In this document: one piece after another, positions 1 through 64,000 of the stretch | How the letters are laid out: every line of letters starts with the position of its first letter | How positions within the stretch are numbered: the first letter of the stretch is position 1 | Assembly (NCBI GenBank): GCA_964291655.2 | Contig: OZ219801.1 | Location: 544,001 to 608,000 of the forward strand | Source of the DNA: Chloroflexota bacterium | GTDB taxonomy: Bacteria > Chloroflexota > UBA11872 > VXOZ01 | Length of the DNA: 64,000 nucleotides | Reading direction: 5' to 3' | Translations under genes and position numbers: made by a program | The notes under the pieces: model-generated | Databases searched by the model: none | The model's input: the letters and a program-made list of their open reading frames with translations, nothing else | What the model was told of the DNA's origin: nothing

Positions 1-2
1 AC

Positions 3-134
3 TACACGCGTTCCGAGCCGGTCGAAGCCGCCACGGTCAGAGAATATGGCGGCAGCGTGCGAATTCTGCCGTTCACTGCAGGGTACAGCACGACTGACCT
101 CCTGCAGAGTATCATTGCCAAGGAAGAAGCGTAG
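3..134 (+). CDS. 3' end of a cytidylyltransferase-family protein (RfaE/HldE-like adenylyltransferase), truncated by the window edge
   Basis: Frame 3 reads YTRSEPVEAATVREYGGSVRILPFTAGYSTTDLLQSIIAKEEA*, matching the typical E..V...GG.V..lP...G.STT C-terminus. Confidence 0.7.
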   Translation, partial: YTRSEPVEAATVREYGGSVRILPFTAGYSTTDLLQSIIAKEEA

Positions 135-173
135 CGAATAAGACCCACCATAGAGTCAGGAGATGAACGTATC

Positions 174-626
174 GTGGCGCAACGAACCCTTGTGATTATA
201 AAGCCGGATGGCGTCCAGCGCGGGCTCGTCGGGGAGATCCTGGGCCGCTTCGAACAGCGCGGCCTCAAGCTCGTGGGACTGAAGCTTATGTCGGTCGATA
301 GGTCTCTTGCCGAAGTCCATTATGCCGTACACCAAGAGAAGCCGTTCTTTGCCGATCTGATTGAGTTCATTACCGCCGCCCCCGTAGTTTGCGCCGTGAT
401 AGAAGGTCCCGAGGCGATTGCGGTGGTGCGGAGTCTGGTAGGAGCCACACGTTTTACCGAGGCCGAGCCGGGTTCGATTCGGGGCGACTTTGCCCTTGAC
501 CTCACGATGAATTTGATTCATGCCTCCGATGCGCCTGACACTGCGGTAAAAGAGGTCAGTCTCTTCTTCCAGCAGGATGAATTGGTGGACTATACACGGG
601 ATGGCGATCGCTGGATTACAAGCTAA
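174..626 (+). CDS. ndk: Nucleoside-diphosphate kinase
   Basis: RTLVIIKPDGVQRGLVGEI, PGSIRGDFA and NLIHASD (catalytic His) motifs. Confidence 0.97.
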   Translation: MAQRTLVIIKPDGVQRGLVGEILGRFEQRGLKLVGLKLMSVDRSLAEVHYAVHQEKPFFADLIEFITAAPVVCAVIEGPEAIAVVRSLVGATRFTEAEPGSIRGDFALDLTMNLIHASDAPDTAVKEVSLFFQQDELVDYTRDGDRWITS

Positions 627-888
627 AAGTTGGCCGGCAGCACTGTCGTCTCAGCCGCGCGAGACCGCGAAACGACGTTTTAGCGGAGTCAGGAGCGATC
701 TGCGCACTCTTACATATGTCCCCGCTTCACCGGCCCGTCAATTAGTGTTGAGTTTAAATACTAGAGCCGCGCCAGAACGACAGCAGCACTCGATCCCGCC
801 ATCGAGCAACGCATCGCCCAATTTGCCCTATAGTTGAGGCAGTTGGCTGCATCGGTATCCGTCATTGGCAAAGGGAAAGGTTAATCGC

Positions 889-2301
889 ATGAAAGACCAA
901 CGACCGAATATCATCCTCTATACCACCGACCAGCAACGGGGCGACCACCTCGGCATTGCCGGCCATCCGGTGATTGAGACTCCCAATGTGGACGCGTTCG
1001 TCGAACACGGGGCTTACTTTCCCAACGCGTATACGGAGATTCCCTCCACGACCGGCGCAAGGCGTATTATGCATGGGGGTCAGCGCAGCTACGATTGCGG
1101 CCTGATTGGCTACTCCGCGTCAGAGTGGCACGAGCCAAACACCCTGGCGGCGGTGCTGGCCGATGCCGGCTACCACTGCATCAACGTCGGTTGGCGCAAC
1201 ATGCACCCGCGCCGCAAACTCTACGGCTTCCACACGGTCATCCCTCACGAAATTCGCGAGGGAGAGGATGACTATTGGGACTGGCTCCGCCAAGAACTTG
1301 GCCCGTACGCCCACGAGCGCACGGTCGGATCGGATGCCAATGGTTGGCTGGCGCGTCCCTGGATATATGAAGAGCGCTATCACTGCACGAACTGGACCGT
1401 AGACGTGACGATTGAGCAAATCAGAAAGCGCGATCCTACGCGACCCGTCTTTGTCTGGTGCTCGCAACTCCGTCCTCACTCCCCATACGACCCACCGCAA
1501 TTCTTCTGGGATATGTATATCAACCGGCAACTGCCGGAGATTCCCGTTGGCGATTGGGCTGAGCGGTACAACGTGCCCCAGCCCGGCCTGCCTCGCCAAG
1601 CGTGGTACGGCCGGTTGACTGACGAACAGTTGCAGCGCATGCGGGCAGCGTACATGGGCTGCATCACCCACCTCGACTATCAGCTCGGCTACTTGCTGGA
1701 ACTCGTGCAAGGGGAGTTGGACCGCAATCTCATGATCGTATACACGGCGGACCACGGCGATATGATGGGCGACCACAATTTACTGCGCAAGTGCTACGCA
1801 TATGAAGGATCGGCCCGCATTCCGTTTGTCATCAAATATCCGAATAGCCTCGACGTGCCGTCCGGTACGTTCGAGCATCCGGTCGGGCTGCAAGACGTCA
1901 TGCCGACGATTCTCGAGGCAACCGGCACGCCTATCCCCGATTCCGTGACCGGCACGAGCGTTCTGAAAGCGGCGCGCGGCGAACCGTGGCGCGAATACGT
2001 TCACGGGGAGCATTCGCCAGTCTACAGCGAGGACAATGCTGTGCAGTACCTCACCGACGGTAAGGAGAAGTACCTCTGGTTCCCCGTGCGCGGTGAAGAA
2101 CAGTTCTTCGACCTTGCCAACGACCGTCAGGAACTTCACGACAGGGCGAATGATCCGGCCTATGCCGACCGGGTTACGCTGTGGCGCAACCGCCTCATAG
2201 ATTACTTAGGCGAACGCGGCGACGGGTTCTCCGATGGAGAAAAACTGCTAGTCCGTCCTGAAGGCTACGGCCCGGAGGCAGATCAGCCTGCGGCGGTCTG
2301 A
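889..2301 (+). CDS. Sulfatase-like hydrolase (alkaline phosphatase superfamily) with a non-canonical nucleophile motif
   Basis: RPNIILYTTDQQRGD, PHSPYDPP, YTADHGDMMGDH, YEGSARIPF. ATG at 889 follows GGAAAGG. Confidence 0.88.
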   Translation: MKDQRPNIILYTTDQQRGDHLGIAGHPVIETPNVDAFVEHGAYFPNAYTEIPSTTGARRIMHGGQRSYDCGLIGYSASEWHEPNTLAAVLADAGYHCINVGWRNMHPRRKLYGFHTVIPHEIREGEDDYWDWLRQELGPYAHERTVGSDANGWLARPWIYEERYHCTNWTVDVTIEQIRKRDPTRPVFVWCSQLRPHSPYDPPQFFWDMYINRQLPEIPVGDWAERYNVPQPGLPRQAWYGRLTDEQLQRMRAAYMGCITHLDYQLGYLLELVQGELDRNLMIVYTADHGDMMGDHNLLRKCYAYEGSARIPFVIKYPNSLDVPSGTFEHPVGLQDVMPTILEATGTPIPDSVTGTSVLKAARGEPWREYVHGEHSPVYSEDNAVQYLTDGKEKYLWFPVRGEEQFFDLANDRQELHDRANDPAYADRVTLWRNRLIDYLGERGDGFSDGEKLLVRPEGYGPEADQPAAV

Positions 2302-2535
2302 GCGCAAGGGCCGGAGACGTCAACCGACAGTTACTCTCGGGTTTGCCCGGAGCAGACAATGCGGGCGTCGTCTTCCGCACGCCAATTGTGGGAGCGTAAT
2401 CTTCGGGGCACTTTCAGTGCGAACATACACTTCGGCGCACAAACGGTGCCGGCGTATTCGCGCTATACTAAGCCCTAGTCTGCGAATTGGTCACGTTGGC
2501 TCACTGTCTTGATCCGCTGCACGGAGGTCACAGCC

Positions 2536-4311
2536 ATGGCCGGCACAGCCGCATTCGATCCCATCACCTTCGAAGTCGTACGCCATGCGCTGACGGAAGC
2601 CACGGAAGAAATGGCGGTCGCGCTGCGGCGCAGCGCCTACTCCACAAACATCAAGACCCGCGCCGACTTCTCCTGCGCCTTCTTTGACCGTGACTTGAAC
2701 GTCGTGGCCCAGGCGTTTTGCCAAGCAGTGCATCTTGGCTCCCTCGTGCACCTGGTGCCGATTGCCATCCGCGCCTACGGGCCGGAAAACCTCAACCCGG
2801 GCGACGCCATTCTCTGCAACGATCCCTATCTCGGCGGGGTGCATTTGAACGACATTAGCCTCATCTCGCCGGTGTATTGTGATGGCGAGCTCTTCGGCTA
2901 TGTAGCGAATATGGCGCATCACGTGGACGTGGGCGGCGGCGCGCCGGCCAGTGTCGGTGCGTTTCGCGAAGTCTACCAGGAAGGCATCATCATTCCGCCG
3001 GTCAAGCTTGTCGCAGCCGACGAAATTGTTGATGACGTGTTCCGGCTCATCCTCGGCCAGATTCGCTCCAAGCGAGAGACGGCCGGCGACTTTCGCGCCC
3101 AGATCGCGGCTAATACCACCGGCACGCGGCGCTTGCGCGAACTAATTGCGCAGACCGGCCTCGACACGGTAAATGAGTACATCCAGGAATTGATGACCTA
3201 TGCCGAGCGCCGCACGCGGGCCGAAATAGCCAAGCTGCCGCAGGGCGAGTTCATGGCCGACGGCTACGTGGACAACGACGGCTACACCGATGAGCCCGTA
3301 CGCCTGGTTGCCAAGATAGTAATCGACGAAAACGGCGTTTTGTTCGACCTCAACGGCTGCGACCCGCAACGCCGCGCACCGGTGAACTCTACGTTTGCGC
3401 AGACCTTTTCCGCCTGCGCCTACAACCTGAAGTGCCTCATGGACCCCGACATCCCACCCAACCAAGGCTTTTACCGTATGGTGCGCATCGAAGCGCCGGA
3501 GGGCACCGTTGTGAATTGCCGTCCGCCCGCTCCTGTGGTGGGAGGCTGGGAGACCCACGCGCGCCTCAACGACGTTATCTTCAAGGCGCTGGCGCCCGTG
3601 CTGCCGGAGCGTTCGCCCGCGGGAGGCAAAGCGATGCAGTGCCACGCCGGTTTCGGCGGCATCGATCCGCGCAACGGCGAGTACTACTGTTTCCTTGAAA
3701 CTCTGGCCGGTGGGTACGGCGGCAGATTTCAAAGCGACGGCCCGGATGCCGTGCAAACCCACGGCCAAAACACTGAGAACGCCCCGATCGAAGAAACTGA
3801 ACGCTACTATCCTGTGCGCATCTTGCGTTACGAGCTTGTAGACGACTCAGAAGGTCCGGGTAAGTTTCGCGGCGGACTGGGCCTGCGCCGCGACTATGTC
3901 TTTCCCGATCATGACGTAACCTTTACCGTGCTTGCCGATAGAGACAAGGCGGGTCCCTGGGGGCTGTTTGGCGGCGAAGCCGGCCGCCCCGCCTTCTACC
4001 TCCACAAACGAGAAGGCGCAACGGAACATCTGAGCTCCAAGACGACAATCGACGTCCGTCCCGGTGAAGTCATCCGCTATGAGACCTGCGGTGGCGGCGG
4101 TCACGGCCCGCCCTGGCAGCGGGACCCGGTACGGGTGCTCAATGACGTGAGGCAAGGGAAAGTCAGCCGCGAGCGTGCGAGCGCAGCCTATGGTGTAGTC
4201 ATCGACCCAGAGCAATTGATGGTGGACTCCAATGCAACCGATGCGTTGCGCGCGGCCATGCAGGGAGAAAACCTCCAAGACGAGCGTAGTGCGAGGGGGA
4301 GTGACGCGTGA
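2536..4311 (+). CDS. Hydantoinase B / 5-oxoprolinase family protein
   Basis: DPITFEV...EEM...RSAYSTNIK..DFSCA, NDPYLGGVHLND, HHVDVGG, GPGKFRGGLG, GGGGHGPP. RBS GGAGG. Confidence 0.93.
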   Translation: MAGTAAFDPITFEVVRHALTEATEEMAVALRRSAYSTNIKTRADFSCAFFDRDLNVVAQAFCQAVHLGSLVHLVPIAIRAYGPENLNPGDAILCNDPYLGGVHLNDISLISPVYCDGELFGYVANMAHHVDVGGGAPASVGAFREVYQEGIIIPPVKLVAADEIVDDVFRLILGQIRSKRETAGDFRAQIAANTTGTRRLRELIAQTGLDTVNEYIQELMTYAERRTRAEIAKLPQGEFMADGYVDNDGYTDEPVRLVAKIVIDENGVLFDLNGCDPQRRAPVNSTFAQTFSACAYNLKCLMDPDIPPNQGFYRMVRIEAPEGTVVNCRPPAPVVGGWETHARLNDVIFKALAPVLPERSPAGGKAMQCHAGFGGIDPRNGEYYCFLETLAGGYGGRFQSDGPDAVQTHGQNTENAPIEETERYYPVRILRYELVDDSEGPGKFRGGLGLRRDYVFPDHDVTFTVLADRDKAGPWGLFGGEAGRPAFYLHKREGATEHLSSKTTIDVRPGEVIRYETCGGGGHGPPWQRDPVRVLNDVRQGKVSRERASAAYGVVIDPEQLMVDSNATDALRAAMQGENLQDERSARGSDA

Positions 4312-6413
4312 GTGCGGCAAGATTTCGGCTCGGCGTTGACATTGGTGGTACGTTCACCGACGCCACATTGATGGATGAGAGCACCGGCCGTCTTTGGAAC
4401 GCCAAAGTTTCCTCGACCCCAACCGACCCGGCGCAGGGCTTTCTCTCCGCGACCCGGCGCATTCTGGAAGATTCCAAGTTGGCTCCCGCGTCACTGCGCT
4501 ACGTCGTCCACGCGACCACCGTGGCGACGAATGCCATCATCGAGGGCAAAGTCGCGCCCACTGTGCTCATCACGACCGAGGGCTTTCGCGACATCCTGGA
4601 GATTGCCCGCCAGATTCGTCCTTCGCTCTATGACACGCAGTTTGAGAAACCGATACCCCTCGTACCGCGCGATCGCTGCTTCGGCGTGCGCGAGCGCCTG
4701 GACGCTAACGGCGCCGTCATTACCCCATTGGACGAAGGCGCCATTCCGCACATCGCTGCCACCATCAAGGAAGCGGCGGTAGAGTCCATAGCCGTCTGCT
4801 TCTTGCATTCCTACCTAAACGCGCAACATGAGCAGCGCGTCGGTGAATTACTGCGAGACCTCGCACCGGACATTGCCATCTCCCTTTCCTCCGACGTAGC
4901 GCCGGAAATCAGGGAGTACTTTCGCGCCAGCACTACGGTCATCAATGCCGCGCTACGTCCAATCGTCTCGCGCTACCTTGAAAACATCGAGGAGCAACTG
5001 CGCGCGCAAGACATTCAGTCAGAACTCTTGGTGATGCAAAGCAGCGGCGGGCTCATGACATTTGCCGACGCGCGCCGCAGACCCGTCTTCATGGTGGAGT
5101 CCGGCCCGGCTGCGGGCGTAATCACGGCGGCACACCTGGGTGAGGCATTGGATTACAGAAATGTCATCTCTTTCGATATGGGCGGCACCACCGCCAAGGT
5201 GGGTCTCGTCCAAGACGGCACGCCGCGCATAACCAAAGACTATGAGGTTGGCTCTGTGGCCCAGCCGGGGAGCGGCGGCTTTCGCGCCGGAGGGTACCCC
5301 ATCCGCACGCCAGTGATCGATCTGGTGGAAATCGGCGCCGGCGGCGGCTCTATCGCTTGGATTGATTCTGGTGGCGTGTTGCGGGTTGGGCCCCAAAGCG
5401 CGGGCGCCGTTCCAGGACCCGCCTGCTACGGTCGCGGCGGCGGTGAGCCGACAGTAACCGATGCCAACCTCGTATTGGGCCGTCTCAATCCCGGCTACTT
5501 GCTTGGCGGCGACCTCAAGCTGGATAGCGCGCTTGCGCATGCGGCAATCGAGGAACACATTGCCAACCCGCTAGGCTTGGACGTGGTGAAAGCCGCCCAC
5601 AGCATCGTCGAAATCGCCAACGTGGCGATGATCAACGCGCTGCGTCTCGTCTCGGTGCAACGCGGCCATGATCCGCGAGACTTTGCGCTCACTGCTTTTG
5701 GCGGGGCCGGACCGCTGCACGCCAACCGCTTGGCGCACGAAATGAACATCCCCGTCACCGTTATTCCCACCAGTCCGGGCACAGCCTCGGCGCTGGGCCT
5801 CCTGGTCACGGACATTACCTATGACTATGCCACGACACTCATTGAGCGAGTTGACCGCCTCCCACCAGGGAGAGTGGCGGAAGTATTCGCAGATCTCCGT
5901 AACCAGGGCACGGAGGCTCTTACCGCCGCAGGCGTAGCTCCGGCCGATATGGCTTTCGTGCAGCAGGTGGACTTACGCTACGTCGGCCAAAGCTACGAGC
6001 TCACGTTACCTTGTTCCGATGGCGATGCCGCCGACTTCGCCGTAACCGATCTCCTGGATGACTTTCATGCAGAGCACAACCGCGTTTACGGCCATAGCGT
6101 TCCCGGCGAGCCGGTGGAGACAGTGAACCTGCGACTGACCGCACTTGGCACCATCGTCAAGCCGCCGCTGCTTGCTAAGGATCCAGGTATGCATGCTGTA
6201 CAGGCTGCCCGGCTTGGCAGCCGTCCGGTCTTCTTCGGTGAAGCGAATGACTTCGTGGACTGCCCAATCTTTGATCGCTACCTGCTCAACGCAGGAATCG
6301 AGATTCTCGGCCCCGCAATCATAGAGGAGTACGATTCTACGACCGTAATTCATCCTAAATACTACGCAGTGGTCGATCAATACGGTACACTACTAGTGAC
6401 CCACGTAAGCTGA
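4308..6413 (+). CDS. Hydantoinase A / 5-oxoprolinase family protein (ATP-binding subunit)
   Basis: GVDIGGTFTD, HATTVATNA, ESGPAAG, DMGGTT, GAGGGS, PTVTDANLVLG. GTGA overlap with the upstream gene. Confidence 0.94.
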   Translation: MSAARFRLGVDIGGTFTDATLMDESTGRLWNAKVSSTPTDPAQGFLSATRRILEDSKLAPASLRYVVHATTVATNAIIEGKVAPTVLITTEGFRDILEIARQIRPSLYDTQFEKPIPLVPRDRCFGVRERLDANGAVITPLDEGAIPHIAATIKEAAVESIAVCFLHSYLNAQHEQRVGELLRDLAPDIAISLSSDVAPEIREYFRASTTVINAALRPIVSRYLENIEEQLRAQDIQSELLVMQSSGGLMTFADARRRPVFMVESGPAAGVITAAHLGEALDYRNVISFDMGGTTAKVGLVQDGTPRITKDYEVGSVAQPGSGGFRAGGYPIRTPVIDLVEIGAGGGSIAWIDSGGVLRVGPQSAGAVPGPACYGRGGGEPTVTDANLVLGRLNPGYLLGGDLKLDSALAHAAIEEHIANPLGLDVVKAAHSIVEIANVAMINALRLVSVQRGHDPRDFALTAFGGAGPLHANRLAHEMNIPVTVIPTSPGTASALGLLVTDITYDYATTLIERVDRLPPGRVAEVFADLRNQGTEALTAAGVAPADMAFVQQVDLRYVGQSYELTLPCSDGDAADFAVTDLLDDFHAEHNRVYGHSVPGEPVETVNLRLTALGTIVKPPLLAKDPGMHAVQAARLGSRPVFFGEANDFVDCPIFDRYLLNAGIEILGPAIIEEYDSTTVIHPKYYAVVDQYGTLLVTHVS

Positions 6414-6489
6414 CAGGAAGCTGAAAAAGAGTACACGCTGGGTATTGTCGGTGAATTCATCAAATCTCCAGTAGTAATTGAGGACGCTC

Positions 6490-7668
6490 ATGGCGGAGAC
6501 TGCCGATGTCGTTGTAATTGGAGGCGGGAGCACCGGTACCAGTATTGCTTGGCAACTGGCAAAGATGGGCGCCGGCCGGGTGGTCTTGCTCGAAAAGCAC
6601 GGTCTTGCTGCCCAGGCCACCGGCGTCACCGCGGGGATCGTCCGCACGCATTATACCCATGAGACTCTCGCACGCATGGCTCTGCGCGCGCGGCAGGTTT
6701 TTGAGAACTTCAACGACGAAGTCGGCGGCGATGCTGGCTTTCGGCAAGCCGGCTTCCTCGCGTTGCTGGGCTCGGACGATGTCGAGACGGTTGCCGCAAA
6801 CGTCGCTATGCACCGCGATCTTGGCATCAATGCCTACATACTCTCGCCGGACGACATTCGAGACGTGGAGCCGCGCCTGGCGTTATTCGGTATTGGCGCC
6901 GCCGCCTGGGAACCGGAATCCGGGTATGCCGACCCGGTTCGCACCACCCTCAGTTTTGCGGATGCTGCCCGTCGGCACGGCGCCGACCTCCGCATTGGCG
7001 TGGGAGCAGAGGGGTTCTTGGCGGATGCAAGCGGCATCGTAGGTGTCGAGACCAACACCGGCCAGATTGCGACACGCTCGGTCGTGGTCGCCAACGGTTT
7101 CTCCGCACGCGGCTTGGTAGCGCCCCTTGGTATCGAGCTCCCTCTCACACCGATACGGCATGGGGTGGCATTCATGCAGCGGGCGAATCACTTTGGCAAA
7201 CCACATCCCATCATTTCCGATCGCGTACAAGGGAGCTACTACCGCCCCCGCGAGGACGGTCACACAATGGTCGGCAAGACCGCACCGTATGACGGGGATG
7301 AAGATCCGGACGTCAATGCTTGGCCCGCCGCGCGGCCTGAAATGCTCCAGACTCTTGCTGAGCGGTACCGACGGCGGTTTCCCAATCAAGGTGCGCCCGC
7401 CGTCAACAGCGCCACGTCCGGCCTGTACGACTGTTCGCCGGACCTGCAGCCGCTGCTCGGCACCGTGCCTGACGCGCCGGGCCTGCACCTTGCCGTTGGG
7501 CTCAGCGGCCATGGTTTCAAACTTAGTCCCATCTTCAGTCAGATGCTGGCTGAGCAATTGCTCACAGGCAGCAGTTCGGTCTTCGATATCGAGATGTTCA
7601 ATCCGGCACGCTTCATCCAGGAACGACGAATTGTACCGCACCACGCATACTCTATTTCAACACTTTAG
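6490..7668 (+). CDS. FAD-dependent oxidoreductase (DAO / sarcosine oxidase beta-like)
   Basis: DVVVIGGGSTG Rossmann motif, GYADP, GLYDCSPDLQPLLG, GLSGHGFKLSP. Confidence 0.9.
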   Translation: MAETADVVVIGGGSTGTSIAWQLAKMGAGRVVLLEKHGLAAQATGVTAGIVRTHYTHETLARMALRARQVFENFNDEVGGDAGFRQAGFLALLGSDDVETVAANVAMHRDLGINAYILSPDDIRDVEPRLALFGIGAAAWEPESGYADPVRTTLSFADAARRHGADLRIGVGAEGFLADASGIVGVETNTGQIATRSVVVANGFSARGLVAPLGIELPLTPIRHGVAFMQRANHFGKPHPIISDRVQGSYYRPREDGHTMVGKTAPYDGDEDPDVNAWPAARPEMLQTLAERYRRRFPNQGAPAVNSATSGLYDCSPDLQPLLGTVPDAPGLHLAVGLSGHGFKLSPIFSQMLAEQLLTGSSSVFDIEMFNPARFIQERRIVPHHAYSISTL

Positions 7669-7860
7669 TTTGCACCTATTTGGCCGCGTAAAGGAATCGA
7701 AAGCGAATTCTAGGTCAGTGCATAGAGCGGGCAGAGTTTTGAGAAAGGAGGTGGATTGAGTGACCAAGCAAGCGCCCGCAGGAGACCAAATGTGATGTAG
7801 TCTGAGTGTGTCAATTGGCAGATTGGCACAGGTAACGGAGACCACGGGAGGTCAAGAGCA

Positions 7861-9237
7861 ATGTCTATGGGCAATGGATTTACGACAAGACGCCGGTTTT
7901 TAGCCGGTGTTGCCGGCCTATCAGCCGCCGCCATCGCCGCAGCCTGCGGGACCGTGCCGGTCGCGGATAGCGGCGAGATGATGGAAGAGAAAGAAGCGCC
8001 CAAGGAAGCGGAAGCAGCGCCACAGGCCGAAGTCGTTGAAGTGGTGTGGGCGTGCTACGACCTGCAGGAGCACCGCAATAAGACCCTGCGGGAGATGGCG
8101 GAAGTCTGCAATAACACCTTGGAGAACCGAGTCACCAAACTCGAGATCGTCACCGAGAATTTCCTGGAGAAGATTCGCACGGAGTACGTCGCCGGCACAA
8201 CCACCTACGACATTGTCGTGAACCAGATCAACTGGGTGCAGGCCGGCGCGCGGCAGGGCATGTTCTTGCCAATCAGCGACTATATGAAGCGCGACGGTGT
8301 ATCGCGCGATGACTACCTTGACTCCTCTTCCTGGGACGTCAACGGCGTCATGTACGGCCTGGCCTTCCTCGGCGGCGGCGACGCCATCTACTTCAACAAG
8401 GACTTGTTTGATAACGACGGCGTGCCGTATCCGGAGTTGGGCACAACCTACGAGCAACTGCTCGATGGCGCTGCGAAGATGACGAAACGCACCGGCGATG
8501 AGACCACCCAATGGGGCTACAATTTTGGATACTCCTCACTGGAGGTCAATCTGGGCAGTTTCATCCTCGATTCCGGCGGACAGGTGCTCAATGAGGCGCG
8601 CGACATGGCCGTCTACGGCGAGGACCAGAACGCCATCGCAGGCGCCCAGTTCTACGTAGACATGATCCTCAAGCACCGGGTGGTGCCTTGGGGTGAGGAG
8701 CGGCAAGCGCTGCGCGAAGAGGGCGGCGGCGGCCGCCACATCGGCACCGGCAAAGTCGCGATGTCGCAGATTACGTTGATCCCGCTGAAGGGCGCCTACG
8801 AGGTGCTCGGCGACCGACTGGGTATTGCGCCGCTCGGCACCGGGCCGGCAGGCACCCGCAGCCCGGCCACCGGCAGCAACGCCTGGAGCATCATGTCGCT
8901 CACCGAAGTGCCCGATGCGGCCTGGGACGTGTTTTACGTCCTTTCTCAGAAGGAGGCGCAAGACCTTTACGCCGTGCACGCCCACCCCGGGCTCTTTGCC
9001 TCCGCCGACGTGTTCTTGGGCAACTACCCGGGCATGGACTGGGACATCGTCCTGGATCACTGGCGGGACGGCGGACGCGACTTCTTCCTCACGCCGGAAA
9101 CCGGAGAGTTCTGGAATACCGCAAACTCCAACCTCCAGCCGATGTATACCGGTGAGAGCACTGTGCAAGAGGCCATGAAGACGTCTGCCGACGCTGTGAA
9201 CGTCCTCTTCTCACAGCGCCCGGATGACTGGAATTAG
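7861..9237 (+). CDS. ABC transporter substrate-binding lipoprotein (family 1, sugar type), Tat-exported
   Basis: TRRRFL Tat motif, AAAC lipobox, acidic linker, IYFNKDLFD..GV.YP and QWGY motifs. Confidence 0.85.
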   Translation: MSMGNGFTTRRRFLAGVAGLSAAAIAAACGTVPVADSGEMMEEKEAPKEAEAAPQAEVVEVVWACYDLQEHRNKTLREMAEVCNNTLENRVTKLEIVTENFLEKIRTEYVAGTTTYDIVVNQINWVQAGARQGMFLPISDYMKRDGVSRDDYLDSSSWDVNGVMYGLAFLGGGDAIYFNKDLFDNDGVPYPELGTTYEQLLDGAAKMTKRTGDETTQWGYNFGYSSLEVNLGSFILDSGGQVLNEARDMAVYGEDQNAIAGAQFYVDMILKHRVVPWGEERQALREEGGGGRHIGTGKVAMSQITLIPLKGAYEVLGDRLGIAPLGTGPAGTRSPATGSNAWSIMSLTEVPDAAWDVFYVLSQKEAQDLYAVHAHPGLFASADVFLGNYPGMDWDIVLDHWRDGGRDFFLTPETGEFWNTANSNLQPMYTGESTVQEAMKTSADAVNVLFSQRPDDWN

Positions 9238-9245
9238 CCTTGTCG

Positions 9246-9285
9246 GTAGCGGGGTGCGTTTCGGCGCACCCCGCTATTACTTCTC
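9246..9285 (+). terminator. Rho-independent terminator hairpin
   Basis: GTAGCGGGGTGCG-tttcgg-CGCACCCCGCTAT followed by TACTTCT, just after the SBP stop. Confidence 0.7.
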
Positions 9286-9396
9286 GTGACTTTCGTGAAA
9301 CCCAACAGTGCTAACGTTTACTGGCATTCCGAATGCAGCGAGGAATCTAGAGCGCAGAAGAGCGTGACCCGCGTTGCTTGGCATTGTTCAATAGCG

Positions 9397-9425
9397 GATG
9401 GATTCCCGCTTTCGCGGGAGTCACG
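9397..9425. repeat. REP-like palindrome (GATGGATTCCCGC-N-GCGGGAGT.ACG family)
   Basis: Related copies at 52629-52656, 54194-54222 and 58160-58188. Confidence 0.7.
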
Positions 9426-9583
9426 AATTAGTGTGACGCGGACTTTCTCTTTGTGGGCGGCCCAACTCTTCTTCGTTAGAGTCCCAGAACCGCTCACGTG
9501 AAGAATCAACTTGAGTTCAAGCTGCCGAACACACCTTGGGTTGAAAATCCTTACTTACTATTCTTTCTCACTGAGGCACCTAA

Positions 9584-10549
9584 ATGACTGTCCGAGACCT
9601 CTATGAAGCCGCCATCGAACTCGGCATTGCCCTCGATCCCCGCAGCCGTGAGACTCTCGATGCAGAACTTGCGCGGCGCAAGCTAGAGTTTGAGTCTTTG
9701 CCCGACTGGAAAAAGCCCTACTTCGACCATGAGAGGCTGCGCAATCCTTACGGTGATGTGCGCATCGTAAACGGCCCGGACGACGCCGAAGTGTTCACTG
9801 CGCTGGCAGGCATCAATATCGGAACTGACGAATTTCTAATCGCCGACCGGCTCAAGGACAAGGGCGTACCGCTTGATGCCATCATTGCCCACCATACCAG
9901 CGGCACCGGCATCGGGCGCTCGCACATCGACGACATCACCCTTATCAACATCGACATATTCGTGCGGGAAGGCATTCCCCGCAAAGATGCGGAAAAGGTG
10001 CTCTTGCCTTGGATAGACGAGTGGCGCACCGGCTACGACGACATGCCGCACCGCATGGGACCCGACATGGCGCGGCTCTTTGAAATACCCTTCGTGCAGA
10101 TCCACACGCCCCAGGATCTCTATATTGGCGTGGGTATCAAGCAAGCATTCGATGAACTCAAGCCGCAGACTCTCGGCGACGCTGAAGAAGCTCTTATGTC
10201 AATTCCCGAATTTCAGGGCGCGGCGCGGCACGGCGCATTCTCGATGGTGCTTGCCGGCGAACCCGATACTCCACTTGGACGCTACCTCATCCAAGATGCC
10301 GGCGGGTGGCTGTGGCCGCCGGAAGCGCAGCCGCTGTTCGCGAAGGCAGGCATTAACACCGTGCTGCAAATCGGGGCCTCTGCGGCTGTTGCGGAGGCAG
10401 GGAAGGAAGCCGGAGTTTCAGTGGTGCGCTTGCCGCATGCCGCCGCGGACAATCTGGGCATCAACCTCTTCTACGACGATGTGGAGCGCCGCTTTGGGCC
10501 GCTCAACATTATTCCGTGCAATTATTTCGAGCGTATCCGGCATGCGTAG
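9584..10549 (+). CDS. NIF3-like (NGG1p-interacting factor family) metal-binding protein
   Basis: DPR, NPYGDVRI, GINIG, IIAHH, IHTPQD and HAAADNLGIN motifs. Confidence 0.75.
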   Translation: MTVRDLYEAAIELGIALDPRSRETLDAELARRKLEFESLPDWKKPYFDHERLRNPYGDVRIVNGPDDAEVFTALAGINIGTDEFLIADRLKDKGVPLDAIIAHHTSGTGIGRSHIDDITLINIDIFVREGIPRKDAEKVLLPWIDEWRTGYDDMPHRMGPDMARLFEIPFVQIHTPQDLYIGVGIKQAFDELKPQTLGDAEEALMSIPEFQGAARHGAFSMVLAGEPDTPLGRYLIQDAGGWLWPPEAQPLFAKAGINTVLQIGASAAVAEAGKEAGVSVVRLPHAAADNLGINLFYDDVERRFGPLNIIPCNYFERIRHA

Positions 10550-10598
10550 TGCGCGAGCATCGCGTGTGATGCGACCGCTAGCAAAGGAGTAGGAAACT

Positions 10599-11639
10599 GT
10601 GCGGCGTGTTGAATTGTCCGGCACTCCTTACGAGATGGGTCTGCAGCATGGCACTGCCTGCGCTGAGGCCATCAATACCGCGATTGAGCGAGTAGTCTTT
10701 GGGTCAAGTGTCGCTGCTGCTCACCGTGCACGTGTCGTCCAACAGATGGAGCGCAACGTCGATCGGATCTTCCCTGAGGCGCTCGAAGAGATACAAGGCA
10801 TCGCTGACGGCGCGAGTCTCAAGAGCGAAGACATCCTGGCGTACACGTCGTGTATGGAAGTCGGTCGCAGCGCGGTGGGCTGCACCAACGTTGCCCTGCA
10901 CACAACAGATCACGGCGTCGTGCACTACAAGTCGAATGACGTGGGCAAGGAGTCTCTTGGGTCGTATATCTTCTGGGATATCCGGCCTGATAAAGGCCAT
11001 CCCCTCATATGCGTTTCAGGGCCGGGTGCGCCGTGGATGGGACCGGGCCCCAACGATACCGGCCTTACTTTTGGCGGCAGCAGCATTATGAACACCGACC
11101 AGGACTGGGAACGCGGCATCCCCACCAATCTCCTGCAGCGCTACCTCTTGCAGTACTGCGCGGACGTAGACGAGGGCATTGCGCTCTGTGAGAGTACGCC
11201 GGTGATGAACCACGGCATGAATGTCATGCTGACAGATCCGGCAGAGAACGCGGTAGTGGTGGAACGGTCTGCCACGCGCATGGCCGTACGCCGCATGGAA
11301 GACGACGCTATCTGGTGCGCAAACCACTACGTAACACCGGAAATGCTGCCAGTGGACAACCGGTCAAACGCCGACTTTCGCGCGAACAGTGAGGGCCGCA
11401 CAGCCCTGCTAGCGGCGCTCACCGCTGAAGAGGAACCCCACACCCTTGAGCAAGTGACACGTATCGCGCGCGCTCACGCCGATCCGGTCTCACTCTGCCA
11501 ACACGGGCCGATGCACAGCGTCTTCGGCCTCATCATGGTCTCTCGCGACCGCACGCTGCTCGTAAGCGACGGTTACCCCTGCCAGAATGAACTAGAGATG
11601 CTGAAATTCGACGCCCAAGCGACCGCAATCGCGAATTGA
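10599..11639 (+). CDS. Peptidase C45 / acyl-CoA:6-APA acyltransferase-like Ntn-hydrolase
   Basis: LSGTPYEMGLQHG, EEIQGIADGA, autoproteolytic G|CT site, ANHY, SEGR. Confidence 0.85.
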   Translation: MRRVELSGTPYEMGLQHGTACAEAINTAIERVVFGSSVAAAHRARVVQQMERNVDRIFPEALEEIQGIADGASLKSEDILAYTSCMEVGRSAVGCTNVALHTTDHGVVHYKSNDVGKESLGSYIFWDIRPDKGHPLICVSGPGAPWMGPGPNDTGLTFGGSSIMNTDQDWERGIPTNLLQRYLLQYCADVDEGIALCESTPVMNHGMNVMLTDPAENAVVVERSATRMAVRRMEDDAIWCANHYVTPEMLPVDNRSNADFRANSEGRTALLAALTAEEEPHTLEQVTRIARAHADPVSLCQHGPMHSVFGLIMVSRDRTLLVSDGYPCQNELEMLKFDAQATAIAN

Positions 11640-11649
11640 GGAAGCACTC

Positions 11650-13485
11650 ATGAATCAGCCGATCTTGCTCCTGCATGCCGACCATGCGCTCACCACGCCG
11701 GTAAGTGCAGAGATCCTCCGTTGCGAGGGTTTTCCCTGGCTAGAGGCGAAATCTGCGGCATCTTTCGTAGATGCGCCGCCGGATGTCGAACTCATTGTTG
11801 TCGCAGGCAGCGGCATGGGTAACGAGACCGCGGAGCGCCTCGCTGCCGCAGTAGCAGGTGGCACATCTCTCATTGCCCTGGCTCCCGATCCCGCCCTGCT
11901 GACCGCCCTTGGCGTCACGGCAGGAGAGCAAGTAACGGATGCGTGGCTCACGGTACGGCAACTCCCCCAATGGGAACACGGGAGCCTGCCTCTGCTCTGC
12001 CCGGATGCCATTTCACGGACTTTGAGCGGCGGCGAGACCGTTGCTGAGTTGCGGGATGCCGAAGGCAGCCTGCTCGGCGCGGGCATCGTGGAAGTAAGGC
12101 TAGGTGAAGGCAAGGCGTGGCTCTACGGCTATGACCTCTGCCAGGCCGTCGTCACCTTTCGGCACGGTGACGGAGACCTGCACGAGCGACCGCTGCAAGA
12201 CATGGGACCGCTAAAGGGTCCGCGCCATCTCTACAGCTTCTTCGAGCTTTCCGAGAAAACTACCCGCGATATCCCCGTGGCGGACGTCCATCAAGACATC
12301 CTGCGCACTCTAGTGGCGGAAGCACTGTCCAACACGCCATTGCCTCGACTCTGGTACTTCCCCGAAGCGGCTCCGGCCTTGTGGTTCATCAAGGGCGACG
12401 GCTGCGGCGAAAACGGCGCGCCCGTGTTAGTAGACATTGTGGAGTCGTATGGCGCGTTGCTCACCTTCTACCGGGCGCCCTTCAGCCGCTATGAGGGCGA
12501 CCTGATGAAAGAATGGCACGCGCGCGGGCATGCCGTTTCCATAGAAGTGGACCTTACGAGCATCACGCAATACACCGTGCAGGAAAACGGCACGCAGGCG
12601 CGTTACGGCCGCACGCCGGAAGACCTGAATGAAAACTACCTGCCCGCGCTCCGCGCGAATCTGCAGGAATCATGGGATGTTTTCCGCCGGGAGACCGGTC
12701 TCGACGTGGAAACAATTTGCAGCCACGGCTGTCAGTGGACCGGCCACCCGCTGTTGCAGATAATGCTGGACTTTGGCTGGTATACGCCCACACACTTTGC
12801 CTCCCACGATCCCCGCATGCGGCGGGACGAAAACTACGGCCCCTACATGATCGGCACCGGTTTGTGCATGCCGTACTTCCAGCACGGCGTGGGCATTACC
12901 GATATGTGGCACATGCCCGCGCAATGGGACGAAAGCCAGACCATTGGGCGGCACGAGGACCTGTTGGCCGGCCCCATGGCAGCAACACCCGATCGGGTCG
13001 AAGGCATGGTGGGTCTCACCTCAGAAGAGTATGGCGTGGAGCTCGCGCGCTTTGCCGAATCCGCGGCCACGCGCTGGCACGTGATGCAGATCGCAAACTT
13101 CCATCCCGTCTACGCCGCGGGGCCCCAGGACCACGTAAGAGCGTCGCGCCATGCGCTGGAGTTGGGCATGGAAGGCGCGATTGCGGCCGGCTGCCGCTTT
13201 GAAAACCAAGAGAACTACTCCAGCTTTTCGCGGGCGCGTGCAGGCGTACGCATGACTGAGTCATATTCCCAGGGCGATACCCACTTCATCACGCTCGAAT
13301 CCGGCGCGGACATTTCAGGACTGTCACTCATGCTGCCTGACAACGTTGCCTCTGTGCAGGACAAGAGCACCGGCGCGGCCTTGCCCATCCAGCAGGCAAC
13401 TCTGGAGAGTCGTCGCCAACGTGCAGTGAACATCAGTCTATCGGCGGCAACACCGAAGACTTTGTGCCTCCAACCGAGGTCTTAG
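11650..13485 (+). CDS. Hypothetical protein, possibly with a carbohydrate esterase / polysaccharide deacetylase-like C-terminal domain
   Basis: Long ORF with good codon bias; PLPRLWYFP, KGDG, RGHAV, SHGCQW and NFHP motifs. Confidence 0.55.
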   Translation: MNQPILLLHADHALTTPVSAEILRCEGFPWLEAKSAASFVDAPPDVELIVVAGSGMGNETAERLAAAVAGGTSLIALAPDPALLTALGVTAGEQVTDAWLTVRQLPQWEHGSLPLLCPDAISRTLSGGETVAELRDAEGSLLGAGIVEVRLGEGKAWLYGYDLCQAVVTFRHGDGDLHERPLQDMGPLKGPRHLYSFFELSEKTTRDIPVADVHQDILRTLVAEALSNTPLPRLWYFPEAAPALWFIKGDGCGENGAPVLVDIVESYGALLTFYRAPFSRYEGDLMKEWHARGHAVSIEVDLTSITQYTVQENGTQARYGRTPEDLNENYLPALRANLQESWDVFRRETGLDVETICSHGCQWTGHPLLQIMLDFGWYTPTHFASHDPRMRRDENYGPYMIGTGLCMPYFQHGVGITDMWHMPAQWDESQTIGRHEDLLAGPMAATPDRVEGMVGLTSEEYGVELARFAESAATRWHVMQIANFHPVYAAGPQDHVRASRHALELGMEGAIAAGCRFENQENYSSFSRARAGVRMTESYSQGDTHFITLESGADISGLSLMLPDNVASVQDKSTGAALPIQQATLESRRQRAVNISLSAATPKTLCLQPRS

Positions 13486-13819
13486 CGATCTGCGCCCAAA
13501 GAAGCGGCTATACCGGCAAAGAAACTCGCCGTGCATGCCGTCCTCTCTCCTCTTGAACTGCATGGAACGAATTCTTGTCCTTCAGGTCCGCTAAGACTGA
13601 GCCGATGTGCAGTCGACGTGTAAGAAGCGTTCGGATTAAACGGCGGTTCCAGCTCAACCCAGTGCCAATTCTTGCTGCATGTTACCGCTGGGAACGCAGA
13701 GCCAACCTGCCAAACTGCGACTCTCACACCTGGCAACTGTCTGAGGCTTGAACGCGACGTGGCACCTTGCCAGTTGGGAAACATGCGTCTGTGCCCATTT
13801 GCGTTTGCAAAATGGCGGT

Positions 13820-16735
13820 TCACGTCATCTGCCGCTGCACCAGGTCGCGGAATGGCCCTTCGGTCTGGTAGAGCGCAATGAAGCTGCCTTCCTGGACGAC
13901 GCGTCCCTGGTGGAGTACATAAATGCGCTGGGCTTTGCGGATGGTGGAGAGCCGGTGGGCGATTACGATGCGGGTAGCGGCAAGGCTCTCGATGCCCTCC
14001 ATAACCTGGGCCTGGCTATTCGCGTCGAGCCAACTGGTGGCTTCATCGAGGAACACGATGCGTGGGTTGCGTACGAGCGCCGCCGCGATCCTGATGCGTT
14101 GCACCTGCCCGCCGGAGAATGTCGAAGAACTGTCGCCCACGGCGGTAAACATCTGCATTGGCATTTCGGCGATGTCACAGTCCACGGCGGCGAGCTTGGC
14201 TGCCCGCCAGGCATCATCTAACGTCAAGTCATCGCCAATGCCGATGATGTTGTCGAGCAAATTACCGGGCTTGAGGGAGCCGTCCTGCGTCACGACGCCG
14301 ATCTGGCGCCCAACCGACCTGCGATCGAGATTCGTTAGGTCGCGGCCGTCGAAGTAGATGCCTCCGGCAGAAGGTTCTTCAAGACCCAAAGCAAGCCGCA
14401 ACAAGGTGCTCTTGCCCGCGCCGGACTCGCCGACGATCGCGATGAATTCGCCGGGACGGGCGCGAATTGAAACATCATCGATGATTTTAGGCCCATCCTT
14501 AGTGTACTGAAAACTCACGTGGTCGAAGCGAATGTCACCACTGAGTACCGCCGGGGCGGCCGGCGCCGGGCGGCTATCCGGGACCGCGGCGAGAATCGGC
14601 TTAATCTGTTCGTATACCGGCACCACTGCGGCAATGGCTTCAAGCGAGTAACCCAGCCCGATGATTGACGCATAGAGCGTAATGGAAACCGCATAGACGA
14701 CGAGGAAGCTCCCTAAGGCCAGTTGGTCGGGCCCCCTCCAAAGTGCGGCCCCGAAGAGGGCTGCGCCTGTGAAGGCCGGCATAGCGGCGCTGAACGCAAC
14801 CAGGTGTTCGTTCAGCTTGCTGATTTGCAACTGGGCGAGTTGCTGCTCTCGGTAGCCGCGCGCCCACGAGGCGAAAGCCGACGATTCCGCGCCTGCAGAA
14901 CGCAATTTGCTGATGCCATTGATGAACTGGAAGAGCTCCCCGGCGAGATGCCGCGATGCGGCGTAGAAGCGGCGCTGGGGCTGAATCTGCAACAAGCCTA
15001 TAGCACAGATTGCGGTTAAGGAGACGAGCCCGATCCCGAGACTCAGCCAGGCCAGGGCGGCGTCGTAGAGAAAAAGCAGGGCAAGCATCGGCAGCAGAAA
15101 CAAGAACGAAGTAAGGGCATGAGCAACAACCCCCGAGACCTGATCCCGCAGCACTTGAACCGCCGACATCCGCACCGCAAGCTCTCCAGCAGTAGAATCT
15201 CTGAAGAAGCTTGTCGGCAGTCCAATCAAGCGGTCCCAAAGTGCTGCACCCAGGCGTGCCGTGGCCCGGCCTTCCAGACGCATCATTGCGGTACCGCGCA
15301 GGACTTGAAGTAGAGTGCCCACAATGGCAAGAGCAGTCAATGCGATGACTACCTGAGCTAGCATGCTGTCTACGGCTGCCGGAAGAATCCAATCCGCCAG
15401 TAACCCAAACGCTAGCGCGGGAGCAAGCACCAGAAGGCTGGCGAGAATGCCCGCAATCGCAAACTGCGCAAGATCACTGGCAATGCCCTTTGTGGCAAGG
15501 CTAATGATGTCCTTTGAGTCCGCCGGTCTGTCATGCGGCAGAGGCCGGTAGAATAGCCATGCGTCCTCTTGAATAGCGTTTGCCCGCCTTGCGTTTAGGC
15601 GGTCCGACCGCCCCGCAACCGGGTCTACCTCGCGGTAGCGGCCGTGCATGCGAGGCAGCAGGGCTACCGGGCGGCCGTCTTCTTGCCGGTATCCCAGCAT
15701 GGCGCCGCTGTCTCCTACCCACCAGCGGTCTTCGACAGATAGATGCACCTTGCGGCTGCGCACACCTGATGTTTGCAGTATTTCTTGCAGGGTTAGTTCT
15801 TCATCGACCGTGACCCGTCGTCGCGCCGGAAGGCGAAATTCAATTCCTTCGTGCTTGCCGATCACTTCAAGCACCGCCAACAGACCGGAATCACCAGTGG
15901 CGGTCTTCGGTGCGGAGGATCCGAGCACGCTGAAGAGATTGTGTCTGGCGCGTTCCTCGTCCCGACGACGGTAGGTGGAACGGGCCGTCTGTTCGTTTGC
16001 CTCGTCAGCTACCAGGAGAAGGCGATTGATTTGCTCCGCGCCTAGGGCGAGCTTGTGGAATTCCGCGAGGGAAGGCAACAGTGCGCCTTCATCGAACATC
16101 GCCCGTGAGGTCAAACCGGTAATTCGATTCGTGCTCTGCAATGTTATCCACGTCTCTGCAGTGAGCGGGACGAAGCCGGTGCCTTCCGGATCTCGCTCTT
16201 CGGTGCCTAAGAATGCTGCATCGACGCTGCCGACGTCGACCCACACTACCCCGCCCGGCCGGGCGGATAGAACGCTGCCGACCGCGGCGTCCAGCGAGTC
16301 TTCCGGACTCTTGGGGTCAAACAGCACATCGGGACGGGGACGCGGCTCAATGACTTTTGCCACGGCGGCTGCGAACTCCGTGAGCCAAGCATCGACCTGC
16401 CCGGACATTTGCTCTGCAATATCATATTTCAGCAATTCACTCAGAACGACGCGACGCAGCCGGCAATCCGGCATGCCCTTGGCGACTGGAACCAATGCTC
16501 CACTCTCTCCAACTCCAAACACAAGACGGCCGTCACCGGCGCGCAGCAGGTGTTTAGCGTGAGATGACTGCTCTTGTCCTTGGTACTCGACAAGAAATAC
16601 ATCGAGCACGCCGCTCTCGACGAACCAGGCGATCTTGGGATCATCCAAGCGGATGGGGCGATTACCGGCGACGGACACTGACTCACCGAGCTCAATTGCG
16701 AGCTCGCCGAGCCGTTGGACTCGTCTCGATGTCAT
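13820..16735 (-). CDS. NHLP-type bacteriocin/RiPP export ABC transporter (second ATPase/permease subunit)
   Basis: N-terminal cNMP-like domain, WWVGDSGAMLG, FYRPLP, TM domain, GESGAGKST, FSGGQVQR, FLDEATS. Confidence 0.9.
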   Translation of the reverse strand: MTSRRVQRLGELAIELGESVSVAGNRPIRLDDPKIAWFVESGVLDVFLVEYQGQEQSSHAKHLLRAGDGRLVFGVGESGALVPVAKGMPDCRLRRVVLSELLKYDIAEQMSGQVDAWLTEFAAAVAKVIEPRPRPDVLFDPKSPEDSLDAAVGSVLSARPGGVVWVDVGSVDAAFLGTEERDPEGTGFVPLTAETWITLQSTNRITGLTSRAMFDEGALLPSLAEFHKLALGAEQINRLLLVADEANEQTARSTYRRRDEERARHNLFSVLGSSAPKTATGDSGLLAVLEVIGKHEGIEFRLPARRRVTVDEELTLQEILQTSGVRSRKVHLSVEDRWWVGDSGAMLGYRQEDGRPVALLPRMHGRYREVDPVAGRSDRLNARRANAIQEDAWLFYRPLPHDRPADSKDIISLATKGIASDLAQFAIAGILASLLVLAPALAFGLLADWILPAAVDSMLAQVVIALTALAIVGTLLQVLRGTAMMRLEGRATARLGAALWDRLIGLPTSFFRDSTAGELAVRMSAVQVLRDQVSGVVAHALTSFLFLLPMLALLFLYDAALAWLSLGIGLVSLTAICAIGLLQIQPQRRFYAASRHLAGELFQFINGISKLRSAGAESSAFASWARGYREQQLAQLQISKLNEHLVAFSAAMPAFTGAALFGAALWRGPDQLALGSFLVVYAVSITLYASIIGLGYSLEAIAAVVPVYEQIKPILAAVPDSRPAPAAPAVLSGDIRFDHVSFQYTKDGPKIIDDVSIRARPGEFIAIVGESGAGKSTLLRLALGLEEPSAGGIYFDGRDLTNLDRRSVGRQIGVVTQDGSLKPGNLLDNIIGIGDDLTLDDAWRAAKLAAVDCDIAEMPMQMFTAVGDSSSTFSGGQVQRIRIAAALVRNPRIVFLDEATSWLDANSQAQVMEGIESLAATRIVIAHRLSTIRKAQRIYVLHQGRVVQEGSFIALYQTEGPFRDLVQRQMT

Positions 16736-16766
16736 GAGTTGCTCTTCTGATGCAAGGCATACACGG

Positions 16767-18979
16767 CTATTGCGCCTGAATTAGCTTGTAGTACAAGCCT
16801 GTCTTGGCGGCGATGAGTTCCTCGTGGGTACCCCGCTGAATCTCCTGACCGCGATCGAGCACAATTATCTGATCGCAATCGCGGATAGTGCTCAGACGGT
16901 GGGCAACGATCAAGCTGGTACATCCACGCCGCCGCAGATTGTGATCGATGCGCATCTCACTCACTGCATCGAGCGTACTGGTAGCTTCATCCAGAAACAG
17001 CACTGAAGGGTTGTCCACTAGGGCACGAGCGATCTCCATGCGTTGGCGTTGACCGCCGCTGAAATTCGTGCCCCCTTCTTCCACATTAGAGTCATAGCCG
17101 GACTGGCGGCTCATAATCTCGCTGTGAATTAAAGCGTCCTGAGCAGCGGCGACCACCTGTTCGTCAGGCGCAGTTGGGTTCCACATCGTAAGATTGTCAC
17201 GCACTGACGCAGCAAACAGGAATGTCTGCTGATCGACGATTGAGACCGAACGAGTGAGTATCTCGCGGGATATTTGGTTGCGCGGCACCCCATCAAAGCG
17301 TATTTCACCCGACCACGGTGTATATTCGCCGCTAACCAGCTTGAGCAGCGTCGATTTGCCGGAACCGGTGGGGCCGACCAATGCTACCCGCTGGCCGGGT
17401 GCAATAGTTAGGTTAATGTTCTCTATGAGCGGCGGACGATTGGGACGATAGCCAAATGTGACATTGCGCAACTCGATGCTCCCTGCTAAACGCAAGCGCC
17501 CTCCCAGGGTGGAGACTCTGCCGCGCTCAGAATTGGTTGACACTGCAAGCGCAGGGTCTTCAGGCGTGTCTAGAACGTCGTTGATGCGCCGCAGATCTGC
17601 CTCCAAAATCTGAAAGGCGTCCGTAAACTGAACGAACCGGCTTATGGGCTGAAGGAAACTGCCTGAAACCACATAGAATCCCATTAGCATGCCAATTGTC
17701 ATTTCGCCTGACATGACTTGCCAACCGCCGACGCCCAAGACTGTTACGCCGCTCAGGACTATGAAGAACCTTGGGAGCGATGCAATTATTGAGCCGAGTT
17801 CTGCGAATTCTGCCGAGCAACGAGCTCCCGGGCTTGATATCCCGTCCAGCGAGCGAAGAAATCATCCTCCGAAGCTGTTGCGCGCAGCGTCTCTATGTCT
17901 CGTACAACCGACGATCCGGTACCAAAGAGTAATGCCTGTTCGCGCCGCAACTGGCGATTCTCGTCGGTGCGCAGACGGCTGAGTATGCGCATGACAACAA
18001 GGTTCGCAATTCCCAAGCCAGCAATGAGCGCGGCCAGCAACGGATTGAAGATAACCATCAACACCAAGAACAGGCCACTCATGACGAGCTCAATCATGAT
18101 GCCGACGAACTGCCGCGACGAGCCGCTGGCAACATCATTGATCAACTGAACGCGGGATGTTAGGTCTCCGGCATAGCGGTGCGCAAAAAAACCTACGGGT
18201 AGACGGAAGAGACGCGACAGCATGCGCTCCGCATGAACTACCGATAATCGAATAGAGAGTCTGCGCAACGAGTGTTGCTGGAGCCAAGTGAGGAGGTATA
18301 CAAGCACACCGGTCGCAACGGCGGCGGCTACAAGGTACACACCCCAATTTCTCTCCGATCCACGCAGGACATAGTCGACAAATATGCTCAAGAGGATGGG
18401 GAGAGAGAGACCGGGCAACGCAAGCAGGATCCCGCACGCGGCGACAAACGCGAGCGGAGACCTAACGTCACGTAACCAGTGCCAAAGCTCGCGCACGACG
18501 CCGGGCGGAGACCCCCCCGTGCGAAAGTTTGGTCCCGGCTTCGCCGTGAGCACCACGCCGGTGAAAGATCGGTCGAGTGTCTCTTCACTCACGGTGCGAC
18601 GGCCATTGGCCGGGTCATTGAGGTAGAAACGTCCTCTGGCTATCCTTTCAAGAACCAAGAAGTGATTGAAATCCCAGAAGAGAATTGCAGGCAACGCTAT
18701 GTCTTGCAATTCGCTGACCTGTTTGCGCCAGCCTGAGACTTCTAAATCGAACTTCCTGGCGGCTCTCACGATGTCCGCGGCGCTCGTGCCGTCTCGGCTC
18801 ACTCCACATGCGTCGCGCAGTTCTTCGATGGGTACCCAGCGGCCGAAGTGAGCAAGCAAAATGCCCAAACAGGCAGCACCGCACTCGGATGTCTCAAGCT
18901 GTGGGAACAGTGGCGTGTGTACGCGTTTTCTCGCAGTTGTCTTCGCTTGGCTTGCAGGCATCTTCCCCAGCCGCCTCAA
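16767..18979 (-). CDS. NHLP-type peptidase-containing ABC transporter (C39 + permease + ATPase), split by a 1-nt frameshift at ~17808
   Basis: The 5' ORF has QLETSECGAACL, CGVSRDG, HFLVL and LNDPA (intact C39 triad). The 3' ORF has GPTGSGKST, FSGGQRQR and LDEATS. Adding one base at 17808-17809 joins the two frames. Confidence 0.88.
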
Positions 18980-19869
18980 TTGGTACCGAGCGAGATTAGG
19001 AGGCGTGCCGGTGAAACCTCACGCAGGATTATCCGCATCTCGCACGGATATCCATCCGCCATGGGAGAGGAAATCCTCTCGTTCAGGGTCAAGCTAACCA
19101 TGTGGCCGCGTGCCAGGGCGGGAAGTCCGAGAGCTGCGAGCCAATGGGGAGGTGTGACCGCTTGCGCCGAAACGTAGCTCACCTCAGCTTCCAACGCATC
19201 CGCACCTTCCTGGTATTGGGCCAAAGCCAGGACCTGCGCTTCCATGCCGACCGCAAGACGCCTCGCATTCTCCGGCAACACCATTGCGATCGCCTCAAGC
19301 TCATTCCCGGCATCAACTCGGACACTTGCCACTGTGGCGCCAGCCGCTACCGCCTGACCGAGTGACAAGCTGACGGCCGCAATGACACCGGCGAAGGGTG
19401 TTGCAAGGAACTGACCGGCCGCCTCGAGTGCTTCCAGCTCGATCAACTCCGCACGGGCCGCATCGAGGGCATCGGGAGGCTTTTCGTCTGCACTCTCCAG
19501 AATCTCAACCCGGGAGCGGGCAATTGAGATCTCGCGCCCGAGCTCGGGAATTCGGAGCCGGGCAATTGGCTGCCCTGCTTCCACTTTGTCGCCAACGCCT
19601 ACGAGGAGTTCGACGACAATGCCGGAAGATTCTGCGTTCACGACAAAGCGGTCGCCGGCTTGCGCGAGCATGCATCGTGCCGAGACACTCTCTTCAATGC
19701 TGCCGAAGAGGCCCCAAGCTACAAACCCCAGCATGGCAATACCCAGGCAGACCAACAAGATCCATTCGTGGGGCGCCGTAACACGCAATAGGCCGTTGAG
19801 GGGCTCTGTTTTCCCTCTGCGCGCAAAGGCTTCCTCGCGAAAGAGACGCTGCTTGTTCGTCAACGTCAC
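18976..19869 (-). CDS. NHLP-system secretion protein (HlyD-like membrane fusion protein)
   Basis: LFREEA...PLNGLLRVTAP, single TM, WGLFGSI, lipoyl-like VGVGDKVEAGQPIA. Confidence 0.85.
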   Translation of the reverse strand: MTLTNKQRLFREEAFARRGKTEPLNGLLRVTAPHEWILLVCLGIAMLGFVAWGLFGSIEESVSARCMLAQAGDRFVVNAESSGIVVELLVGVGDKVEAGQPIARLRIPELGREISIARSRVEILESADEKPPDALDAARAELIELEALEAAGQFLATPFAGVIAAVSLSLGQAVAAGATVASVRVDAGNELEAIAMVLPENARRLAVGMEAQVLALAQYQEGADALEAEVSYVSAQAVTPPHWLAALGLPALARGHMVSLTLNERISSPMADGYPCEMRIILREVSPARLLISLGTN

Positions 19870-20322
19870 TGCTCCAAGCTTTCCAGATAGGGCTATTCCC
19901 GGTTGAAGGTTATTCTATCGCAATGCCAGAGCTAATTGAAATGACGAGAACACGGTACCTGTGTATCCCCGGCGCGCCTTGCAGGCTCGAGCCCAACCTC
20001 AGATTCTCAGGTGAGGAAGAGGCCAACGTTTAGCCCGCTGCAATTGCCTGAGAAGATGCAAAAGCAGCGGGCTTTAGAACGAAACGGGTAATGGTCGCTG
20101 AACATGCAATAAGCCGGTTTGCCCTGATACAGCTGGTGCCAAGTAGCGCCCCACGCGCTGTTGTGAATTAGCCGCTGCGACTACTCTTGACCAGCACCTC
20201 TATGCTGGAAGCGTCACGGTCTTCGCCCCACGGATGCCCTGCCCCCAACTGGCCGGCGGCACGAAGCCGAAGCACTGGCATTCCCACTTAAGACGAACCA
20301 AGCAATGGCCCGACACCTGAAC

Positions 20323-20366
20323 AAAAAACAGGTACGATGGACCATTCACAGAGCCCATCGTACCTG
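20323..20366 (-). terminator. Rho-independent terminator after the precursor gene
   Basis: Perfect 12-bp stem CAGGTACGATGG/CCATCGTACCTG followed on the minus strand by TTTTTT. Confidence 0.8.
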
Positions 20367-20389
20367 ACATGCACTAGCTAAAGAAGAGT

Positions 20390-20584
20390 CTACGAGTTTG
20401 GATCGTTCCACCAACCGTTACCGGACTTGTCGTCGGTATCCTGCGGACCCTGGTCATCGCCGGCCCCGACTCCGCCTACGGCATCGTCCATCTCGTCCTC
20501 GGTCAATTCGCCACTGGAAGGTTCCACTTGTTCCGCTTCGGCAGCCGTGGTTTCCTCAGTGGAAGCAGACTTCTCTTTACTCAT
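20390..20584 (-). CDS. Double-glycine leader peptide precursor (RiPP/bacteriocin-like)
   Basis: ELTEDEMDDAVGG leader motif, RBS GGAGG, own terminator, located upstream of the C39 exporter operon. Confidence 0.85.
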   Translation of the reverse strand: MSKEKSASTEETTAAEAEQVEPSSGELTEDEMDDAVGGVGAGDDQGPQDTDDKSGNGWWNDPNS

Positions 20585-20837
20585 TTTGGGTTCCTCCGCA
20601 CAAACGCTTTACAAAGTCCTCAGCACCCTAACCGACTGTTACTGATGTCCCATGTTGCGCCAAAGCGCCTCAGGGCAAATTCTCGCCAATGCAACACCAC
20701 ATCACCACAAAGTCTCACAAGCATCCAAATCAAAGGCGGCTGCTCAAGAGAATCGTTGGTAGAGTAACCTCCTTTGGCATCTCTAAATGTCTCCCGGTGT
20801 TGACGTTAGGGACGATCATCTTCGATCGCAACCGTAT

Positions 20838-20864
20838 GTTATAGCACACTTAGCTACTCGTCAA
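20838..20864 (-). promoter_or_regulatory. Possible sigma70-type promoter for the precursor (TTGACG-15-TATAAC, extended -10 TGn)
   Basis: Consensus-like hexamers, but the spacing is short. About 250 nt upstream of the precursor start. Confidence 0.35.
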
Positions 20865-21133
20865 GCCTGTTACACAGTCTACCCGTGATTGTCATGTACC
20901 TCTGTACTCGTCTAGGAGGTGGTAAAGCACCTGGCTTTTTGGCAATTGTCCTGTAAAAAGAGAGTTGGGTGCGATGGCTTTGGGATGAAGCAGTAACTCT
21001 ACGAGGGAGACTAGTTGGAAAACTATGAATGCGCGCATTGCTCTATACACTAGCTTCGCTCAAGCTGACGGCCACCTTGAGCGTGTGAACTACACCCGTG
21101 CTCTGTTGACATCTTGCTGCTGATCTCGCAGAC

Positions 21134-21868
21134 CTACGTGAGCTCAGGCTTCTGCAACACATAGATGATAAAATTCGGCACGCGGAATTCATCGGCGAAC
21201 CCGGGATTCGCGGCAAGCTGTTCGTCCGAAGGGGTTGGCTCCAGCAGGGACTGTAGCAAGAATCCCGCCTCCAAGAAGGCTGAGATGTAGCTGGAGAGCG
21301 TCCGGTGCATGTTGATGAACGGCGCGCCCCACCATTCGAATTCCCGAGGCCCTTCGGCGGTATAGTTGTCAATTGCATAAAAGAGCTTCCGGTCACCCTG
21401 TCTAATCCAGCCGTCGGGCTGCGCCATACGCATCGGGTGTACGTTACAAACAATGAAGCGGCCTCCAGGCCTCAAGACTCGAAACGCGGCCCGGACCGAC
21501 CGTGCATAGTCTTGCACGTCGACAAGCACAATGTATGAGACGGCGAGATCGAAACTCTCATCGTCTATACCGGCAAGGTCTTCGGCGTTTTCGATCGAAT
21601 AGGTTTCAGTGAGTCCCGCCGCCGCGCGCGCTTGCGCGATGAGGGGCTCGGTGAGGTCAATTCCGGTGACATTCGCGCCAAGTGCGGCCAGGACTCGGCA
21701 AAACCGCCCTTCGCCACAGCCGATGTCCAGCACGCGACGACTGGCGACATCTCCCAGCGCCTCAAGCATCCATGTGTCGAGCATGCCGGTGCGGACCGAC
21801 TGGTCCTGTTGCACCCAATCTTGCGCGTGCTTGGTCCACTGCGTACGCAGTTGCTGCTCTAGGTTCAT
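21134..21868 (-). CDS. Class I SAM-dependent methyltransferase
   Basis: VLDIGCGEG, GIDL, FDLAVS, RVLRPGGRF, HRTLSSYI. Confidence 0.92.
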   Translation of the reverse strand: MNLEQQLRTQWTKHAQDWVQQDQSVRTGMLDTWMLEALGDVASRRVLDIGCGEGRFCRVLAALGANVTGIDLTEPLIAQARAAAGLTETYSIENAEDLAGIDDESFDLAVSYIVLVDVQDYARSVRAAFRVLRPGGRFIVCNVHPMRMAQPDGWIRQGDRKLFYAIDNYTAEGPREFEWWGAPFINMHRTLSSYISAFLEAGFLLQSLLEPTPSDEQLAANPGFADEFRVPNFIIYVLQKPELT

Positions 21869-21915
21869 ATACCAAACGCACCACTAAGAAGGGAACAAAT
21901 CTGTGCTGAGAATTA

Positions 21916-21990
21916 TGGCTCCGCGGCGAGGACTCGAACCTCGAACCAGACGGTTAACAGCCGCCTGCTCTACCATTGAGCTACCGCGGA
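21916..21990 (-). tRNA. tRNA-Asn (GTT)
   Basis: Reverse complement is TCCGCGGTAGCTCAATGGTAGAGCAGGCGGCTGTTAACCGTCTGGTTCGAGGTTCGAGTCCTCGCCGCGGAGCCA: cloverleaf, GTT anticodon, encoded CCA. Confidence 0.97.
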
Positions 21991-22004
21991 AAGCGGACGA
22001 TTCC

Positions 22005-22034
22005 AGTGTACCAACGCGCGGCGCAGCCGGTCAA
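22005..22034 (-). promoter_or_regulatory. Sigma70-type promoter of tRNA-Asn
   Basis: TTGACC-18 nt-TACACT with TG extension, 14 nt upstream of the tRNA. Confidence 0.6.
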
Positions 22035-22350
22035 CGACCGCGTCAAAATCCACTACGCGAGCGAGGTGGTAGTTTCCACCGTTCTTCAAGCACATTGGAC
22101 CCTGAAACCTTGTTTGAACACGTGTCAGGAAACTCTATCCGCCACCGCGGACACAGTGAACACAGACTTGCTGCCGGAGCGCCCTCGACTGGCGCATGTC
22201 GAATCAAAATGCAGTGGGCATAGTCTCGCCGGGGATGTTCGCGAGCAGGAAGTTTACCGAATTTTCATATTCGGCAGTCTCCCTTACAGTGATGCGGCGA
22301 CAAAGTCCAAATCTCCAGCGAGAATTTGAGTGCCTCCCGCGCCCAGCGAG

Positions 22351-23235
22351 CTACAAAGGCAACAAGCTATCAACCATAATGGCAAGGAACAATAGCGCAA
22401 GGTAAGCCAGCGAGTAAAGGTACATAGGCTTCGCCTTTACTATGTCCGGCTGGTTCCAAAGCTGCCAAGCGTAGTAAATGAAACCGGCGCCAAGCATGAC
22501 CGCGGCGATTAGATAGACAACACTCAACTCCCCTGTGGCGAAGAATGCAATGGCGAGGGCGACGACGAGGAGCGTATAGAGGAAGATTTGCTTCTTCGTC
22601 TTGTCAACACCGGCAACAACTGGCAGCATGGGGACCCCTGCACTCGCGTAGTCATCCTTGAGTAGGAGTGCTAACGCCCAGAAATGTGGCGGCGTCCAAA
22701 AGAAAATCAAGGCAAAGAGAAAGAACGCCGGCAGACCAAGATCTCCAGTGACCGCCGCCCAGCCCACCATCGGCGGGATCGAGCCGGCAGCGCCTCCGAT
22801 GACGATGTTCTGCGGCGTCGCGCGCTTTAGAAGTCCGGTGTAAACAAAAACATAAAAGATCGTCGCGCCCAGCGTCAGGAGCGCACTCAGGAGGTTGGCA
22901 AATGTGAATAAGAGTGCAAAGGCGGCAATATTGAGCGCCACACCAAAGAAAAGCGCGTGCTGAGGTTTGATCGCTCCCCTGGCAATGGGCCGATTTCTGG
23001 TGCGCGCCATCTGCTCATCGATGTCTCGATCCATGTAGTGGTTTAGCGCGTTGGCACCCCCAGAGCCGAGAGCACCGCCACTCAGTACAACCACAATTAG
23101 AATCCAGTGCGGTACGCCATTGCTCGCGAGAAACATGCCGCCCAAAGCAGTAACCAATAGCAATGAAATGATCCGTGGCTTGGTCAATGCCACGTAGTTG
23201 CGAATCTGGCTATAGAATTCAGTTGTTTGGGCCAC
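22351..23235 (-). CDS. ctaB: Protoheme IX farnesyltransferase (heme o synthase)
   Basis: LTKPRI, NHYMDRDIDEQMARTRNRP, NIVIGGAAG, FFWTPPHFWAL, DDYASAGVPMLPV. Confidence 0.96.
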   Translation of the reverse strand: MAQTTEFYSQIRNYVALTKPRIISLLLVTALGGMFLASNGVPHWILIVVVLSGGALGSGGANALNHYMDRDIDEQMARTRNRPIARGAIKPQHALFFGVALNIAAFALLFTFANLLSALLTLGATIFYVFVYTGLLKRATPQNIVIGGAAGSIPPMVGWAAVTGDLGLPAFFLFALIFFWTPPHFWALALLLKDDYASAGVPMLPVVAGVDKTKKQIFLYTLLVVALAIAFFATGELSVVYLIAAVMLGAGFIYYAWQLWNQPDIVKAKPMYLYSLAYLALLFLAIMVDSLLPL

Positions 23236-23675
23236 TATGCAAGGGACCTGTCACTCCCTGAGACCTGTATTCGCACCACTCCGTAAACTCTGCAACAAGA
23301 CCCCCACCGCAGGTTAGCCTTGGCATCCTGCGCAATTATGTCGAGCAACACTTGCGCCAGCACCTTGTGACGCGGCACGCCCGAACCCTATTCCTGTCCG
23401 CCAAGCCCTCGCGTATCCGGGACTGAATTCACAGACCGATTTACTCATCAACCGTGGTGAAGCTCGCGAGCAGAACAAGCAGAAGCAACTGTAGCAGTTG
23501 CGGAAGGACGACAAAGTATGTGCAAAGTTTCACAAAGTCACAGTAGCATGTGCCGTTTTGTCGGTCAAATTGCAATGTGACAGACTAGACAGGTTGGAAT
23601 GGCATCAGACAGCATTCGAGGAACGAGCCGCGAACAGTGTGATCTTTGCGCTAGCCAGCTCTGAGATGAGGGCCA

Positions 23676-25097
23676 TCAGGCGTTGGCGAGCGCGGCGCGG
23701 GATTCTCTTAGACGTTCTCGAGCACGCTCTATCGCTGCTATGACTTGGACAGGCGCAGTACCCCCAGGAATGTCGCGGGCCGCAATTGATCCTTCCACCG
23801 AAATCACGTCAAACACTCCTGCGCTGATGCGATTGCAGACCTCTTGATATTCAGCAAGAGAAAGGTCGGCAAGCCCGCAGCCCCGCTCGAGGCAAAGACG
23901 TACGATGCTGCCTACTACCGCGTGCGCTTCGCGAAACGGCAGCCCCTTGCGAACAAGGTAGTCAGCGAGATCGGTGGCAGTTGAAAACCCACCCTCAGCG
24001 GCCTCTCCCATACGCGCGGCATCGACCCGGAGCGTCCCAAGTACGGCGTTCATGATGTCAAGACATGCCACCGTTGTATCCACACCATCAAAGAGCGCTT
24101 CTTTGTCTTCCTGCAAGTCCCGATTGTAGGTCAGCGGCAAGCCCTCTATGAGCGTGAGCAGAGAGAAGAGGTCGCCGAAAACGCGACCGGCCTTACCCCG
24201 CGTGAGTTCCGCGGAATCGGGGTTCTTCTTTTGAGGCATGATGCTGGAGCCTGTAGCGTAGGCGTCGTCAAGTTCGACGAAGCCGAATTCGGCTGACGAC
24301 CAGAGTATCACTTCAGAAGCAAGCCGAGAGAGGTGCACCATGATTTGGCTGCACACGTGCAGCACTTCGATTGCAAAGTCGCGGTCGCTCACGGCATCCA
24401 TGCTATTCGCGGCAATCGCCGCAAAGCCAAGCTCTCGCGCCACATACTCCCTGTCAAGCGGATAGGGTGCGCCTGCCAGCGCCGCCGCGCCCAGGGGCAA
24501 GACGTTCACGCGCGTCCGGCACTCCCGCGACCGTGCAAAATCACGGGATAACATCTCCACGTACGCCAGCAAATGGTGACCGAACGTGACAGGTTGTGCG
24601 CGCTGCAGATGGGTGTACCCAGGCATGGCGGTAGTAGCGTGCGCCGCGGCTTGGTCGAGCAGCGTTTCTTGGAACCGGCACAGTTGCTGACCGAGCGAGT
24701 CCAGCGCCCTCCGGCACCACAGGCGAACATCGGTCGCCACCTGATCGTTCCGGCTGCGTGCTGTGTGAAGCTTGCCTGCCGCAGCTCCCACCCGTTCCTC
24801 CAGGAGGTCTTCCACCGCTGAGTGCACGTCTTCCCAGCGCTCGGCATCCGGGGCGATTGCGCCGCTTTCAATGCCCTCCAGGATTGCCGTAAGGCCCATA
24901 CAAATCGCGTCAGCATCCTCGCGCGAGATGATCTCTTGCTTCACAAGCATGCGGCAATGCGCCAGGGAGCCGGCAATATCCTCGCCGTAGAGCCGCCAGT
25001 CCACCGGCAACGACGTCGAAAACGCCAGCATGTCACCGGCTATTGGTTTGGCAAAGCGCCCGCCCCACAGGGTGGACGGGTGTTCAGACTCTTCCAT
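23676..25097 (-). CDS. argH: Argininosuccinate lyase
   Basis: LWGGRF, HTARSRNDQVATD, PGYTHLQRAQP, GSSIMPQKKNPD. Confidence 0.98.
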   Translation of the reverse strand: MEESEHPSTLWGGRFAKPIAGDMLAFSTSLPVDWRLYGEDIAGSLAHCRMLVKQEIISREDADAICMGLTAILEGIESGAIAPDAERWEDVHSAVEDLLEERVGAAAGKLHTARSRNDQVATDVRLWCRRALDSLGQQLCRFQETLLDQAAAHATTAMPGYTHLQRAQPVTFGHHLLAYVEMLSRDFARSRECRTRVNVLPLGAAALAGAPYPLDREYVARELGFAAIAANSMDAVSDRDFAIEVLHVCSQIMVHLSRLASEVILWSSAEFGFVELDDAYATGSSIMPQKKNPDSAELTRGKAGRVFGDLFSLLTLIEGLPLTYNRDLQEDKEALFDGVDTTVACLDIMNAVLGTLRVDAARMGEAAEGGFSTATDLADYLVRKGLPFREAHAVVGSIVRLCLERGCGLADLSLAEYQEVCNRISAGVFDVISVEGSIAARDIPGGTAPVQVIAAIERARERLRESRAALANA

Positions 25098-25362
25098 GAA
25101 TACCTAATCCAAATTCCCTCAATCAGCCCCAATGGTCACCGGCTTTTCACCGCCTCCAAACGGGCGAGGCCCGAGTCTCAAGGAGTGTCCGTCACATGCA
25201 GCGTGAGAACTTGCCTCCTGCCGGCGACTGCGCGCACACGGATGGGAGGTCTGAGTTTCAGCGTGCAAGGGAGTAATGTAACGCCGAAATATACATTCTC
25301 ACTCAAGCCGGTCAAGATCTCTTCTCAATCTCGGCCTGCGCGTCAACTCTCCTGCCCTGCGC

Positions 25363-26196
25363 TTAGCCGACAACGCGATAGCCCAGTTCTTTCCGTCCAT
25401 CGACTCTACACCGGATGAGCGCTCCGCTCTCTACTTGCGCGCCAAGCAAGACTTCAGCCGGTCTACGATTCCAGCCAAAGAGTAGCGCAATCTCCCGCGC
25501 CGTGCTAAGCGGAGCATTGGCCACCGCCTGGCGTACAAGCTGGGCTTGTGCTTCTTCCTCTGACAGAGCGAGGGTCAAGTGCTCTGGAGGAATGTGTCGC
25601 TCGACCAAGTCCCAGTCGTGCATAGAGAAGCCCTCCACACTGCCGCCGGCGACAGTGATCAAGTATCGTTCCTGAAGCGAGCGCAACGCTGCCTGATACT
25701 GCCGTTTGCTCGCGCCAGAAAGCGATTGTACTTCCCGGCGAAGGTCGCGCGACCGAATTGGGCCCTGGACAGCGACCACCTGCAGCATGTGTCGCTCAAC
25801 CGGACCTAGCAGGCTACTCTCCAACACGACATCAACCGGTTCATGCAGTCCCCACAGCATACGGAATGCGGGGAACAACTGCCAAGCGATGAAGGCGGCC
25901 CGGTGGCGGAGATAGTGGCCGTAGGCGCAGCGCTTCGCTGCCGGCAGCGTGTTCTTCCAATGCCACACTTCCACAGAAAAGGTCTCGAGGCTACCCCTGG
26001 CGCGCAGCTCTGCATCGCTCACATTGGGCCATGGCAACCCGCCTGGAGAAAAGAGATGTACAAAACCCCGCTCCGCCACGTATGCCGCTGCATCGGCCTC
26101 ATTGAGCACTCCGCGACCGTCATCGAGAAAGTACTTCTGCCGGCGCTCTTCCTGAAGGGCCTCAGGCGAGACAGCGTCTCCAACGTCAACAGCCAT
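25363..26196 (-). CDS. Winged-helix DNA-binding protein, AlkZ/YcaQ-related (DNA glycosylase-like)
   Basis: WHWK motif, GPIRSRDLRR...ALRSLQERYLI wHTH segment, WDLVER, LFGW. Confidence 0.55.
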   Translation of the reverse strand: MAVDVGDAVSPEALQEERRQKYFLDDGRGVLNEADAAAYVAERGFVHLFSPGGLPWPNVSDAELRARGSLETFSVEVWHWKNTLPAAKRCAYGHYLRHRAAFIAWQLFPAFRMLWGLHEPVDVVLESSLLGPVERHMLQVVAVQGPIRSRDLRREVQSLSGASKRQYQAALRSLQERYLITVAGGSVEGFSMHDWDLVERHIPPEHLTLALSEEEAQAQLVRQAVANAPLSTAREIALLFGWNRRPAEVLLGAQVESGALIRCRVDGRKELGYRVVG

Positions 26197-26282
26197 GCCA
26201 CTGTATGCTCACTCGCTCCCTATGCGGGTACGCCGGCAAAATGGTACGGGGGAGCCCTCCTCCAGGTAAAGTCTGCGCTCCG

Positions 26283-27548
26283 CTACTTGTCCTCCGCATC
26301 ACTCGACTCAAGCCGTTTGGTTTGAGGCAAGAGCGGCTTGTCCTCGCCGTGCAATTGCTGACGCGCTTGCACCTGGGTGCTCAGCCCCCAGATCTTTACA
26401 AAGCCTTCTGCGGCGCGGTGGTCGAAAGCATCGCCGCTCAAGTAGGTAGCCAGGTCTTCACGGTAAAGCGAATGCGGCGATTGCCGTCCGACAACGGTAG
26501 CTTGACCGCGGTAGAGCTTCACTCGCACCGTGCCGCTCACCGAGCGTTGGGTGCTGTCTACAAACGCCATCAGATCACGGTTGAGCGTAGAAAACCAGAG
26601 ACCGCCGTAAACAAGGCGTGAAATCTCTTCCGCCACCACGCGCTTGAAGTGCGACTGGTCGCTGGCGAGCGTCAGTTGCTCCAGAGCCTCATGGGCCTTG
26701 AAGAGGATCGTACCCGCCGGACATTCATAGATCTCGCGGGACTTGATGCCAACCACGCGGTTCTCCACGTGGTCCACGCGCCCCACGCCGTGGGCGCCGC
26801 CCAAGTCGTTGAGTTCTTGGATGAGATCGACGCCGTTCTTTTCCTGTCCGTTGATGGCTACGGGTATGCCTTCTTCGAAGACAATCTCGACGTAGGCGGG
26901 CGTATCTGGCGCGTCCTCCGGTGCGACGGTCCACTCGTACGCATCCTCCGGCGGCTCCACCCACGGGTCTTCTAATGGGCCGGATTCGACGCTGCGCCCC
27001 CACAGATTCTGGTCAAGGCTATACGGCTGACGCGATCCTTCAGGCACCGGAATGTCATGTTCCTTGGCGTACGCCTCCTCTTGGTCACGGGTCAGACCCC
27101 ACTCGCGCACCGGCGCAATTACCTGTAGCTCAGGCGCTAGCGCATGCACAGAGACGTCGAAACGCACTTGATCGTTACCCTTGCCGGTGGAGCCATGCGC
27201 CACCGCTTCGGCATCTTCCTCGCGGGCAACATCCACGAGGAGCTTCGCAATGAGCGGACGACCCAATGCCGTCGCCAAGTAATAGGCATTCTCGTACACA
27301 GCGCCGGCCTTGAGCGCCGGCCAGATGAAGTGATCGATAAAGATGTCACGCGCGTCCACCACATGAGCGTTGCGCGCGCCGGTCTTAAGCGCTTTGTCGC
27401 GAATCGCAGGCAGGTCCGGCTCGTGCCCAAGATCGATGGTAAGCGTGACCACGTCCATGTCGTAATGCTCTTGCAGCCAGCGTATGCACACGCTGGTGTC
27501 CAGGCCACCGGAATAGGCCAGGACTACGCGCCCTCGGCGAGTAGCCAT
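26283..27548 (-). CDS. argG: Argininosuccinate synthase
   Basis: VLAYSGGLDTS, HGSTGKGNDQVRF, ENRVVGIKSREIYE. Confidence 0.98.
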   Translation of the reverse strand: MATRRGRVVLAYSGGLDTSVCIRWLQEHYDMDVVTLTIDLGHEPDLPAIRDKALKTGARNAHVVDARDIFIDHFIWPALKAGAVYENAYYLATALGRPLIAKLLVDVAREEDAEAVAHGSTGKGNDQVRFDVSVHALAPELQVIAPVREWGLTRDQEEAYAKEHDIPVPEGSRQPYSLDQNLWGRSVESGPLEDPWVEPPEDAYEWTVAPEDAPDTPAYVEIVFEEGIPVAINGQEKNGVDLIQELNDLGGAHGVGRVDHVENRVVGIKSREIYECPAGTILFKAHEALEQLTLASDQSHFKRVVAEEISRLVYGGLWFSTLNRDLMAFVDSTQRSVSGTVRVKLYRGQATVVGRQSPHSLYREDLATYLSGDAFDHRAAEGFVKIWGLSTQVQARQQLHGEDKPLLPQTKRLESSDAEDK

Positions 27549-27665
27549 TATGATGTTCTCCTCTTCACCAAGATTGGTTCATCTCCTAATCATTCGTATC
27601 GGCAAATGCCAATGCCACCCTTACTCTCATTCTGTCTATTGGATGGCAACTGAAAAGGAACCCAT

Positions 27666-27977
27666 CTAGCGGGGCAATAATTCTAGTGCGGCCAAGACAC
27701 CGATTACAACAATCGCAACCGCGTACAGGTGGAGCCGCAGCCGCAACTCCTGTTCACGCAGATCTGCTTTGGTCGCGCGCTCGTTCACGGCATTCTCCAG
27801 CGCCTTTAGGTCGGAGCGCATTGCATCAATGTCCGCTTTCACGACCGATATATCTGCTTTGGTAGCAAGCGCGTTGTGAGATTCGCCCATCGCGTCGATC
27901 ATGGCTTCGGCTTTCGTTTCGCTAAAGCCTGCGCCGATGAGCGTCTTTATTGCCTTGTGGGTGTCGAGCATTGCCAT
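27666..27977 (-). CDS. DUF1640/CCDC90-like coiled-coil protein with C-terminal TM
   Basis: LDTHKAIKTLIGAGFSETKAEA, two ATKAD repeats, hydrophobic C-terminus. Confidence 0.75.
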   Translation of the reverse strand: MAMLDTHKAIKTLIGAGFSETKAEAMIDAMGESHNALATKADISVVKADIDAMRSDLKALENAVNERATKADLREQELRLRLHLYAVAIVVIGVLAALELLPR

Positions 27978-28040
27978 CTGTCTTGTTCTCTCTGCCACTT
28001 ACACGGGTCTGCTAACCCGAATCGCTCGTTACCGGAGTCG

Positions 28041-29228
28041 CTAAAGGATCCCCTGCAGCGTCTTCTCAATTCGCGTCAGACCCTCATCGGCTTCCGCATC
28101 GGTCAGGGTGAGAGCTGGAGCCATACGGATGCTGGGCGGCGCCACGCGATTCACAATGAGACCGCACTCCAAGGCGTGTGCCAAGAACTTCTCCGCCCGT
28201 TCTTCACCTAAGTCGAATGCCAGGAGCAAGCCCTTGCCGCGTATGTCCGTGATAGCGTTGCCGTTTCGGGCGCTGATTTCAGCAAGTCCGGCCTTGATGC
28301 GTCCTTCCTGGCGGGCGGCATTCTGCCACAATTCATTCTCGATGACATGCCGCACCACGGCCGCAGCGCCAGCGCAGATGAACGGATTGCCGCCAAACGT
28401 GGAACCGTGATCGCCAGGTACAAAGACCGCGGCCCGCTCGTTGACCATACACGCTCCAATAGGCAATCCACCGCCGAGCGCCTTCGCCAGCGCCATCACG
28501 TCCGGCTGAATGCCATAGTGCTCGTAAGCGAACATTCGTCCCGTGCGGCCGATGCCGGTCTGCACTTCGTCCAACGCCAACAACAGGTCGTTTTCGTCAC
28601 AGAGATTGCTTAGCCCTTGCACGTAATCCTGGCCGGCCTCGTAGACGCCGCCCTCGCCCTGAATAAGCTCCACCAAGATGCCGGCCGTCTTCGGTCCCAC
28701 CGCCGCTTGTGCCGCCGCAAGGTCGTTGAAGGGCACCCGCACGAAACCCGCCGGCATGGGGACGAAGTCTTCCTGGTAGTGCGGATTCGCTGTGGCGGCC
28801 ACGGCAGCGATTGTGCGCCCGTGAAAGGCGTTGCTCATAACGATAATTTCATGCGCCCCGTCACGGTTCAACTTGCCGTATTTTCTAACGATCTTGATAG
28901 TCGTCTCAAGCGCCTCCGAGCCGCTATTCACAAAGAAGACCCGATCCAGCGCGGAGTTTTCTACCAGTAGCTCTGCCAATTCATACTGCCGCGGCACATG
29001 AAAGAGCGAGGACGTATGGAGCAGAGTTGTAGCTTGCTGGGCAATTGCTTTCACCTGTACCGGATGCGCATGTCCCAGTGCATTTACAGCAATGCCTTGC
29101 AAGAAGTCCAGGTAACGCCTGCCGCGGTCATCCCACACCCAAGAGCCATCGCCGGATACCAACGTAACCGGTAGGCGGTTGAATGTGTTCATGTAATACT
29201 GCTTCTCTTTGGCAGGCCAGTCGGTCAT
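28041..29228 (-). CDS. argD: Acetylornithine aminotransferase
   Basis: YLDFLQGIAVNALGH, NSGSEA, FHGRT, DEVQTGIGRTG, AKALGGG, HGSTFGGNP; located in the arg cluster. Confidence 0.93.
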   Translation of the reverse strand: MTDWPAKEKQYYMNTFNRLPVTLVSGDGSWVWDDRGRRYLDFLQGIAVNALGHAHPVQVKAIAQQATTLLHTSSLFHVPRQYELAELLVENSALDRVFFVNSGSEALETTIKIVRKYGKLNRDGAHEIIVMSNAFHGRTIAAVAATANPHYQEDFVPMPAGFVRVPFNDLAAAQAAVGPKTAGILVELIQGEGGVYEAGQDYVQGLSNLCDENDLLLALDEVQTGIGRTGRMFAYEHYGIQPDVMALAKALGGGLPIGACMVNERAAVFVPGDHGSTFGGNPFICAGAAAVVRHVIENELWQNAARQEGRIKAGLAEISARNGNAITDIRGKGLLLAFDLGEERAEKFLAHALECGLIVNRVAPPSIRMAPALTLTDAEADEGLTRIEKTLQGIL

Positions 29229-29437
29229 GCCGCTCTCTTCCTTCCCACAAAGTTGTGAAAGTCGTCACTTGCCTAGTATAGCGCAGCCCTGGATGGTTTT
29301 GAACCACATGGCCTCGTCCGCAACCGAAGATACGTCATCCCAATGATGCGATTACACATGGACAGGGAGCGCGAAAATCGCTAAACTAGCCCGCAGCAGC
29401 AACTTTCCCCTAACTACGGCAAGGAGTTTCTACTCAT

Positions 29438-30298
29438 ATGAAGTTCATCATGTTCACCAAGCATCTTGAGCATCTCAGCTACGAGGAACTGGCGGATACG
29501 ATTGCCGGCATCGGCTTGGACGGCGTCGATCTGACCGTGCGCAGCCCCGGCCATGTGCTGCCCGAAAACGTCAAGACGGATCTTCCCAAAGCCGTCAAAG
29601 CCATACGAGATCGGGGCTTGGAAGTCGGCTGGATTACGACGAACATCTACAGCGCCGATGCGCCCCACGCCGAGGACATCCTGGCATCTGCCAGCGATCT
29701 GGGCATATCGCAGTTCAAGCTCGGCTATCACAAGTACGACGGCTTTGGTAATATCAAGCGCCAGCTTGCCGAGGTGCGAGTTGCCGTCCAAAGCATCGAA
29801 CGCCTCTGCCACAAGTACGACATGTGCGGCGGCATGCACGTCCACTCCGGTCCAAACTTGGCTGCAATGGCTCCCATCATCGGACTGCAAATCGAGGGCT
29901 TCGACCCACAGGCAATCGGTCTCTACGCCGACCTGGGCCATATGGGTATTGAAGGCAGCTTCGGCGGCTGGATTCAAGGCCTTGACCTGCTCTCCGACCG
30001 ACTGGTGATGCTCGCGATGAAGAATATGGGACAGTTCTGGGAAGAAGACGCTAAGACTGGCGAGTACAAATGGAACCGGAAGCTCGTACCCCTCGATCGC
30101 GGCTTCACGCCGTACACCGAAGCATTCGGCTACCTCAAGCAGATTGGCTACGACGGCTACGCCTCCTTCCATAGCGAATACCAAGGCGCCGCCTCGTGGA
30201 AGAGCCTGGACCACGACGAACTCATCGAACAGACCAAAGCGGACTTTGCTTATGTCAAGAGCATATGTGCGGAACTGGGAATCCCACACGGCGTATAG
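29438..30298 (+). CDS. Sugar phosphate isomerase/epimerase (xylose isomerase-like TIM barrel)
   Basis: MFTKHL, GLDGVDLTVRSPGHV, HVHSG, DLGH, FHSEY. Confidence 0.85.
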   Translation: MKFIMFTKHLEHLSYEELADTIAGIGLDGVDLTVRSPGHVLPENVKTDLPKAVKAIRDRGLEVGWITTNIYSADAPHAEDILASASDLGISQFKLGYHKYDGFGNIKRQLAEVRVAVQSIERLCHKYDMCGGMHVHSGPNLAAMAPIIGLQIEGFDPQAIGLYADLGHMGIEGSFGGWIQGLDLLSDRLVMLAMKNMGQFWEEDAKTGEYKWNRKLVPLDRGFTPYTEAFGYLKQIGYDGYASFHSEYQGAASWKSLDHDELIEQTKADFAYVKSICAELGIPHGV

Positions 30299-30397
30299 CC
30301 GGATTGCAGCGTGACGCTTGCTCACGAGACTGATTGCAAACGTAGCATAGGGGACTGTACGGCAAGAAATCGTCCGTAACTTAAGCGAGGGAAGACC

Positions 30398-31729
30398 ATG
30401 TCAGCACTACCCGCAATCCTGGGCGGCGAGCAGGCCGTCACGTTGGACCACGACTACTACGTGCAGTGGCCGATTTACACCGAGGAAGAGGTAGACGTCG
30501 TTTCAGATCTCATCCGCAATCATGCCCTCGCCAGCCAGTTCGGCGGGCCGGGGCCGATCACGGACTTGGAACGGCGGGTAGCAGAAACGTGGGGCGTTAA
30601 GCATGCCTTGGCGCATTCGTCAGGAACGGCATCGTTGCGGGCAGCGCTCTTCGGCGTTGGCGTCGGCAAGGGGGACGAGGTCATTTCGCAATCGGCCATC
30701 CATCCGTTCAACTGCTTGCCAATCGTCGGCAGTGGCGCGGTGCCGGTCTTTGCCGACATTGACCCGGTCACGCTCACCCTCGACCCCGCAGACGTGGAGC
30801 GTAAGATCACGCCCCGCACGAAAGCCATCATGGTCGTGCATTGGCCCGGCTGTCCGGCGGACATGGACTCAATCATGGACATCGCCGGCCGGCACGCATT
30901 GCGCGTCGTAGAAGACAATTGTATCTCCCAAGGAACGACTCATCGCGGACGCATGGCTGGATCTATCGGTGACGCCTCCGCCATCAGCTTTCAGCATGGC
31001 AAGTGCACGTCCGCCGGTGAGGGCGGCGTCTTCATGACCAACGACACGGAAGTCTACCAACGCGCTGCTTGCCTGGGGCACTACGAACGTTTACGCGAAT
31101 TGCCCAATCCCAAGTGGCGCGCGATGACCGGCTTCAGCTTTGGCGAGAAGTATCGCATGGCGACGTTAAGCGCCGCCATCGGCGCCGTCCAAATGAAATA
31201 CTGGAGAGATCGTCTTGCCGTGCGCCATGCGAACACCGACAAGCTGGGAGAAGCCATCGCTGCCATCGAAGGCTTCGCCGCACCGGATTTCCCCACTTAC
31301 TTTCCATCGCCGTACCAGAGCGGTCGCATCATGTTCGATCCCGAGAAACTCGGCGGCATCACTCGCACACGGCTGCTGGAGGTGCTGCAAGCCGAAGGGG
31401 CGCAGGTCTCGTCGCCCGCACAAAAGGACACACTCACTCCGCACGCGAACGGGCTTACCCACATGCTTCACAAGCATCCGGTTTTCCAGGGCAACGAACA
31501 CGGGACAGGAGACGTACTGTGGGAGGTTCTGGGTCCGAACGTTACAAGAATTGACTACAGCAGCGTCACGCTCCCCGTCACCGAGGATCCCGAAATACCC
31601 TACAATTCGATCCGTGTGCCCAGCTTCACCCGTCCGGCGGATGAATTGATCGACCAGTACGTGGCTGCCTTTGCCAAAGTGGCCGCCCACGCGGATGAAC
31701 TGAGCGGCGCGCTTGCCGAAGCCCGTTAG
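30398..31729 (+). CDS. DegT/DnrJ/EryC1/StrS family PLP aminotransferase
   Basis: SSGTASL, GDEVI, PVFADIDP, ITPRTKAIMVVH, SFQHGK (PLP Lys), GEGG. Confidence 0.92.
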   Translation: MSALPAILGGEQAVTLDHDYYVQWPIYTEEEVDVVSDLIRNHALASQFGGPGPITDLERRVAETWGVKHALAHSSGTASLRAALFGVGVGKGDEVISQSAIHPFNCLPIVGSGAVPVFADIDPVTLTLDPADVERKITPRTKAIMVVHWPGCPADMDSIMDIAGRHALRVVEDNCISQGTTHRGRMAGSIGDASAISFQHGKCTSAGEGGVFMTNDTEVYQRAACLGHYERLRELPNPKWRAMTGFSFGEKYRMATLSAAIGAVQMKYWRDRLAVRHANTDKLGEAIAAIEGFAAPDFPTYFPSPYQSGRIMFDPEKLGGITRTRLLEVLQAEGAQVSSPAQKDTLTPHANGLTHMLHKHPVFQGNEHGTGDVLWEVLGPNVTRIDYSSVTLPVTEDPEIPYNSIRVPSFTRPADELIDQYVAAFAKVAAHADELSGALAEAR

Positions 31730-32009
31730 GGGAAAATACCAGCAGAGCAGGCTCGTTGATTCCACGCAGCGCGGGGTTTGTCCCCACTGTAATCGCATCA
31801 ACCGCCGGGGTGAAGAACATGCGGTTTTCGATGCCCTGCCCGGTAGCGCAGGCCCTTCGACAAGCTCAGGACACGTTTGTAACCTCGTATCAAGTACGGG
31901 GCAGGCTCTGCGACTGAGTCCTCCAGTTGGGACGCGTTCCTTCTGGTTGCATGTATTGCTTCATTGCCGCAACGCTGCATATTCCCCTCACCCCGGCCCT
32001 CTCCCCTAG

Positions 32010-32553
32010 GAGACCTTTGCGAAACTCAAGCGGTAGTGAATTAGTTATCTCTCCCTCAACGGGAGAGGGCTAGGGTGAGGGTGAATCTCCTGAAATCTGT
32101 CCATATGCACACCGATTCTGATGCACACCGATTCTGCCCTGTTACGTCTTGACACTGCCCAAGATAAAGGGCCATCGTAGCAAGAAGACCCCCTCACCCC
32201 AACCCTCTCCCCTGTATAGACCGGGGACATGGGTAACAGTTGTTCGGGCTCATAGGTAACACCATAGAACGAGGGGGTTTTCGTAGTATGCGATGTCCTT
32301 GCCTTGAAAGTTAGATCCACTCAATATCCTTATGCACACTGTTTGTTTCTCTGGCACAAGCTGACAGGCGGAAAGTGAGTGCACTGTGTCGCCAGTCTCT
32401 TATCAAACCCGGACCAACCCAATGCTCTCGTAGGTGTCAATCAGTAAAATGTGTAACCCATGTCCCCGAACAACTGTTACCTATGTCCCCGGTCTGTACA
32501 TCCCCCAGGAGAGGGAGTGCCCCTGCTTGAAAGTGGGGTTATGCAAAGGTCTC
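32010..32553. mobile_element. Putative non-autonomous IS5-family-like MITE (TIR GAGACCTTTGC)
   Basis: GAGACCTTTGC at 32010 and GCAAAGGTCTC ending at 32553; near-duplicated flanks CCTAG/CCCAG; interrupts a REP hairpin. Confidence 0.55.
32213..32500. mobile_element. IS481-family-like MITE (288 bp)
   Basis: 50-bp TIRs with TGT...ACA ends (44/50 identical), 5-bp TSD TCCCC, no transposase ORF. Confidence 0.85.
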
Positions 32554-32790
32554 CCCAGGGAGAGGGAGCAATACCCGCCTCTGGAGAAGAGGTGATACGC
32601 GTTCCCGCGTAGGGAATGCCAAGCGTCCCCCTTCGCTCTTAGTGCGACAACACTGGGGCTTGTCCCGCGCTCTTTTGCCGACCCTGTGACGACGCTATCG
32701 AATCGGCCGACTATGTTCGCTCTTGAAGTCTGCTCGTGAGGACTAATAGCACGACTCCCTCTGCAGCGAGTGAGCAGCCGCAAACCCGTG

Positions 32791-33965
32791 TCACTCAATC
32801 ACTGCAACTGACTCTCGTCTTGGCCGCTCGCGCTTCCCATTGAGCATCGTGCCAATGGGCGTGTAGCGCACGCCAAGCTGATACGTGGCGAGCAAAACTG
32901 CGGTCACAGTGACGCAGATCAGCACAAACTTAAGATGCGGGCTTATGGGCCAATCCAGTACGATGCGCTGGGCGAAGACGATGAGCGGCAGGTGCCACAA
33001 ATAGAGCCAGTAGGATGAGTCCGACACGTAGCGCACCCAGGGCCGTTCCCGCGAGGCAATCAAGCGAAAGAGGCCGATCAATCCAAAGCACAGCAGCCAC
33101 GCATACACAACCTGGAACACGGTCGAGACCGGCAATACCCACGCAACCTCCTCTTCAGGAAACAGCAGGACAAAGGCGACCGGGAATACCAATAAGAGCG
33201 CCGGCAGCAGTCCCAACGCCCACCAGCGGCGCATTATGAAGCGACGCCGGTAGAAGAACGCGCCAAAAAAGAAGAAGCAGGCGTAGTAGCCCACTACAAG
33301 CGGTTGTGGGACCAGTCCGCCTGGCGTATCGGGGCCGACAATCGGCTCATGCATGAAAAACTGCGGCGCCAGCGCAAGGGGCACCAACAACCACCAGAGC
33401 ACGGGGTGGGAAAACTGCACACCCAACCGCGCGAGCACAAGAAAGGCGGCGCCCAGCCAGAGGAGTATCCAGAGAAACCACAGGTGGTGAAAGCCGTACA
33501 GCCAGTAGAACGGCCAAAAGCCAAAACTAAACTCGCTCCCAATGAAGGCCCATGAGTTCACCGGAATCACAGTGATGCAGCACAAGGCAAGAGGGAGTGC
33601 GATGCGCTTCCCACGATGCAACGCGAGTTGGCGCAGCCCGCGCCGCTCCCAGAGCATGGCGGTAAAGAACCCGCTGAGCAGAAAGAAGACCGGCATGCGA
33701 AAGCCGTGAATCACGTTGAATCCAATCCAGTACACAAGTGCAGGTGGATCGGAATGCTGGATCGGCCAAGCATCGGGGATGAGAAAGAGAAACGCGTGCA
33801 AGACTATGCCCAAGAGCATGGCCCCGGCGCGCAGGGCGTCAAGTTCGTGGAAGCGCGGACTCGAGGGTTTGGAGCAGGAGGAGTACTCTTGCTTTCAGGC
33901 GCGCCCGCCACAACCCCCGCTTGCTGTGTGGCGTCGCTGCCTTCAGCAGACGTCAGTTGCGGCAT
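32791..33965 (-). CDS. Acyltransferase 3 family membrane protein (OpgC/MdoC-like), 1-nt frameshift near 33868
   Basis: RFHELDALRAGAMLLGIVLH, HGFRMPVFFLLSGFF, HLWFL, SDSSYWLYLWH. The N-terminus lies in a different frame starting at ATG 33965. Confidence 0.85.
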
Positions 33966-34052
33966 GGCACAACAACTGTCGCGAGAACAAGCCATTCAAC
34001 GTGGAGGATACGATGACGTTGGACCAAGAACGAGGCTCTCGGCATGTGTCCT

Positions 34053-34919
34053 CTATTCTCGCTCACTCTCGTCTAACCCCAATAGCCGCGCTCCGTTATC
34101 CCAGAGTAATGCACGGCGTTCCTTTCCACTCAGTTGCGCCTCTTCCATGTGCTTGAGGGCTCGTCGCTGCGGCATGAGCGGGTAGTCACTCCCAAATAGC
34201 ACCCGTGAACCCACCAGTTGCGATCCAATCCGATATGTCTGCGGGGAATAGAGGTAGGGCGTGGCTGCGGTGTCATAGTACGTGTTGACCGCTAGCGATC
34301 CAACCTCCGGCATTAGTTCGTAGAATGCCAAGCCCCCTCCCCAGTGGGCGAGGACTATAGATATCTCTTGCGCCGCTGTCAAGAATTGGGCCAGCTTCTC
34401 CGGCGTGGCTTCACCTTTACCGGGATAGCTATGCCCCACCGGCTCACTGGCATGCAAGAGCAGAACCATGCCGTGGTCTTGGCACGCCTCGATGACGGGT
34501 TGCATCGTACGCTCATCGGTTATGTCAAATCCCTGTCCGTCGGCGTTGAGCTCGCCGACCCCGCGAAAGCCCAGCGCCGCGCAACGCGCAATTTCCTGGG
34601 CAGCGCTCGGATCGCCCGGCACGACCGCACAGAAAGGCACAATCTGGCGATACGGCCTGAGAGCTTCTAGAATAGAGTCGTTCGTTTCGCGGCAGAGTCC
34701 TGGGTCGCGCCAGCCGAAATTGAGTGCCACTGCCGCGGCAATGCTGTCCCGGTCCATTGCCTGCGCGAGGTCGTCGGCGGTTGCCAGCCGGCTCTGCGGG
34801 GCCGCATAGAGCGACTGAAACCAGGGCTCGTCGGCAAAATATTGCTCGCGCGCCTTTACAATTTCTGCGGGAAAGACATGAGTGTGAAAGTCAAGGACGC
34901 GCTCGCCGTCTATTTGCAC
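34053..34919 (-). CDS. Amidohydrolase_2 family metallohydrolase
   Basis: LDFHTH, GFRGVGEL, LLLHASEPVGH, LAHWGGG, YYDTAA, FGSDYP. Confidence 0.9.
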   Translation of the reverse strand: MQIDGERVLDFHTHVFPAEIVKAREQYFADEPWFQSLYAAPQSRLATADDLAQAMDRDSIAAAVALNFGWRDPGLCRETNDSILEALRPYRQIVPFCAVVPGDPSAAQEIARCAALGFRGVGELNADGQGFDITDERTMQPVIEACQDHGMVLLLHASEPVGHSYPGKGEATPEKLAQFLTAAQEISIVLAHWGGGLAFYELMPEVGSLAVNTYYDTAATPYLYSPQTYRIGSQLVGSRVLFGSDYPLMPQRRALKHMEEAQLSGKERRALLWDNGARLLGLDESERE

Positions 34920-36083
34920 ATTCCCTTCTGCCGCGTACGGTGTCCGTACTGCGATTTTAACACGTACTCCGGCATGCAGTCGCTCATACCGGCATACGTG
35001 GAGGCACTATGCCGCGTCATTGCGCGCGAAGGTGCGGCCAGCGGATTCCAGGCTGCGCGCACCGTCTACTTCGGTGGCGGCACGCCCTCGCTGCTAGAAC
35101 CCCAACACGTTGCCCAGATTCTCAAAGCAGTAGATGCCGTCTTGCCACTAACCGCCGATTGCGAGATTACGCTTGAAGCCAATCCGGTAACGGCGGATGT
35201 CGAGCGCTTTGCCGGATTTCGCGCTGCCGGGGTCAATCGCCTTTCGTTCGGCGTCCAGAGTTTGAACGACCGTCTGCTGAAGGTGCTCGGTCGCGACCAT
35301 AGTGCCGAGCAAGCGAAACGCGGCCTACTCATTGCACGACAAGCCGGTTTTGAGAACGTCAGCCTCGATCTGATGTACGCCGTGCCGAATCAATCGCTCG
35401 CCGACTGGCAACACGACGTTGAACAAGCCCTTGCGCTTGCGCCGGAGCACCTGTCGCTCTACTGCCTCACCGTGGAACCCGCCACACCCTATGCACGCTG
35501 GGTAGCCAACGGCCGGATTAAACTCCCTGCCGATGACATTGCCGCTGACATGTACGCCTCTGCACGCGAGCGCTTGGCGGGCGCCGGCTACGAACACTAC
35601 GAAATCTCCAACTGGGCCTTGCCGGATAGGGAAGGCGAGCACAACTCAATCTATTGGCGCTATGAGCCGTATTTGGGCCTCGGGGCCGGTGCGCACGGCT
35701 ACCTGCACGACATGCGCACCGAAGAGATTCGTGCGCCCCGTACGTACATCGAACGTGCGTTCAGTGGAGAATCGACTGTGCTGCATCAAGAAGATATCTC
35801 GCAAGCCACCGCTATGGAAGAGACCGTCTTCCTCAACCTGCGTCTGTTGCAGCGGGGCATCTTGCGTCAAGAGTTCGCAGTTCGCTTTGAAGCAGATCCC
35901 ATCACTCTGCTCGGAGGAGTGGTGGAGGAACTGATCCACGCTGATCTGATGTCCGTCGACGAGAAAAGCATCCGCCTCACACCAAACGGATATTTTCTGG
36001 CGAACGAAGTCTGTGTGCGGCTCATTGCCGCATTAGAATCTGGTGCACAACGGCTGCGTCTGATGCAACTCGCGAGACGTTAG
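34878..36083 (+). CDS. hemW: Radical SAM heme chaperone HemW (HemN-like)
   Basis: YLHIPFCRVRCPYCDFN, YFGGGTPS, EITLEANP, HYEISNW, HNSIYW, GLGAGAHG. Confidence 0.92.
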   Translation: MSVKVKDALAVYLHIPFCRVRCPYCDFNTYSGMQSLIPAYVEALCRVIAREGAASGFQAARTVYFGGGTPSLLEPQHVAQILKAVDAVLPLTADCEITLEANPVTADVERFAGFRAAGVNRLSFGVQSLNDRLLKVLGRDHSAEQAKRGLLIARQAGFENVSLDLMYAVPNQSLADWQHDVEQALALAPEHLSLYCLTVEPATPYARWVANGRIKLPADDIAADMYASARERLAGAGYEHYEISNWALPDREGEHNSIYWRYEPYLGLGAGAHGYLHDMRTEEIRAPRTYIERAFSGESTVLHQEDISQATAMEETVFLNLRLLQRGILRQEFAVRFEADPITLLGGVVEELIHADLMSVDEKSIRLTPNGYFLANEVCVRLIAALESGAQRLRLMQLARR

Positions 36084-36174
36084 AGCCAGTGCTGCACGCT
36101 CTGCCCACTGGGTTGATTCTAGATTTGCTTTTGAAGTGTGCACTGGGAGTCCCAACTCGCCAGGAGATCTTTGG

Positions 36175-37434
36175 TCAGGAGACAGTAGCCTGCCTGGGAT
36201 CGCGAGGGGAAGACGCGCTCCCTGCGGGCGGATTCCCGGCGACCTTCTTCTTTTCAAAGTGCTGGACCACCAGCAGTCCAATTGTCGCAACGATCACTAT
36301 GACGATCGCACCGTGAACGAATCGGATCGCGCCCGGAGGAAACGTGTCCCACAGTGCCCCGACGGCTATCGTGAAGCCCATGACACCAAGGATGACGTAC
36401 GCGACGAGCATACTGGTCTGCGATCCCTTAGATCGAGCTTGAGCTATGAAGAACGCTATGATGGCGTACACGATTGCGCAAGAGACTGCGGTCAAACCGG
36501 CCCGCAAGAAGTGCTCCCACATCTCTATACCAGGCACGTCCCTGGCCCCCCACCAGAGCGCATCCAGAATCTCAACCGCAACTATTGCTATGAGGACGTA
36601 AACGACGCGGCGCGCCGCGTGGCAGATCCGGGCCAATCCGATAACGACAAGGGACAAATAGCCGCCGTACGTCCCACAGATTCCAACGCCGACCAACGAA
36701 AACATTGCCCGCCGCAGCTCGTTGGGGCCGCCCGCGAAGTCGGTCCATACCTGCCAAATCATGATGGACAACCCCACACATAAGAAGGCCGCCCATAGCA
36801 CCGGCAGGAATGACAGAGCCTGCCACAGTGCGCCTGCCCGGTCACGGTAGCTGAGGGCGAGATAGGCATTGGCAACCACACTGAGCATGATGCCTATTAT
36901 GATCAACATGGTGAAAAACAGGTCTTCGAGGTTCAAGAACGAGAGATCGAACCGGAGCGAAATCAGTCCGAGGACGGCCCATGCGAGGATGCCCGCGGCG
37001 GCAATCCAAATGAAGAGCGGTGTCACAATCCCCATGAACCCACCGGACGAATCAACTCTCAAAAAGCGCGAATATCTGCTCCAGTCCTTGTCTGAAGACG
37101 CCGCAGCGCCCTGCGTGCTCGGTTGGGTATCGTCCTTCTTTGCCGCCTCCGAAAATGCTTCGCTTGGGGGCGGCTTGGCGGCCTCTCTTGGAATCTCTGG
37201 GGCACTGGCACTACGCTGCTGGCCAGCTGTCGCACTTTCAAGATCCTTGTGCGGCGGCCGACCAATCTCTTTGGCCGTCACCTGGGCATCTTCGCCACGC
37301 GGTTGCCGCGTAGGTTCGGCTTCCGCCGCCCGAGCCTCACGCTGTTGCGTTGGCGAGCCGCATTGCGCACAGAATTTGGCGCCTGCATTCAACTCGCTGC
37401 CACAGTTTGTGCAGTATTTGTCAATGCGTTTCAT
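36175..37434 (-). CDS. Zinc-ribbon domain multi-pass membrane protein
   Basis: CTNCG...FCAQCG at the N-terminus, low-complexity linker, about 9 hydrophobic segments. Confidence 0.7.
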   Translation of the reverse strand: MKRIDKYCTNCGSELNAGAKFCAQCGSPTQQREARAAEAEPTRQPRGEDAQVTAKEIGRPPHKDLESATAGQQRSASAPEIPREAAKPPPSEAFSEAAKKDDTQPSTQGAAASSDKDWSRYSRFLRVDSSGGFMGIVTPLFIWIAAAGILAWAVLGLISLRFDLSFLNLEDLFFTMLIIIGIMLSVVANAYLALSYRDRAGALWQALSFLPVLWAAFLCVGLSIMIWQVWTDFAGGPNELRRAMFSLVGVGICGTYGGYLSLVVIGLARICHAARRVVYVLIAIVAVEILDALWWGARDVPGIEMWEHFLRAGLTAVSCAIVYAIIAFFIAQARSKGSQTSMLVAYVILGVMGFTIAVGALWDTFPPGAIRFVHGAIVIVIVATIGLLVVQHFEKKKVAGNPPAGSASSPRDPRQATVS

Positions 37435-37685
37435 GCGGCTACCATCTTCCCTTCTATCTGGCTCAGAACCTTGTTGCCACTTGCAATTAATGGCTTGCAA
37501 TGCTGACATCCAGTAGTATAAGACACACCGTGTGTTTTAGTAAATTTTGGCTTTGTGCAAACCTCTCTGCGGAGCGTCGCCAACCTTAGAAGTAACCTTC
37601 GTGCCCGAGAAACTGTGCACATTGAAGTGACCTTCAGTATTGACATTGCTGGAACTAAATGCCGCTGACTTTGGAGGCAGTTGCC

Positions 37686-38531
37686 ATGCTTCGCTATGTG
37701 TTGGGGTTCATGCTTGCGGTCGTCATCGTCACCGCAGGTGTCGTCGCGGTCGTCGTCTTGTACGACCTGGAAACACCCGCATCACGGCCCGAGGACGTTC
37801 AGGAATCTGCGAGCCGCGGCGCCGACTCTGCACCATCGACTCCCCGACCGGCGCCCAAGTCCGCACCCGTGATACCAACCCCAGCGCCGACAGTCGTGCC
37901 GCTGCCAACGCTGCCGCCTGTGCCTAAAGCCACGCCCTATCCTGCCGGCGACCCGGAGCTCTACGGTGCAATCTGGCGGGGTTCCAGAGATGCGGCAACA
38001 TTGCAGGCTCTCGTCGACGAAGGCAGAGAGGTGAACGCTAGCAACGACCAAGGCGATCCATTCCTATATACGGCGATTTGGCGGGCCTCCCCGGAGAAAT
38101 TGAAGATTCTCGTGGACGCCGGTGCAGATGTCAATGCGCGCAATAGCAATAATGATCCGATGCTTTACACCGCGATTTGGCGAGACAAGATCGAAGCGCT
38201 GCGCATTCTGGTGGAAGCCGGCGCGGATGTGAACGCGCGAGACAATGACAACAATCCGCTTCTCTACACCGCGATTGGGTATGAAAAGAACGAGGCGTTG
38301 CAGATTCTCATAGGCGCAGGTGCAGACATAAACGCGCGCGACCACAACAACGATCCGATGCTGTACGCTGCGATTCGATGGGACAATATCGAAGCTCTAC
38401 GGATACTCGTCGTTGCCGGGGCGGACGTGAATGCCAGATTAGCCGATGGCCGTTCTCTCCTGGCGGCGGCGAGTCTTCAAGGCACGCCTGAATCCGTACA
38501 GATCCTGATTGGCGCGGGCGCAGATGAATAA
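37686..38531 (+). CDS. Membrane-anchored ankyrin repeat protein
   Basis: N-terminal TM, Pro-rich linker, about five 33-aa repeats (NARxxNNDPxLYTAIW...LRILVxAGADV); RBS GGAGG. Confidence 0.92.
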   Translation: MLRYVLGFMLAVVIVTAGVVAVVVLYDLETPASRPEDVQESASRGADSAPSTPRPAPKSAPVIPTPAPTVVPLPTLPPVPKATPYPAGDPELYGAIWRGSRDAATLQALVDEGREVNASNDQGDPFLYTAIWRASPEKLKILVDAGADVNARNSNNDPMLYTAIWRDKIEALRILVEAGADVNARDNDNNPLLYTAIGYEKNEALQILIGAGADINARDHNNDPMLYAAIRWDNIEALRILVVAGADVNARLADGRSLLAAASLQGTPESVQILIGAGADE

Positions 38532-39108
38532 CTGGAGGTTTCCCAATGAGCGAGCCCTGGAGACGATTTCGATCAAACTGAAGACGGGCTACGTCAAGAC
38601 CCTAGTTTGCTCGGTGGCGATCCTTGGCCACATGGCTAGCCGGTCCGACGGGTGTGCACCTCCCAGTAGAATCTTACCGACGGTTCCTTGCGACAGTCTC
38701 TCAAAACCCAAAGCTAGCGGAGGTCTCTCGCGGTAGAGCGCCTAATCCATCACATGGTTCACCCGTCGCCCTTGCCACCGACTTGCCCAGTTCGGCCGGA
38801 AAGAGGCTAATATGGGGCATCATGCCATTTGTGCGACCAAGTGACAACCTACTTAAGTCCGCTGGGATCTCGGTCGGCACTCTGTCCGCCTCAGTGAGTT
38901 TGTTACGGTACTGCCAGCTTGATACTATTGCCTGCAAGACTTCTACTCATACACTTTCCACTCTTCGATCTAGACAGCGAGGATTTCTTGAGAGTGCAGG
39001 ATAAGAGTACATAGAGACTAAGGAGGAGATTGGCGAAAGCAAAACTGTAAAGCATAAAGAAGAGCGTAGTCTATTTGCATTGCAACGACAAACTAAAGGA
39101 GGAAACCA

Positions 39109-39495
39109 ATGGCCGTATTCTTGCACACTCGCGTACGTGTGAGCGACTTGGACAACTCGATCAATTTCTATTGCGAACACCTCGGTTTCAAAGTCATAAG
39201 CCGGAGCGAGCGCTCTCCCGACGGCAACCAAATTGCCCATCTTGAGCTGCCCGGTAACCTGCATACTCTGGAGCTTACATACTCTGACGACTACGACCTC
39301 AACGTGCCCGAGGACCTCATGCACTTCGCCATCGGCGTGCCCGACCTGATTGCATTCTGCGCCGAGCTAGAAGGTAAAGGCATTGAGATTTGGCCCGACG
39401 GCTGGCGCGAAACGTTCGCCGAGGGGAGAAAGATGGGGTTCATCGACGATCCCGACGGGTACGAAATAGAGTTGCTCGAACGAAACGACGCGTGA
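39109..39495 (+). CDS. VOC family protein (lactoylglutathione lyase-like)
   Basis: FLHTRVRVSDLDNSINFY, LELTY, HFAIGV, FIDDPDGYEIELL. Confidence 0.9.
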   Translation: MAVFLHTRVRVSDLDNSINFYCEHLGFKVISRSERSPDGNQIAHLELPGNLHTLELTYSDDYDLNVPEDLMHFAIGVPDLIAFCAELEGKGIEIWPDGWRETFAEGRKMGFIDDPDGYEIELLERNDA

Positions 39496-39770
39496 ACCGG
39501 CTGATTCTCCCTCGCTTAGCCAGCAAGACTTGGTTGCCAAATGCTGCAATTATGTAGAGGTGCGGTGCTCCCAAGAATGCTCTTGGCGCACCTCGAGCGC
39601 GTGGTGAACTGCGTTGTATCGCGAGGTGCGCGTTCTCTTCGTATTGCAAAAACGCAGGTATGGCCGTCATGCCACCCGGTCACTGGGCTGAGGCCTTCCG
39701 CCCGTGCCGGTTGCGACTCGCGCACCTGACACACGCACGACACCAAACTGTCTTGAACTCGCACGAGGCT

Positions 39771-40292
39771 CTAGAGCAACATCTCCGGCGCGGCCTCGGC
39801 ATACCAATTCTGATCGGCAAAGTGGCGGGTCTCCTCCAAACCGGTTGCTGTCGCCAAAATGGCCTCCATCGTATGTCCCGTGACGGGATGTTCCAAGAGA
39901 GGTGCGATCTCCGTCAATGGACACAGGGTGAAGCCGCGCTCAGACAGCCGCGGGTGTGGAATCGTGAGGGCTGCGGAATCAATCTTCAGTTCGCCATAGA
40001 GCAGAATGTCTACATCCAACGTGCGCGGCGCATTAGGGAAGGACCGCACGCGCCCGAGTGCTACTTCTGTCTCCAATGCCAGCTTGAGCAGCGCTTCAGC
40101 GCTCAGTTCCGTATACCCTTCAAGCACAGCGTTGAGAAACCACGGTTGCTCGGCGTGGCCGACCGGTTCGGTTTCGTAGACTGAGGAAACCCGCGTAAGC
40201 ATGACTCTCGCGTGTAACCGCTGCGCGGCGCCGCGCAAGTTCGCGAGTCTGTCGCCGCGATTGCTCCCAAGACCTAAGTAAACAACCGGCAT
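39771..40292 (-). CDS. folK: 2-amino-4-hydroxy-6-hydroxymethyldihydropteridine diphosphokinase
   Basis: YLGLGSN, SSVYETEP, FLNAV, PRTLDVDIL, LTIPHPR. Confidence 0.96.
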   Translation of the reverse strand: MPVVYLGLGSNRGDRLANLRGAAQRLHARVMLTRVSSVYETEPVGHAEQPWFLNAVLEGYTELSAEALLKLALETEVALGRVRSFPNAPRTLDVDILLYGELKIDSAALTIPHPRLSERGFTLCPLTEIAPLLEHPVTGHTMEAILATATGLEETRHFADQNWYAEAAPEMLL

Positions 40293-40508
40293 AGCCTATT
40301 CCCCAGTTCCTTGCGGTCATCGACGCTAGCACTGCCGCCACCAATGGGCAATTGACCACATCACATGGGCGGCGATGGCGAAGGCAGATGTCTTGCGCCT
40401 TCAACAAGACTCTAAGTCAAATGCCGCAGGACGTGCCCGGAGCTTTCCGGTTCATCCGCCGGTTGCGATTACTCACCCATGCAGCTAACGCGTGAGACCA
40501 AATGGCGG

Positions 40509-41102
40509 TCACGTTCCCCGCAACCCAAATCGCCTGCAGACCGTGTATTCCGCTCCTTGCGGCTTCAACTCGCTTTTCATTAGCAAGACTTCTGCTACCT
40601 GAAAAGGAATTACTGGCATTTCGCGCTGCGTCGCCGCCCAATTCTCAAGCGATTCCTGCTCCCACTGAGCGACACTGTCACGCACACGCGCAAGCGTAAT
40701 GTGGGGAGAGAACGACCGTACTTCTCGTGCGAATCCTTCACATTCCAGCAGGCGCTCCGTTCTATCATGCAGCCGTTGCAACCGCCCGTCGGTATCTGCC
40801 ACCGTTGCCCAGACCATCTGCGGCCTTCTGCCTCTGCGCACGACTCTTACGCCCGTGATTGCTAGATCCAACGGCGGCATGTTCGCAACGACCCGTTCCA
40901 TTGTGGCCTCAATTGTGCTTCTTTGTGCCGCAGGTGTTTCACCAAAGAACTTGAGCGTGATGTGTATATTCTCTATCGGCACCCAGCGCACTCTTTCAGC
41001 ATGCTTGGCTACGAGTCGCGTTATTTCTGCCATGCAATTCCGGGCGCTATCAGACAGGGCAATGGCAAGGAACAGTCTCTCTGTATCCACTAGTCCACGC
41101 AA
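40509..41102 (-). CDS. thpR: RNA 2',3'-cyclic phosphodiesterase (2H family)
   Basis: RLFLAI, two HIT motifs (IHITLKFFG, FSPHITLAR), LMKSEL. Confidence 0.9.
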   Translation of the reverse strand: MRGLVDTERLFLAIALSDSARNCMAEITRLVAKHAERVRWVPIENIHITLKFFGETPAAQRSTIEATMERVVANMPPLDLAITGVRVVRRGRRPQMVWATVADTDGRLQRLHDRTERLLECEGFAREVRSFSPHITLARVRDSVAQWEQESLENWAATQREMPVIPFQVAEVLLMKSELKPQGAEYTVCRRFGLRGT

Positions 41103-41476
41103 CTCTTAATTCTGATTTCGGCAGGCTACCCACACGGCTGCCGTCATTAACTCGCGTCCTGATCGCAGTCTTCGAGGTATCTGCTTGTCCTCTGAAGAGC
41201 ACGAGAAATGAAGTTGATACCTAGCCGCACGTCCAATGCCCAAGGCATTCCCTTGTCACGTGCCGCACGACAAAAGTATAATCGCTGTGAAAAAGGGTTG
41301 CCCAATGCGGGCAAGACTTGTCCGTGGTGCTGTCTCGTTTCTTGGGCAGTCTAGTTGGTTTGCGTCCCTCATGTTAAACGATGGACGCGGATCTTACCCT
41401 ACCACTGTTGGGCAACGACCCTTTCACTGCTTCTGTGAGAACTGCATAGAGTTGCTCTGTACGCTAGGTCAACCGC

Positions 41477-42361
41477 ATGAAGGTACGTAAAGGGGTCTTT
41501 CTGGTTGCCGGACTGGGCACCCGCACACTCCCCGCGGCAAAGTCAGTCCCGAAAGTAATGCTGCCGCTTGCCGACAGACCGGCAATCCAGTACGTGGTTG
41601 AAGAGGCCGTGGCAGCAGGCATTGAGCAGGTCATCCTCGTCACGGCTACCGGCAATCAATCTGTCGAGGACTACTTCGATACCGCTTACCGCCTTGAAGA
41701 GAGTCTTGCCGCGAGAGGCAAGTGCAGGGAACTGGCGGAGCTGCAAGCGCTCAAGGAAATGGCAACGGTCATTGGCGTGCGCCAGCATGCGCCGCTCGGC
41801 ACCGGCGACGCCGTACGCACGGCCCGCAGCGTCGTCGGAGATGAGCCGTTCGCGGTTTTTCTCCCGGATGACGTCATTGACGGCACACCACCTGCCATCA
41901 AGCAGCTCATCGACGCGCATGAAATCTACGGAGGTGAGGTCGTTGCCGTTATGCCTGTGCCACATGCCCACGTCGATCGGTACGGCATCGTGGAAGGCAC
42001 ACACGTTGCGGCAGGCATTCAGCGGCTGCACCGACTCATCGAGAAACCGCCGGCAGACAAAGCGCCATCCAATCTGGCCATTGTCGGTCGCTACGTCTTT
42101 ACGCCGGCAATATTCGATTACATCGACCGAATCCCCGTTGGCTCCGGTGGGGAAGTTCAGATCACGGACGCTATAAACTCCCTTGCCCAAGCAGGTTCTG
42201 TCTACTCATGCGAGTTTACGGGCAAGCGCTACGATATGGGCGATAAAGTAGGCTACTTGAGCGCCTCTATTGACCTTGCCCTCAAGCGGCCTGACCTTAG
42301 ACCCGGGCTGCTCGCCTATCTGCGCAGTCTCGATCTCGACCATCTGGACACCGCAACGTGA
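41477..42361 (+). CDS. galU: UTP--glucose-1-phosphate uridylyltransferase
   Basis: VAGLGTRTLPA, IQYVVEEA, PLGTGDAV, EKP, SNLAIVGRY, GGEVQITDAI. Confidence 0.92.
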   Translation: MKVRKGVFLVAGLGTRTLPAAKSVPKVMLPLADRPAIQYVVEEAVAAGIEQVILVTATGNQSVEDYFDTAYRLEESLAARGKCRELAELQALKEMATVIGVRQHAPLGTGDAVRTARSVVGDEPFAVFLPDDVIDGTPPAIKQLIDAHEIYGGEVVAVMPVPHAHVDRYGIVEGTHVAAGIQRLHRLIEKPPADKAPSNLAIVGRYVFTPAIFDYIDRIPVGSGGEVQITDAINSLAQAGSVYSCEFTGKRYDMGDKVGYLSASIDLALKRPDLRPGLLAYLRSLDLDHLDTAT

Positions 42362-43455
42362 GCCCTGGGATTGCGCGCGCTCAGTTGTTTGCGGAGCTTA
42401 ACTCTCGCCGCGAACGCGTCTATGGCTACCTTCAAGCGGGAATTGATCCCAATGCTCTGCGTTCGCTCCACCTCGGTGAGGCAGTTGCCAGCTACCTGCA
42501 ACAGCCGGGCAAAGGGCTGCGGTCGAGCATCCTCCTCTTGTGCTGTGGCGCCACCGGCGGCGAAGAAGATCGCGCAGTTCCCGCCGCCGCCGCAGTGGAA
42601 CTCTTCCACATCTGGACGCTGGTACATGACGACATTATCGACCAGGACGACCTGCGCCGGGGCAGACCGACCGTTCATGCACACTTTGCGGAACGAGCCA
42701 CGCAAGAGCTGCGCTTGACCGGTGCTGACGCCGCCCACTATGGACGTACGCAAGCCTTGCTGGCCGGCGACCTGCAGCAAGGTTGGTCCGCTATGCTGCT
42801 CACGAAATCCACAACAGAGCGAGGCGTAGATGCAACTCTCGTTCTTCATCTTATCGCTGAGCTCTTTGGCTCAGTAGAGGCCCATCTCGTAGACGGTGAG
42901 GCGCTCGACGTGCAATTCAGTTTACAAGATATAACTGATATCACTGAGGACGAAGTGCTTGACATGATGCAAAAGAAGACCGGCGTTCTCTACGCATTTG
43001 CCGCCACCGCCGGGGCTTGTATCGGTCTGAACGCCTGGCGGCCGGAAGACTCTACGGTCTCAGCGCTGACAGACTTTGCCACCAACTGTGGTATCGCCTT
43101 TCAACTGCAGGACGACGTGCTTGGCGTAGTCGGGGATTCCGCTGCCACCGGCAAGCCGGTCGGCGCGGACATCAGAGAAGGTAAACGGACACTCATCGTG
43201 AAAGAGGCACTGCGCAATGCTTCTGCCGCACAGCATGAGCAAATACTCGACACCCTCGGCAACCGCACGGCCGGCGACGAGCAGGTCCAAGTCGTGACGC
43301 GATTGCTGCAGGATTTGGGTGGCGTTGCCCACGCGCATGCGCTCGCCCAAGCCTACATTGACCGGGCACACAGCAACCTCGCACAGGTACCGCAGCAGCC
43401 CCATCGTCAACTCCTGCACGCGATTGCCGACTTCGTCCTGGAGCGCGATTCCTAG
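42358..43455 (+). CDS. Polyprenyl (likely geranylgeranyl) diphosphate synthase
   Basis: GKGLR, WTLVHDDIIDQDDLRRG, KT, FQLQDD, GKPVGADIREGK. Confidence 0.92.
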   Translation: MSPGIARAQLFAELNSRRERVYGYLQAGIDPNALRSLHLGEAVASYLQQPGKGLRSSILLLCCGATGGEEDRAVPAAAAVELFHIWTLVHDDIIDQDDLRRGRPTVHAHFAERATQELRLTGADAAHYGRTQALLAGDLQQGWSAMLLTKSTTERGVDATLVLHLIAELFGSVEAHLVDGEALDVQFSLQDITDITEDEVLDMMQKKTGVLYAFAATAGACIGLNAWRPEDSTVSALTDFATNCGIAFQLQDDVLGVVGDSAATGKPVGADIREGKRTLIVKEALRNASAAQHEQILDTLGNRTAGDEQVQVVTRLLQDLGGVAHAHALAQAYIDRAHSNLAQVPQQPHRQLLHAIADFVLERDS

Positions 43456-43702
43456 CTCGTTTCTCGTTTGCATTCACTAGTGTAGTAGCGTACTCTAGCG
43501 CCAAGTAGACCACAGGGACTTAGCCCCCAGAGTGTGACAGTTTACACTACCGGTACGTCTCAAGAGAGCGGGCCTTCATCGCTCCAAGGGAGCCGAAAAC
43601 AGGCCCATTCTCACTCAACAGTGGCAAGGCCACCACCGCACGGTATTGCTTAGCAGACGATGCGCCGGGCTGGGCACACAATTTACCAAAGGAGAAGGCA
43701 AC

Positions 43703-44731
43703 ATGGCAGACGTTATGGGAGTTGGCTTGATTGGCCCCGGGTGGGTAGCCAGCGAGCACATTCGCGCTTTCAATAAGAATCCGCATACGCGTATGGTGGC
43801 AGTTTGCAGCCGGGACATGGCCCGCGCGCAGGCGGCGATTGACGAGTTTGGGCTTGACGCCAAGCCTTATACCGATTACGAACAAATGCTCGCTGATCCC
43901 AACGTTGACATAGTCTCCATCTGCACGCCCAACTTCGCCCACGCTGAGCAAGGCGCCCTGGCAGCGGAAGCGAACAAGCATCTCGTAATCGAGAAACCCA
44001 TCGCAATCTCAGCGGAGCAACTAGAGCGTTTGGTAACGGCGGTAAGTAAAGCCGGCGTCAAGAGTGTCGTGAGCTTTGTGTTGCGCTGGAACCCGTTAGT
44101 CCAAACGCTGCACCACCGGCGGGAAGCAGGCGACTTTGGGCGCCTCATCTATGCTGAAGCAGACTATATGCACGAAGTGGGCTACTTGCGTCCACCCGGT
44201 CACTGGGGCCGCTATCAGAAGAACGTGGGCAGCGCAATGCTCTCCGGCGGCAGCCACGCGATGGACTGCATCCGCTGGTTGACCGGCAAGAACGTGGAGT
44301 CGGTGTCTGCGTATGCCACTCCGGTGCGCTTGGAGGAAAAGGGCTTCGACTTTCCGCTCACCACAGCGGCAGTGCTGCAGATGGAGGATGGCGTCGTCGG
44401 CCGTGTAACCGCCACCATGGAAGCCCACATGCCCTACGTCTTCCACATGTCTTTGCAAGGCGATCAGGGCACGGCACGGAACAATCTCTTTTATTCCACT
44501 GCCTTTCCCGGCACCACCGGTTTTATGGAGATTCCAACTGTACCGCCGGATTCAGGCGACGTGGCCCATCATCCGTTCCAGGGGGAAATCGATCACATAG
44601 TTGATTGCATTCTGAATGATGAGGACTCTTTCGCCGACATCTTCGACTCGATAAATACCCATGAAGCGTGTTTTGCCGCCGATATTTCGGCCGCGGAAGG
44701 ACGCCCCGTCGCGTTGCCCCTCGTCGGTTGA
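43703..44731 (+). CDS. Gfo/Idh/MocA oxidoreductase
   Basis: VGLIGPG, DIVSICTPNFAH, KHLVIEKP, GGSHAMD. Confidence 0.92.
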   Translation: MADVMGVGLIGPGWVASEHIRAFNKNPHTRMVAVCSRDMARAQAAIDEFGLDAKPYTDYEQMLADPNVDIVSICTPNFAHAEQGALAAEANKHLVIEKPIAISAEQLERLVTAVSKAGVKSVVSFVLRWNPLVQTLHHRREAGDFGRLIYAEADYMHEVGYLRPPGHWGRYQKNVGSAMLSGGSHAMDCIRWLTGKNVESVSAYATPVRLEEKGFDFPLTTAAVLQMEDGVVGRVTATMEAHMPYVFHMSLQGDQGTARNNLFYSTAFPGTTGFMEIPTVPPDSGDVAHHPFQGEIDHIVDCILNDEDSFADIFDSINTHEACFAADISAAEGRPVALPLVG

Positions 44732-45005
44732 GTCGAAGAGCGTGTTTGCAGTGCCTCAGGACTTTGCAGGCTGAAGTTTCCAAACTTGCAAAAGCCGTTC
44801 GTGCTGATGGCTTCGTGCCGCCGGCTCCGCGCAACCGGCTTCGCGCAGCCGGCTGCGCGGAGCGCCGGTTGAACCATGAACGGCCCTTCCACAAGCTCAG
44901 AGCTTGCCCCGTACGTGATACAGCGTATCGTACGATACGGGGGCGAACGGAAAACGTAGCCCTACACCCCTTTGCAACACCCACCAAACGAGGTGAAGCG
45001 CAATC

Positions 45006-45842
45006 ATGCCAATCGTCGAATCTCACGTTCACATCTGGACCCAGGACAAGAAGTATCCCTTCTCGCCCACGCTGCCCGACGTGCCGGTGCCAACCACCGC
45101 TGCAACGGCTGAAATGCTGCTGGAAGAAACGGGCCGAGCAGGTGTCGATCACGTTGTTCTCGTCCAGCCTAGCACGTACGGCTGGGATAACCGGTACCTT
45201 GCTGACAGCATTGCCCTCTATCCTCAGCAGCTTGCCGGGGTCTGCCTAGTAGACCCCTTGGACGACACAGCGCCGGAGCAGCTTGAGTACTGGGTCACCG
45301 AACGCAACTTTCACGGCGTGCGGCTCCACGCGGTTCGACCCGACAGCGCCAGTTGGTTCACGACCGCACAAACCGACCGCATCTGGCGGAGGGCCGCAGA
45401 CCTTGGCATCCCAATCTGCTTACTCTTGGACTTAAAGCATGCCCCAATGGTTGAAGAGATGCTGCAGCGCTTTCCTCAGGTAGATGTTGTTCTCGACCAC
45501 ATGGGTCGCATTGATGTTTCGGAACAACCACCCTATCCCGTTTTCACCCGCTTTCTTGCGCTCGCGGACTTCCCCCGCACGTACGCCAAAGTCTCCGGCA
45601 TGCTGCACTATAGCGCCGAGGCGTATCCTTTCGCGGATACCCATCCCTTTTTCCGCAAGGCAAGAGACGCGTGGGGGCCGCAACGCCTCATGTGGGGAAC
45701 TGACTGGCCGATGTTGCTCGACAAAGCCGGATACCTACCCCGCTTGACCGCAGTCCGCGATGAGATGCCGTTCTTTAGCGAAGCCGATCTCGAGTGGATT
45801 CTCGGTGGGACTGCTCTGAGACTCTGGGACTTCGCCACGTAA
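45006..45842 (+). CDS. Amidohydrolase_2 family (lactonase-like)
   Basis: ESHVHIW, LVQPS.YG.DN, GVRL, LDHMG, KVSG, MWGTDWP. Confidence 0.9.
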   Translation: MPIVESHVHIWTQDKKYPFSPTLPDVPVPTTAATAEMLLEETGRAGVDHVVLVQPSTYGWDNRYLADSIALYPQQLAGVCLVDPLDDTAPEQLEYWVTERNFHGVRLHAVRPDSASWFTTAQTDRIWRRAADLGIPICLLLDLKHAPMVEEMLQRFPQVDVVLDHMGRIDVSEQPPYPVFTRFLALADFPRTYAKVSGMLHYSAEAYPFADTHPFFRKARDAWGPQRLMWGTDWPMLLDKAGYLPRLTAVRDEMPFFSEADLEWILGGTALRLWDFAT

Positions 45843-46224
45843 GGGTTCGGAGAAGCCGAACAACGCCTGTTGCAGGCTCAAACGTGAGTCATTGGGGCTG
45901 CAAGGCGTATGTCAAATAGATCTCACATGTGTTCGGTCGTTCGACCGTTTCGGCACTTCTTACTCACAGGGGTCCGCTATTTCCCAGCGCTTTCAATGGT
46001 TGAAGCTTAGATTGCTAGGGCTTTCAGTTTGTCTCCCCCACAACGACAAGCTTCTCAGTTTCTCCTGCAATGCCGTTCTCGTGAGCGTAGACCCACCAAG
46101 GCTTCCAACCCCTTCTCCAGCGCAGATCTCTCAGTCTTAGACTGTCGTTTTGCAGTGATCGACGGGGTAGTGTATTATTGACACAGACAGTTTGCTCAAT
46201 CCAGCCGAGCGGGATCAACGACGA

Positions 46225-47736
46225 ATGCCCGTGCATCTTAAACTCGGCAGACTGGCTACCTCTCTTGTTTTAGGTATCACCCTCAGTCTGCTTTCCTCTA
46301 CTCTGCCTCTCTACGCTGCTGATTCTATGGATCATGCGATCAGCGGCGGTCACTTCTATCGGCAAGCCAACGGATTCGGTGGCCAAGGCGACCGGGGATT
46401 CCTGATCTGGGATGAGCCTGGTGGCCCTGCATTCTACAGTGTGTTCCGCCAGCTTGGCGGCGTGAGAACGCTTGGCTATCCGGCCTCGCGGCAGTTTGAA
46501 GAAGACGGCTTCATCTATCTCGTTACCCAGGGCGCGCTGCTTCAGTACGACCCTAAGCTGGGTCAGGTGCTCCTTGCCAACACCTTCGAAATCCTCGAGA
46601 GAGCCGGCTTGAATGACCTACTCTATGCGCGCGGTATCCCCATGTCTATTGTCGATGATGGCTCAAACGGGGACTATGCAAAAGCGAAGCAGACGCGTCT
46701 CAGTTGGCTGACAAACGACGCCATCAAACGACATTATTTGAGCGTGGGCGGCGAGGAAAGGGCAATCAATCTCTTCGGTCTTCCCATGTCAAAGCCACAA
46801 GCGTTTGGTCCGTTCGTTACTCAGCGCTTCCAACGCATCACGCTCCAGTACTGGATAGAGGACATTCCCGGTATTGCGACAAGAGGTGACGTAAAGACAA
46901 TTCTCGGTGGAGACCTCTTGAAGGAGTTCGACCTGCTGCCGCTTGAAGCAAAGCTGCCGCACATGAGCTACGAACGTCCCTCTCCAATCAATGTCAGCAC
47001 ATTGCAGGAAGAGCAGCGTTTCGCAAACATCATTGCCGAAGGCAACTCAGAATTCACTGGTTCCTCCCGATCGCGCGTACACAACATTGTTTTGGCTGCG
47101 TCGAGGATTCATGGCAACGTCATCCAGCCCGGTGAGACCTTTTCCTTCCTGAAGGCACTTGGTCCTATTACCCTTAACGCCGGGTATCACACCGGTCTTT
47201 TGATCTGGGGAGACCAAACCATTTGGGGTGTTGGTGGCGGCGTCTGTCAGGTGTCAACTACGGTGTTCCGCGCTGCCTTCTGGGCCGGCTTGCCAATTAC
47301 GGAACGTAACCAGCACTCGTATCGAGTGAGCTATTACGAGCAAGACGGCAGTCCTCCCGGCTTCGATGCCTCAGTCTACAATCCGGGCCTGGACCTCAAA
47401 TTCGTCAACGACTCTGAACATCCCATTCTGATCCAAGCGCACGTTGACCCACACAGCATGGAACTTACAATCACGTTGCGCGGTAGGGAGCTCGACCGCA
47501 CCGTAGAGATGCTGCCGGCCATCGAGACGAACGTCGAGGCTCCGGGGCCGCCGCTGCCGGACACGCCGGATCCCAGTCTGCCATGGGGCGTACGCCTGCA
47601 AGTCGAGTGGGCCGTAGAGGGCGTAGAAACTGTGATTCAAAGGCAGGTGGTGCAAGGAGAGGATTCTCGTATCGATGAGTTCCGCAGCGAGTTCACTCCC
47701 TGGCGGGAACGCTGGGTAGTGGGTAGGGCGAGATAA
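46225..47736 (+). CDS. Secreted VanW-domain protein with N-terminal GYP-repeat surface domain
   Basis: Signal peptide; GG..LGYP and FGLPMS...QRFQR repeats; RVHNI, PGETFSF, GGGVCQVSTT, GFDASV, DLKFVN. Confidence 0.85.
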   Translation: MPVHLKLGRLATSLVLGITLSLLSSTLPLYAADSMDHAISGGHFYRQANGFGGQGDRGFLIWDEPGGPAFYSVFRQLGGVRTLGYPASRQFEEDGFIYLVTQGALLQYDPKLGQVLLANTFEILERAGLNDLLYARGIPMSIVDDGSNGDYAKAKQTRLSWLTNDAIKRHYLSVGGEERAINLFGLPMSKPQAFGPFVTQRFQRITLQYWIEDIPGIATRGDVKTILGGDLLKEFDLLPLEAKLPHMSYERPSPINVSTLQEEQRFANIIAEGNSEFTGSSRSRVHNIVLAASRIHGNVIQPGETFSFLKALGPITLNAGYHTGLLIWGDQTIWGVGGGVCQVSTTVFRAAFWAGLPITERNQHSYRVSYYEQDGSPPGFDASVYNPGLDLKFVNDSEHPILIQAHVDPHSMELTITLRGRELDRTVEMLPAIETNVEAPGPPLPDTPDPSLPWGVRLQVEWAVEGVETVIQRQVVQGEDSRIDEFRSEFTPWRERWVVGRAR

Positions 47737-47858
47737 CGAGATTGGAATGAACAGCGACATTCGGCGGCGTAATCCCTATCGAAACAGCTTGAGCCCCATC
47801 CTCCAGCCAGCCTAGACGCGGGACAGGCGATCCGCTCACTGGCGACCGTGAAATCAAG

Positions 47859-47897
47859 AGACCTGCCTTAGAGCGCTAAACAATCTGAGGCAGGTCT
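47859..47897. terminator. Hairpin between convergent genes (probable terminator)
   Basis: AGACCTGCCTTAGA...TCTGAGGCAGGTCT. Confidence 0.6.
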
Positions 47898-47954
47898 GTT
47901 TCATTCAAGACAGAGGATGATGTAACGCAGAATCGAGAGCGTCCGCCGCCGCCA

Positions 47955-48728
47955 CTAGCTATTCATTACACGCTGCTCAAACTCGGAGACGACTGCCAGC
48001 AAGTGGCCATCAAGCCGTTGCAAGACTTCCTCGCGTATGTCCGGGGGCACGCCGCCAAAATAGGGTTCCGCAATCGACCCGGTAATGCAGGCCAGAGTGT
48101 CGGCGTCGCCGCCAAGTGAAATGGCGTTGCGGATAGCATCTTCGAAGTCCTTTGCTTCCAAGAAAGCCGTTATTGCCTGCGGCACCGTTCCCTGGCACGA
48201 TTCGTCAAAGCTGTACGTGGGTCGAATGTCATCCAGGGTTCGCCGCAAGTCGTAACCGCACGAGGATTCCACAAATTCTTTGATCTCGGTCTTGTCGTGG
48301 CCGGTCTTTGCAAGGAAAACTGCGGCGGCAGTGGCCTGCGCGCCTCGAATGCCCTCCGGATGGTTATGGGTAACTGCGGCACTGCGCTCCGCTAACTCCA
48401 TCGCCTCGTTGAGGCTGTTCGCAAAGTAGGCTACCGGGCTGACCCGCATTGCCGAGCCGTTGCCCCAACTATTGTACGGCGCGAACGAGTCTGACGTTGC
48501 CCAGACGTGAAAGCTCGTACCATATCCGGCACCGGGATAGCGCCCATAGTACTCCTTGAGCGTGACGGCATAGTCGAGATCGTGCAGCAACGCGTCGGCC
48601 AACGCGATAGTCAACACTGAGTCATCGGTAAAGAAGCACTTGGGGTCAATTAACGGAAAGTCCTTCGTCTTGGTAGCAATATACTCGTGTACCGAGCCGA
48701 TCACGTCACCAGCTATTGCGCCAAGCAC
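47955..48728 (-). CDS. ADP-ribosylglycohydrolase (DraG/ARH family)
   Basis: GAIAGDVIGS, FTDD, SWGNGSAMRVSP, THNHPEG, GGDADT. Confidence 0.93.
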   Translation of the reverse strand: MLGAIAGDVIGSVHEYIATKTKDFPLIDPKCFFTDDSVLTIALADALLHDLDYAVTLKEYYGRYPGAGYGTSFHVWATSDSFAPYNSWGNGSAMRVSPVAYFANSLNEAMELAERSAAVTHNHPEGIRGAQATAAAVFLAKTGHDKTEIKEFVESSCGYDLRRTLDDIRPTYSFDESCQGTVPQAITAFLEAKDFEDAIRNAISLGGDADTLACITGSIAEPYFGGVPPDIREEVLQRLDGHLLAVVSEFEQRVMNS

Positions 48729-48746
48729 TGCGCTGACTCCTTCTGG

Positions 48747-49622
48747 CTATCGCGCGTTAATGAAAACAATGGCAAACATGCCGAGAACGATGCCGGTGGC
48801 CGTGAGTCGTCCAAACCGCTCGCCAAAGAGCACCATGCCACCAATTAAAGTCGTTGCCAAGCCCACGGTTGCCGCCAGCGGAAACACGATCGTGCCGGGG
48901 AGGACCTCCAGCGCGCGGAGCAGCATGGCAATCTGAAAGAGGTTGGCTGCACCCATCAATACACCTAAGCCGATGTTGTGCCGCAGCGAAGCGGTCCTCC
49001 ATTCCGGCAAGCGGAAACGCTTGCGCAAGGGCCACACAAACGCGGCGCCCAAGGTTGCGGTCACGAACACGGAAGCGGTGTAGAGCGGTTGATACTCCGG
49101 TGTGCTCCACACGGCAAATGCTTTTGCCGCGGTAAATCCCACCCCGGAAAGAACTAGCACCACCAGCAACACACTCCACGTCCGCAGCGAGTGCCCGCGT
49201 CCGTTGCGCGCCGCCTGGTGCGCATCCGCACCCAACAGCGGCAAAGCTACGAACGCGAGCGCGAGACCGACCACTTGGAGCGCGGCCGGCTGCTCCCCCC
49301 ACAAAAAGACCGACGCCAGCGTTGGCAACGCGATTGAAAGACGAATGATGCCAAACGTAACACCAATACCGACGAGCTCTACTACCGTAAACAGCACCGC
49401 CAGGCTGATCTGGTATTGGAGTCCGTTGATAGCTCCCAAGACAATTACGCGCACGTCCAGGTCGGGAATACCGTTCAGCACCGCCCAGGTGACAGCCAAC
49501 AGGGCCGCTACCGCATAGTTGATAGTTCCTACGGTCAAATAGTGGTACTGCTTGCCCCGCGCCAGGCGCAGTGACATGGCAAACACAAAGTTGCCGAAGA
49601 CTTGACCGGCAATGAATATCAT
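48747..49622 (-). CDS. DMT/EamA family transporter
   Basis: About 10 TM helices with two LWGE/LFGE repeats; ATGA overlap with the upstream oxidoreductase. Confidence 0.8.
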   Translation of the reverse strand: MIFIAGQVFGNFVFAMSLRLARGKQYHYLTVGTINYAVAALLAVTWAVLNGIPDLDVRVIVLGAINGLQYQISLAVLFTVVELVGIGVTFGIIRLSIALPTLASVFLWGEQPAALQVVGLALAFVALPLLGADAHQAARNGRGHSLRTWSVLLVVLVLSGVGFTAAKAFAVWSTPEYQPLYTASVFVTATLGAAFVWPLRKRFRLPEWRTASLRHNIGLGVLMGAANLFQIAMLLRALEVLPGTIVFPLAATVGLATTLIGGMVLFGERFGRLTATGIVLGMFAIVFINAR

Positions 49623-50662
49623 GCCGGCCTGAAGTGCGCAGGTTGAACCGGCATACCGGTCTGCCAAGATTCAATCGCGGCAAGCGCCACCGCGACCGTG
49701 TTGGCTCCCTCCCACACGTTGGTGAGGGGAGTTTCGTTCTTGACCACACACTGGTACACGTGATCGACCACGGCGGCAATGGGTTTTCCGCCTGGGGGTT
49801 GAAACGGCACAACCCATGCTTCTTCATCAAACGCGTGATTTGCTGATGAGACAAACTGTTTGTCGCGGTCCTGCTGCCCTCGCGCGCGCTCGATCGTGCC
49901 GTCGGTACCGAAGAGCACCAGGTTGTGCATTGTCTCCCGCACCAGGCCGTATGAGGTAGTGCACTTCCCTACGGCGCCGTTTACAAAGTGCAGATTGGCA
50001 ATCATACAGTCCGGGAAGGGAAAGTCCGGCAGAGCACGTCCCGCTGCCTCGCAATGGACTCGGTCTACGTCACCGACGAGCCAGCGCAGCATATCGAGAG
50101 AATGCGAGCCACCGCCAAGTATGGGGTAGTGCGAGTGTTCGGCGGAACCGCGCCAAACTGTCCGCTCGCGAATGAGCCGGGCAGTGTTGTGAAGGTAATC
50201 GGCCTCGGCATAGTAGATGTCCCCCAACCCCCCACCGACAAGGTGTTCCTTGATTGACTGGTAGTAGGGATAGAACCGCAAGACCTGATCAACTGCCAGC
50301 AGCTTCCCAGATTCCTCCACCGCCCGAATCATTGCCTCGCACTCCTGGAGCGAAATGCACATCGGCTTCTCCACAATGACGTGCTTGCCGGCGTGCAGAG
50401 CCTGCACCGCCATGGAGGCATGAAGCGCGTGGGGTGTCGCAATTACCAAGAGCTCAATGTCCGGGTCGGCCACAATCTCGGCGAAGTCCGTGTAGCAGCG
50501 CACATTTGCATGCTCTTGACTGACCGCCGCAAGCACGTCTCGCTCCTTACCGCAAATGGCGGTGACCGTCGCGTGGGGATGCGCGGCGAACGCTTCAACG
50601 AATCTCCGGCCTACTCCGAGTCCAACAACACCCACGCGCAAGCTGGGGAAATGCGATTTCAT
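49619..50662 (-). CDS. Gfo/Idh/MocA oxidoreductase
   Basis: RVGVVGLG, IATPHALH, GKHVIVEKP, GGSHSLD. Confidence 0.92.
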   Translation of the reverse strand: MKSHFPSLRVGVVGLGVGRRFVEAFAAHPHATVTAICGKERDVLAAVSQEHANVRCYTDFAEIVADPDIELLVIATPHALHASMAVQALHAGKHVIVEKPMCISLQECEAMIRAVEESGKLLAVDQVLRFYPYYQSIKEHLVGGGLGDIYYAEADYLHNTARLIRERTVWRGSAEHSHYPILGGGSHSLDMLRWLVGDVDRVHCEAAGRALPDFPFPDCMIANLHFVNGAVGKCTTSYGLVRETMHNLVLFGTDGTIERARGQQDRDKQFVSSANHAFDEEAWVVPFQPPGGKPIAAVVDHVYQCVVKNETPLTNVWEGANTVAVALAAIESWQTGMPVQPAHFRPA

Positions 50663-50892
50663 ACCGGCTACCTCTCTCACACTGGACTGTTGCACTTGCG
50701 CCCAGGCAACCGAGCGCAGCGTTCTCCATTCTAGCGTATTCCAGACTAAGTCACGCATGCTTTCCGTGAGAAAGAGCGTGGGTGGGAGACCTGACTTTGC
50801 ATCCAGCACTTCATTTGATAGTATGCTAGTCAAGATTTCGCATTATTGCATAGTTAGAGTTAGACCGAGTACCAACTAAAGGAAGTCTTATT

Positions 50893-52515
50893 ATGGCTTT
50901 CGATGTCATACTCTCAATTGGGCTGCTAATCGTCGTCGCGAAGCTCTTGGAGGGTGTGTTCCGTCAGTTTCGACTTAACTCAATCGTGGCCTATACTGCG
51001 GCGGGCGTGGCGTTAGGCCCAATTGCCGGCGTCATCGAGCCTACGGAAGAATTGCAGGTACTGCTCGGTATCGGCATCTTTCTCTTCTTCTTTCTCATTG
51101 GCCTCGATGAGATTGATATTTCCGGCTTTATAGCCACAATTCGCGGCCGTTTCTTTGTGGCCGCGACCCTATCGGTCATGATTTCTCTCCTGCTGGCGCT
51201 TGGCGTTACCTCCGATATTTTCTTTGACTTCGGTCTGGGCCTGGACTTCACGGAAGCGCTGGCATTGTCAGGGATCCTGTCGCTTTCCAGCCTTGGTTTG
51301 GTAAGCAAAGTTCTCGCCGATGAAGGTCATCTGCGCAAGCCAATCGGCATCCAGATTTTCGTCACCGTTCTGATTGCGGAATTGATCGCGTTGCTCATTG
51401 TGGGGTTTACTATTGGCGAGCACGTGGCGGAAATCAACGTGCAGAGCATCCTCATTCTCCTGGCGAAGATCGTCGGCTTCACGCTCGTTACGTGGATTCT
51501 CTCCAGTCGCGTGATCCCGCCTTTGATCGTACTCTTGAAACGTACGTTGCACGTGCCCCAGCTCTCATTCGGCTTACTGATCGGCGGGCTCTTTGTGGTG
51601 GTTGGTATCTCCGAAGCTGTGGGCACCCACGGCTCACTGGGGGCATTGCTCTTTGGCGCCGCCCTCTCCGGTCTGCCCTACCAACTGCGCCAGGACATCG
51701 TACCGGGCATGCGGAGCGCTGCCGAAGGGTTGTTTGTACCCCTCTTCTTCGCCTCGGCTGGGCTACATCTCAGTCTCTCCTTTACGGAGTTGCCGATTGA
51801 GACTATTCTCGCGCTGGTGAGTGTTCCGCTCGTGGGCAAATTCGCCGGTTCTCTCGTCGGCGCCTTTGTATCGCGGCTGGAAATGCCGTTCGCCCTCGCG
51901 ACGGGGCTGATGGCAAAGGGCGTTGCGGAAATTGCTTTGCTCTTGGTGCTCCTGGAAACCGGCATTGTCGGGGATGACATCTTTTCACTCCTCGTGCTCA
52001 TCATGTTCGCGTACATCTTGCTGGCGCCGTCGGTAATCAACTATGCCGTAAACCGCGCCAAGCCTTCGGAAAAGACAACGCTGCCCGATTCAATTCCAGC
52101 GTCTCTGGCGCGCTTTGCCCTCGACGACATTACCGTCAACGACATACTTGACCGCACGCGCACCTATCCTGAACCGCAGATTTCGGTGCGAAAGTTCGTG
52201 GATCAGTGGCTCATCCCCCAGCAACACGACTATGTGATCGCGGATAATGGGAACATCTCCGGAATTGTTTCATTGGGCATGCTGCGCTACTTGCCGAAGG
52301 AAGCATGGTCCACGACTCAGCTGGAGAAAGTCGTGCGCCGGAAAACACCAATGGCCCGACCCGACGAGCCGATAGAAGACGTGCTCCAACGCATGATGGA
52401 AAACTCACTAACGGTCATTCCGGTGGTGGAAGAGGACAGTGAGAAGTTTCTCGGAGTGGTTTCCCGGCAGGACGTTGTGGACCTCATAACGCTGGAAGCC
52501 CGCGGGGCGCACTAG
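50893..52515 (+). CDS. Cation:proton antiporter (CPA2) with C-terminal CBS domains
   Basis: About 12 TM, FVPLFFASAGL, MAKG; tandem CBS motifs at the C-terminus. Confidence 0.88.
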   Translation: MAFDVILSIGLLIVVAKLLEGVFRQFRLNSIVAYTAAGVALGPIAGVIEPTEELQVLLGIGIFLFFFLIGLDEIDISGFIATIRGRFFVAATLSVMISLLLALGVTSDIFFDFGLGLDFTEALALSGILSLSSLGLVSKVLADEGHLRKPIGIQIFVTVLIAELIALLIVGFTIGEHVAEINVQSILILLAKIVGFTLVTWILSSRVIPPLIVLLKRTLHVPQLSFGLLIGGLFVVVGISEAVGTHGSLGALLFGAALSGLPYQLRQDIVPGMRSAAEGLFVPLFFASAGLHLSLSFTELPIETILALVSVPLVGKFAGSLVGAFVSRLEMPFALATGLMAKGVAEIALLLVLLETGIVGDDIFSLLVLIMFAYILLAPSVINYAVNRAKPSEKTTLPDSIPASLARFALDDITVNDILDRTRTYPEPQISVRKFVDQWLIPQQHDYVIADNGNISGIVSLGMLRYLPKEAWSTTQLEKVVRRKTPMARPDEPIEDVLQRMMENSLTVIPVVEEDSEKFLGVVSRQDVVDLITLEARGAH

Positions 52516-52876
52516 CCACCCGTCTAAGAGACACTCGGTCGAAATTGCCGATTACTTTGCCCTCCACAGGCGAGTGAAGAGCCCAGTGCGGATGCCGGTT
52601 CCTCTATGGGGAAACCTGCAAATCACCCCGTCATTCCGGCGCAAGCCGGAATCCAGCGGCGAGTGGGTGGCTTGCCATTGCTCGCCTTCAAGTCGTTCTT
52701 CACCCCAATCCCGAACTCTCTCCCTCAAAGGAAAGCAATTCGTAAAGGTCTCAATTGGGAGCGTAGCTATCCCGTTTGCATGAAAACAGGCACCCCTCCC
52801 GCTGTCATCGAATCTGCTACCATGAAGCGAAAGCCTGTATTGAGCACACCCCAAAACGATAGGATTTAGGACTTCT

Positions 52877-54055
52877 ATGAGCGCCGTCGATGCCAGCCGC
52901 ATACAAGCAACCGCAGACCTCCTTTCCGCCCTCGTCAGCATTCCGAGCATGAATCCGGCCTTTATGGCCGATGGCTCCGGCGGCGAGAGTGGGCTTGCCG
53001 ACTTCGTGGAGTCCCAGCTACAGGACCTCGGCATGGAGACTCAGCAACACGAAGTGCTGCCGGGGCGGTCTAACGTCTTCGGCCGGCTGCGCGTGCCCAA
53101 CTCCAAGGGTCTGTTGCTCTTCGAGTGCCACATGGACACGGTCGGCGTAGATACATGGGGGCCGGAAGCCTTGGAGCCACGGGTGGACGGGACTACGCTG
53201 CACGGGCGGGGCTCCTGCGATGCCAAGGGCTGCCTGGCCGGCATGATACTGGCCATCCGCGAACTGGCAAAGCACCCGGAAGACCTTGACTATGACATTG
53301 GGTTGCTCGGCGTCGTTGATGAAGAATACCGCTTTCGCGGCATCGTCGGCTTCATAGAGCAAGGGATTGAAGTAACGGCAGCGGTGATTGGCGAACCAAC
53401 AAGGCTTGAGCTGGTGACCGCCACGAAAGGCGCGGTGCGCTTCACGCTGCAAACCAAGGGCAGGCCCGCCCATAGCAGCCAGCCTGAACGGGGCAATAAC
53501 GCGATCTACCAGATGGTCGACGTTATTCACCACTTGCGCGAAACGCTGGACCCGCGCTTCGCGGCGCGCTCACATGCGCTGGTAGGGTATCCCACCTGGG
53601 CCATCGGCATCATCCACGGCGGCCACGCGGCAAATGTCATTCCGGAGACCTGCGAGGTGGTGGTGGACCGCCGCATCATTCCAGGTGAGACTTCGGAGGG
53701 GTCAATCCGGGAATTCGAAGAGGCCATGGAGCAACTCGCGGCAACCAAGCCGGACCTGCATCCCAGTGTCGCTTCGCGCGACCTCGCCGATTGGCCGCTG
53801 GATACCGCGGAAGATGAGGCAATCGTGCAAGCCGCCATGCGCGCACTGCGGGCGCACAACCTCCCACCGGAGCCGCAGGGCGTGACCTACGGCACGGACG
53901 CCAGCAAGCTGCAAGTCAAGAGCGGCGTGCCCTGCATCGTCTATGGCCCCGGCGACATTGGCTACGCCCACACCGACCACGAGCGCGTCGACCTCACCGA
54001 AGTCGTCCAAAGCGCCGACGTCTACGCCCAAATCGCCCGCGAGTTCAAGCCCTAG
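52877..54055 (+). CDS. M20 metallopeptidase (ArgE/DapE family)
   Basis: HMDTV, GRGSCDAKG, DEE, GEPT, AHSSQP, GTDAS, AHTDHE. Confidence 0.92.
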   Translation: MSAVDASRIQATADLLSALVSIPSMNPAFMADGSGGESGLADFVESQLQDLGMETQQHEVLPGRSNVFGRLRVPNSKGLLLFECHMDTVGVDTWGPEALEPRVDGTTLHGRGSCDAKGCLAGMILAIRELAKHPEDLDYDIGLLGVVDEEYRFRGIVGFIEQGIEVTAAVIGEPTRLELVTATKGAVRFTLQTKGRPAHSSQPERGNNAIYQMVDVIHHLRETLDPRFAARSHALVGYPTWAIGIIHGGHAANVIPETCEVVVDRRIIPGETSEGSIREFEEAMEQLAATKPDLHPSVASRDLADWPLDTAEDEAIVQAAMRALRAHNLPPEPQGVTYGTDASKLQVKSGVPCIVYGPGDIGYAHTDHERVDLTEVVQSADVYAQIAREFKP

Positions 54056-54283
54056 TGTTCCTTCGCGCAAGAGGAATGTGTCAGTCGTACCTGGAACGCT
54101 TCCAGCTAGCAATGGTGCAGTTTTCCGTCATTTGTATGTTGAATAAGGTCAGGAAATGAGCGCATAAAAACGGTTACGCAAGGTCGCGTCGTCCGTCATC
54201 CCCGCGAAATCGGGAATCCATCTTCTGAACCACCGCGCTGCAAGCTAGCAGCAAGACAATCTATTAGAATCGCACACTAAGCC

Positions 54284-55597
54284 TCACGTCTCCAAACTCT
54301 CGGAGAGCACGGAGCAGGCTTGGTTGACCGCGGAAGTCACCTCATCGCCGCGCACGAGCGCCTCCACTATGTTCCTCATCGCGCGAGATTGCCCCACATC
54401 TGACGGCAGTGCTCGCCCATGCTCCATCGAATGCTGTATAGCCACGACTTCATCGGGTTGGATAGTCGATCGGTTATCTAGGAGCCGCGCCACGGCTTCT
54501 CTCTCTGTTGGTACGTTGACGTACGGTTCCATTGTATGCAACAGTCCTCTCAACGCAGTGTATGCTGCCTCGGGATTGGAAGTTTTTGCGACAATCGCAA
54601 TACCTGCATACGATTCGACCGGAACACTTAGCACTTTGCCCCGGGCCAGTTCTGCCCGGCGATAATTGTCGCTGGGCGACCCGAAAGGGATAGTGTCGTA
54701 TACCATCGCCGGAGGCGACCCCGCCGAAGGGTGAATGAGATTCAATAGATCAGCACCGCTAGCCGGTGGAGATACGTGGTGTAAATGTATCAGATCGCGA
54801 AAAAACTCAAGCGCTTCGATAGCAACCGGTTCCTGCAATCGACACTGCGACGAAATCGCGTCAATCATCTCCGCTTGATTCTGCCAAAGGGCCCACCAGA
54901 TGGTCCAATTGTGCGTTGCCAATCCCCAACGCGATATTGTGCCTCCCTCTCCTCGCTCTGTTAGCTTGAGCGCTTTGTCGACCAAGTCATTCCAGTCCCA
55001 AGTACCATCTGGTGGCGGGATTCCCAACTTCGCAAAGTAATCAACATCGTAGAAGAGCATCAGAGGGAACGAGTCCGTCGGTAGGGCGTAAAGCGCACCA
55101 CTCTCTCGAAACACATCCAGGACGGGCGAATAGAATTCCCGTTCAAAGTCTGAGCTATCTGCACCGCCGAACTGGTCCAGGGGCAGTAGTACACCCATTT
55201 CCCCTAACACGCGCGCCTCATCATGCCATACTGTCACGAGGTCGGCGCCAATTTCTCCCAGCCACGCCGCCAAATGCTCCGATTTGCGGTACAGTTCTGC
55301 ATCAGGATCTGAATAGGACCCAGCATAGTGCTCGTAGTATTCCAGTGCGAGACTGTACCGGCCTCCCGCCGGGCCATACTGGCTTCCATCATAGTCTGCC
55401 AATTCTTGCTCTATCCGACGGAGCTTTTCCTCAAAAGACTCATTACCGGACCCAGTGTTGAGACCTGTAATTGGGCGGGAGAGCCAGGTCAATGGAACCG
55501 GACGTGGCGCGCCTAGGAGTGGCAGAGAAAAATCCAGACCGCCACAGCCAGCCGCGAGAACAGCAGCGCTACCAATAATCGCTCGGCGAGTTAGCAT
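54284..55597 (-). CDS. Extracellular solute-binding lipoprotein (Tat), paralog 1
   Basis: MLTRRAII...LAAGC; LLPLD, LYALP, LFYDVDYF, WDWNDL; RBS AAGGAGG. Confidence 0.82.
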   Translation of the reverse strand: MLTRRAIIGSAAVLAAGCGGLDFSLPLLGAPRPVPLTWLSRPITGLNTGSGNESFEEKLRRIEQELADYDGSQYGPAGGRYSLALEYYEHYAGSYSDPDAELYRKSEHLAAWLGEIGADLVTVWHDEARVLGEMGVLLPLDQFGGADSSDFEREFYSPVLDVFRESGALYALPTDSFPLMLFYDVDYFAKLGIPPPDGTWDWNDLVDKALKLTERGEGGTISRWGLATHNWTIWWALWQNQAEMIDAISSQCRLQEPVAIEALEFFRDLIHLHHVSPPASGADLLNLIHPSAGSPPAMVYDTIPFGSPSDNYRRAELARGKVLSVPVESYAGIAIVAKTSNPEAAYTALRGLLHTMEPYVNVPTEREAVARLLDNRSTIQPDEVVAIQHSMEHGRALPSDVGQSRAMRNIVEALVRGDEVTSAVNQACSVLSESLET

Positions 55598-55619
55598 GGC
55601 GGTCCTCCTTCGCCGGCCT

Positions 55620-56906
55620 TCAGGCTTGCTGGTACTCACGGGCGACGGCACAGGCCTCGTTGACCACACTAGCCACTTCATCGCCATGTACGATGCCCTG
55701 GAGCGCTGAGTCCATCGCGAACAGCGCCGGCACGCTCCGTGGCCAAGCGCGTCCATGTTCCATGGACCGCTGTATTGCTAGGACATCTTCGGGGTGAAGG
55801 TCCGACCGAGTTTCTTCCAGCCGGGCTATGGGATCTCTCTTGGCAGGGACCACCACATGCTCCTGCAAGGCGTCGACAAGTCCCTTAAGGGCAGTATACG
55901 CCGCTTGAGGGTTCTCAGTTCGCGCGACAATGCCAATCCCCATGTCACCATACACGGGAACGCTGTGCACTTTGCCCCGCGGCAACTCGGCTAGGTGATA
56001 GTGTCCCGGCGGGCGTATAGGAGGACTGCTATACACTATGGCCGGCGCGAATCTTGCCGGCTCGAATACAAGCTTCGCTAGGTCCATGTACAGGGCCGCA
56101 GGTGAGACACGATGCGTGTGCAGCAAGCTGTGCGCGAACTGCAGGGATGTGATAGCGGCCGGTTCCTGCAGCCGACACTGCAACGTCACGGGATCTACGG
56201 CCTCCGCCTCGTTCTGCCATAGTGCCCACCAGAGTTGGCTACCGTGCGCCGCCAATCCCCAGCGCGTTACTGAACCGTCTTCCCTGCGCTTGGTCAGCCT
56301 TAGCGCGCTCTCCACCAGATCACTCCAGTCCCAATTACCGTCTACCGGCGGTGAGACCTCCTCCAACGCGAAGTAATCGGCGTCGTAGTAGAGCATCAGC
56401 GGACGGGCGTCCACCGGCAGCGCGTAGAGCTCTCCCTGCCGAAATTGCTCCACCACGCTGGGGTAGAAGGCCTGTTCTAGGGCGGCGCCATCGGTTGCAA
56501 TGAACTGGTCTAATGGCAGCAACACGCCCTCTTCCCCGAGCGCCCGCGCACCTTCCGGTGACACATTCACAAGATCTGCCTCTAGGTCGTGCAGCCAGTC
56601 AACGAACGTCTCCTCGCCTAACTCCGATGTCTTTTCCACGTGCCGCAGCGTAAGATGATACTTGCCGCGCTTCTGGCCATTAGAGTTCCCATTGTCTTCC
56701 TCCAGCGTTGTCACCGCCTTTTGAAGTTTTTCCACAGGTCGCAGTCCATTCCCCGTGAGATCGCTAAGGCCAAGATGGTTCCCAAGAGAGATCCAGGTTA
56801 GCTCGGCCCCTTGCGGTGCGCTTGGCGCGGAAAAGAAAGACCCAAGAGGGCCACAACCGGCTGCGAGCACCGCCGCGCTGGCGATCACTGTTCGTCGTGA
56901 AAGCAT
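55620..56906 (-). CDS. Extracellular solute-binding lipoprotein (Tat), paralog 2
   Basis: MLSRRTVI...LAAGC; same motifs as paralog 1; RBS AAGGAG. Confidence 0.82.
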   Translation of the reverse strand: MLSRRTVIASAAVLAAGCGPLGSFFSAPSAPQGAELTWISLGNHLGLSDLTGNGLRPVEKLQKAVTTLEEDNGNSNGQKRGKYHLTLRHVEKTSELGEETFVDWLHDLEADLVNVSPEGARALGEEGVLLPLDQFIATDGAALEQAFYPSVVEQFRQGELYALPVDARPLMLYYDADYFALEEVSPPVDGNWDWSDLVESALRLTKRREDGSVTRWGLAAHGSQLWWALWQNEAEAVDPVTLQCRLQEPAAITSLQFAHSLLHTHRVSPAALYMDLAKLVFEPARFAPAIVYSSPPIRPPGHYHLAELPRGKVHSVPVYGDMGIGIVARTENPQAAYTALKGLVDALQEHVVVPAKRDPIARLEETRSDLHPEDVLAIQRSMEHGRAWPRSVPALFAMDSALQGIVHGDEVASVVNEACAVAREYQQA

Positions 56907-56984
56907 TGTCTCGCTCCTTTTATGCCTATGACAAACGAGTCTTGCCACTTTGGCCTAGAAGTGCCCATTATGCCTGAATAATCA

Positions 56985-57026
56985 GAGCGCCCGCACAAAG
57001 CCTTCGCAACTTCCGCGCAGGCGCTC
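56985..57026 (-). terminator. RNA hairpin downstream of the Cys-rich peptide gene
   Basis: 12-bp stem GAGCGCCTGCGC/GTGCGGGCGCTC, fully paired only on the minus strand (G-U pairs). Confidence 0.55.
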
Positions 57027-57075
57027 CAATCCTACCTAAACCTGAGGTCATGCGGATATGCCCGGCGTACTTAAA

Positions 57076-57417
57076 CTACGCACTTGGGCACGGTCTGTTT
57101 GGGATTATGCAACCGCAACCTCCGTAGTAAGTCTTCGTCGGGCAAGTCTTCCCGGTATAGCAGTTCTCGCCCTCTACCCTCTTAACATACGGCCTCTTGC
57201 TAGAGTGGCAACGCTCGCCGCAGGAGCCGCAGAATGTGGTGGTGTTAGTTACACAGAAATGGCTCCCGTCGCAATGATCAGCATAGGCCGCTCTAGTGAA
57301 CAACACAGAGAGTACGGCAGCACCACCAACGGCACCAGCAACTCTCCCCAGAAAGCCGCGGCGATTCATGCTAGCTTTCGCCAGGCTCTCGCTCGCTTGC
57401 GCAATCAACTTATCCAT
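57076..57417 (-). CDS. Tat-exported 10-Cys mini-protein with MauA-like leader
   Basis: RBS GGGAGG; NRRGFL Tat motif, AYA cleavage site; 67-aa mature region with 10 Cys and no Trp. Confidence 0.85.
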   Translation of the reverse strand: MDKLIAQASESLAKASMNRRGFLGRVAGAVGGAAVLSVLFTRAAYADHCDGSHFCVTNTTTFCGSCGERCHSSKRPYVKRVEGENCYTGKTCPTKTYYGGCGCIIPNRPCPSA

Positions 57418-57517
57418 GGGTTTACCTCCCATGTGTTGCCTGCATTGCGTCTTGAGATGCGACTCATGCGCGGGGCGTCGTCACGCTGCGGTGTGAGCAC
57501 GCACAGGTAGACGGACG

Positions 57518-58090
57518 TTACCCGCTCACACTCTTTGGCGAACTGCCGGTCGTCGCATCTTTAGCGAGCAGCTCGCCTAGCACATGCACATCATTCACCA
57601 CCCCCTTTTCGGCTACATTTCCTTCCACATCCACGACAAAGCCGAACGGCGTCCAGCTACTGCCGTAGAGGTCGGCAATCTCATGCTCCTGCTGGATGAC
57701 CAGCGGCCACGAGAGCTTGAATTCATCCACCATCTCTTGGTTCTGCTCCCGGCTGCCGCCGCTCACGAGCATCAAAATCACATCTTGCGCTTCAATACGA
57801 TCCGCTTCTCCGTTTAGGCTTGCGAAAAGCTCTTTGCAGGGCGGGCAGGTGGGATGGACGAAGAGCACCAGCAGGCGCTCGCCGATCATGGTCTCCAGGT
57901 CTACAGTCCCATTGAGACCCTCGCCCTGGAAGAGCGGCGCTTGGCTGCCGACGGCAAGTCCCATGTCAGGCTCTTCCCCGACCCGCAATCTCAGTTCGCC
58001 GATTTGCCGCATGAGGCCGATGACGATGAAGGCAAGCAGGCCGATAAAGACCCACTGCAGGAGGTACGATGCGAGCCAGATGCCTTCCAT
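57518..58090 (-). CDS. MauD-like membrane-anchored thioredoxin-fold protein
   Basis: N-terminal TM, RQIG, G..VG..AP.F, FVHPTCPPCK, TPFGFVVD..G...KGVVN. Confidence 0.85.
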   Translation of the reverse strand: MEGIWLASYLLQWVFIGLLAFIVIGLMRQIGELRLRVGEEPDMGLAVGSQAPLFQGEGLNGTVDLETMIGERLLVLFVHPTCPPCKELFASLNGEADRIEAQDVILMLVSGGSREQNQEMVDEFKLSWPLVIQQEHEIADLYGSSWTPFGFVVDVEGNVAEKGVVNDVHVLGELLAKDATTGSSPKSVSG

Positions 58091-58201
58091 GTCTGTCGCC
58101 TCCGGTCTAGGTCCACTTTGGTTGAGACTCTAATGCGCCCTACTTGCCAATCCAGTGAAGATGGATTCCCGCTATCGCGGGAGTGACGGACCCCACTACC
58201 C

Positions 58202-58738
58202 CTAACGTGACTGAGAAATCGTGCGCAGTCGCAGGAACTCGGCGACTACGAGAGCTACAGCCCAAGCGCCTACCGTGAATACGACAACCCCAGCGAGGCC
58301 ACGCAAATTGCCGTCCAATTCTTCTGAAAGCAACGGTATTGGTCTGGCCGTAAGTACCAACAGCCCGAGCAATACAAGAACTGCAACTTGCTTGAAAATT
58401 GTGGCCTTGCCCAGGGGTTGGCCCCCCGCTCCGAAGCAGTAGCAATCAATACCGCCCCGCCCTTGCGTGAGAGCGAGCGATGAAACCGCGAGAAAGAGCG
58501 AGACGAGGCCGATTCCCAGCCAGACCCCCCACATCACCGCCATGCCAGTGATGAGCAGGGAGCCACAGAGGAGTTCTAACAAAGGAATTGCGCCGCTCAG
58601 GTATGGAAGCGCGCGAGGAGGCACGACGCCAAATCCGTGCACCGCAGCCTCAAATTCAGCAAGGTGCAGTAGCTTGGCGGCGGGCAGAAATACACCGCCC
58701 ACGAACAGTTGGAGCCTGAGTATGCCACCCTGTACCAT
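58202..58738 (-). CDS. MauE/DoxX family membrane protein
   Basis: GGVFL..AKL, PLLEL..G.LL, GIDCYCFG; ATG 58738 after GGAAGGAG. Confidence 0.85.
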   Translation of the reverse strand: MVQGGILRLQLFVGGVFLPAAKLLHLAEFEAAVHGFGVVPPRALPYLSGAIPLLELLCGSLLITGMAVMWGVWLGIGLVSLFLAVSSLALTQGRGGIDCYCFGAGGQPLGKATIFKQVAVLVLLGLLVLTARPIPLLSEELDGNLRGLAGVVVFTVGAWAVALVVAEFLRLRTISQSR

Positions 58739-58820
58739 TGGGCCGCTCCTTCCGCTCCGCGAAGGGCCGACGACATACCTGCCTTGTACTATCGTATTGA
58801 GGGACATCCATATCAATACT

Positions 58821-58848
58821 AGCATATCATTGTTAGGCTGTATGTCAA
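58821..58848 (-). promoter_or_regulatory. Sigma70-type promoter for the mauE-like operon
   Basis: TTGACA-16 nt-TATGCT with TG extension, in an AT-rich region. Confidence 0.5.
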
Positions 58849-59001
58849 CCTTACAAATGATAGAACTAAACCGGTCTTATTGAGTATTACAAAACTACAC
58901 TTGCGGTACAGGGCATGTATCGAGAATAGACTTGCGGGGCCGGAGCCGTGCAAGGGGAGGGGACAGATACCGAGCTCAAGTCTTGAGTCTCGCCCGGTGG
59001 C

Positions 59002-59763
59002 CTACGAGTCAAGCTGGGGTGGGGGGAGAAGTTGCTGGATGTGCGCCATGGCGGCGTCGACGTGGCGCTTGCCGTCTTGCAAGCTGAAGCTCACGTGGCC
59101 GGGGAAGAACTGCGTGAATTCCAGTTTGGCAAAGCGCTTTACGGTGGCGATGGATTCCTCTAGCGAGCAATCCCAGATGTTCTGGAGTAGGATGCGCCCG
59201 CCGAAGAAGAGGGCGTCGCCGCAAAAGAGAGCGCGGTTCAGGCCGTCTCCGGGGCTCGCGCCGTCATCTACTAAGAACGCCAGATGGCCCTGGCTATGCC
59301 CATCGGCCTTCACGACCGTCACAGCGAGGGAACCCAAACGAATAACGTCTCCATCGGAGGCATCGGTCGCGGACGCCACCGGCCGCAAGCGGTTTTCTAC
59401 CGGATACATACCGGTCTGACGCGCGGCCACCAGGCTCGCGGCCTCTTCATCACCCGTCTCAAGCCATCCTGCCACGTCGTGGGAAGCGACAATCTCGGCG
59501 CCACACAGTTGCTGCAATTCCGCCGCGCCGCCGGCATGATCGAGGTGCAGATGCGTGATGAAAATCTTTGAAATGTCGCTGGGACCAAAACCTGCCGCCT
59601 CTATCTGGTCCACAATCGCCGGCACGTCTCTGCCCACGCCGGTGTCAATGAGTGCCAGCTCCGTACCGCCGTCCAACAGATACACATGGCAATCCAACGG
59701 GTGGGTAAGGCTGAATCCGTTCTGGCCGCTACCAACGAGATGAACGGTATCCGTGAGCTGCAT
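59002..59763 (-). CDS. MBL-fold metallo-hydrolase
   Basis: LIDTG, THLHLDH, GHSQGH, FCGD, FPGH. Confidence 0.92.
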   Translation of the reverse strand: MQLTDTVHLVGSGQNGFSLTHPLDCHVYLLDGGTELALIDTGVGRDVPAIVDQIEAAGFGPSDISKIFITHLHLDHAGGAAELQQLCGAEIVASHDVAGWLETGDEEAASLVAARQTGMYPVENRLRPVASATDASDGDVIRLGSLAVTVVKADGHSQGHLAFLVDDGASPGDGLNRALFCGDALFFGGRILLQNIWDCSLEESIATVKRFAKLEFTQFFPGHVSFSLQDGKRHVDAAMAHIQQLLPPPQLDS

Positions 59764-59861
59764 GAGACAATCTCTTTCTAGCGGGTGCCTAGGCGTTTAC
59801 TTGCGAACCAATCGGCTTCAGGCCGGACCGGCGCTACTTCCCCCTCACCCCAACCCTCTCC

Positions 59862-60046
59862 CCAGGGAGAGAGAGTTTTTTCGACTTCAGGCTTGCGTCT
59901 TGCAATGGTATTCCAGGGAGATTGTTTCCACTCGACTTCAGGGCTGGATTCTGAAGTAGCCTCCCCAGGAGAGGAAGTTTCATTGGCTTCAGGCCTGAGC
60001 GATTCAGATCAGTTTCAAGGTGAGGGGGTCAGTTCAATCTCAGGCC
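59862..60046. repeat. Degenerate 51-nt tandem repeat (4 units) following a REP palindrome
   Basis: Units start at ~59862, 59913, 59964 and 60015, each CCAGG(G)AGA...TCAGG. Confidence 0.55.
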
Positions 60047-60154
60047 CAAGTCGTGCATGAGCCCCTGAATGGGATAGCACAATGCCACTTGCTAACCCAG
60101 GTACTGCAGAGCTTGTCCCGCACCTGGAACACGAGGCTCCCGCCAAAGAGTCAC

Positions 60155-60664
60155 TCAGCGGCGAATGAGACGAAAGAGCACGTAGCAGAGACCGATGACG
60201 AGACCGCAGATCGCCGCGCCGCGGGTATCGAGAAGCGTGTTGACGTTGCCATTCACGCGACCGCCGACCACCACCACGCTGGCCACCTGCTCAGCTTCGA
60301 TCTGCCCGCCGACGATCCACTGCGACACGGAGTAGTTCGTATCCACGCTGCCGCCAACCACCAACCACGTCGCCCCTTCGGTCACGCTCACTTCATGGCC
60401 GGCTGCGATCCCAGTCAGCCCTTGCTGCAGCGACGCAGCCTCCGCCTGCACGACGCCGGTAGCCGTGTTCTGCATGTCGATATCATCGGCGACCACGTGC
60501 CGCACGAGGCTGTTCGTGATTTGAAACCGTTCATCAACTTCCGGTGCGTTTCCGGCAGCCTGTTGATCGCCGTCACTCATTGCTTCTTGAGAAGCGTCTT
60601 CCGAAACGTCATTGCCTGCCGGCGCCTGTTCCGGCCGCACCTCAGAAGACCCCATATTCGGCAC
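60155..60664 (-). CDS. Hypothetical protein with C-terminal TM
   Basis: Acidic N-terminus, Val/Gly beta-rich middle, hydrophobic C-terminus; same strand as larC. Confidence 0.6.
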   Translation of the reverse strand: MPNMGSSEVRPEQAPAGNDVSEDASQEAMSDGDQQAAGNAPEVDERFQITNSLVRHVVADDIDMQNTATGVVQAEAASLQQGLTGIAAGHEVSVTEGATWLVVGGSVDTNYSVSQWIVGGQIEAEQVASVVVVGGRVNGNVNTLLDTRGAAICGLVIGLCYVLFRLIRR

Positions 60665-60769
60665 CCCTTCTGCTCAACGGTTGCAATCGCCCCGGCACGT
60701 GCCGCTCGTAGCAGCGCGCCCCTCACATTCTATGATAACAGCCCCGCATAGTGGCAAAGTGATCCGGCG

Positions 60770-61936
60770 CTACTGTCCCGCTGTCCGCACAAAGTCCATT
60801 ACCTCTTTTACCGGCACCTGTGCCGCCGTAGCGACCCGCAGGCAGTCCTCGTACTCGGGACTACGATTCACAACCTTGCCGCGCCAATGCGCCACTTTGC
60901 GGCGCACCGTGCCCCACGGCGTATCCACGTGCTCTACCTGCCGTTCAAGCTTGATCCGCTCGACCCGATGCAGCCGCACGCCAATCGTCGTAGTCTCTCG
61001 AAAGACTATGTCCAGGAGAGGCGCATGGTCTGCGGCCTCCGTTAGCACGCTGAGCACGTGCCCGGGCCGTCCTTTCTTCATTTGGACCGGGGTCAGCGTC
61101 ACATCCAGCGCGCCGGCTGCAAACAAGAGCGCGGCAACATGTCCATACAACTGCGGATTCATATCGTCGATGGTGGTCTCGATCACAGTCGCCATGCCAG
61201 TAGCGTTACCAGCAGACTCCTCCCCGATGATGAGGCGCAAGACGTTGGGAATATCAGTGTCGCGCATACCCGCGCCGTAGCCAATGCGGTCCACCTGCAT
61301 TGTTGGTATGGGGCCGAATGCGTCCGCTAACTCGCTGAGCACGAGCGCCCCGGTGGGAGTGAGCGTCTCGCCCATGTCCGGTATGGCATAGATTGGCTTC
61401 TCCTTCATGAGATCCAGCGTCGCCGGACCCGGAATCGGCCACCAGCCGTGACGGGTCTGAATAGGGGGGCTGCCGCCGACGTTCACCGGCGAGCAAACAA
61501 CGCGCTCAACGCCGAGCGCCTTCAGTCCCGCGACCACACCAACTACGTCGAGTATAGAGTCCACCGCGCCGACTTCATGAAAATGCACGGCCTCCGGCGC
61601 AACCCCGTGCATACGGCCCTCTACTTCTGCTAACCGGACAAAGAGCCTCTCGCTCGTAGCAACAACGTCGTCTTCCAGATTACTCGTTTTGAGCAGTTGC
61701 ACGATATCGCCGAGATTACGTTCTACCTTGTGCTCGTGTGCATCGATGTCGATGTGAACTTGCAGGGCACGGAGCAAACCCTTGCGCACCTCTTCCGCCC
61801 GAACTTCGTAGCCGCCGAGCGGGATCTTGGCAAAGGTCGCCTTGAGGTCCTCCAGCGCCCACCCGCCATCTACCAGAGCGCCAAGCATCATATCGCCCGA
61901 GGCGCCGGCAAAGCAGTCGAAATAGGCTATTCGCAT
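60770..61936 (-). CDS. larC: Nickel pincer cofactor biosynthesis protein LarC
   Basis: YFDCFAGASGDM, HFHEVGAVDSILD, TPTGA, ETTIDD, MKKGRPG, ETTTIGVR, PEYED. Confidence 0.95.
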   Translation of the reverse strand: MRIAYFDCFAGASGDMMLGALVDGGWALEDLKATFAKIPLGGYEVRAEEVRKGLLRALQVHIDIDAHEHKVERNLGDIVQLLKTSNLEDDVVATSERLFVRLAEVEGRMHGVAPEAVHFHEVGAVDSILDVVGVVAGLKALGVERVVCSPVNVGGSPPIQTRHGWWPIPGPATLDLMKEKPIYAIPDMGETLTPTGALVLSELADAFGPIPTMQVDRIGYGAGMRDTDIPNVLRLIIGEESAGNATGMATVIETTIDDMNPQLYGHVAALLFAAGALDVTLTPVQMKKGRPGHVLSVLTEAADHAPLLDIVFRETTTIGVRLHRVERIKLERQVEHVDTPWGTVRRKVAHWRGKVVNRSPEYEDCLRVATAAQVPVKEVMDFVRTAGQ

Positions 61937-62709
61937 GACGAATCCTGGACGCTGTCTGCTTCCGTCATGCGGCAGATCATACCGGCCATATATCCTGCGC
62001 CAAAGCCATTATCGATATTCACGACAGCGAGCCCGGCCGCACAGCTATTGAGCATGGTGAGGAGCGGCGTCAGTCCACCGAGCGAGGCCCCGTACCCCAC
62101 ACTCGTCGGCACGGCAATGACGGGTCGATCGATCAGACCGGCAAGCACGCTTGGCAGCGCGCCCTCCATGCCTGCCACGGCGACCACGGCACGGGCCTGC
62201 TGCACAGTTTCGAGGTTGAGCAAGAGCCGGTGCAGCCCGGCCACACCCACATCTGTCAATCGATCAACTCGGCACCCCATCAGCTCCGCCGTTAAGCTGG
62301 CTTCAGCAGCTACCGGCAGGTCGGCCGTGCCTGCAGCGACTACTGCTACCCGTCCCTCTGCCAGGCGCTGCATTTCGCGGCGGACGACGATGGCGCGGGC
62401 GTCTTCATGGTACACGGCAGCCGGAATCCGCGCGTTCACGTCCGCAAAGAGTTGCGGTGTTGCGCGTGTGGCCAGGACGGTTTGATCATGGGCGAGCAAC
62501 TCCTCGGCAATGCCGATGACTTGTGCCGATGTCTTACCCGGACAGTAGATAACCTCCGGGAAGCCAACCCGCAGTTGGCGTTGCGCGTCTACCTTGGCGA
62601 ATCCCAAGTCCTCGTAGGGAGCCAACCGTATCCGGCGTACCACCTGCTCTATGTCTACGGTCCCACGTTGCAAGTCCGTGAGCAGCGTGCGTAATGTGTT
62701 TGTGTCCAT
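61927..62709 (-). CDS. larB: Nickel pincer cofactor biosynthesis protein LarB
   Basis: GFPEVIYCPGKT, AGTADLPVA, DVGVAGLHR, AGMEGAL, PTSVGYG, VNIDNGFGA. Confidence 0.95.
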   Translation of the reverse strand: MDTNTLRTLLTDLQRGTVDIEQVVRRIRLAPYEDLGFAKVDAQRQLRVGFPEVIYCPGKTSAQVIGIAEELLAHDQTVLATRATPQLFADVNARIPAAVYHEDARAIVVRREMQRLAEGRVAVVAAGTADLPVAAEASLTAELMGCRVDRLTDVGVAGLHRLLLNLETVQQARAVVAVAGMEGALPSVLAGLIDRPVIAVPTSVGYGASLGGLTPLLTMLNSCAAGLAVVNIDNGFGAGYMAGMICRMTEADSVQDSSCE

Positions 62710-62974
62710 CAGGGGAACACCAGACTCCAATGCGTTCAATCACTTTTCCAAGCAACAATGTGGCGATACTTGCGTCACTCGCCGCAACGACTATTGTAGC
62801 GCAGGCCGTCTTGTGCCAGAGGCGCAACACATCTACAGAGCAATTGCCCAAGCGGGCAAGCAAAGTTCGGGAACAGCAGATGCGAGTTAGTATCCAGCTC
62901 CCTGGCTGGACACCCCAAGGTCACATACCGGCTTGAGCACAGCCGCGATCACAGCACTCTTCGGTCGTGCAGGT

Positions 62975-64000
<1,026 letters not shown>

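Follow-up and report, generated by a model that had tools for sequence, protein, structure and literature searches.

Which client do a MauE-like and a MauD-like protein serve in a Chloroflexota bacterium, and what might that client do? The question is raised by a 64,000-nt stretch of DNA (GCA_964291655.2, contig OZ219801.1, positions 544,001 to 608,000 of the forward strand), here called the window, in which a mauE-mauD pair precedes a gene for a small, cysteine-rich Tat precursor. An earlier inspection of the letters alone, which we call the sequence-only reading, had listed a promoter, genes for a MauE-like membrane protein (CxC) and a MauD-like thioredoxin (CPPC), and a third gene of 113 codons with a ribosome binding site and a 3' hairpin. 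We located every one of these elements, all on the minus strand. The sigma-70-like promoter (58821–58848, minus strand) is a consensus match only, TTGACA-16-TATGCT with a TG upstream and 10 of 12 positions matching; a consensus scan found 7 promoter-type sites in the region against 2.2 expected. The longest MauE-like ORF (58202–58825, minus strand) overlaps the -10 hexamer. Therefore, its likely start is the ATG at 58738, which is preceded by AAGGAG. The gene for the MauD-like protein, a membrane-anchored CPPC thioredoxin-fold protein, occupies 57518–58090 (minus strand) and is followed by the 113-aa small-protein ORF (57076–57417, minus strand). GGGAGG lies 7–8 nt upstream of the 113-aa start, and a longer ORF of 118 aa begins within that ribosome binding site. 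A long stem-loop (about 56980–57031, minus strand) comes after the small gene, where the sequence-only reading had ended the operon. It does not end there; two genes for SBP_bac_1-like Tat lipoproteins continue beyond it, lipoprotein 1 (55620–56906, minus strand, with the signal MLSRRTVIASAAVLAAGC) and its ~50% identical paralogue, lipoprotein 2 (54284–55597, minus strand). Our best reading, held with moderate confidence, is that of a five-gene operon in which a constant module is coupled to a variable one.

We used profile searches to characterize the first two proteins and their genomic background. The MauE-like ORF matched PF07291 at 65.4 bits (cut-off 27) over residues 38–158 and is the sole match above the Pfam cut-off in the genome. 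It carries IDCYCFGAGG, a CXC motif then FG with Tyr as X, in a loop whose position was judged by eye from hydrophobic stretches. A second, weak MauE match in the window (48753–48953) sits inside an EamA-type transporter and is irrelevant here. The MauD-like ORF matched AhpC-TSA (54.8 bits) and Redoxin (35.8 bits) and has the architecture of MauD, with a hydrophobic N-terminal anchor, CPPC, and a thioredoxin fold. Residues 6–180 of its 190 align to TIGR02661, at 62.3 bits against an equivalog cut-off of 188.6; therefore, we call it MauD-like rather than MauD. The anchor has 0 Lys plus Arg residues ahead of the membrane segment and 3 behind it, which weakens any assignment of the thioredoxin domain to one side of the membrane and counts against our best reading. 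Elsewhere the genome encodes a housekeeping DsbB and TatC (211.6 bits); VKOR is absent from it. The sequence-only reading had noted that mauG and mauB are absent from the window. In the 97.6%-complete genome, neither MauA (PF02975) nor MauG (PF03150) was found, and MauB (PF06433) was likewise not found, in a search whose positive control gave no match.

Next, the small protein. Its Tat signal peptide spans 46 codons (57280–57417, minus strand) and comprises an 18-residue n-region, NRRGFLG, an h-region, and an AYA end. The precursor scored 17.5 bits against TIGR01409 (cut-off 16.7), and R19, R20, G21, and F22 of the leader are invariant across the family alignment. The sequence-only reading had likened the leader to that of MauA/AauA; the TIGR01409 match is generic for Tat signals. 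With its twin-arginine motif, h-region, and cleavage site, and with TatC in the genome, the small protein is a predicted Tat substrate. Translation of the remainder (57076–57279 including the stop codon, minus strand) confirmed the 67 residues, the 10 Cys, and the lack of Trp that the sequence-only reading had described; this mature part is the hypervariable core. The AF2 model of this mature part has a pLDDT of about 88–93. A Foldseek search of the PDB gave 0 matches at E ≤ 0.001, with the defensin-like bacteriocin laterosporulin10 as the best, non-significant match (E 0.47), and the ESM Atlas yielded no usable look-alike. We found 36 database relatives and no longer fused forms at E ≤ 0.001; one 181-aa database protein (P0016), a probable gene-call fusion, was excluded from alignment A1. 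Within types, core dN/dS was 0.11–0.42 in 7/9 close pairs, indicating purifying selection and excluding a decayed fragment. Together, the relatives, the dN/dS values below 1, and the pLDDT show that this ORF did not arise by chance. Pairwise dN/dS showed no sign of positive selection, which counts against our best reading. Intact family members have 8, 10, or 12 Cys, as do 22/22 of the ORFs derived from loci.

Is the client a form of MauA? The methylamine dehydrogenase cluster of Paracoccus denitrificans, reportedly described by van der Palen in 1997, includes a mauE-mauD-mauA part. In both systems the MauE/MauD helpers adjoin a small, disulfide-rich client with a Tat signal, MauE is a member of the Pfam family, and MauD matches over its full-length architecture. 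However, the MauD-like protein here falls short of the equivalog cut-off, and the client, which is polymorphic and occurs in several copies, is not MauA. It had no match to PF02975 or TIGR02659 at E ≤ 1, when set against these small-subunit models as the sequence-only reading had proposed, and it has no Trp for TTQ. A cofactor-bearing redox subunit, whether MauA-like with a quinone or a Tat-exported metal or Fe-S protein, is the reading that the company of MauE and MauD brings to mind, and cofactor-containing proteins typically leave by Tat. There is also a CGERCH stretch in the window copy, for which the sequence-only reading had kept a heme or metal role in view. We rejected such a site, as neither the stretch nor its His is conserved among the relatives. 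The number and positions of Cys vary as well, there is no ferredoxin-type motif, and MauA and MauG were not found in the genome, as noted above. Furthermore, a profile search of solved structures matched only the Tat signals of other proteins (NosZ and similar) and no light chain, and none was listed by Foldseek. We therefore regard a cofactor-bearing protein as highly improbable.

The distribution of the genes bears on whether the pair is dedicated to this client. Among the 16 other species of the genus, 11 have the small gene, which ranges from 0 to 8 copies per genome; it occurs in 0/81 genomes from other genera of the class. By these searches it founds an unannotated protein family, with no Pfam or NCBIfam model, that is confined to one Chloroflexota genus; a Tropicimonas protein (L019) matched in the Tat signal only and was left out of all counts. 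Eleven full cassettes share the order mauE-mauD-small, so similar three-gene cassettes do exist, and aligning the relatives, as had been suggested, gave a conserved Tat leader joined to a variable Cys-rich core. The MauD-like gene is present in 10/16 of the same species and absent from the 5 without a small gene. One genome (G084, 95% complete) has the small gene and no MauD-like match, which we count against our best reading. Since a DsbB is encoded elsewhere and the small gene co-occurs with the MauD-like gene, we argue that MauE and MauD are a pair dedicated to the small protein. That they serve the folding of an exported disulfide mini-protein is, to judge from gene order and co-occurrence, very probable, and the proposal that MauDE machinery has been repurposed for it gains support, with folding and export as its predicted parts.

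Alternatively, MauE and MauD could serve the envelope in general or the SBP lipoproteins, with the small protein as one substrate among many. A generalist MauE is argued for in a recent preprint (10.64898/2026.03.05.709764), and all 33 SBPs compared share two mature cysteines, C244 and C419. However, MauE/MauD are missing from 5/16 species, all of which keep 3–10 SBP copies, and this loss, the DsbB in the genome, and the match between MauD and small-gene presence make general service a poor fit, with a low probability. The same preprint (Gonzalez et al., bioRxiv) presents the CXC-FG motif of MauE as the active site and reports that MauE can replace DsbB. As there, the MauE studied here occurs without MauA and carries CXC then FG in the loop that follows its third membrane segment. 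It differs from the MauE described in the preprint in having Tyr as X rather than Gly or Ala, in being accessory and found in only part of the genus's species, and in being paired with MauD and one client family. Because it coexists with DsbB, it looks dedicated rather than generalist.

Precursors of this general kind have been proposed before. For Streptomyces, the decRiPPter paper (Kloosterman et al. 2020, PMC7794033) describes mauE, with or without mauD, beside precursors with at least 8 Cys and no other mau genes, and the same was found here: a precursor of at least 8 Cys by mauE/mauD, with other mau genes not found. The two belong to different phyla and were compared by description; that paper does not describe a Tat signal, a link to lipoproteins, or arrays of cassettes such as those seen here. 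Our literature searches for the small-protein family returned nothing beyond PMC7794033 and 10.64898/2026.03.05.709764. Sponge 'srp' RiPPs proved to be unrelated NHLP proteusins. The system had been put forward as undescribed, which is only partly right: earlier work had already voiced the general idea (decRiPPter in 2020, MauE-as-DsbB in the 2026 preprint), and what stands as new is the family, for which no report was found, together with the lipoprotein link and the cassette structure.

The precedent also invites the reading that the small protein is a RiPP precursor modified beyond disulfides, like the decRiPPter MauE-type candidates. Its leader is conserved and its core variable, and a hairpin follows the gene; the Streptomyces case of PMC7794033 is a precedent. 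However, the conserved cassette has no gene for a modifying enzyme, peptidase, or exporter, the leader is a signal peptide of the Tat type with AxA as its cleavage motif, and AF2 predicts the core to be a folded domain. A RiPP precursor is, in our judgment, very unlikely.

Additionally, we examined the hairpin and the repeats around it. The stem-loop after the small gene folds at -35.8 kcal/mol in a 70-nt window, compared with -24.4 ± 2.8 for shuffled sequences, and has no U tail. A hairpin is present in 22/22 distinct small-to-SBP spacers (-30 to -50 kcal/mol; -21 to -27 for shuffled spacers). We considered it as a genome-wide repeat and rejected this, since the sequence matches only itself in this genome. 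The spacer between mauE and mauD holds a REP-like palindrome, GGATTCCCGC-N4-GCGGGAGTGAC (58163–58187, plus strand), with 68 copies in the genome at ≤2 mismatches whereas the reversed control gave 0; the element recurs throughout the genome and does not mark the cassette in particular. This element causes a depth spike at 58136–58299. A joint linking 54226 with 58156, one side of which spans just 26 letters, was treated as repeat noise. In 4 runs (contigs from one study, probably of the same source as the window DNA), we found one identical contig each and no variants. An Rfam search of 53500–60500 returned nothing at E ≤ 0.1.

The two lipoproteins matched SBP_bac_1 at 55.2 and 67.2 bits, respectively (cut-off 26), and the nearest solved relative of these SBPs is an arabino-oligosaccharide binder (E 9e-12). 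No ABC permease genes adjoin the operon, and none was seen near the genome's other three sites with copies of the subfamily, as judged from the first residues of ORFs alone. An SBP paralogue lies within about 250 nt after 23/23 small genes (L003–L018), and with the window copy this makes 24/24. The SBP subfamily itself is present in 16/16 species, including the 5 without a small gene, and near-identical SBPs may or may not have a small gene ahead of them. Therefore, the lipoproteins do not depend on the small protein; this independence, like the tree result that follows, counts against our best reading. We rejected the idea that SBPs behind small genes form a specialized clade, as the tree shows 14 label changes against a shuffled mean of ~16, with a few of its 'no_small' labels wrong (e.g., L007_6493 and L004_2956, both of which follow small genes). 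A predicted complex of mini-protein residues 47–113 with lipoprotein 1 residues 19–428 scored 0.00 in both runs, with no controls folded, and carries no weight either way. That the lipoprotein is a physical partner of the mini-protein strikes us, from these gene-level data, as a real but somewhat less than even prospect.

The cassettes vary in a modular way. Nucleotide identity is about 0.8–0.95 from the mauD 3' end through the spacer into the leader, and drops to 0.3–0.5 in the core and downstream spacer; at the amino acid level it is 0.77 in the leader and 0.39 in the core. At four-fold degenerate sites, identity is highest for MauD (0.76) and MauE (0.71), lower in the leader (0.52–0.56) and the SBP (0.47), and lowest in the core (0.37–0.40). 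Across 11 full cassettes (55 pairs), core identity correlated with that of the next SBP at a rho of 0.75 and with that of MauD at -0.12. For 22 cassettes (231 pairs), the core-SBP rho was 0.63, a value reached by 0/2000 permutations, and over the same 45 pairs the core correlated at 0.68 with the first SBP versus 0.42 with the second. This correlation could be a product of physical linkage alone, which counts against our best reading. A mosaic pair (L005/L006) has a core dS of 0.024 and a leader dS of 0.58. Furthermore, mauD 3' remnants of 28–42 codons precede extra small genes, and the extra cassettes, each composed of mauD remnant, small gene, and lipoprotein gene, are arranged as arrays. 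As judged by these identities, the core and adjacent lipoprotein diversify jointly and independently of mauE/mauD, and a modular, recombining cassette is probable.

Two known types of system resemble parts of this arrangement. In conotoxin-type and polymorphic toxin families, a hypervariable core with a Cys framework follows a conserved signal region. As in those families, cassettes are duplicated and exchanged at a conserved 5' block; however, pairwise dN/dS is below 1 here, and the likeness is one of gene organization. The sublancin operon of Bacillus subtilis SPbeta encodes dedicated thiol-disulfide oxidoreductases, BdbA and BdbB, for a glycosylated peptide. An ABC exporter that carries a peptidase domain secretes this peptide, and its immunity protein is not SBP-like. 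The sublancin operon shares with ours the pairing of a secreted disulfide peptide with a thioredoxin-like protein and a membrane oxidase of its own, and differs in that its oxidase is DsbB-like, whereas ours is MauE.

Taken as a whole, the explanation that we favor, with moderate confidence, is a folding module that serves a polymorphic secreted mini-protein with a lipoprotein neighbor. MauE, through its CXC loop, would be a quinone-linked disulfide generator in the role of DsbB, as read from its sequence, and membrane-anchored MauD, through its CPPC, would take the role of DsbA, paired with MauE beyond the housekeeping DsbB. Their client would be the 113-aa precursor, directed to Tat by a twin-arginine signal with an unusually conserved 18-residue n-region. 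The signal would be cut after AYA, and the 67-aa core would be closed by five disulfides into a small, beta-rich fold. Core, conserved transcript hairpin, and orphan SBP-fold Tat lipoprotein would form the variable module, diversifying together and exchanged by recombination with breakpoints in the block from the mauD 3' end through the spacer to the leader. Such recombination would yield arrays of extra client cassettes behind one folding module. The mini-protein would then work with, or be bound by, the neighboring lipoprotein, either as a bacteriocin-like peptide with an immunity or receptor lipoprotein or as a strain-recognition pair. We infer that a polymorphic mini-protein acting with its neighboring lipoprotein is the most likely role.

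The main competing role is that of a host- or prey-directed effector, with the lipoprotein genes as mere neighbors. Such an effector could inhibit proteases in the manner of knottins, serve as an adhesin or carbohydrate-binding module, or be a free antimicrobial peptide. The size, disulfide density, and hypervariable core of the mini-protein fit such effectors, and its top fold match, albeit a non-significant one, is laterosporulin10. The SBPs also occur independently of the small gene, and no relative of this SBP was found near the MauE-MauD-small cassettes of other Chloroflexota lineages. However, the SBP paralogue follows every copy of the small gene, and the core correlates better in identity with the first SBP than with the second. 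In another genus (G065), a gene for a Tat-lipoprotein SBP likewise lies downstream of a MauE-MauD-small cassette that is unrelated to ours. We consider an effector with bystander lipoproteins improbable, though the strongest of the rivals. Within our favored explanation of a mini-protein with a lipoprotein neighbor, a role in competition or immunity is suggested by the polymorphic, accessory, cassette-like pattern, its sole basis, and is only a tentative possibility. An immunity protein with a 430-aa SBP fold would be unusual, an observation counted against our best reading.

The architecture may extend beyond this genus. At least five other Chloroflexota lineages have unrelated Tat-signal, Cys-rich ORFs beside MauE, which suggests that the combination is general. 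In its broadest form, the proposal would hold that this is a polymorphic secreted-peptide system of a new type, in which the five-disulfide mini-protein and co-varying SBP-fold lipoprotein are cognate toxin-immunity or kin-recognition ligand-receptor pairs, shuffled as units behind a shared MauE/MauD, and that MauE/MauD with a Tat leader of ~18-residue n-region mark a widespread, undescribed client pathway of which MauA is one specialized member. Both parts holding together is a speculative prospect, to which we give perhaps a one-in-a-few chance.

For the biology of these proteins, MauE and MauD, whose role has long been unclear, gain a defined candidate client other than MauA, one that is small and easy to express. 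The mini-protein offers a test of how Tat export squares with a disulfide-dependent fold, and it adds a protein family to those without a Pfam or NCBIfam model. In this uncultured Chloroflexota genus, the recombining unit of core and lipoprotein is a candidate for strain-level competition or recognition. The apparent joint swapping of a variable core and a surface lipoprotein gene suggests that it may be a recognition or competition system.

Positions 58848 to 54284 on the minus strand of the window hold a single co-oriented gene string. At its head is a sigma-70-like consensus match (TTGACA-16-TATGCT; 58848..58821, minus strand), in a region with seven such sites against 2.2 expected from shuffles. 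The first gene encodes a MauE-family membrane protein (PF07291, 65.4 bits vs a cut-off of 27) with a CYCFG motif; according to the MauE preprint, CXC-FG is the MauE active site (10.64898/2026.03.05.709764). The longest minus-strand ORF for this protein starts at 58825, within the -10 hexamer, and the ATG at 58738, downstream of AAGGAG, appears the more likely start. A 111-nt spacer separates it from the next gene and contains a REP-like palindrome, GGATTCCCGC-N4-GCGGGA(A/G)TGAC, with 68 genome copies (34 per strand, at most 2 mismatches); its reversed control gave 0. The spacer copy (58163-58187) is the cause of a depth spike in metagenome contigs. The second gene, also on the minus strand, encodes a 190-aa protein with an N-terminal hydrophobic anchor, a CPPC motif, and AhpC-TSA and Redoxin matches. 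It covers TIGR02661 (MauD) over its full length yet scores 62.3 bits, below the equivalog cut-off of 188.6, and we therefore call it MauD-like rather than MauD.

The third gene (57417..57076, minus strand), with GGGAGG upstream, encodes a 113-aa protein that matched no Pfam family. Its Tat signal is marginally over the TIGR01409 cut-off (17.5 vs 16.7 bits), and an AYA cleavage motif precedes a mature part of 67 residues with ten Cys and no Trp. A stem-loop without a U tail lies 3' of the gene. The sequence-only reading had described this mauE-mauD-small gene string, and all three genes are present as described; it ended the string at the hairpin, however, and so missed two SBP_bac_1 lipoprotein genes that follow on the minus strand (56906..55620, 55.2 bits; 55597..54284, 67.2 bits). 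The N-termini of both read as Tat-type lipoprotein signals, e.g., MLSRRTVIASAAVLAAGC. The flanking genes are unrelated to the cassette. Upstream are an immediately adjacent MBL-fold protein (59002-59763, minus strand) and, farther away, LarC (PF01969) and an AIR-carboxylase/LarB-like gene (60770-62739); downstream is an M20 peptidase on the opposite strand. The MBL-fold protein is kept at 77-87% identity in six related loci and is missing at other cassette locations.

We searched the host genome (97.55% complete) for other disulfide and mau genes. Neither PF02975 (MauA) nor CCP_MauG was found, nor was PF06433 (MauB) in a search run without a positive control, and on these grounds we rejected a methylamine dehydrogenase identity. 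TatC is present, and the cassette MauE is the only one in the genome above cut-off. VKOR was not found in the genome, and DsbB is encoded elsewhere in it (50.5 bits); MauE and MauD thus form an additional system and not the cell's sole disulfide route. The missing PF02975 and CCP_MauG matches, together with a small-protein family that co-occurs with MauD-like genes, support the main proposal of the sequence-only reading, that MauE and MauD serve a Cys-rich client other than MauA.

A word-indexed search of 5.8 billion proteins returned 36 relatives of the small protein, and only 11 cluster representatives out of 1.84 billion matched at E≤0.001 in an exhaustive HMMER pass. A separate search for longer, fused forms found none at E≤0.001. 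The alignment displays the conserved leader and variable Cys-rich core put forward earlier as the mark of a family. The leader is nearly invariant (MDKLIANASVGLAKAGMNRRGFLGRLARA..., 18 residues ahead of RR); the core retains a few anchors, among them C49, C55, and a G-x-x-C-Y-T-G stretch, with free variation elsewhere. Locus-derived ORFs (n = 22) have eight (7 ORFs), ten (14), or twelve (1) Cys, and 32 of 35 database proteins, a set overlapping these ORFs, have eight or ten. The exceptions (P0007, P0035, and P0040), as well as P0005 and P0038, have C-termini that diverge from the family, as in frameshifted or truncated calls. Even Cys counts at shifting positions fit disulfides rather than fixed metal ligands. 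The heme or metal role that had been left open for the CGERCH stretch of the window copy loses its basis, as the stretch is not conserved in the family alignment.

AlphaFold2, run with the 36-row alignment, predicted a mature part of three strands at pLDDT ~88-93, with the signal peptide below 50. A Foldseek search against the PDB gave no match at E≤0.001; the top, non-significant match was laterosporulin10, a defensin-like bacteriocin. Matches in a PDB profile search were confined to the Tat signals of other proteins. Within a core type, dN/dS was 0.11-0.42 in seven of nine pairs; one remaining pair had 0.99 on four changes and the other had no changes. By these ratios, the core is under purifying selection and the small ORF is not a decayed fragment, a case that the sequence-only reading had named as refuting it. 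No positive selection on the core was visible at the resolution of pairwise dN/dS in the nine pairs.

We surveyed the class using one genome per species (98 genomes, including the host). The small family was confined to the window's own genus: 11 of its 16 other species have it, and the 81 genomes from 19 other genera do not. Copy number ranged from 0 to 8 per genome. In the richest genome, one of the eight copies (G097:C1:3008226-3008552) has an in-frame TGA and may be a pseudogene cassette, with recoding as the alternative. A MauD-like protein (~80% identity) occurs in 10 of the same 16 species and is absent from the same five that are without the small gene, all at least 97% complete. One genome (G084) has the small gene with no MauD-like match found, and a single distant match (31% identity) occurs in another genus. 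A scan of 185,579 species genomes gave 16 small-gene loci, all from MAGs titled Chloroflexota; one further locus was dropped as a spurious match to the Tat signal only.

The cassettes recur: the full order of MauD-like gene, small gene, and SBP_bac_1-family lipoprotein (SBP) gene is present in eleven loci, counting the window, with MauE in front in most and the MBL gene upstream in some. An SBP paralogue lies within ~250 nt 3' of the small gene in 23 of 23 matches in loci L003-L018, and likewise for the window copy. Several genomes have arrays of cassettes; in one there are two, and in each a single MauD-like gene heads four small genes and at least seven SBP genes. Upstream of most extra small genes lies a mauD 3'-end remnant of 28-42 codons, which identifies the duplicated unit as mauD 3' end, spacer, small gene, hairpin, and SBP gene(s). 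At L011 (4103-5896), the MauD-like gene is split into residues 1-93 and 78-190, ~1.2 kb apart, as by insertion. L012 lacks mauE, and its mauD, truncated to residues 59-190, directly adjoins the MBL gene. A long hairpin occurs in all 22 distinct small-to-SBP spacers (dG -30 to -50 kcal/mol vs -21 to -27 for shuffles, sd ~3), and the spacer sequence itself is poorly conserved. The window hairpin matches nothing else in its genome and thus is not a dispersed repeat. It would serve to stabilize or attenuate the transcript downstream of a strongly expressed small gene.

The 21 copies compared share a nucleotide identity of 0.8-0.95 over the mauD 3' end, spacer, and leader; it drops to 0.3-0.5 in the core and downstream spacer and recovers at the signal peptide of SBP. 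At four-fold degenerate sites, identity reaches 0.76 in MauD, 0.71 in MauE, 0.52-0.56 in the leader, 0.37-0.40 in the core, and 0.47 in SBP; silent sites thus also show the variable part to be old, rather than merely faster in protein change. In 55 pairs from the 11 full cassettes, core identity correlates with that of the next SBP (Spearman 0.75), and neither core (-0.12) nor SBP (-0.09) correlates with MauD. With 22 distinct cassettes (231 pairs), core and SBP correlate at 0.63, a value reached by none of 2,000 label permutations, and still at 0.60 without pairs of core identity ≥0.8. Where a second SBP is present (45 pairs), the core correlates at 0.68 with the first SBP and at 0.42 with the second. 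Mosaic pairs occur: the window and L003 are 94-96% identical in core and SBP and only 83% in MauD, and L005/L006 has a dS of 0.024 in the core, 0.24 in SBP, and 0.58 in the leader. Linkage alone could explain the core-SBP correlation.

The mini-protein gene adjoins a lipoprotein gene in every copy examined. The SBP subfamily is itself genus-restricted, with 2 to at least 18 often tandem copies in 16 of 16 other species, including the five without the small gene, and none among the class's 81 genomes from other genera (E≤1e-50). Besides the window pair (54284-56906), the host genome has five further copies in three places without a small gene (C2:2528920-2533163, C2:1140812-1142137, and C2:1718528-1719847). 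The lipoproteins can thus do without the mini-protein, which speaks against a strict pair. No ABC permease was seen beside the window pair or, judged by the first residues of neighboring ORFs only, beside the five further copies, giving them the appearance of orphan binding proteins. Also against a strict pair, SBPs downstream of small genes are scattered on the SBP tree, with 14 label changes against a shuffled mean of ~16 (102-124 of 500 shuffles as low), a few labels being wrong since the motif search had missed two small genes.

Across the phylum, MauE is patchy, with matches in 89 of 401 sampled genomes (87 of 399 without two unpublished genomes, G301 and G228). Among the best 30 MauE loci (~1.5 kb flank each), six have unrelated small ORFs with Tat-type signals and 12-16 Cys (L027, L031, L033 with two ORFs, L034, L035, and L045); these gave Tat-signal and sub-threshold matches only, with no Pfam or NCBIfam family. 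With larger flanks, a MauD-like gene is adjacent in four of these lineages, three in MauE-MauD-small order (G001, G006, and G098). RR or RK is preceded by 18 residues in six of nine leaders compared and by 16 in one; the starts of the other two are uncertain. Single proteins of 527-543 aa at L056 (6788-8419) and L057 (5453-7036) fuse MauE to thioredoxin-like domain(s) and adjoin Tat-signal ORFs with 12-16 Cys; at L033/L057, two 100-aa copies lie in tandem, their Cys spacing conotoxin-like at sub-threshold level. In another genus of the class, L024 (G065:C1:4009000-4022000; 1714-7187, minus strand) encodes, in this order, MauE, MauD, a 97-aa ORF, an S26 signal peptidase, and a Tat-lipoprotein SBP, with a 629-aa ABC exporter and a LuxR-type regulator nearby. 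The 97-aa ORF has eight Cys and RR with no hydrophobic h-region, and the locus may follow the same logic without Tat.

A Mau-type folding pair with a Cys-rich client other than MauA is of a general kind already proposed in print: the decRiPPter study describes three candidate RiPP families of Streptomyces that have mauE, one of them also mauD, and precursors with at least eight Cys (PMC7794033). No description of the Chloroflexota small-protein family or its lipoprotein link was found in the literature searched. New here are this genus-restricted family, the split of a constant folding module from a variable client module, the SBP-fold lipoprotein downstream of every copy examined and co-varying with the core, the arrays of cassettes containing remnants of mauD, and a hairpin conserved among the cassettes.

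The family assignments, motifs, and signal peptides read from these genes, and the phyletic co-occurrence and modular evolution shown for them, frame a candidate mechanism. Bearing on where oxidation would take place, Tat carries folded proteins. The MauE preprint places the CXC loop on the periplasmic side (10.64898/2026.03.05.709764), yet the MauD-like anchor has no Lys or Arg ahead of the membrane segment and three Arg behind it. MauE, using its CXC loop and quinone, would reoxidize the CPPC of MauD, which would form five disulfides in the core exported by Tat. The hairpin would set a high ratio of small-gene to lipoprotein transcript, and the mature mini-protein would interact with the neighboring lipoprotein on the cell surface. 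Because an accessory, polymorphic, cassette-forming pattern is that of such systems, we tentatively suggest, as a role we consider rather unlikely, that the cassette may act in bacteriocin immunity or recognition.
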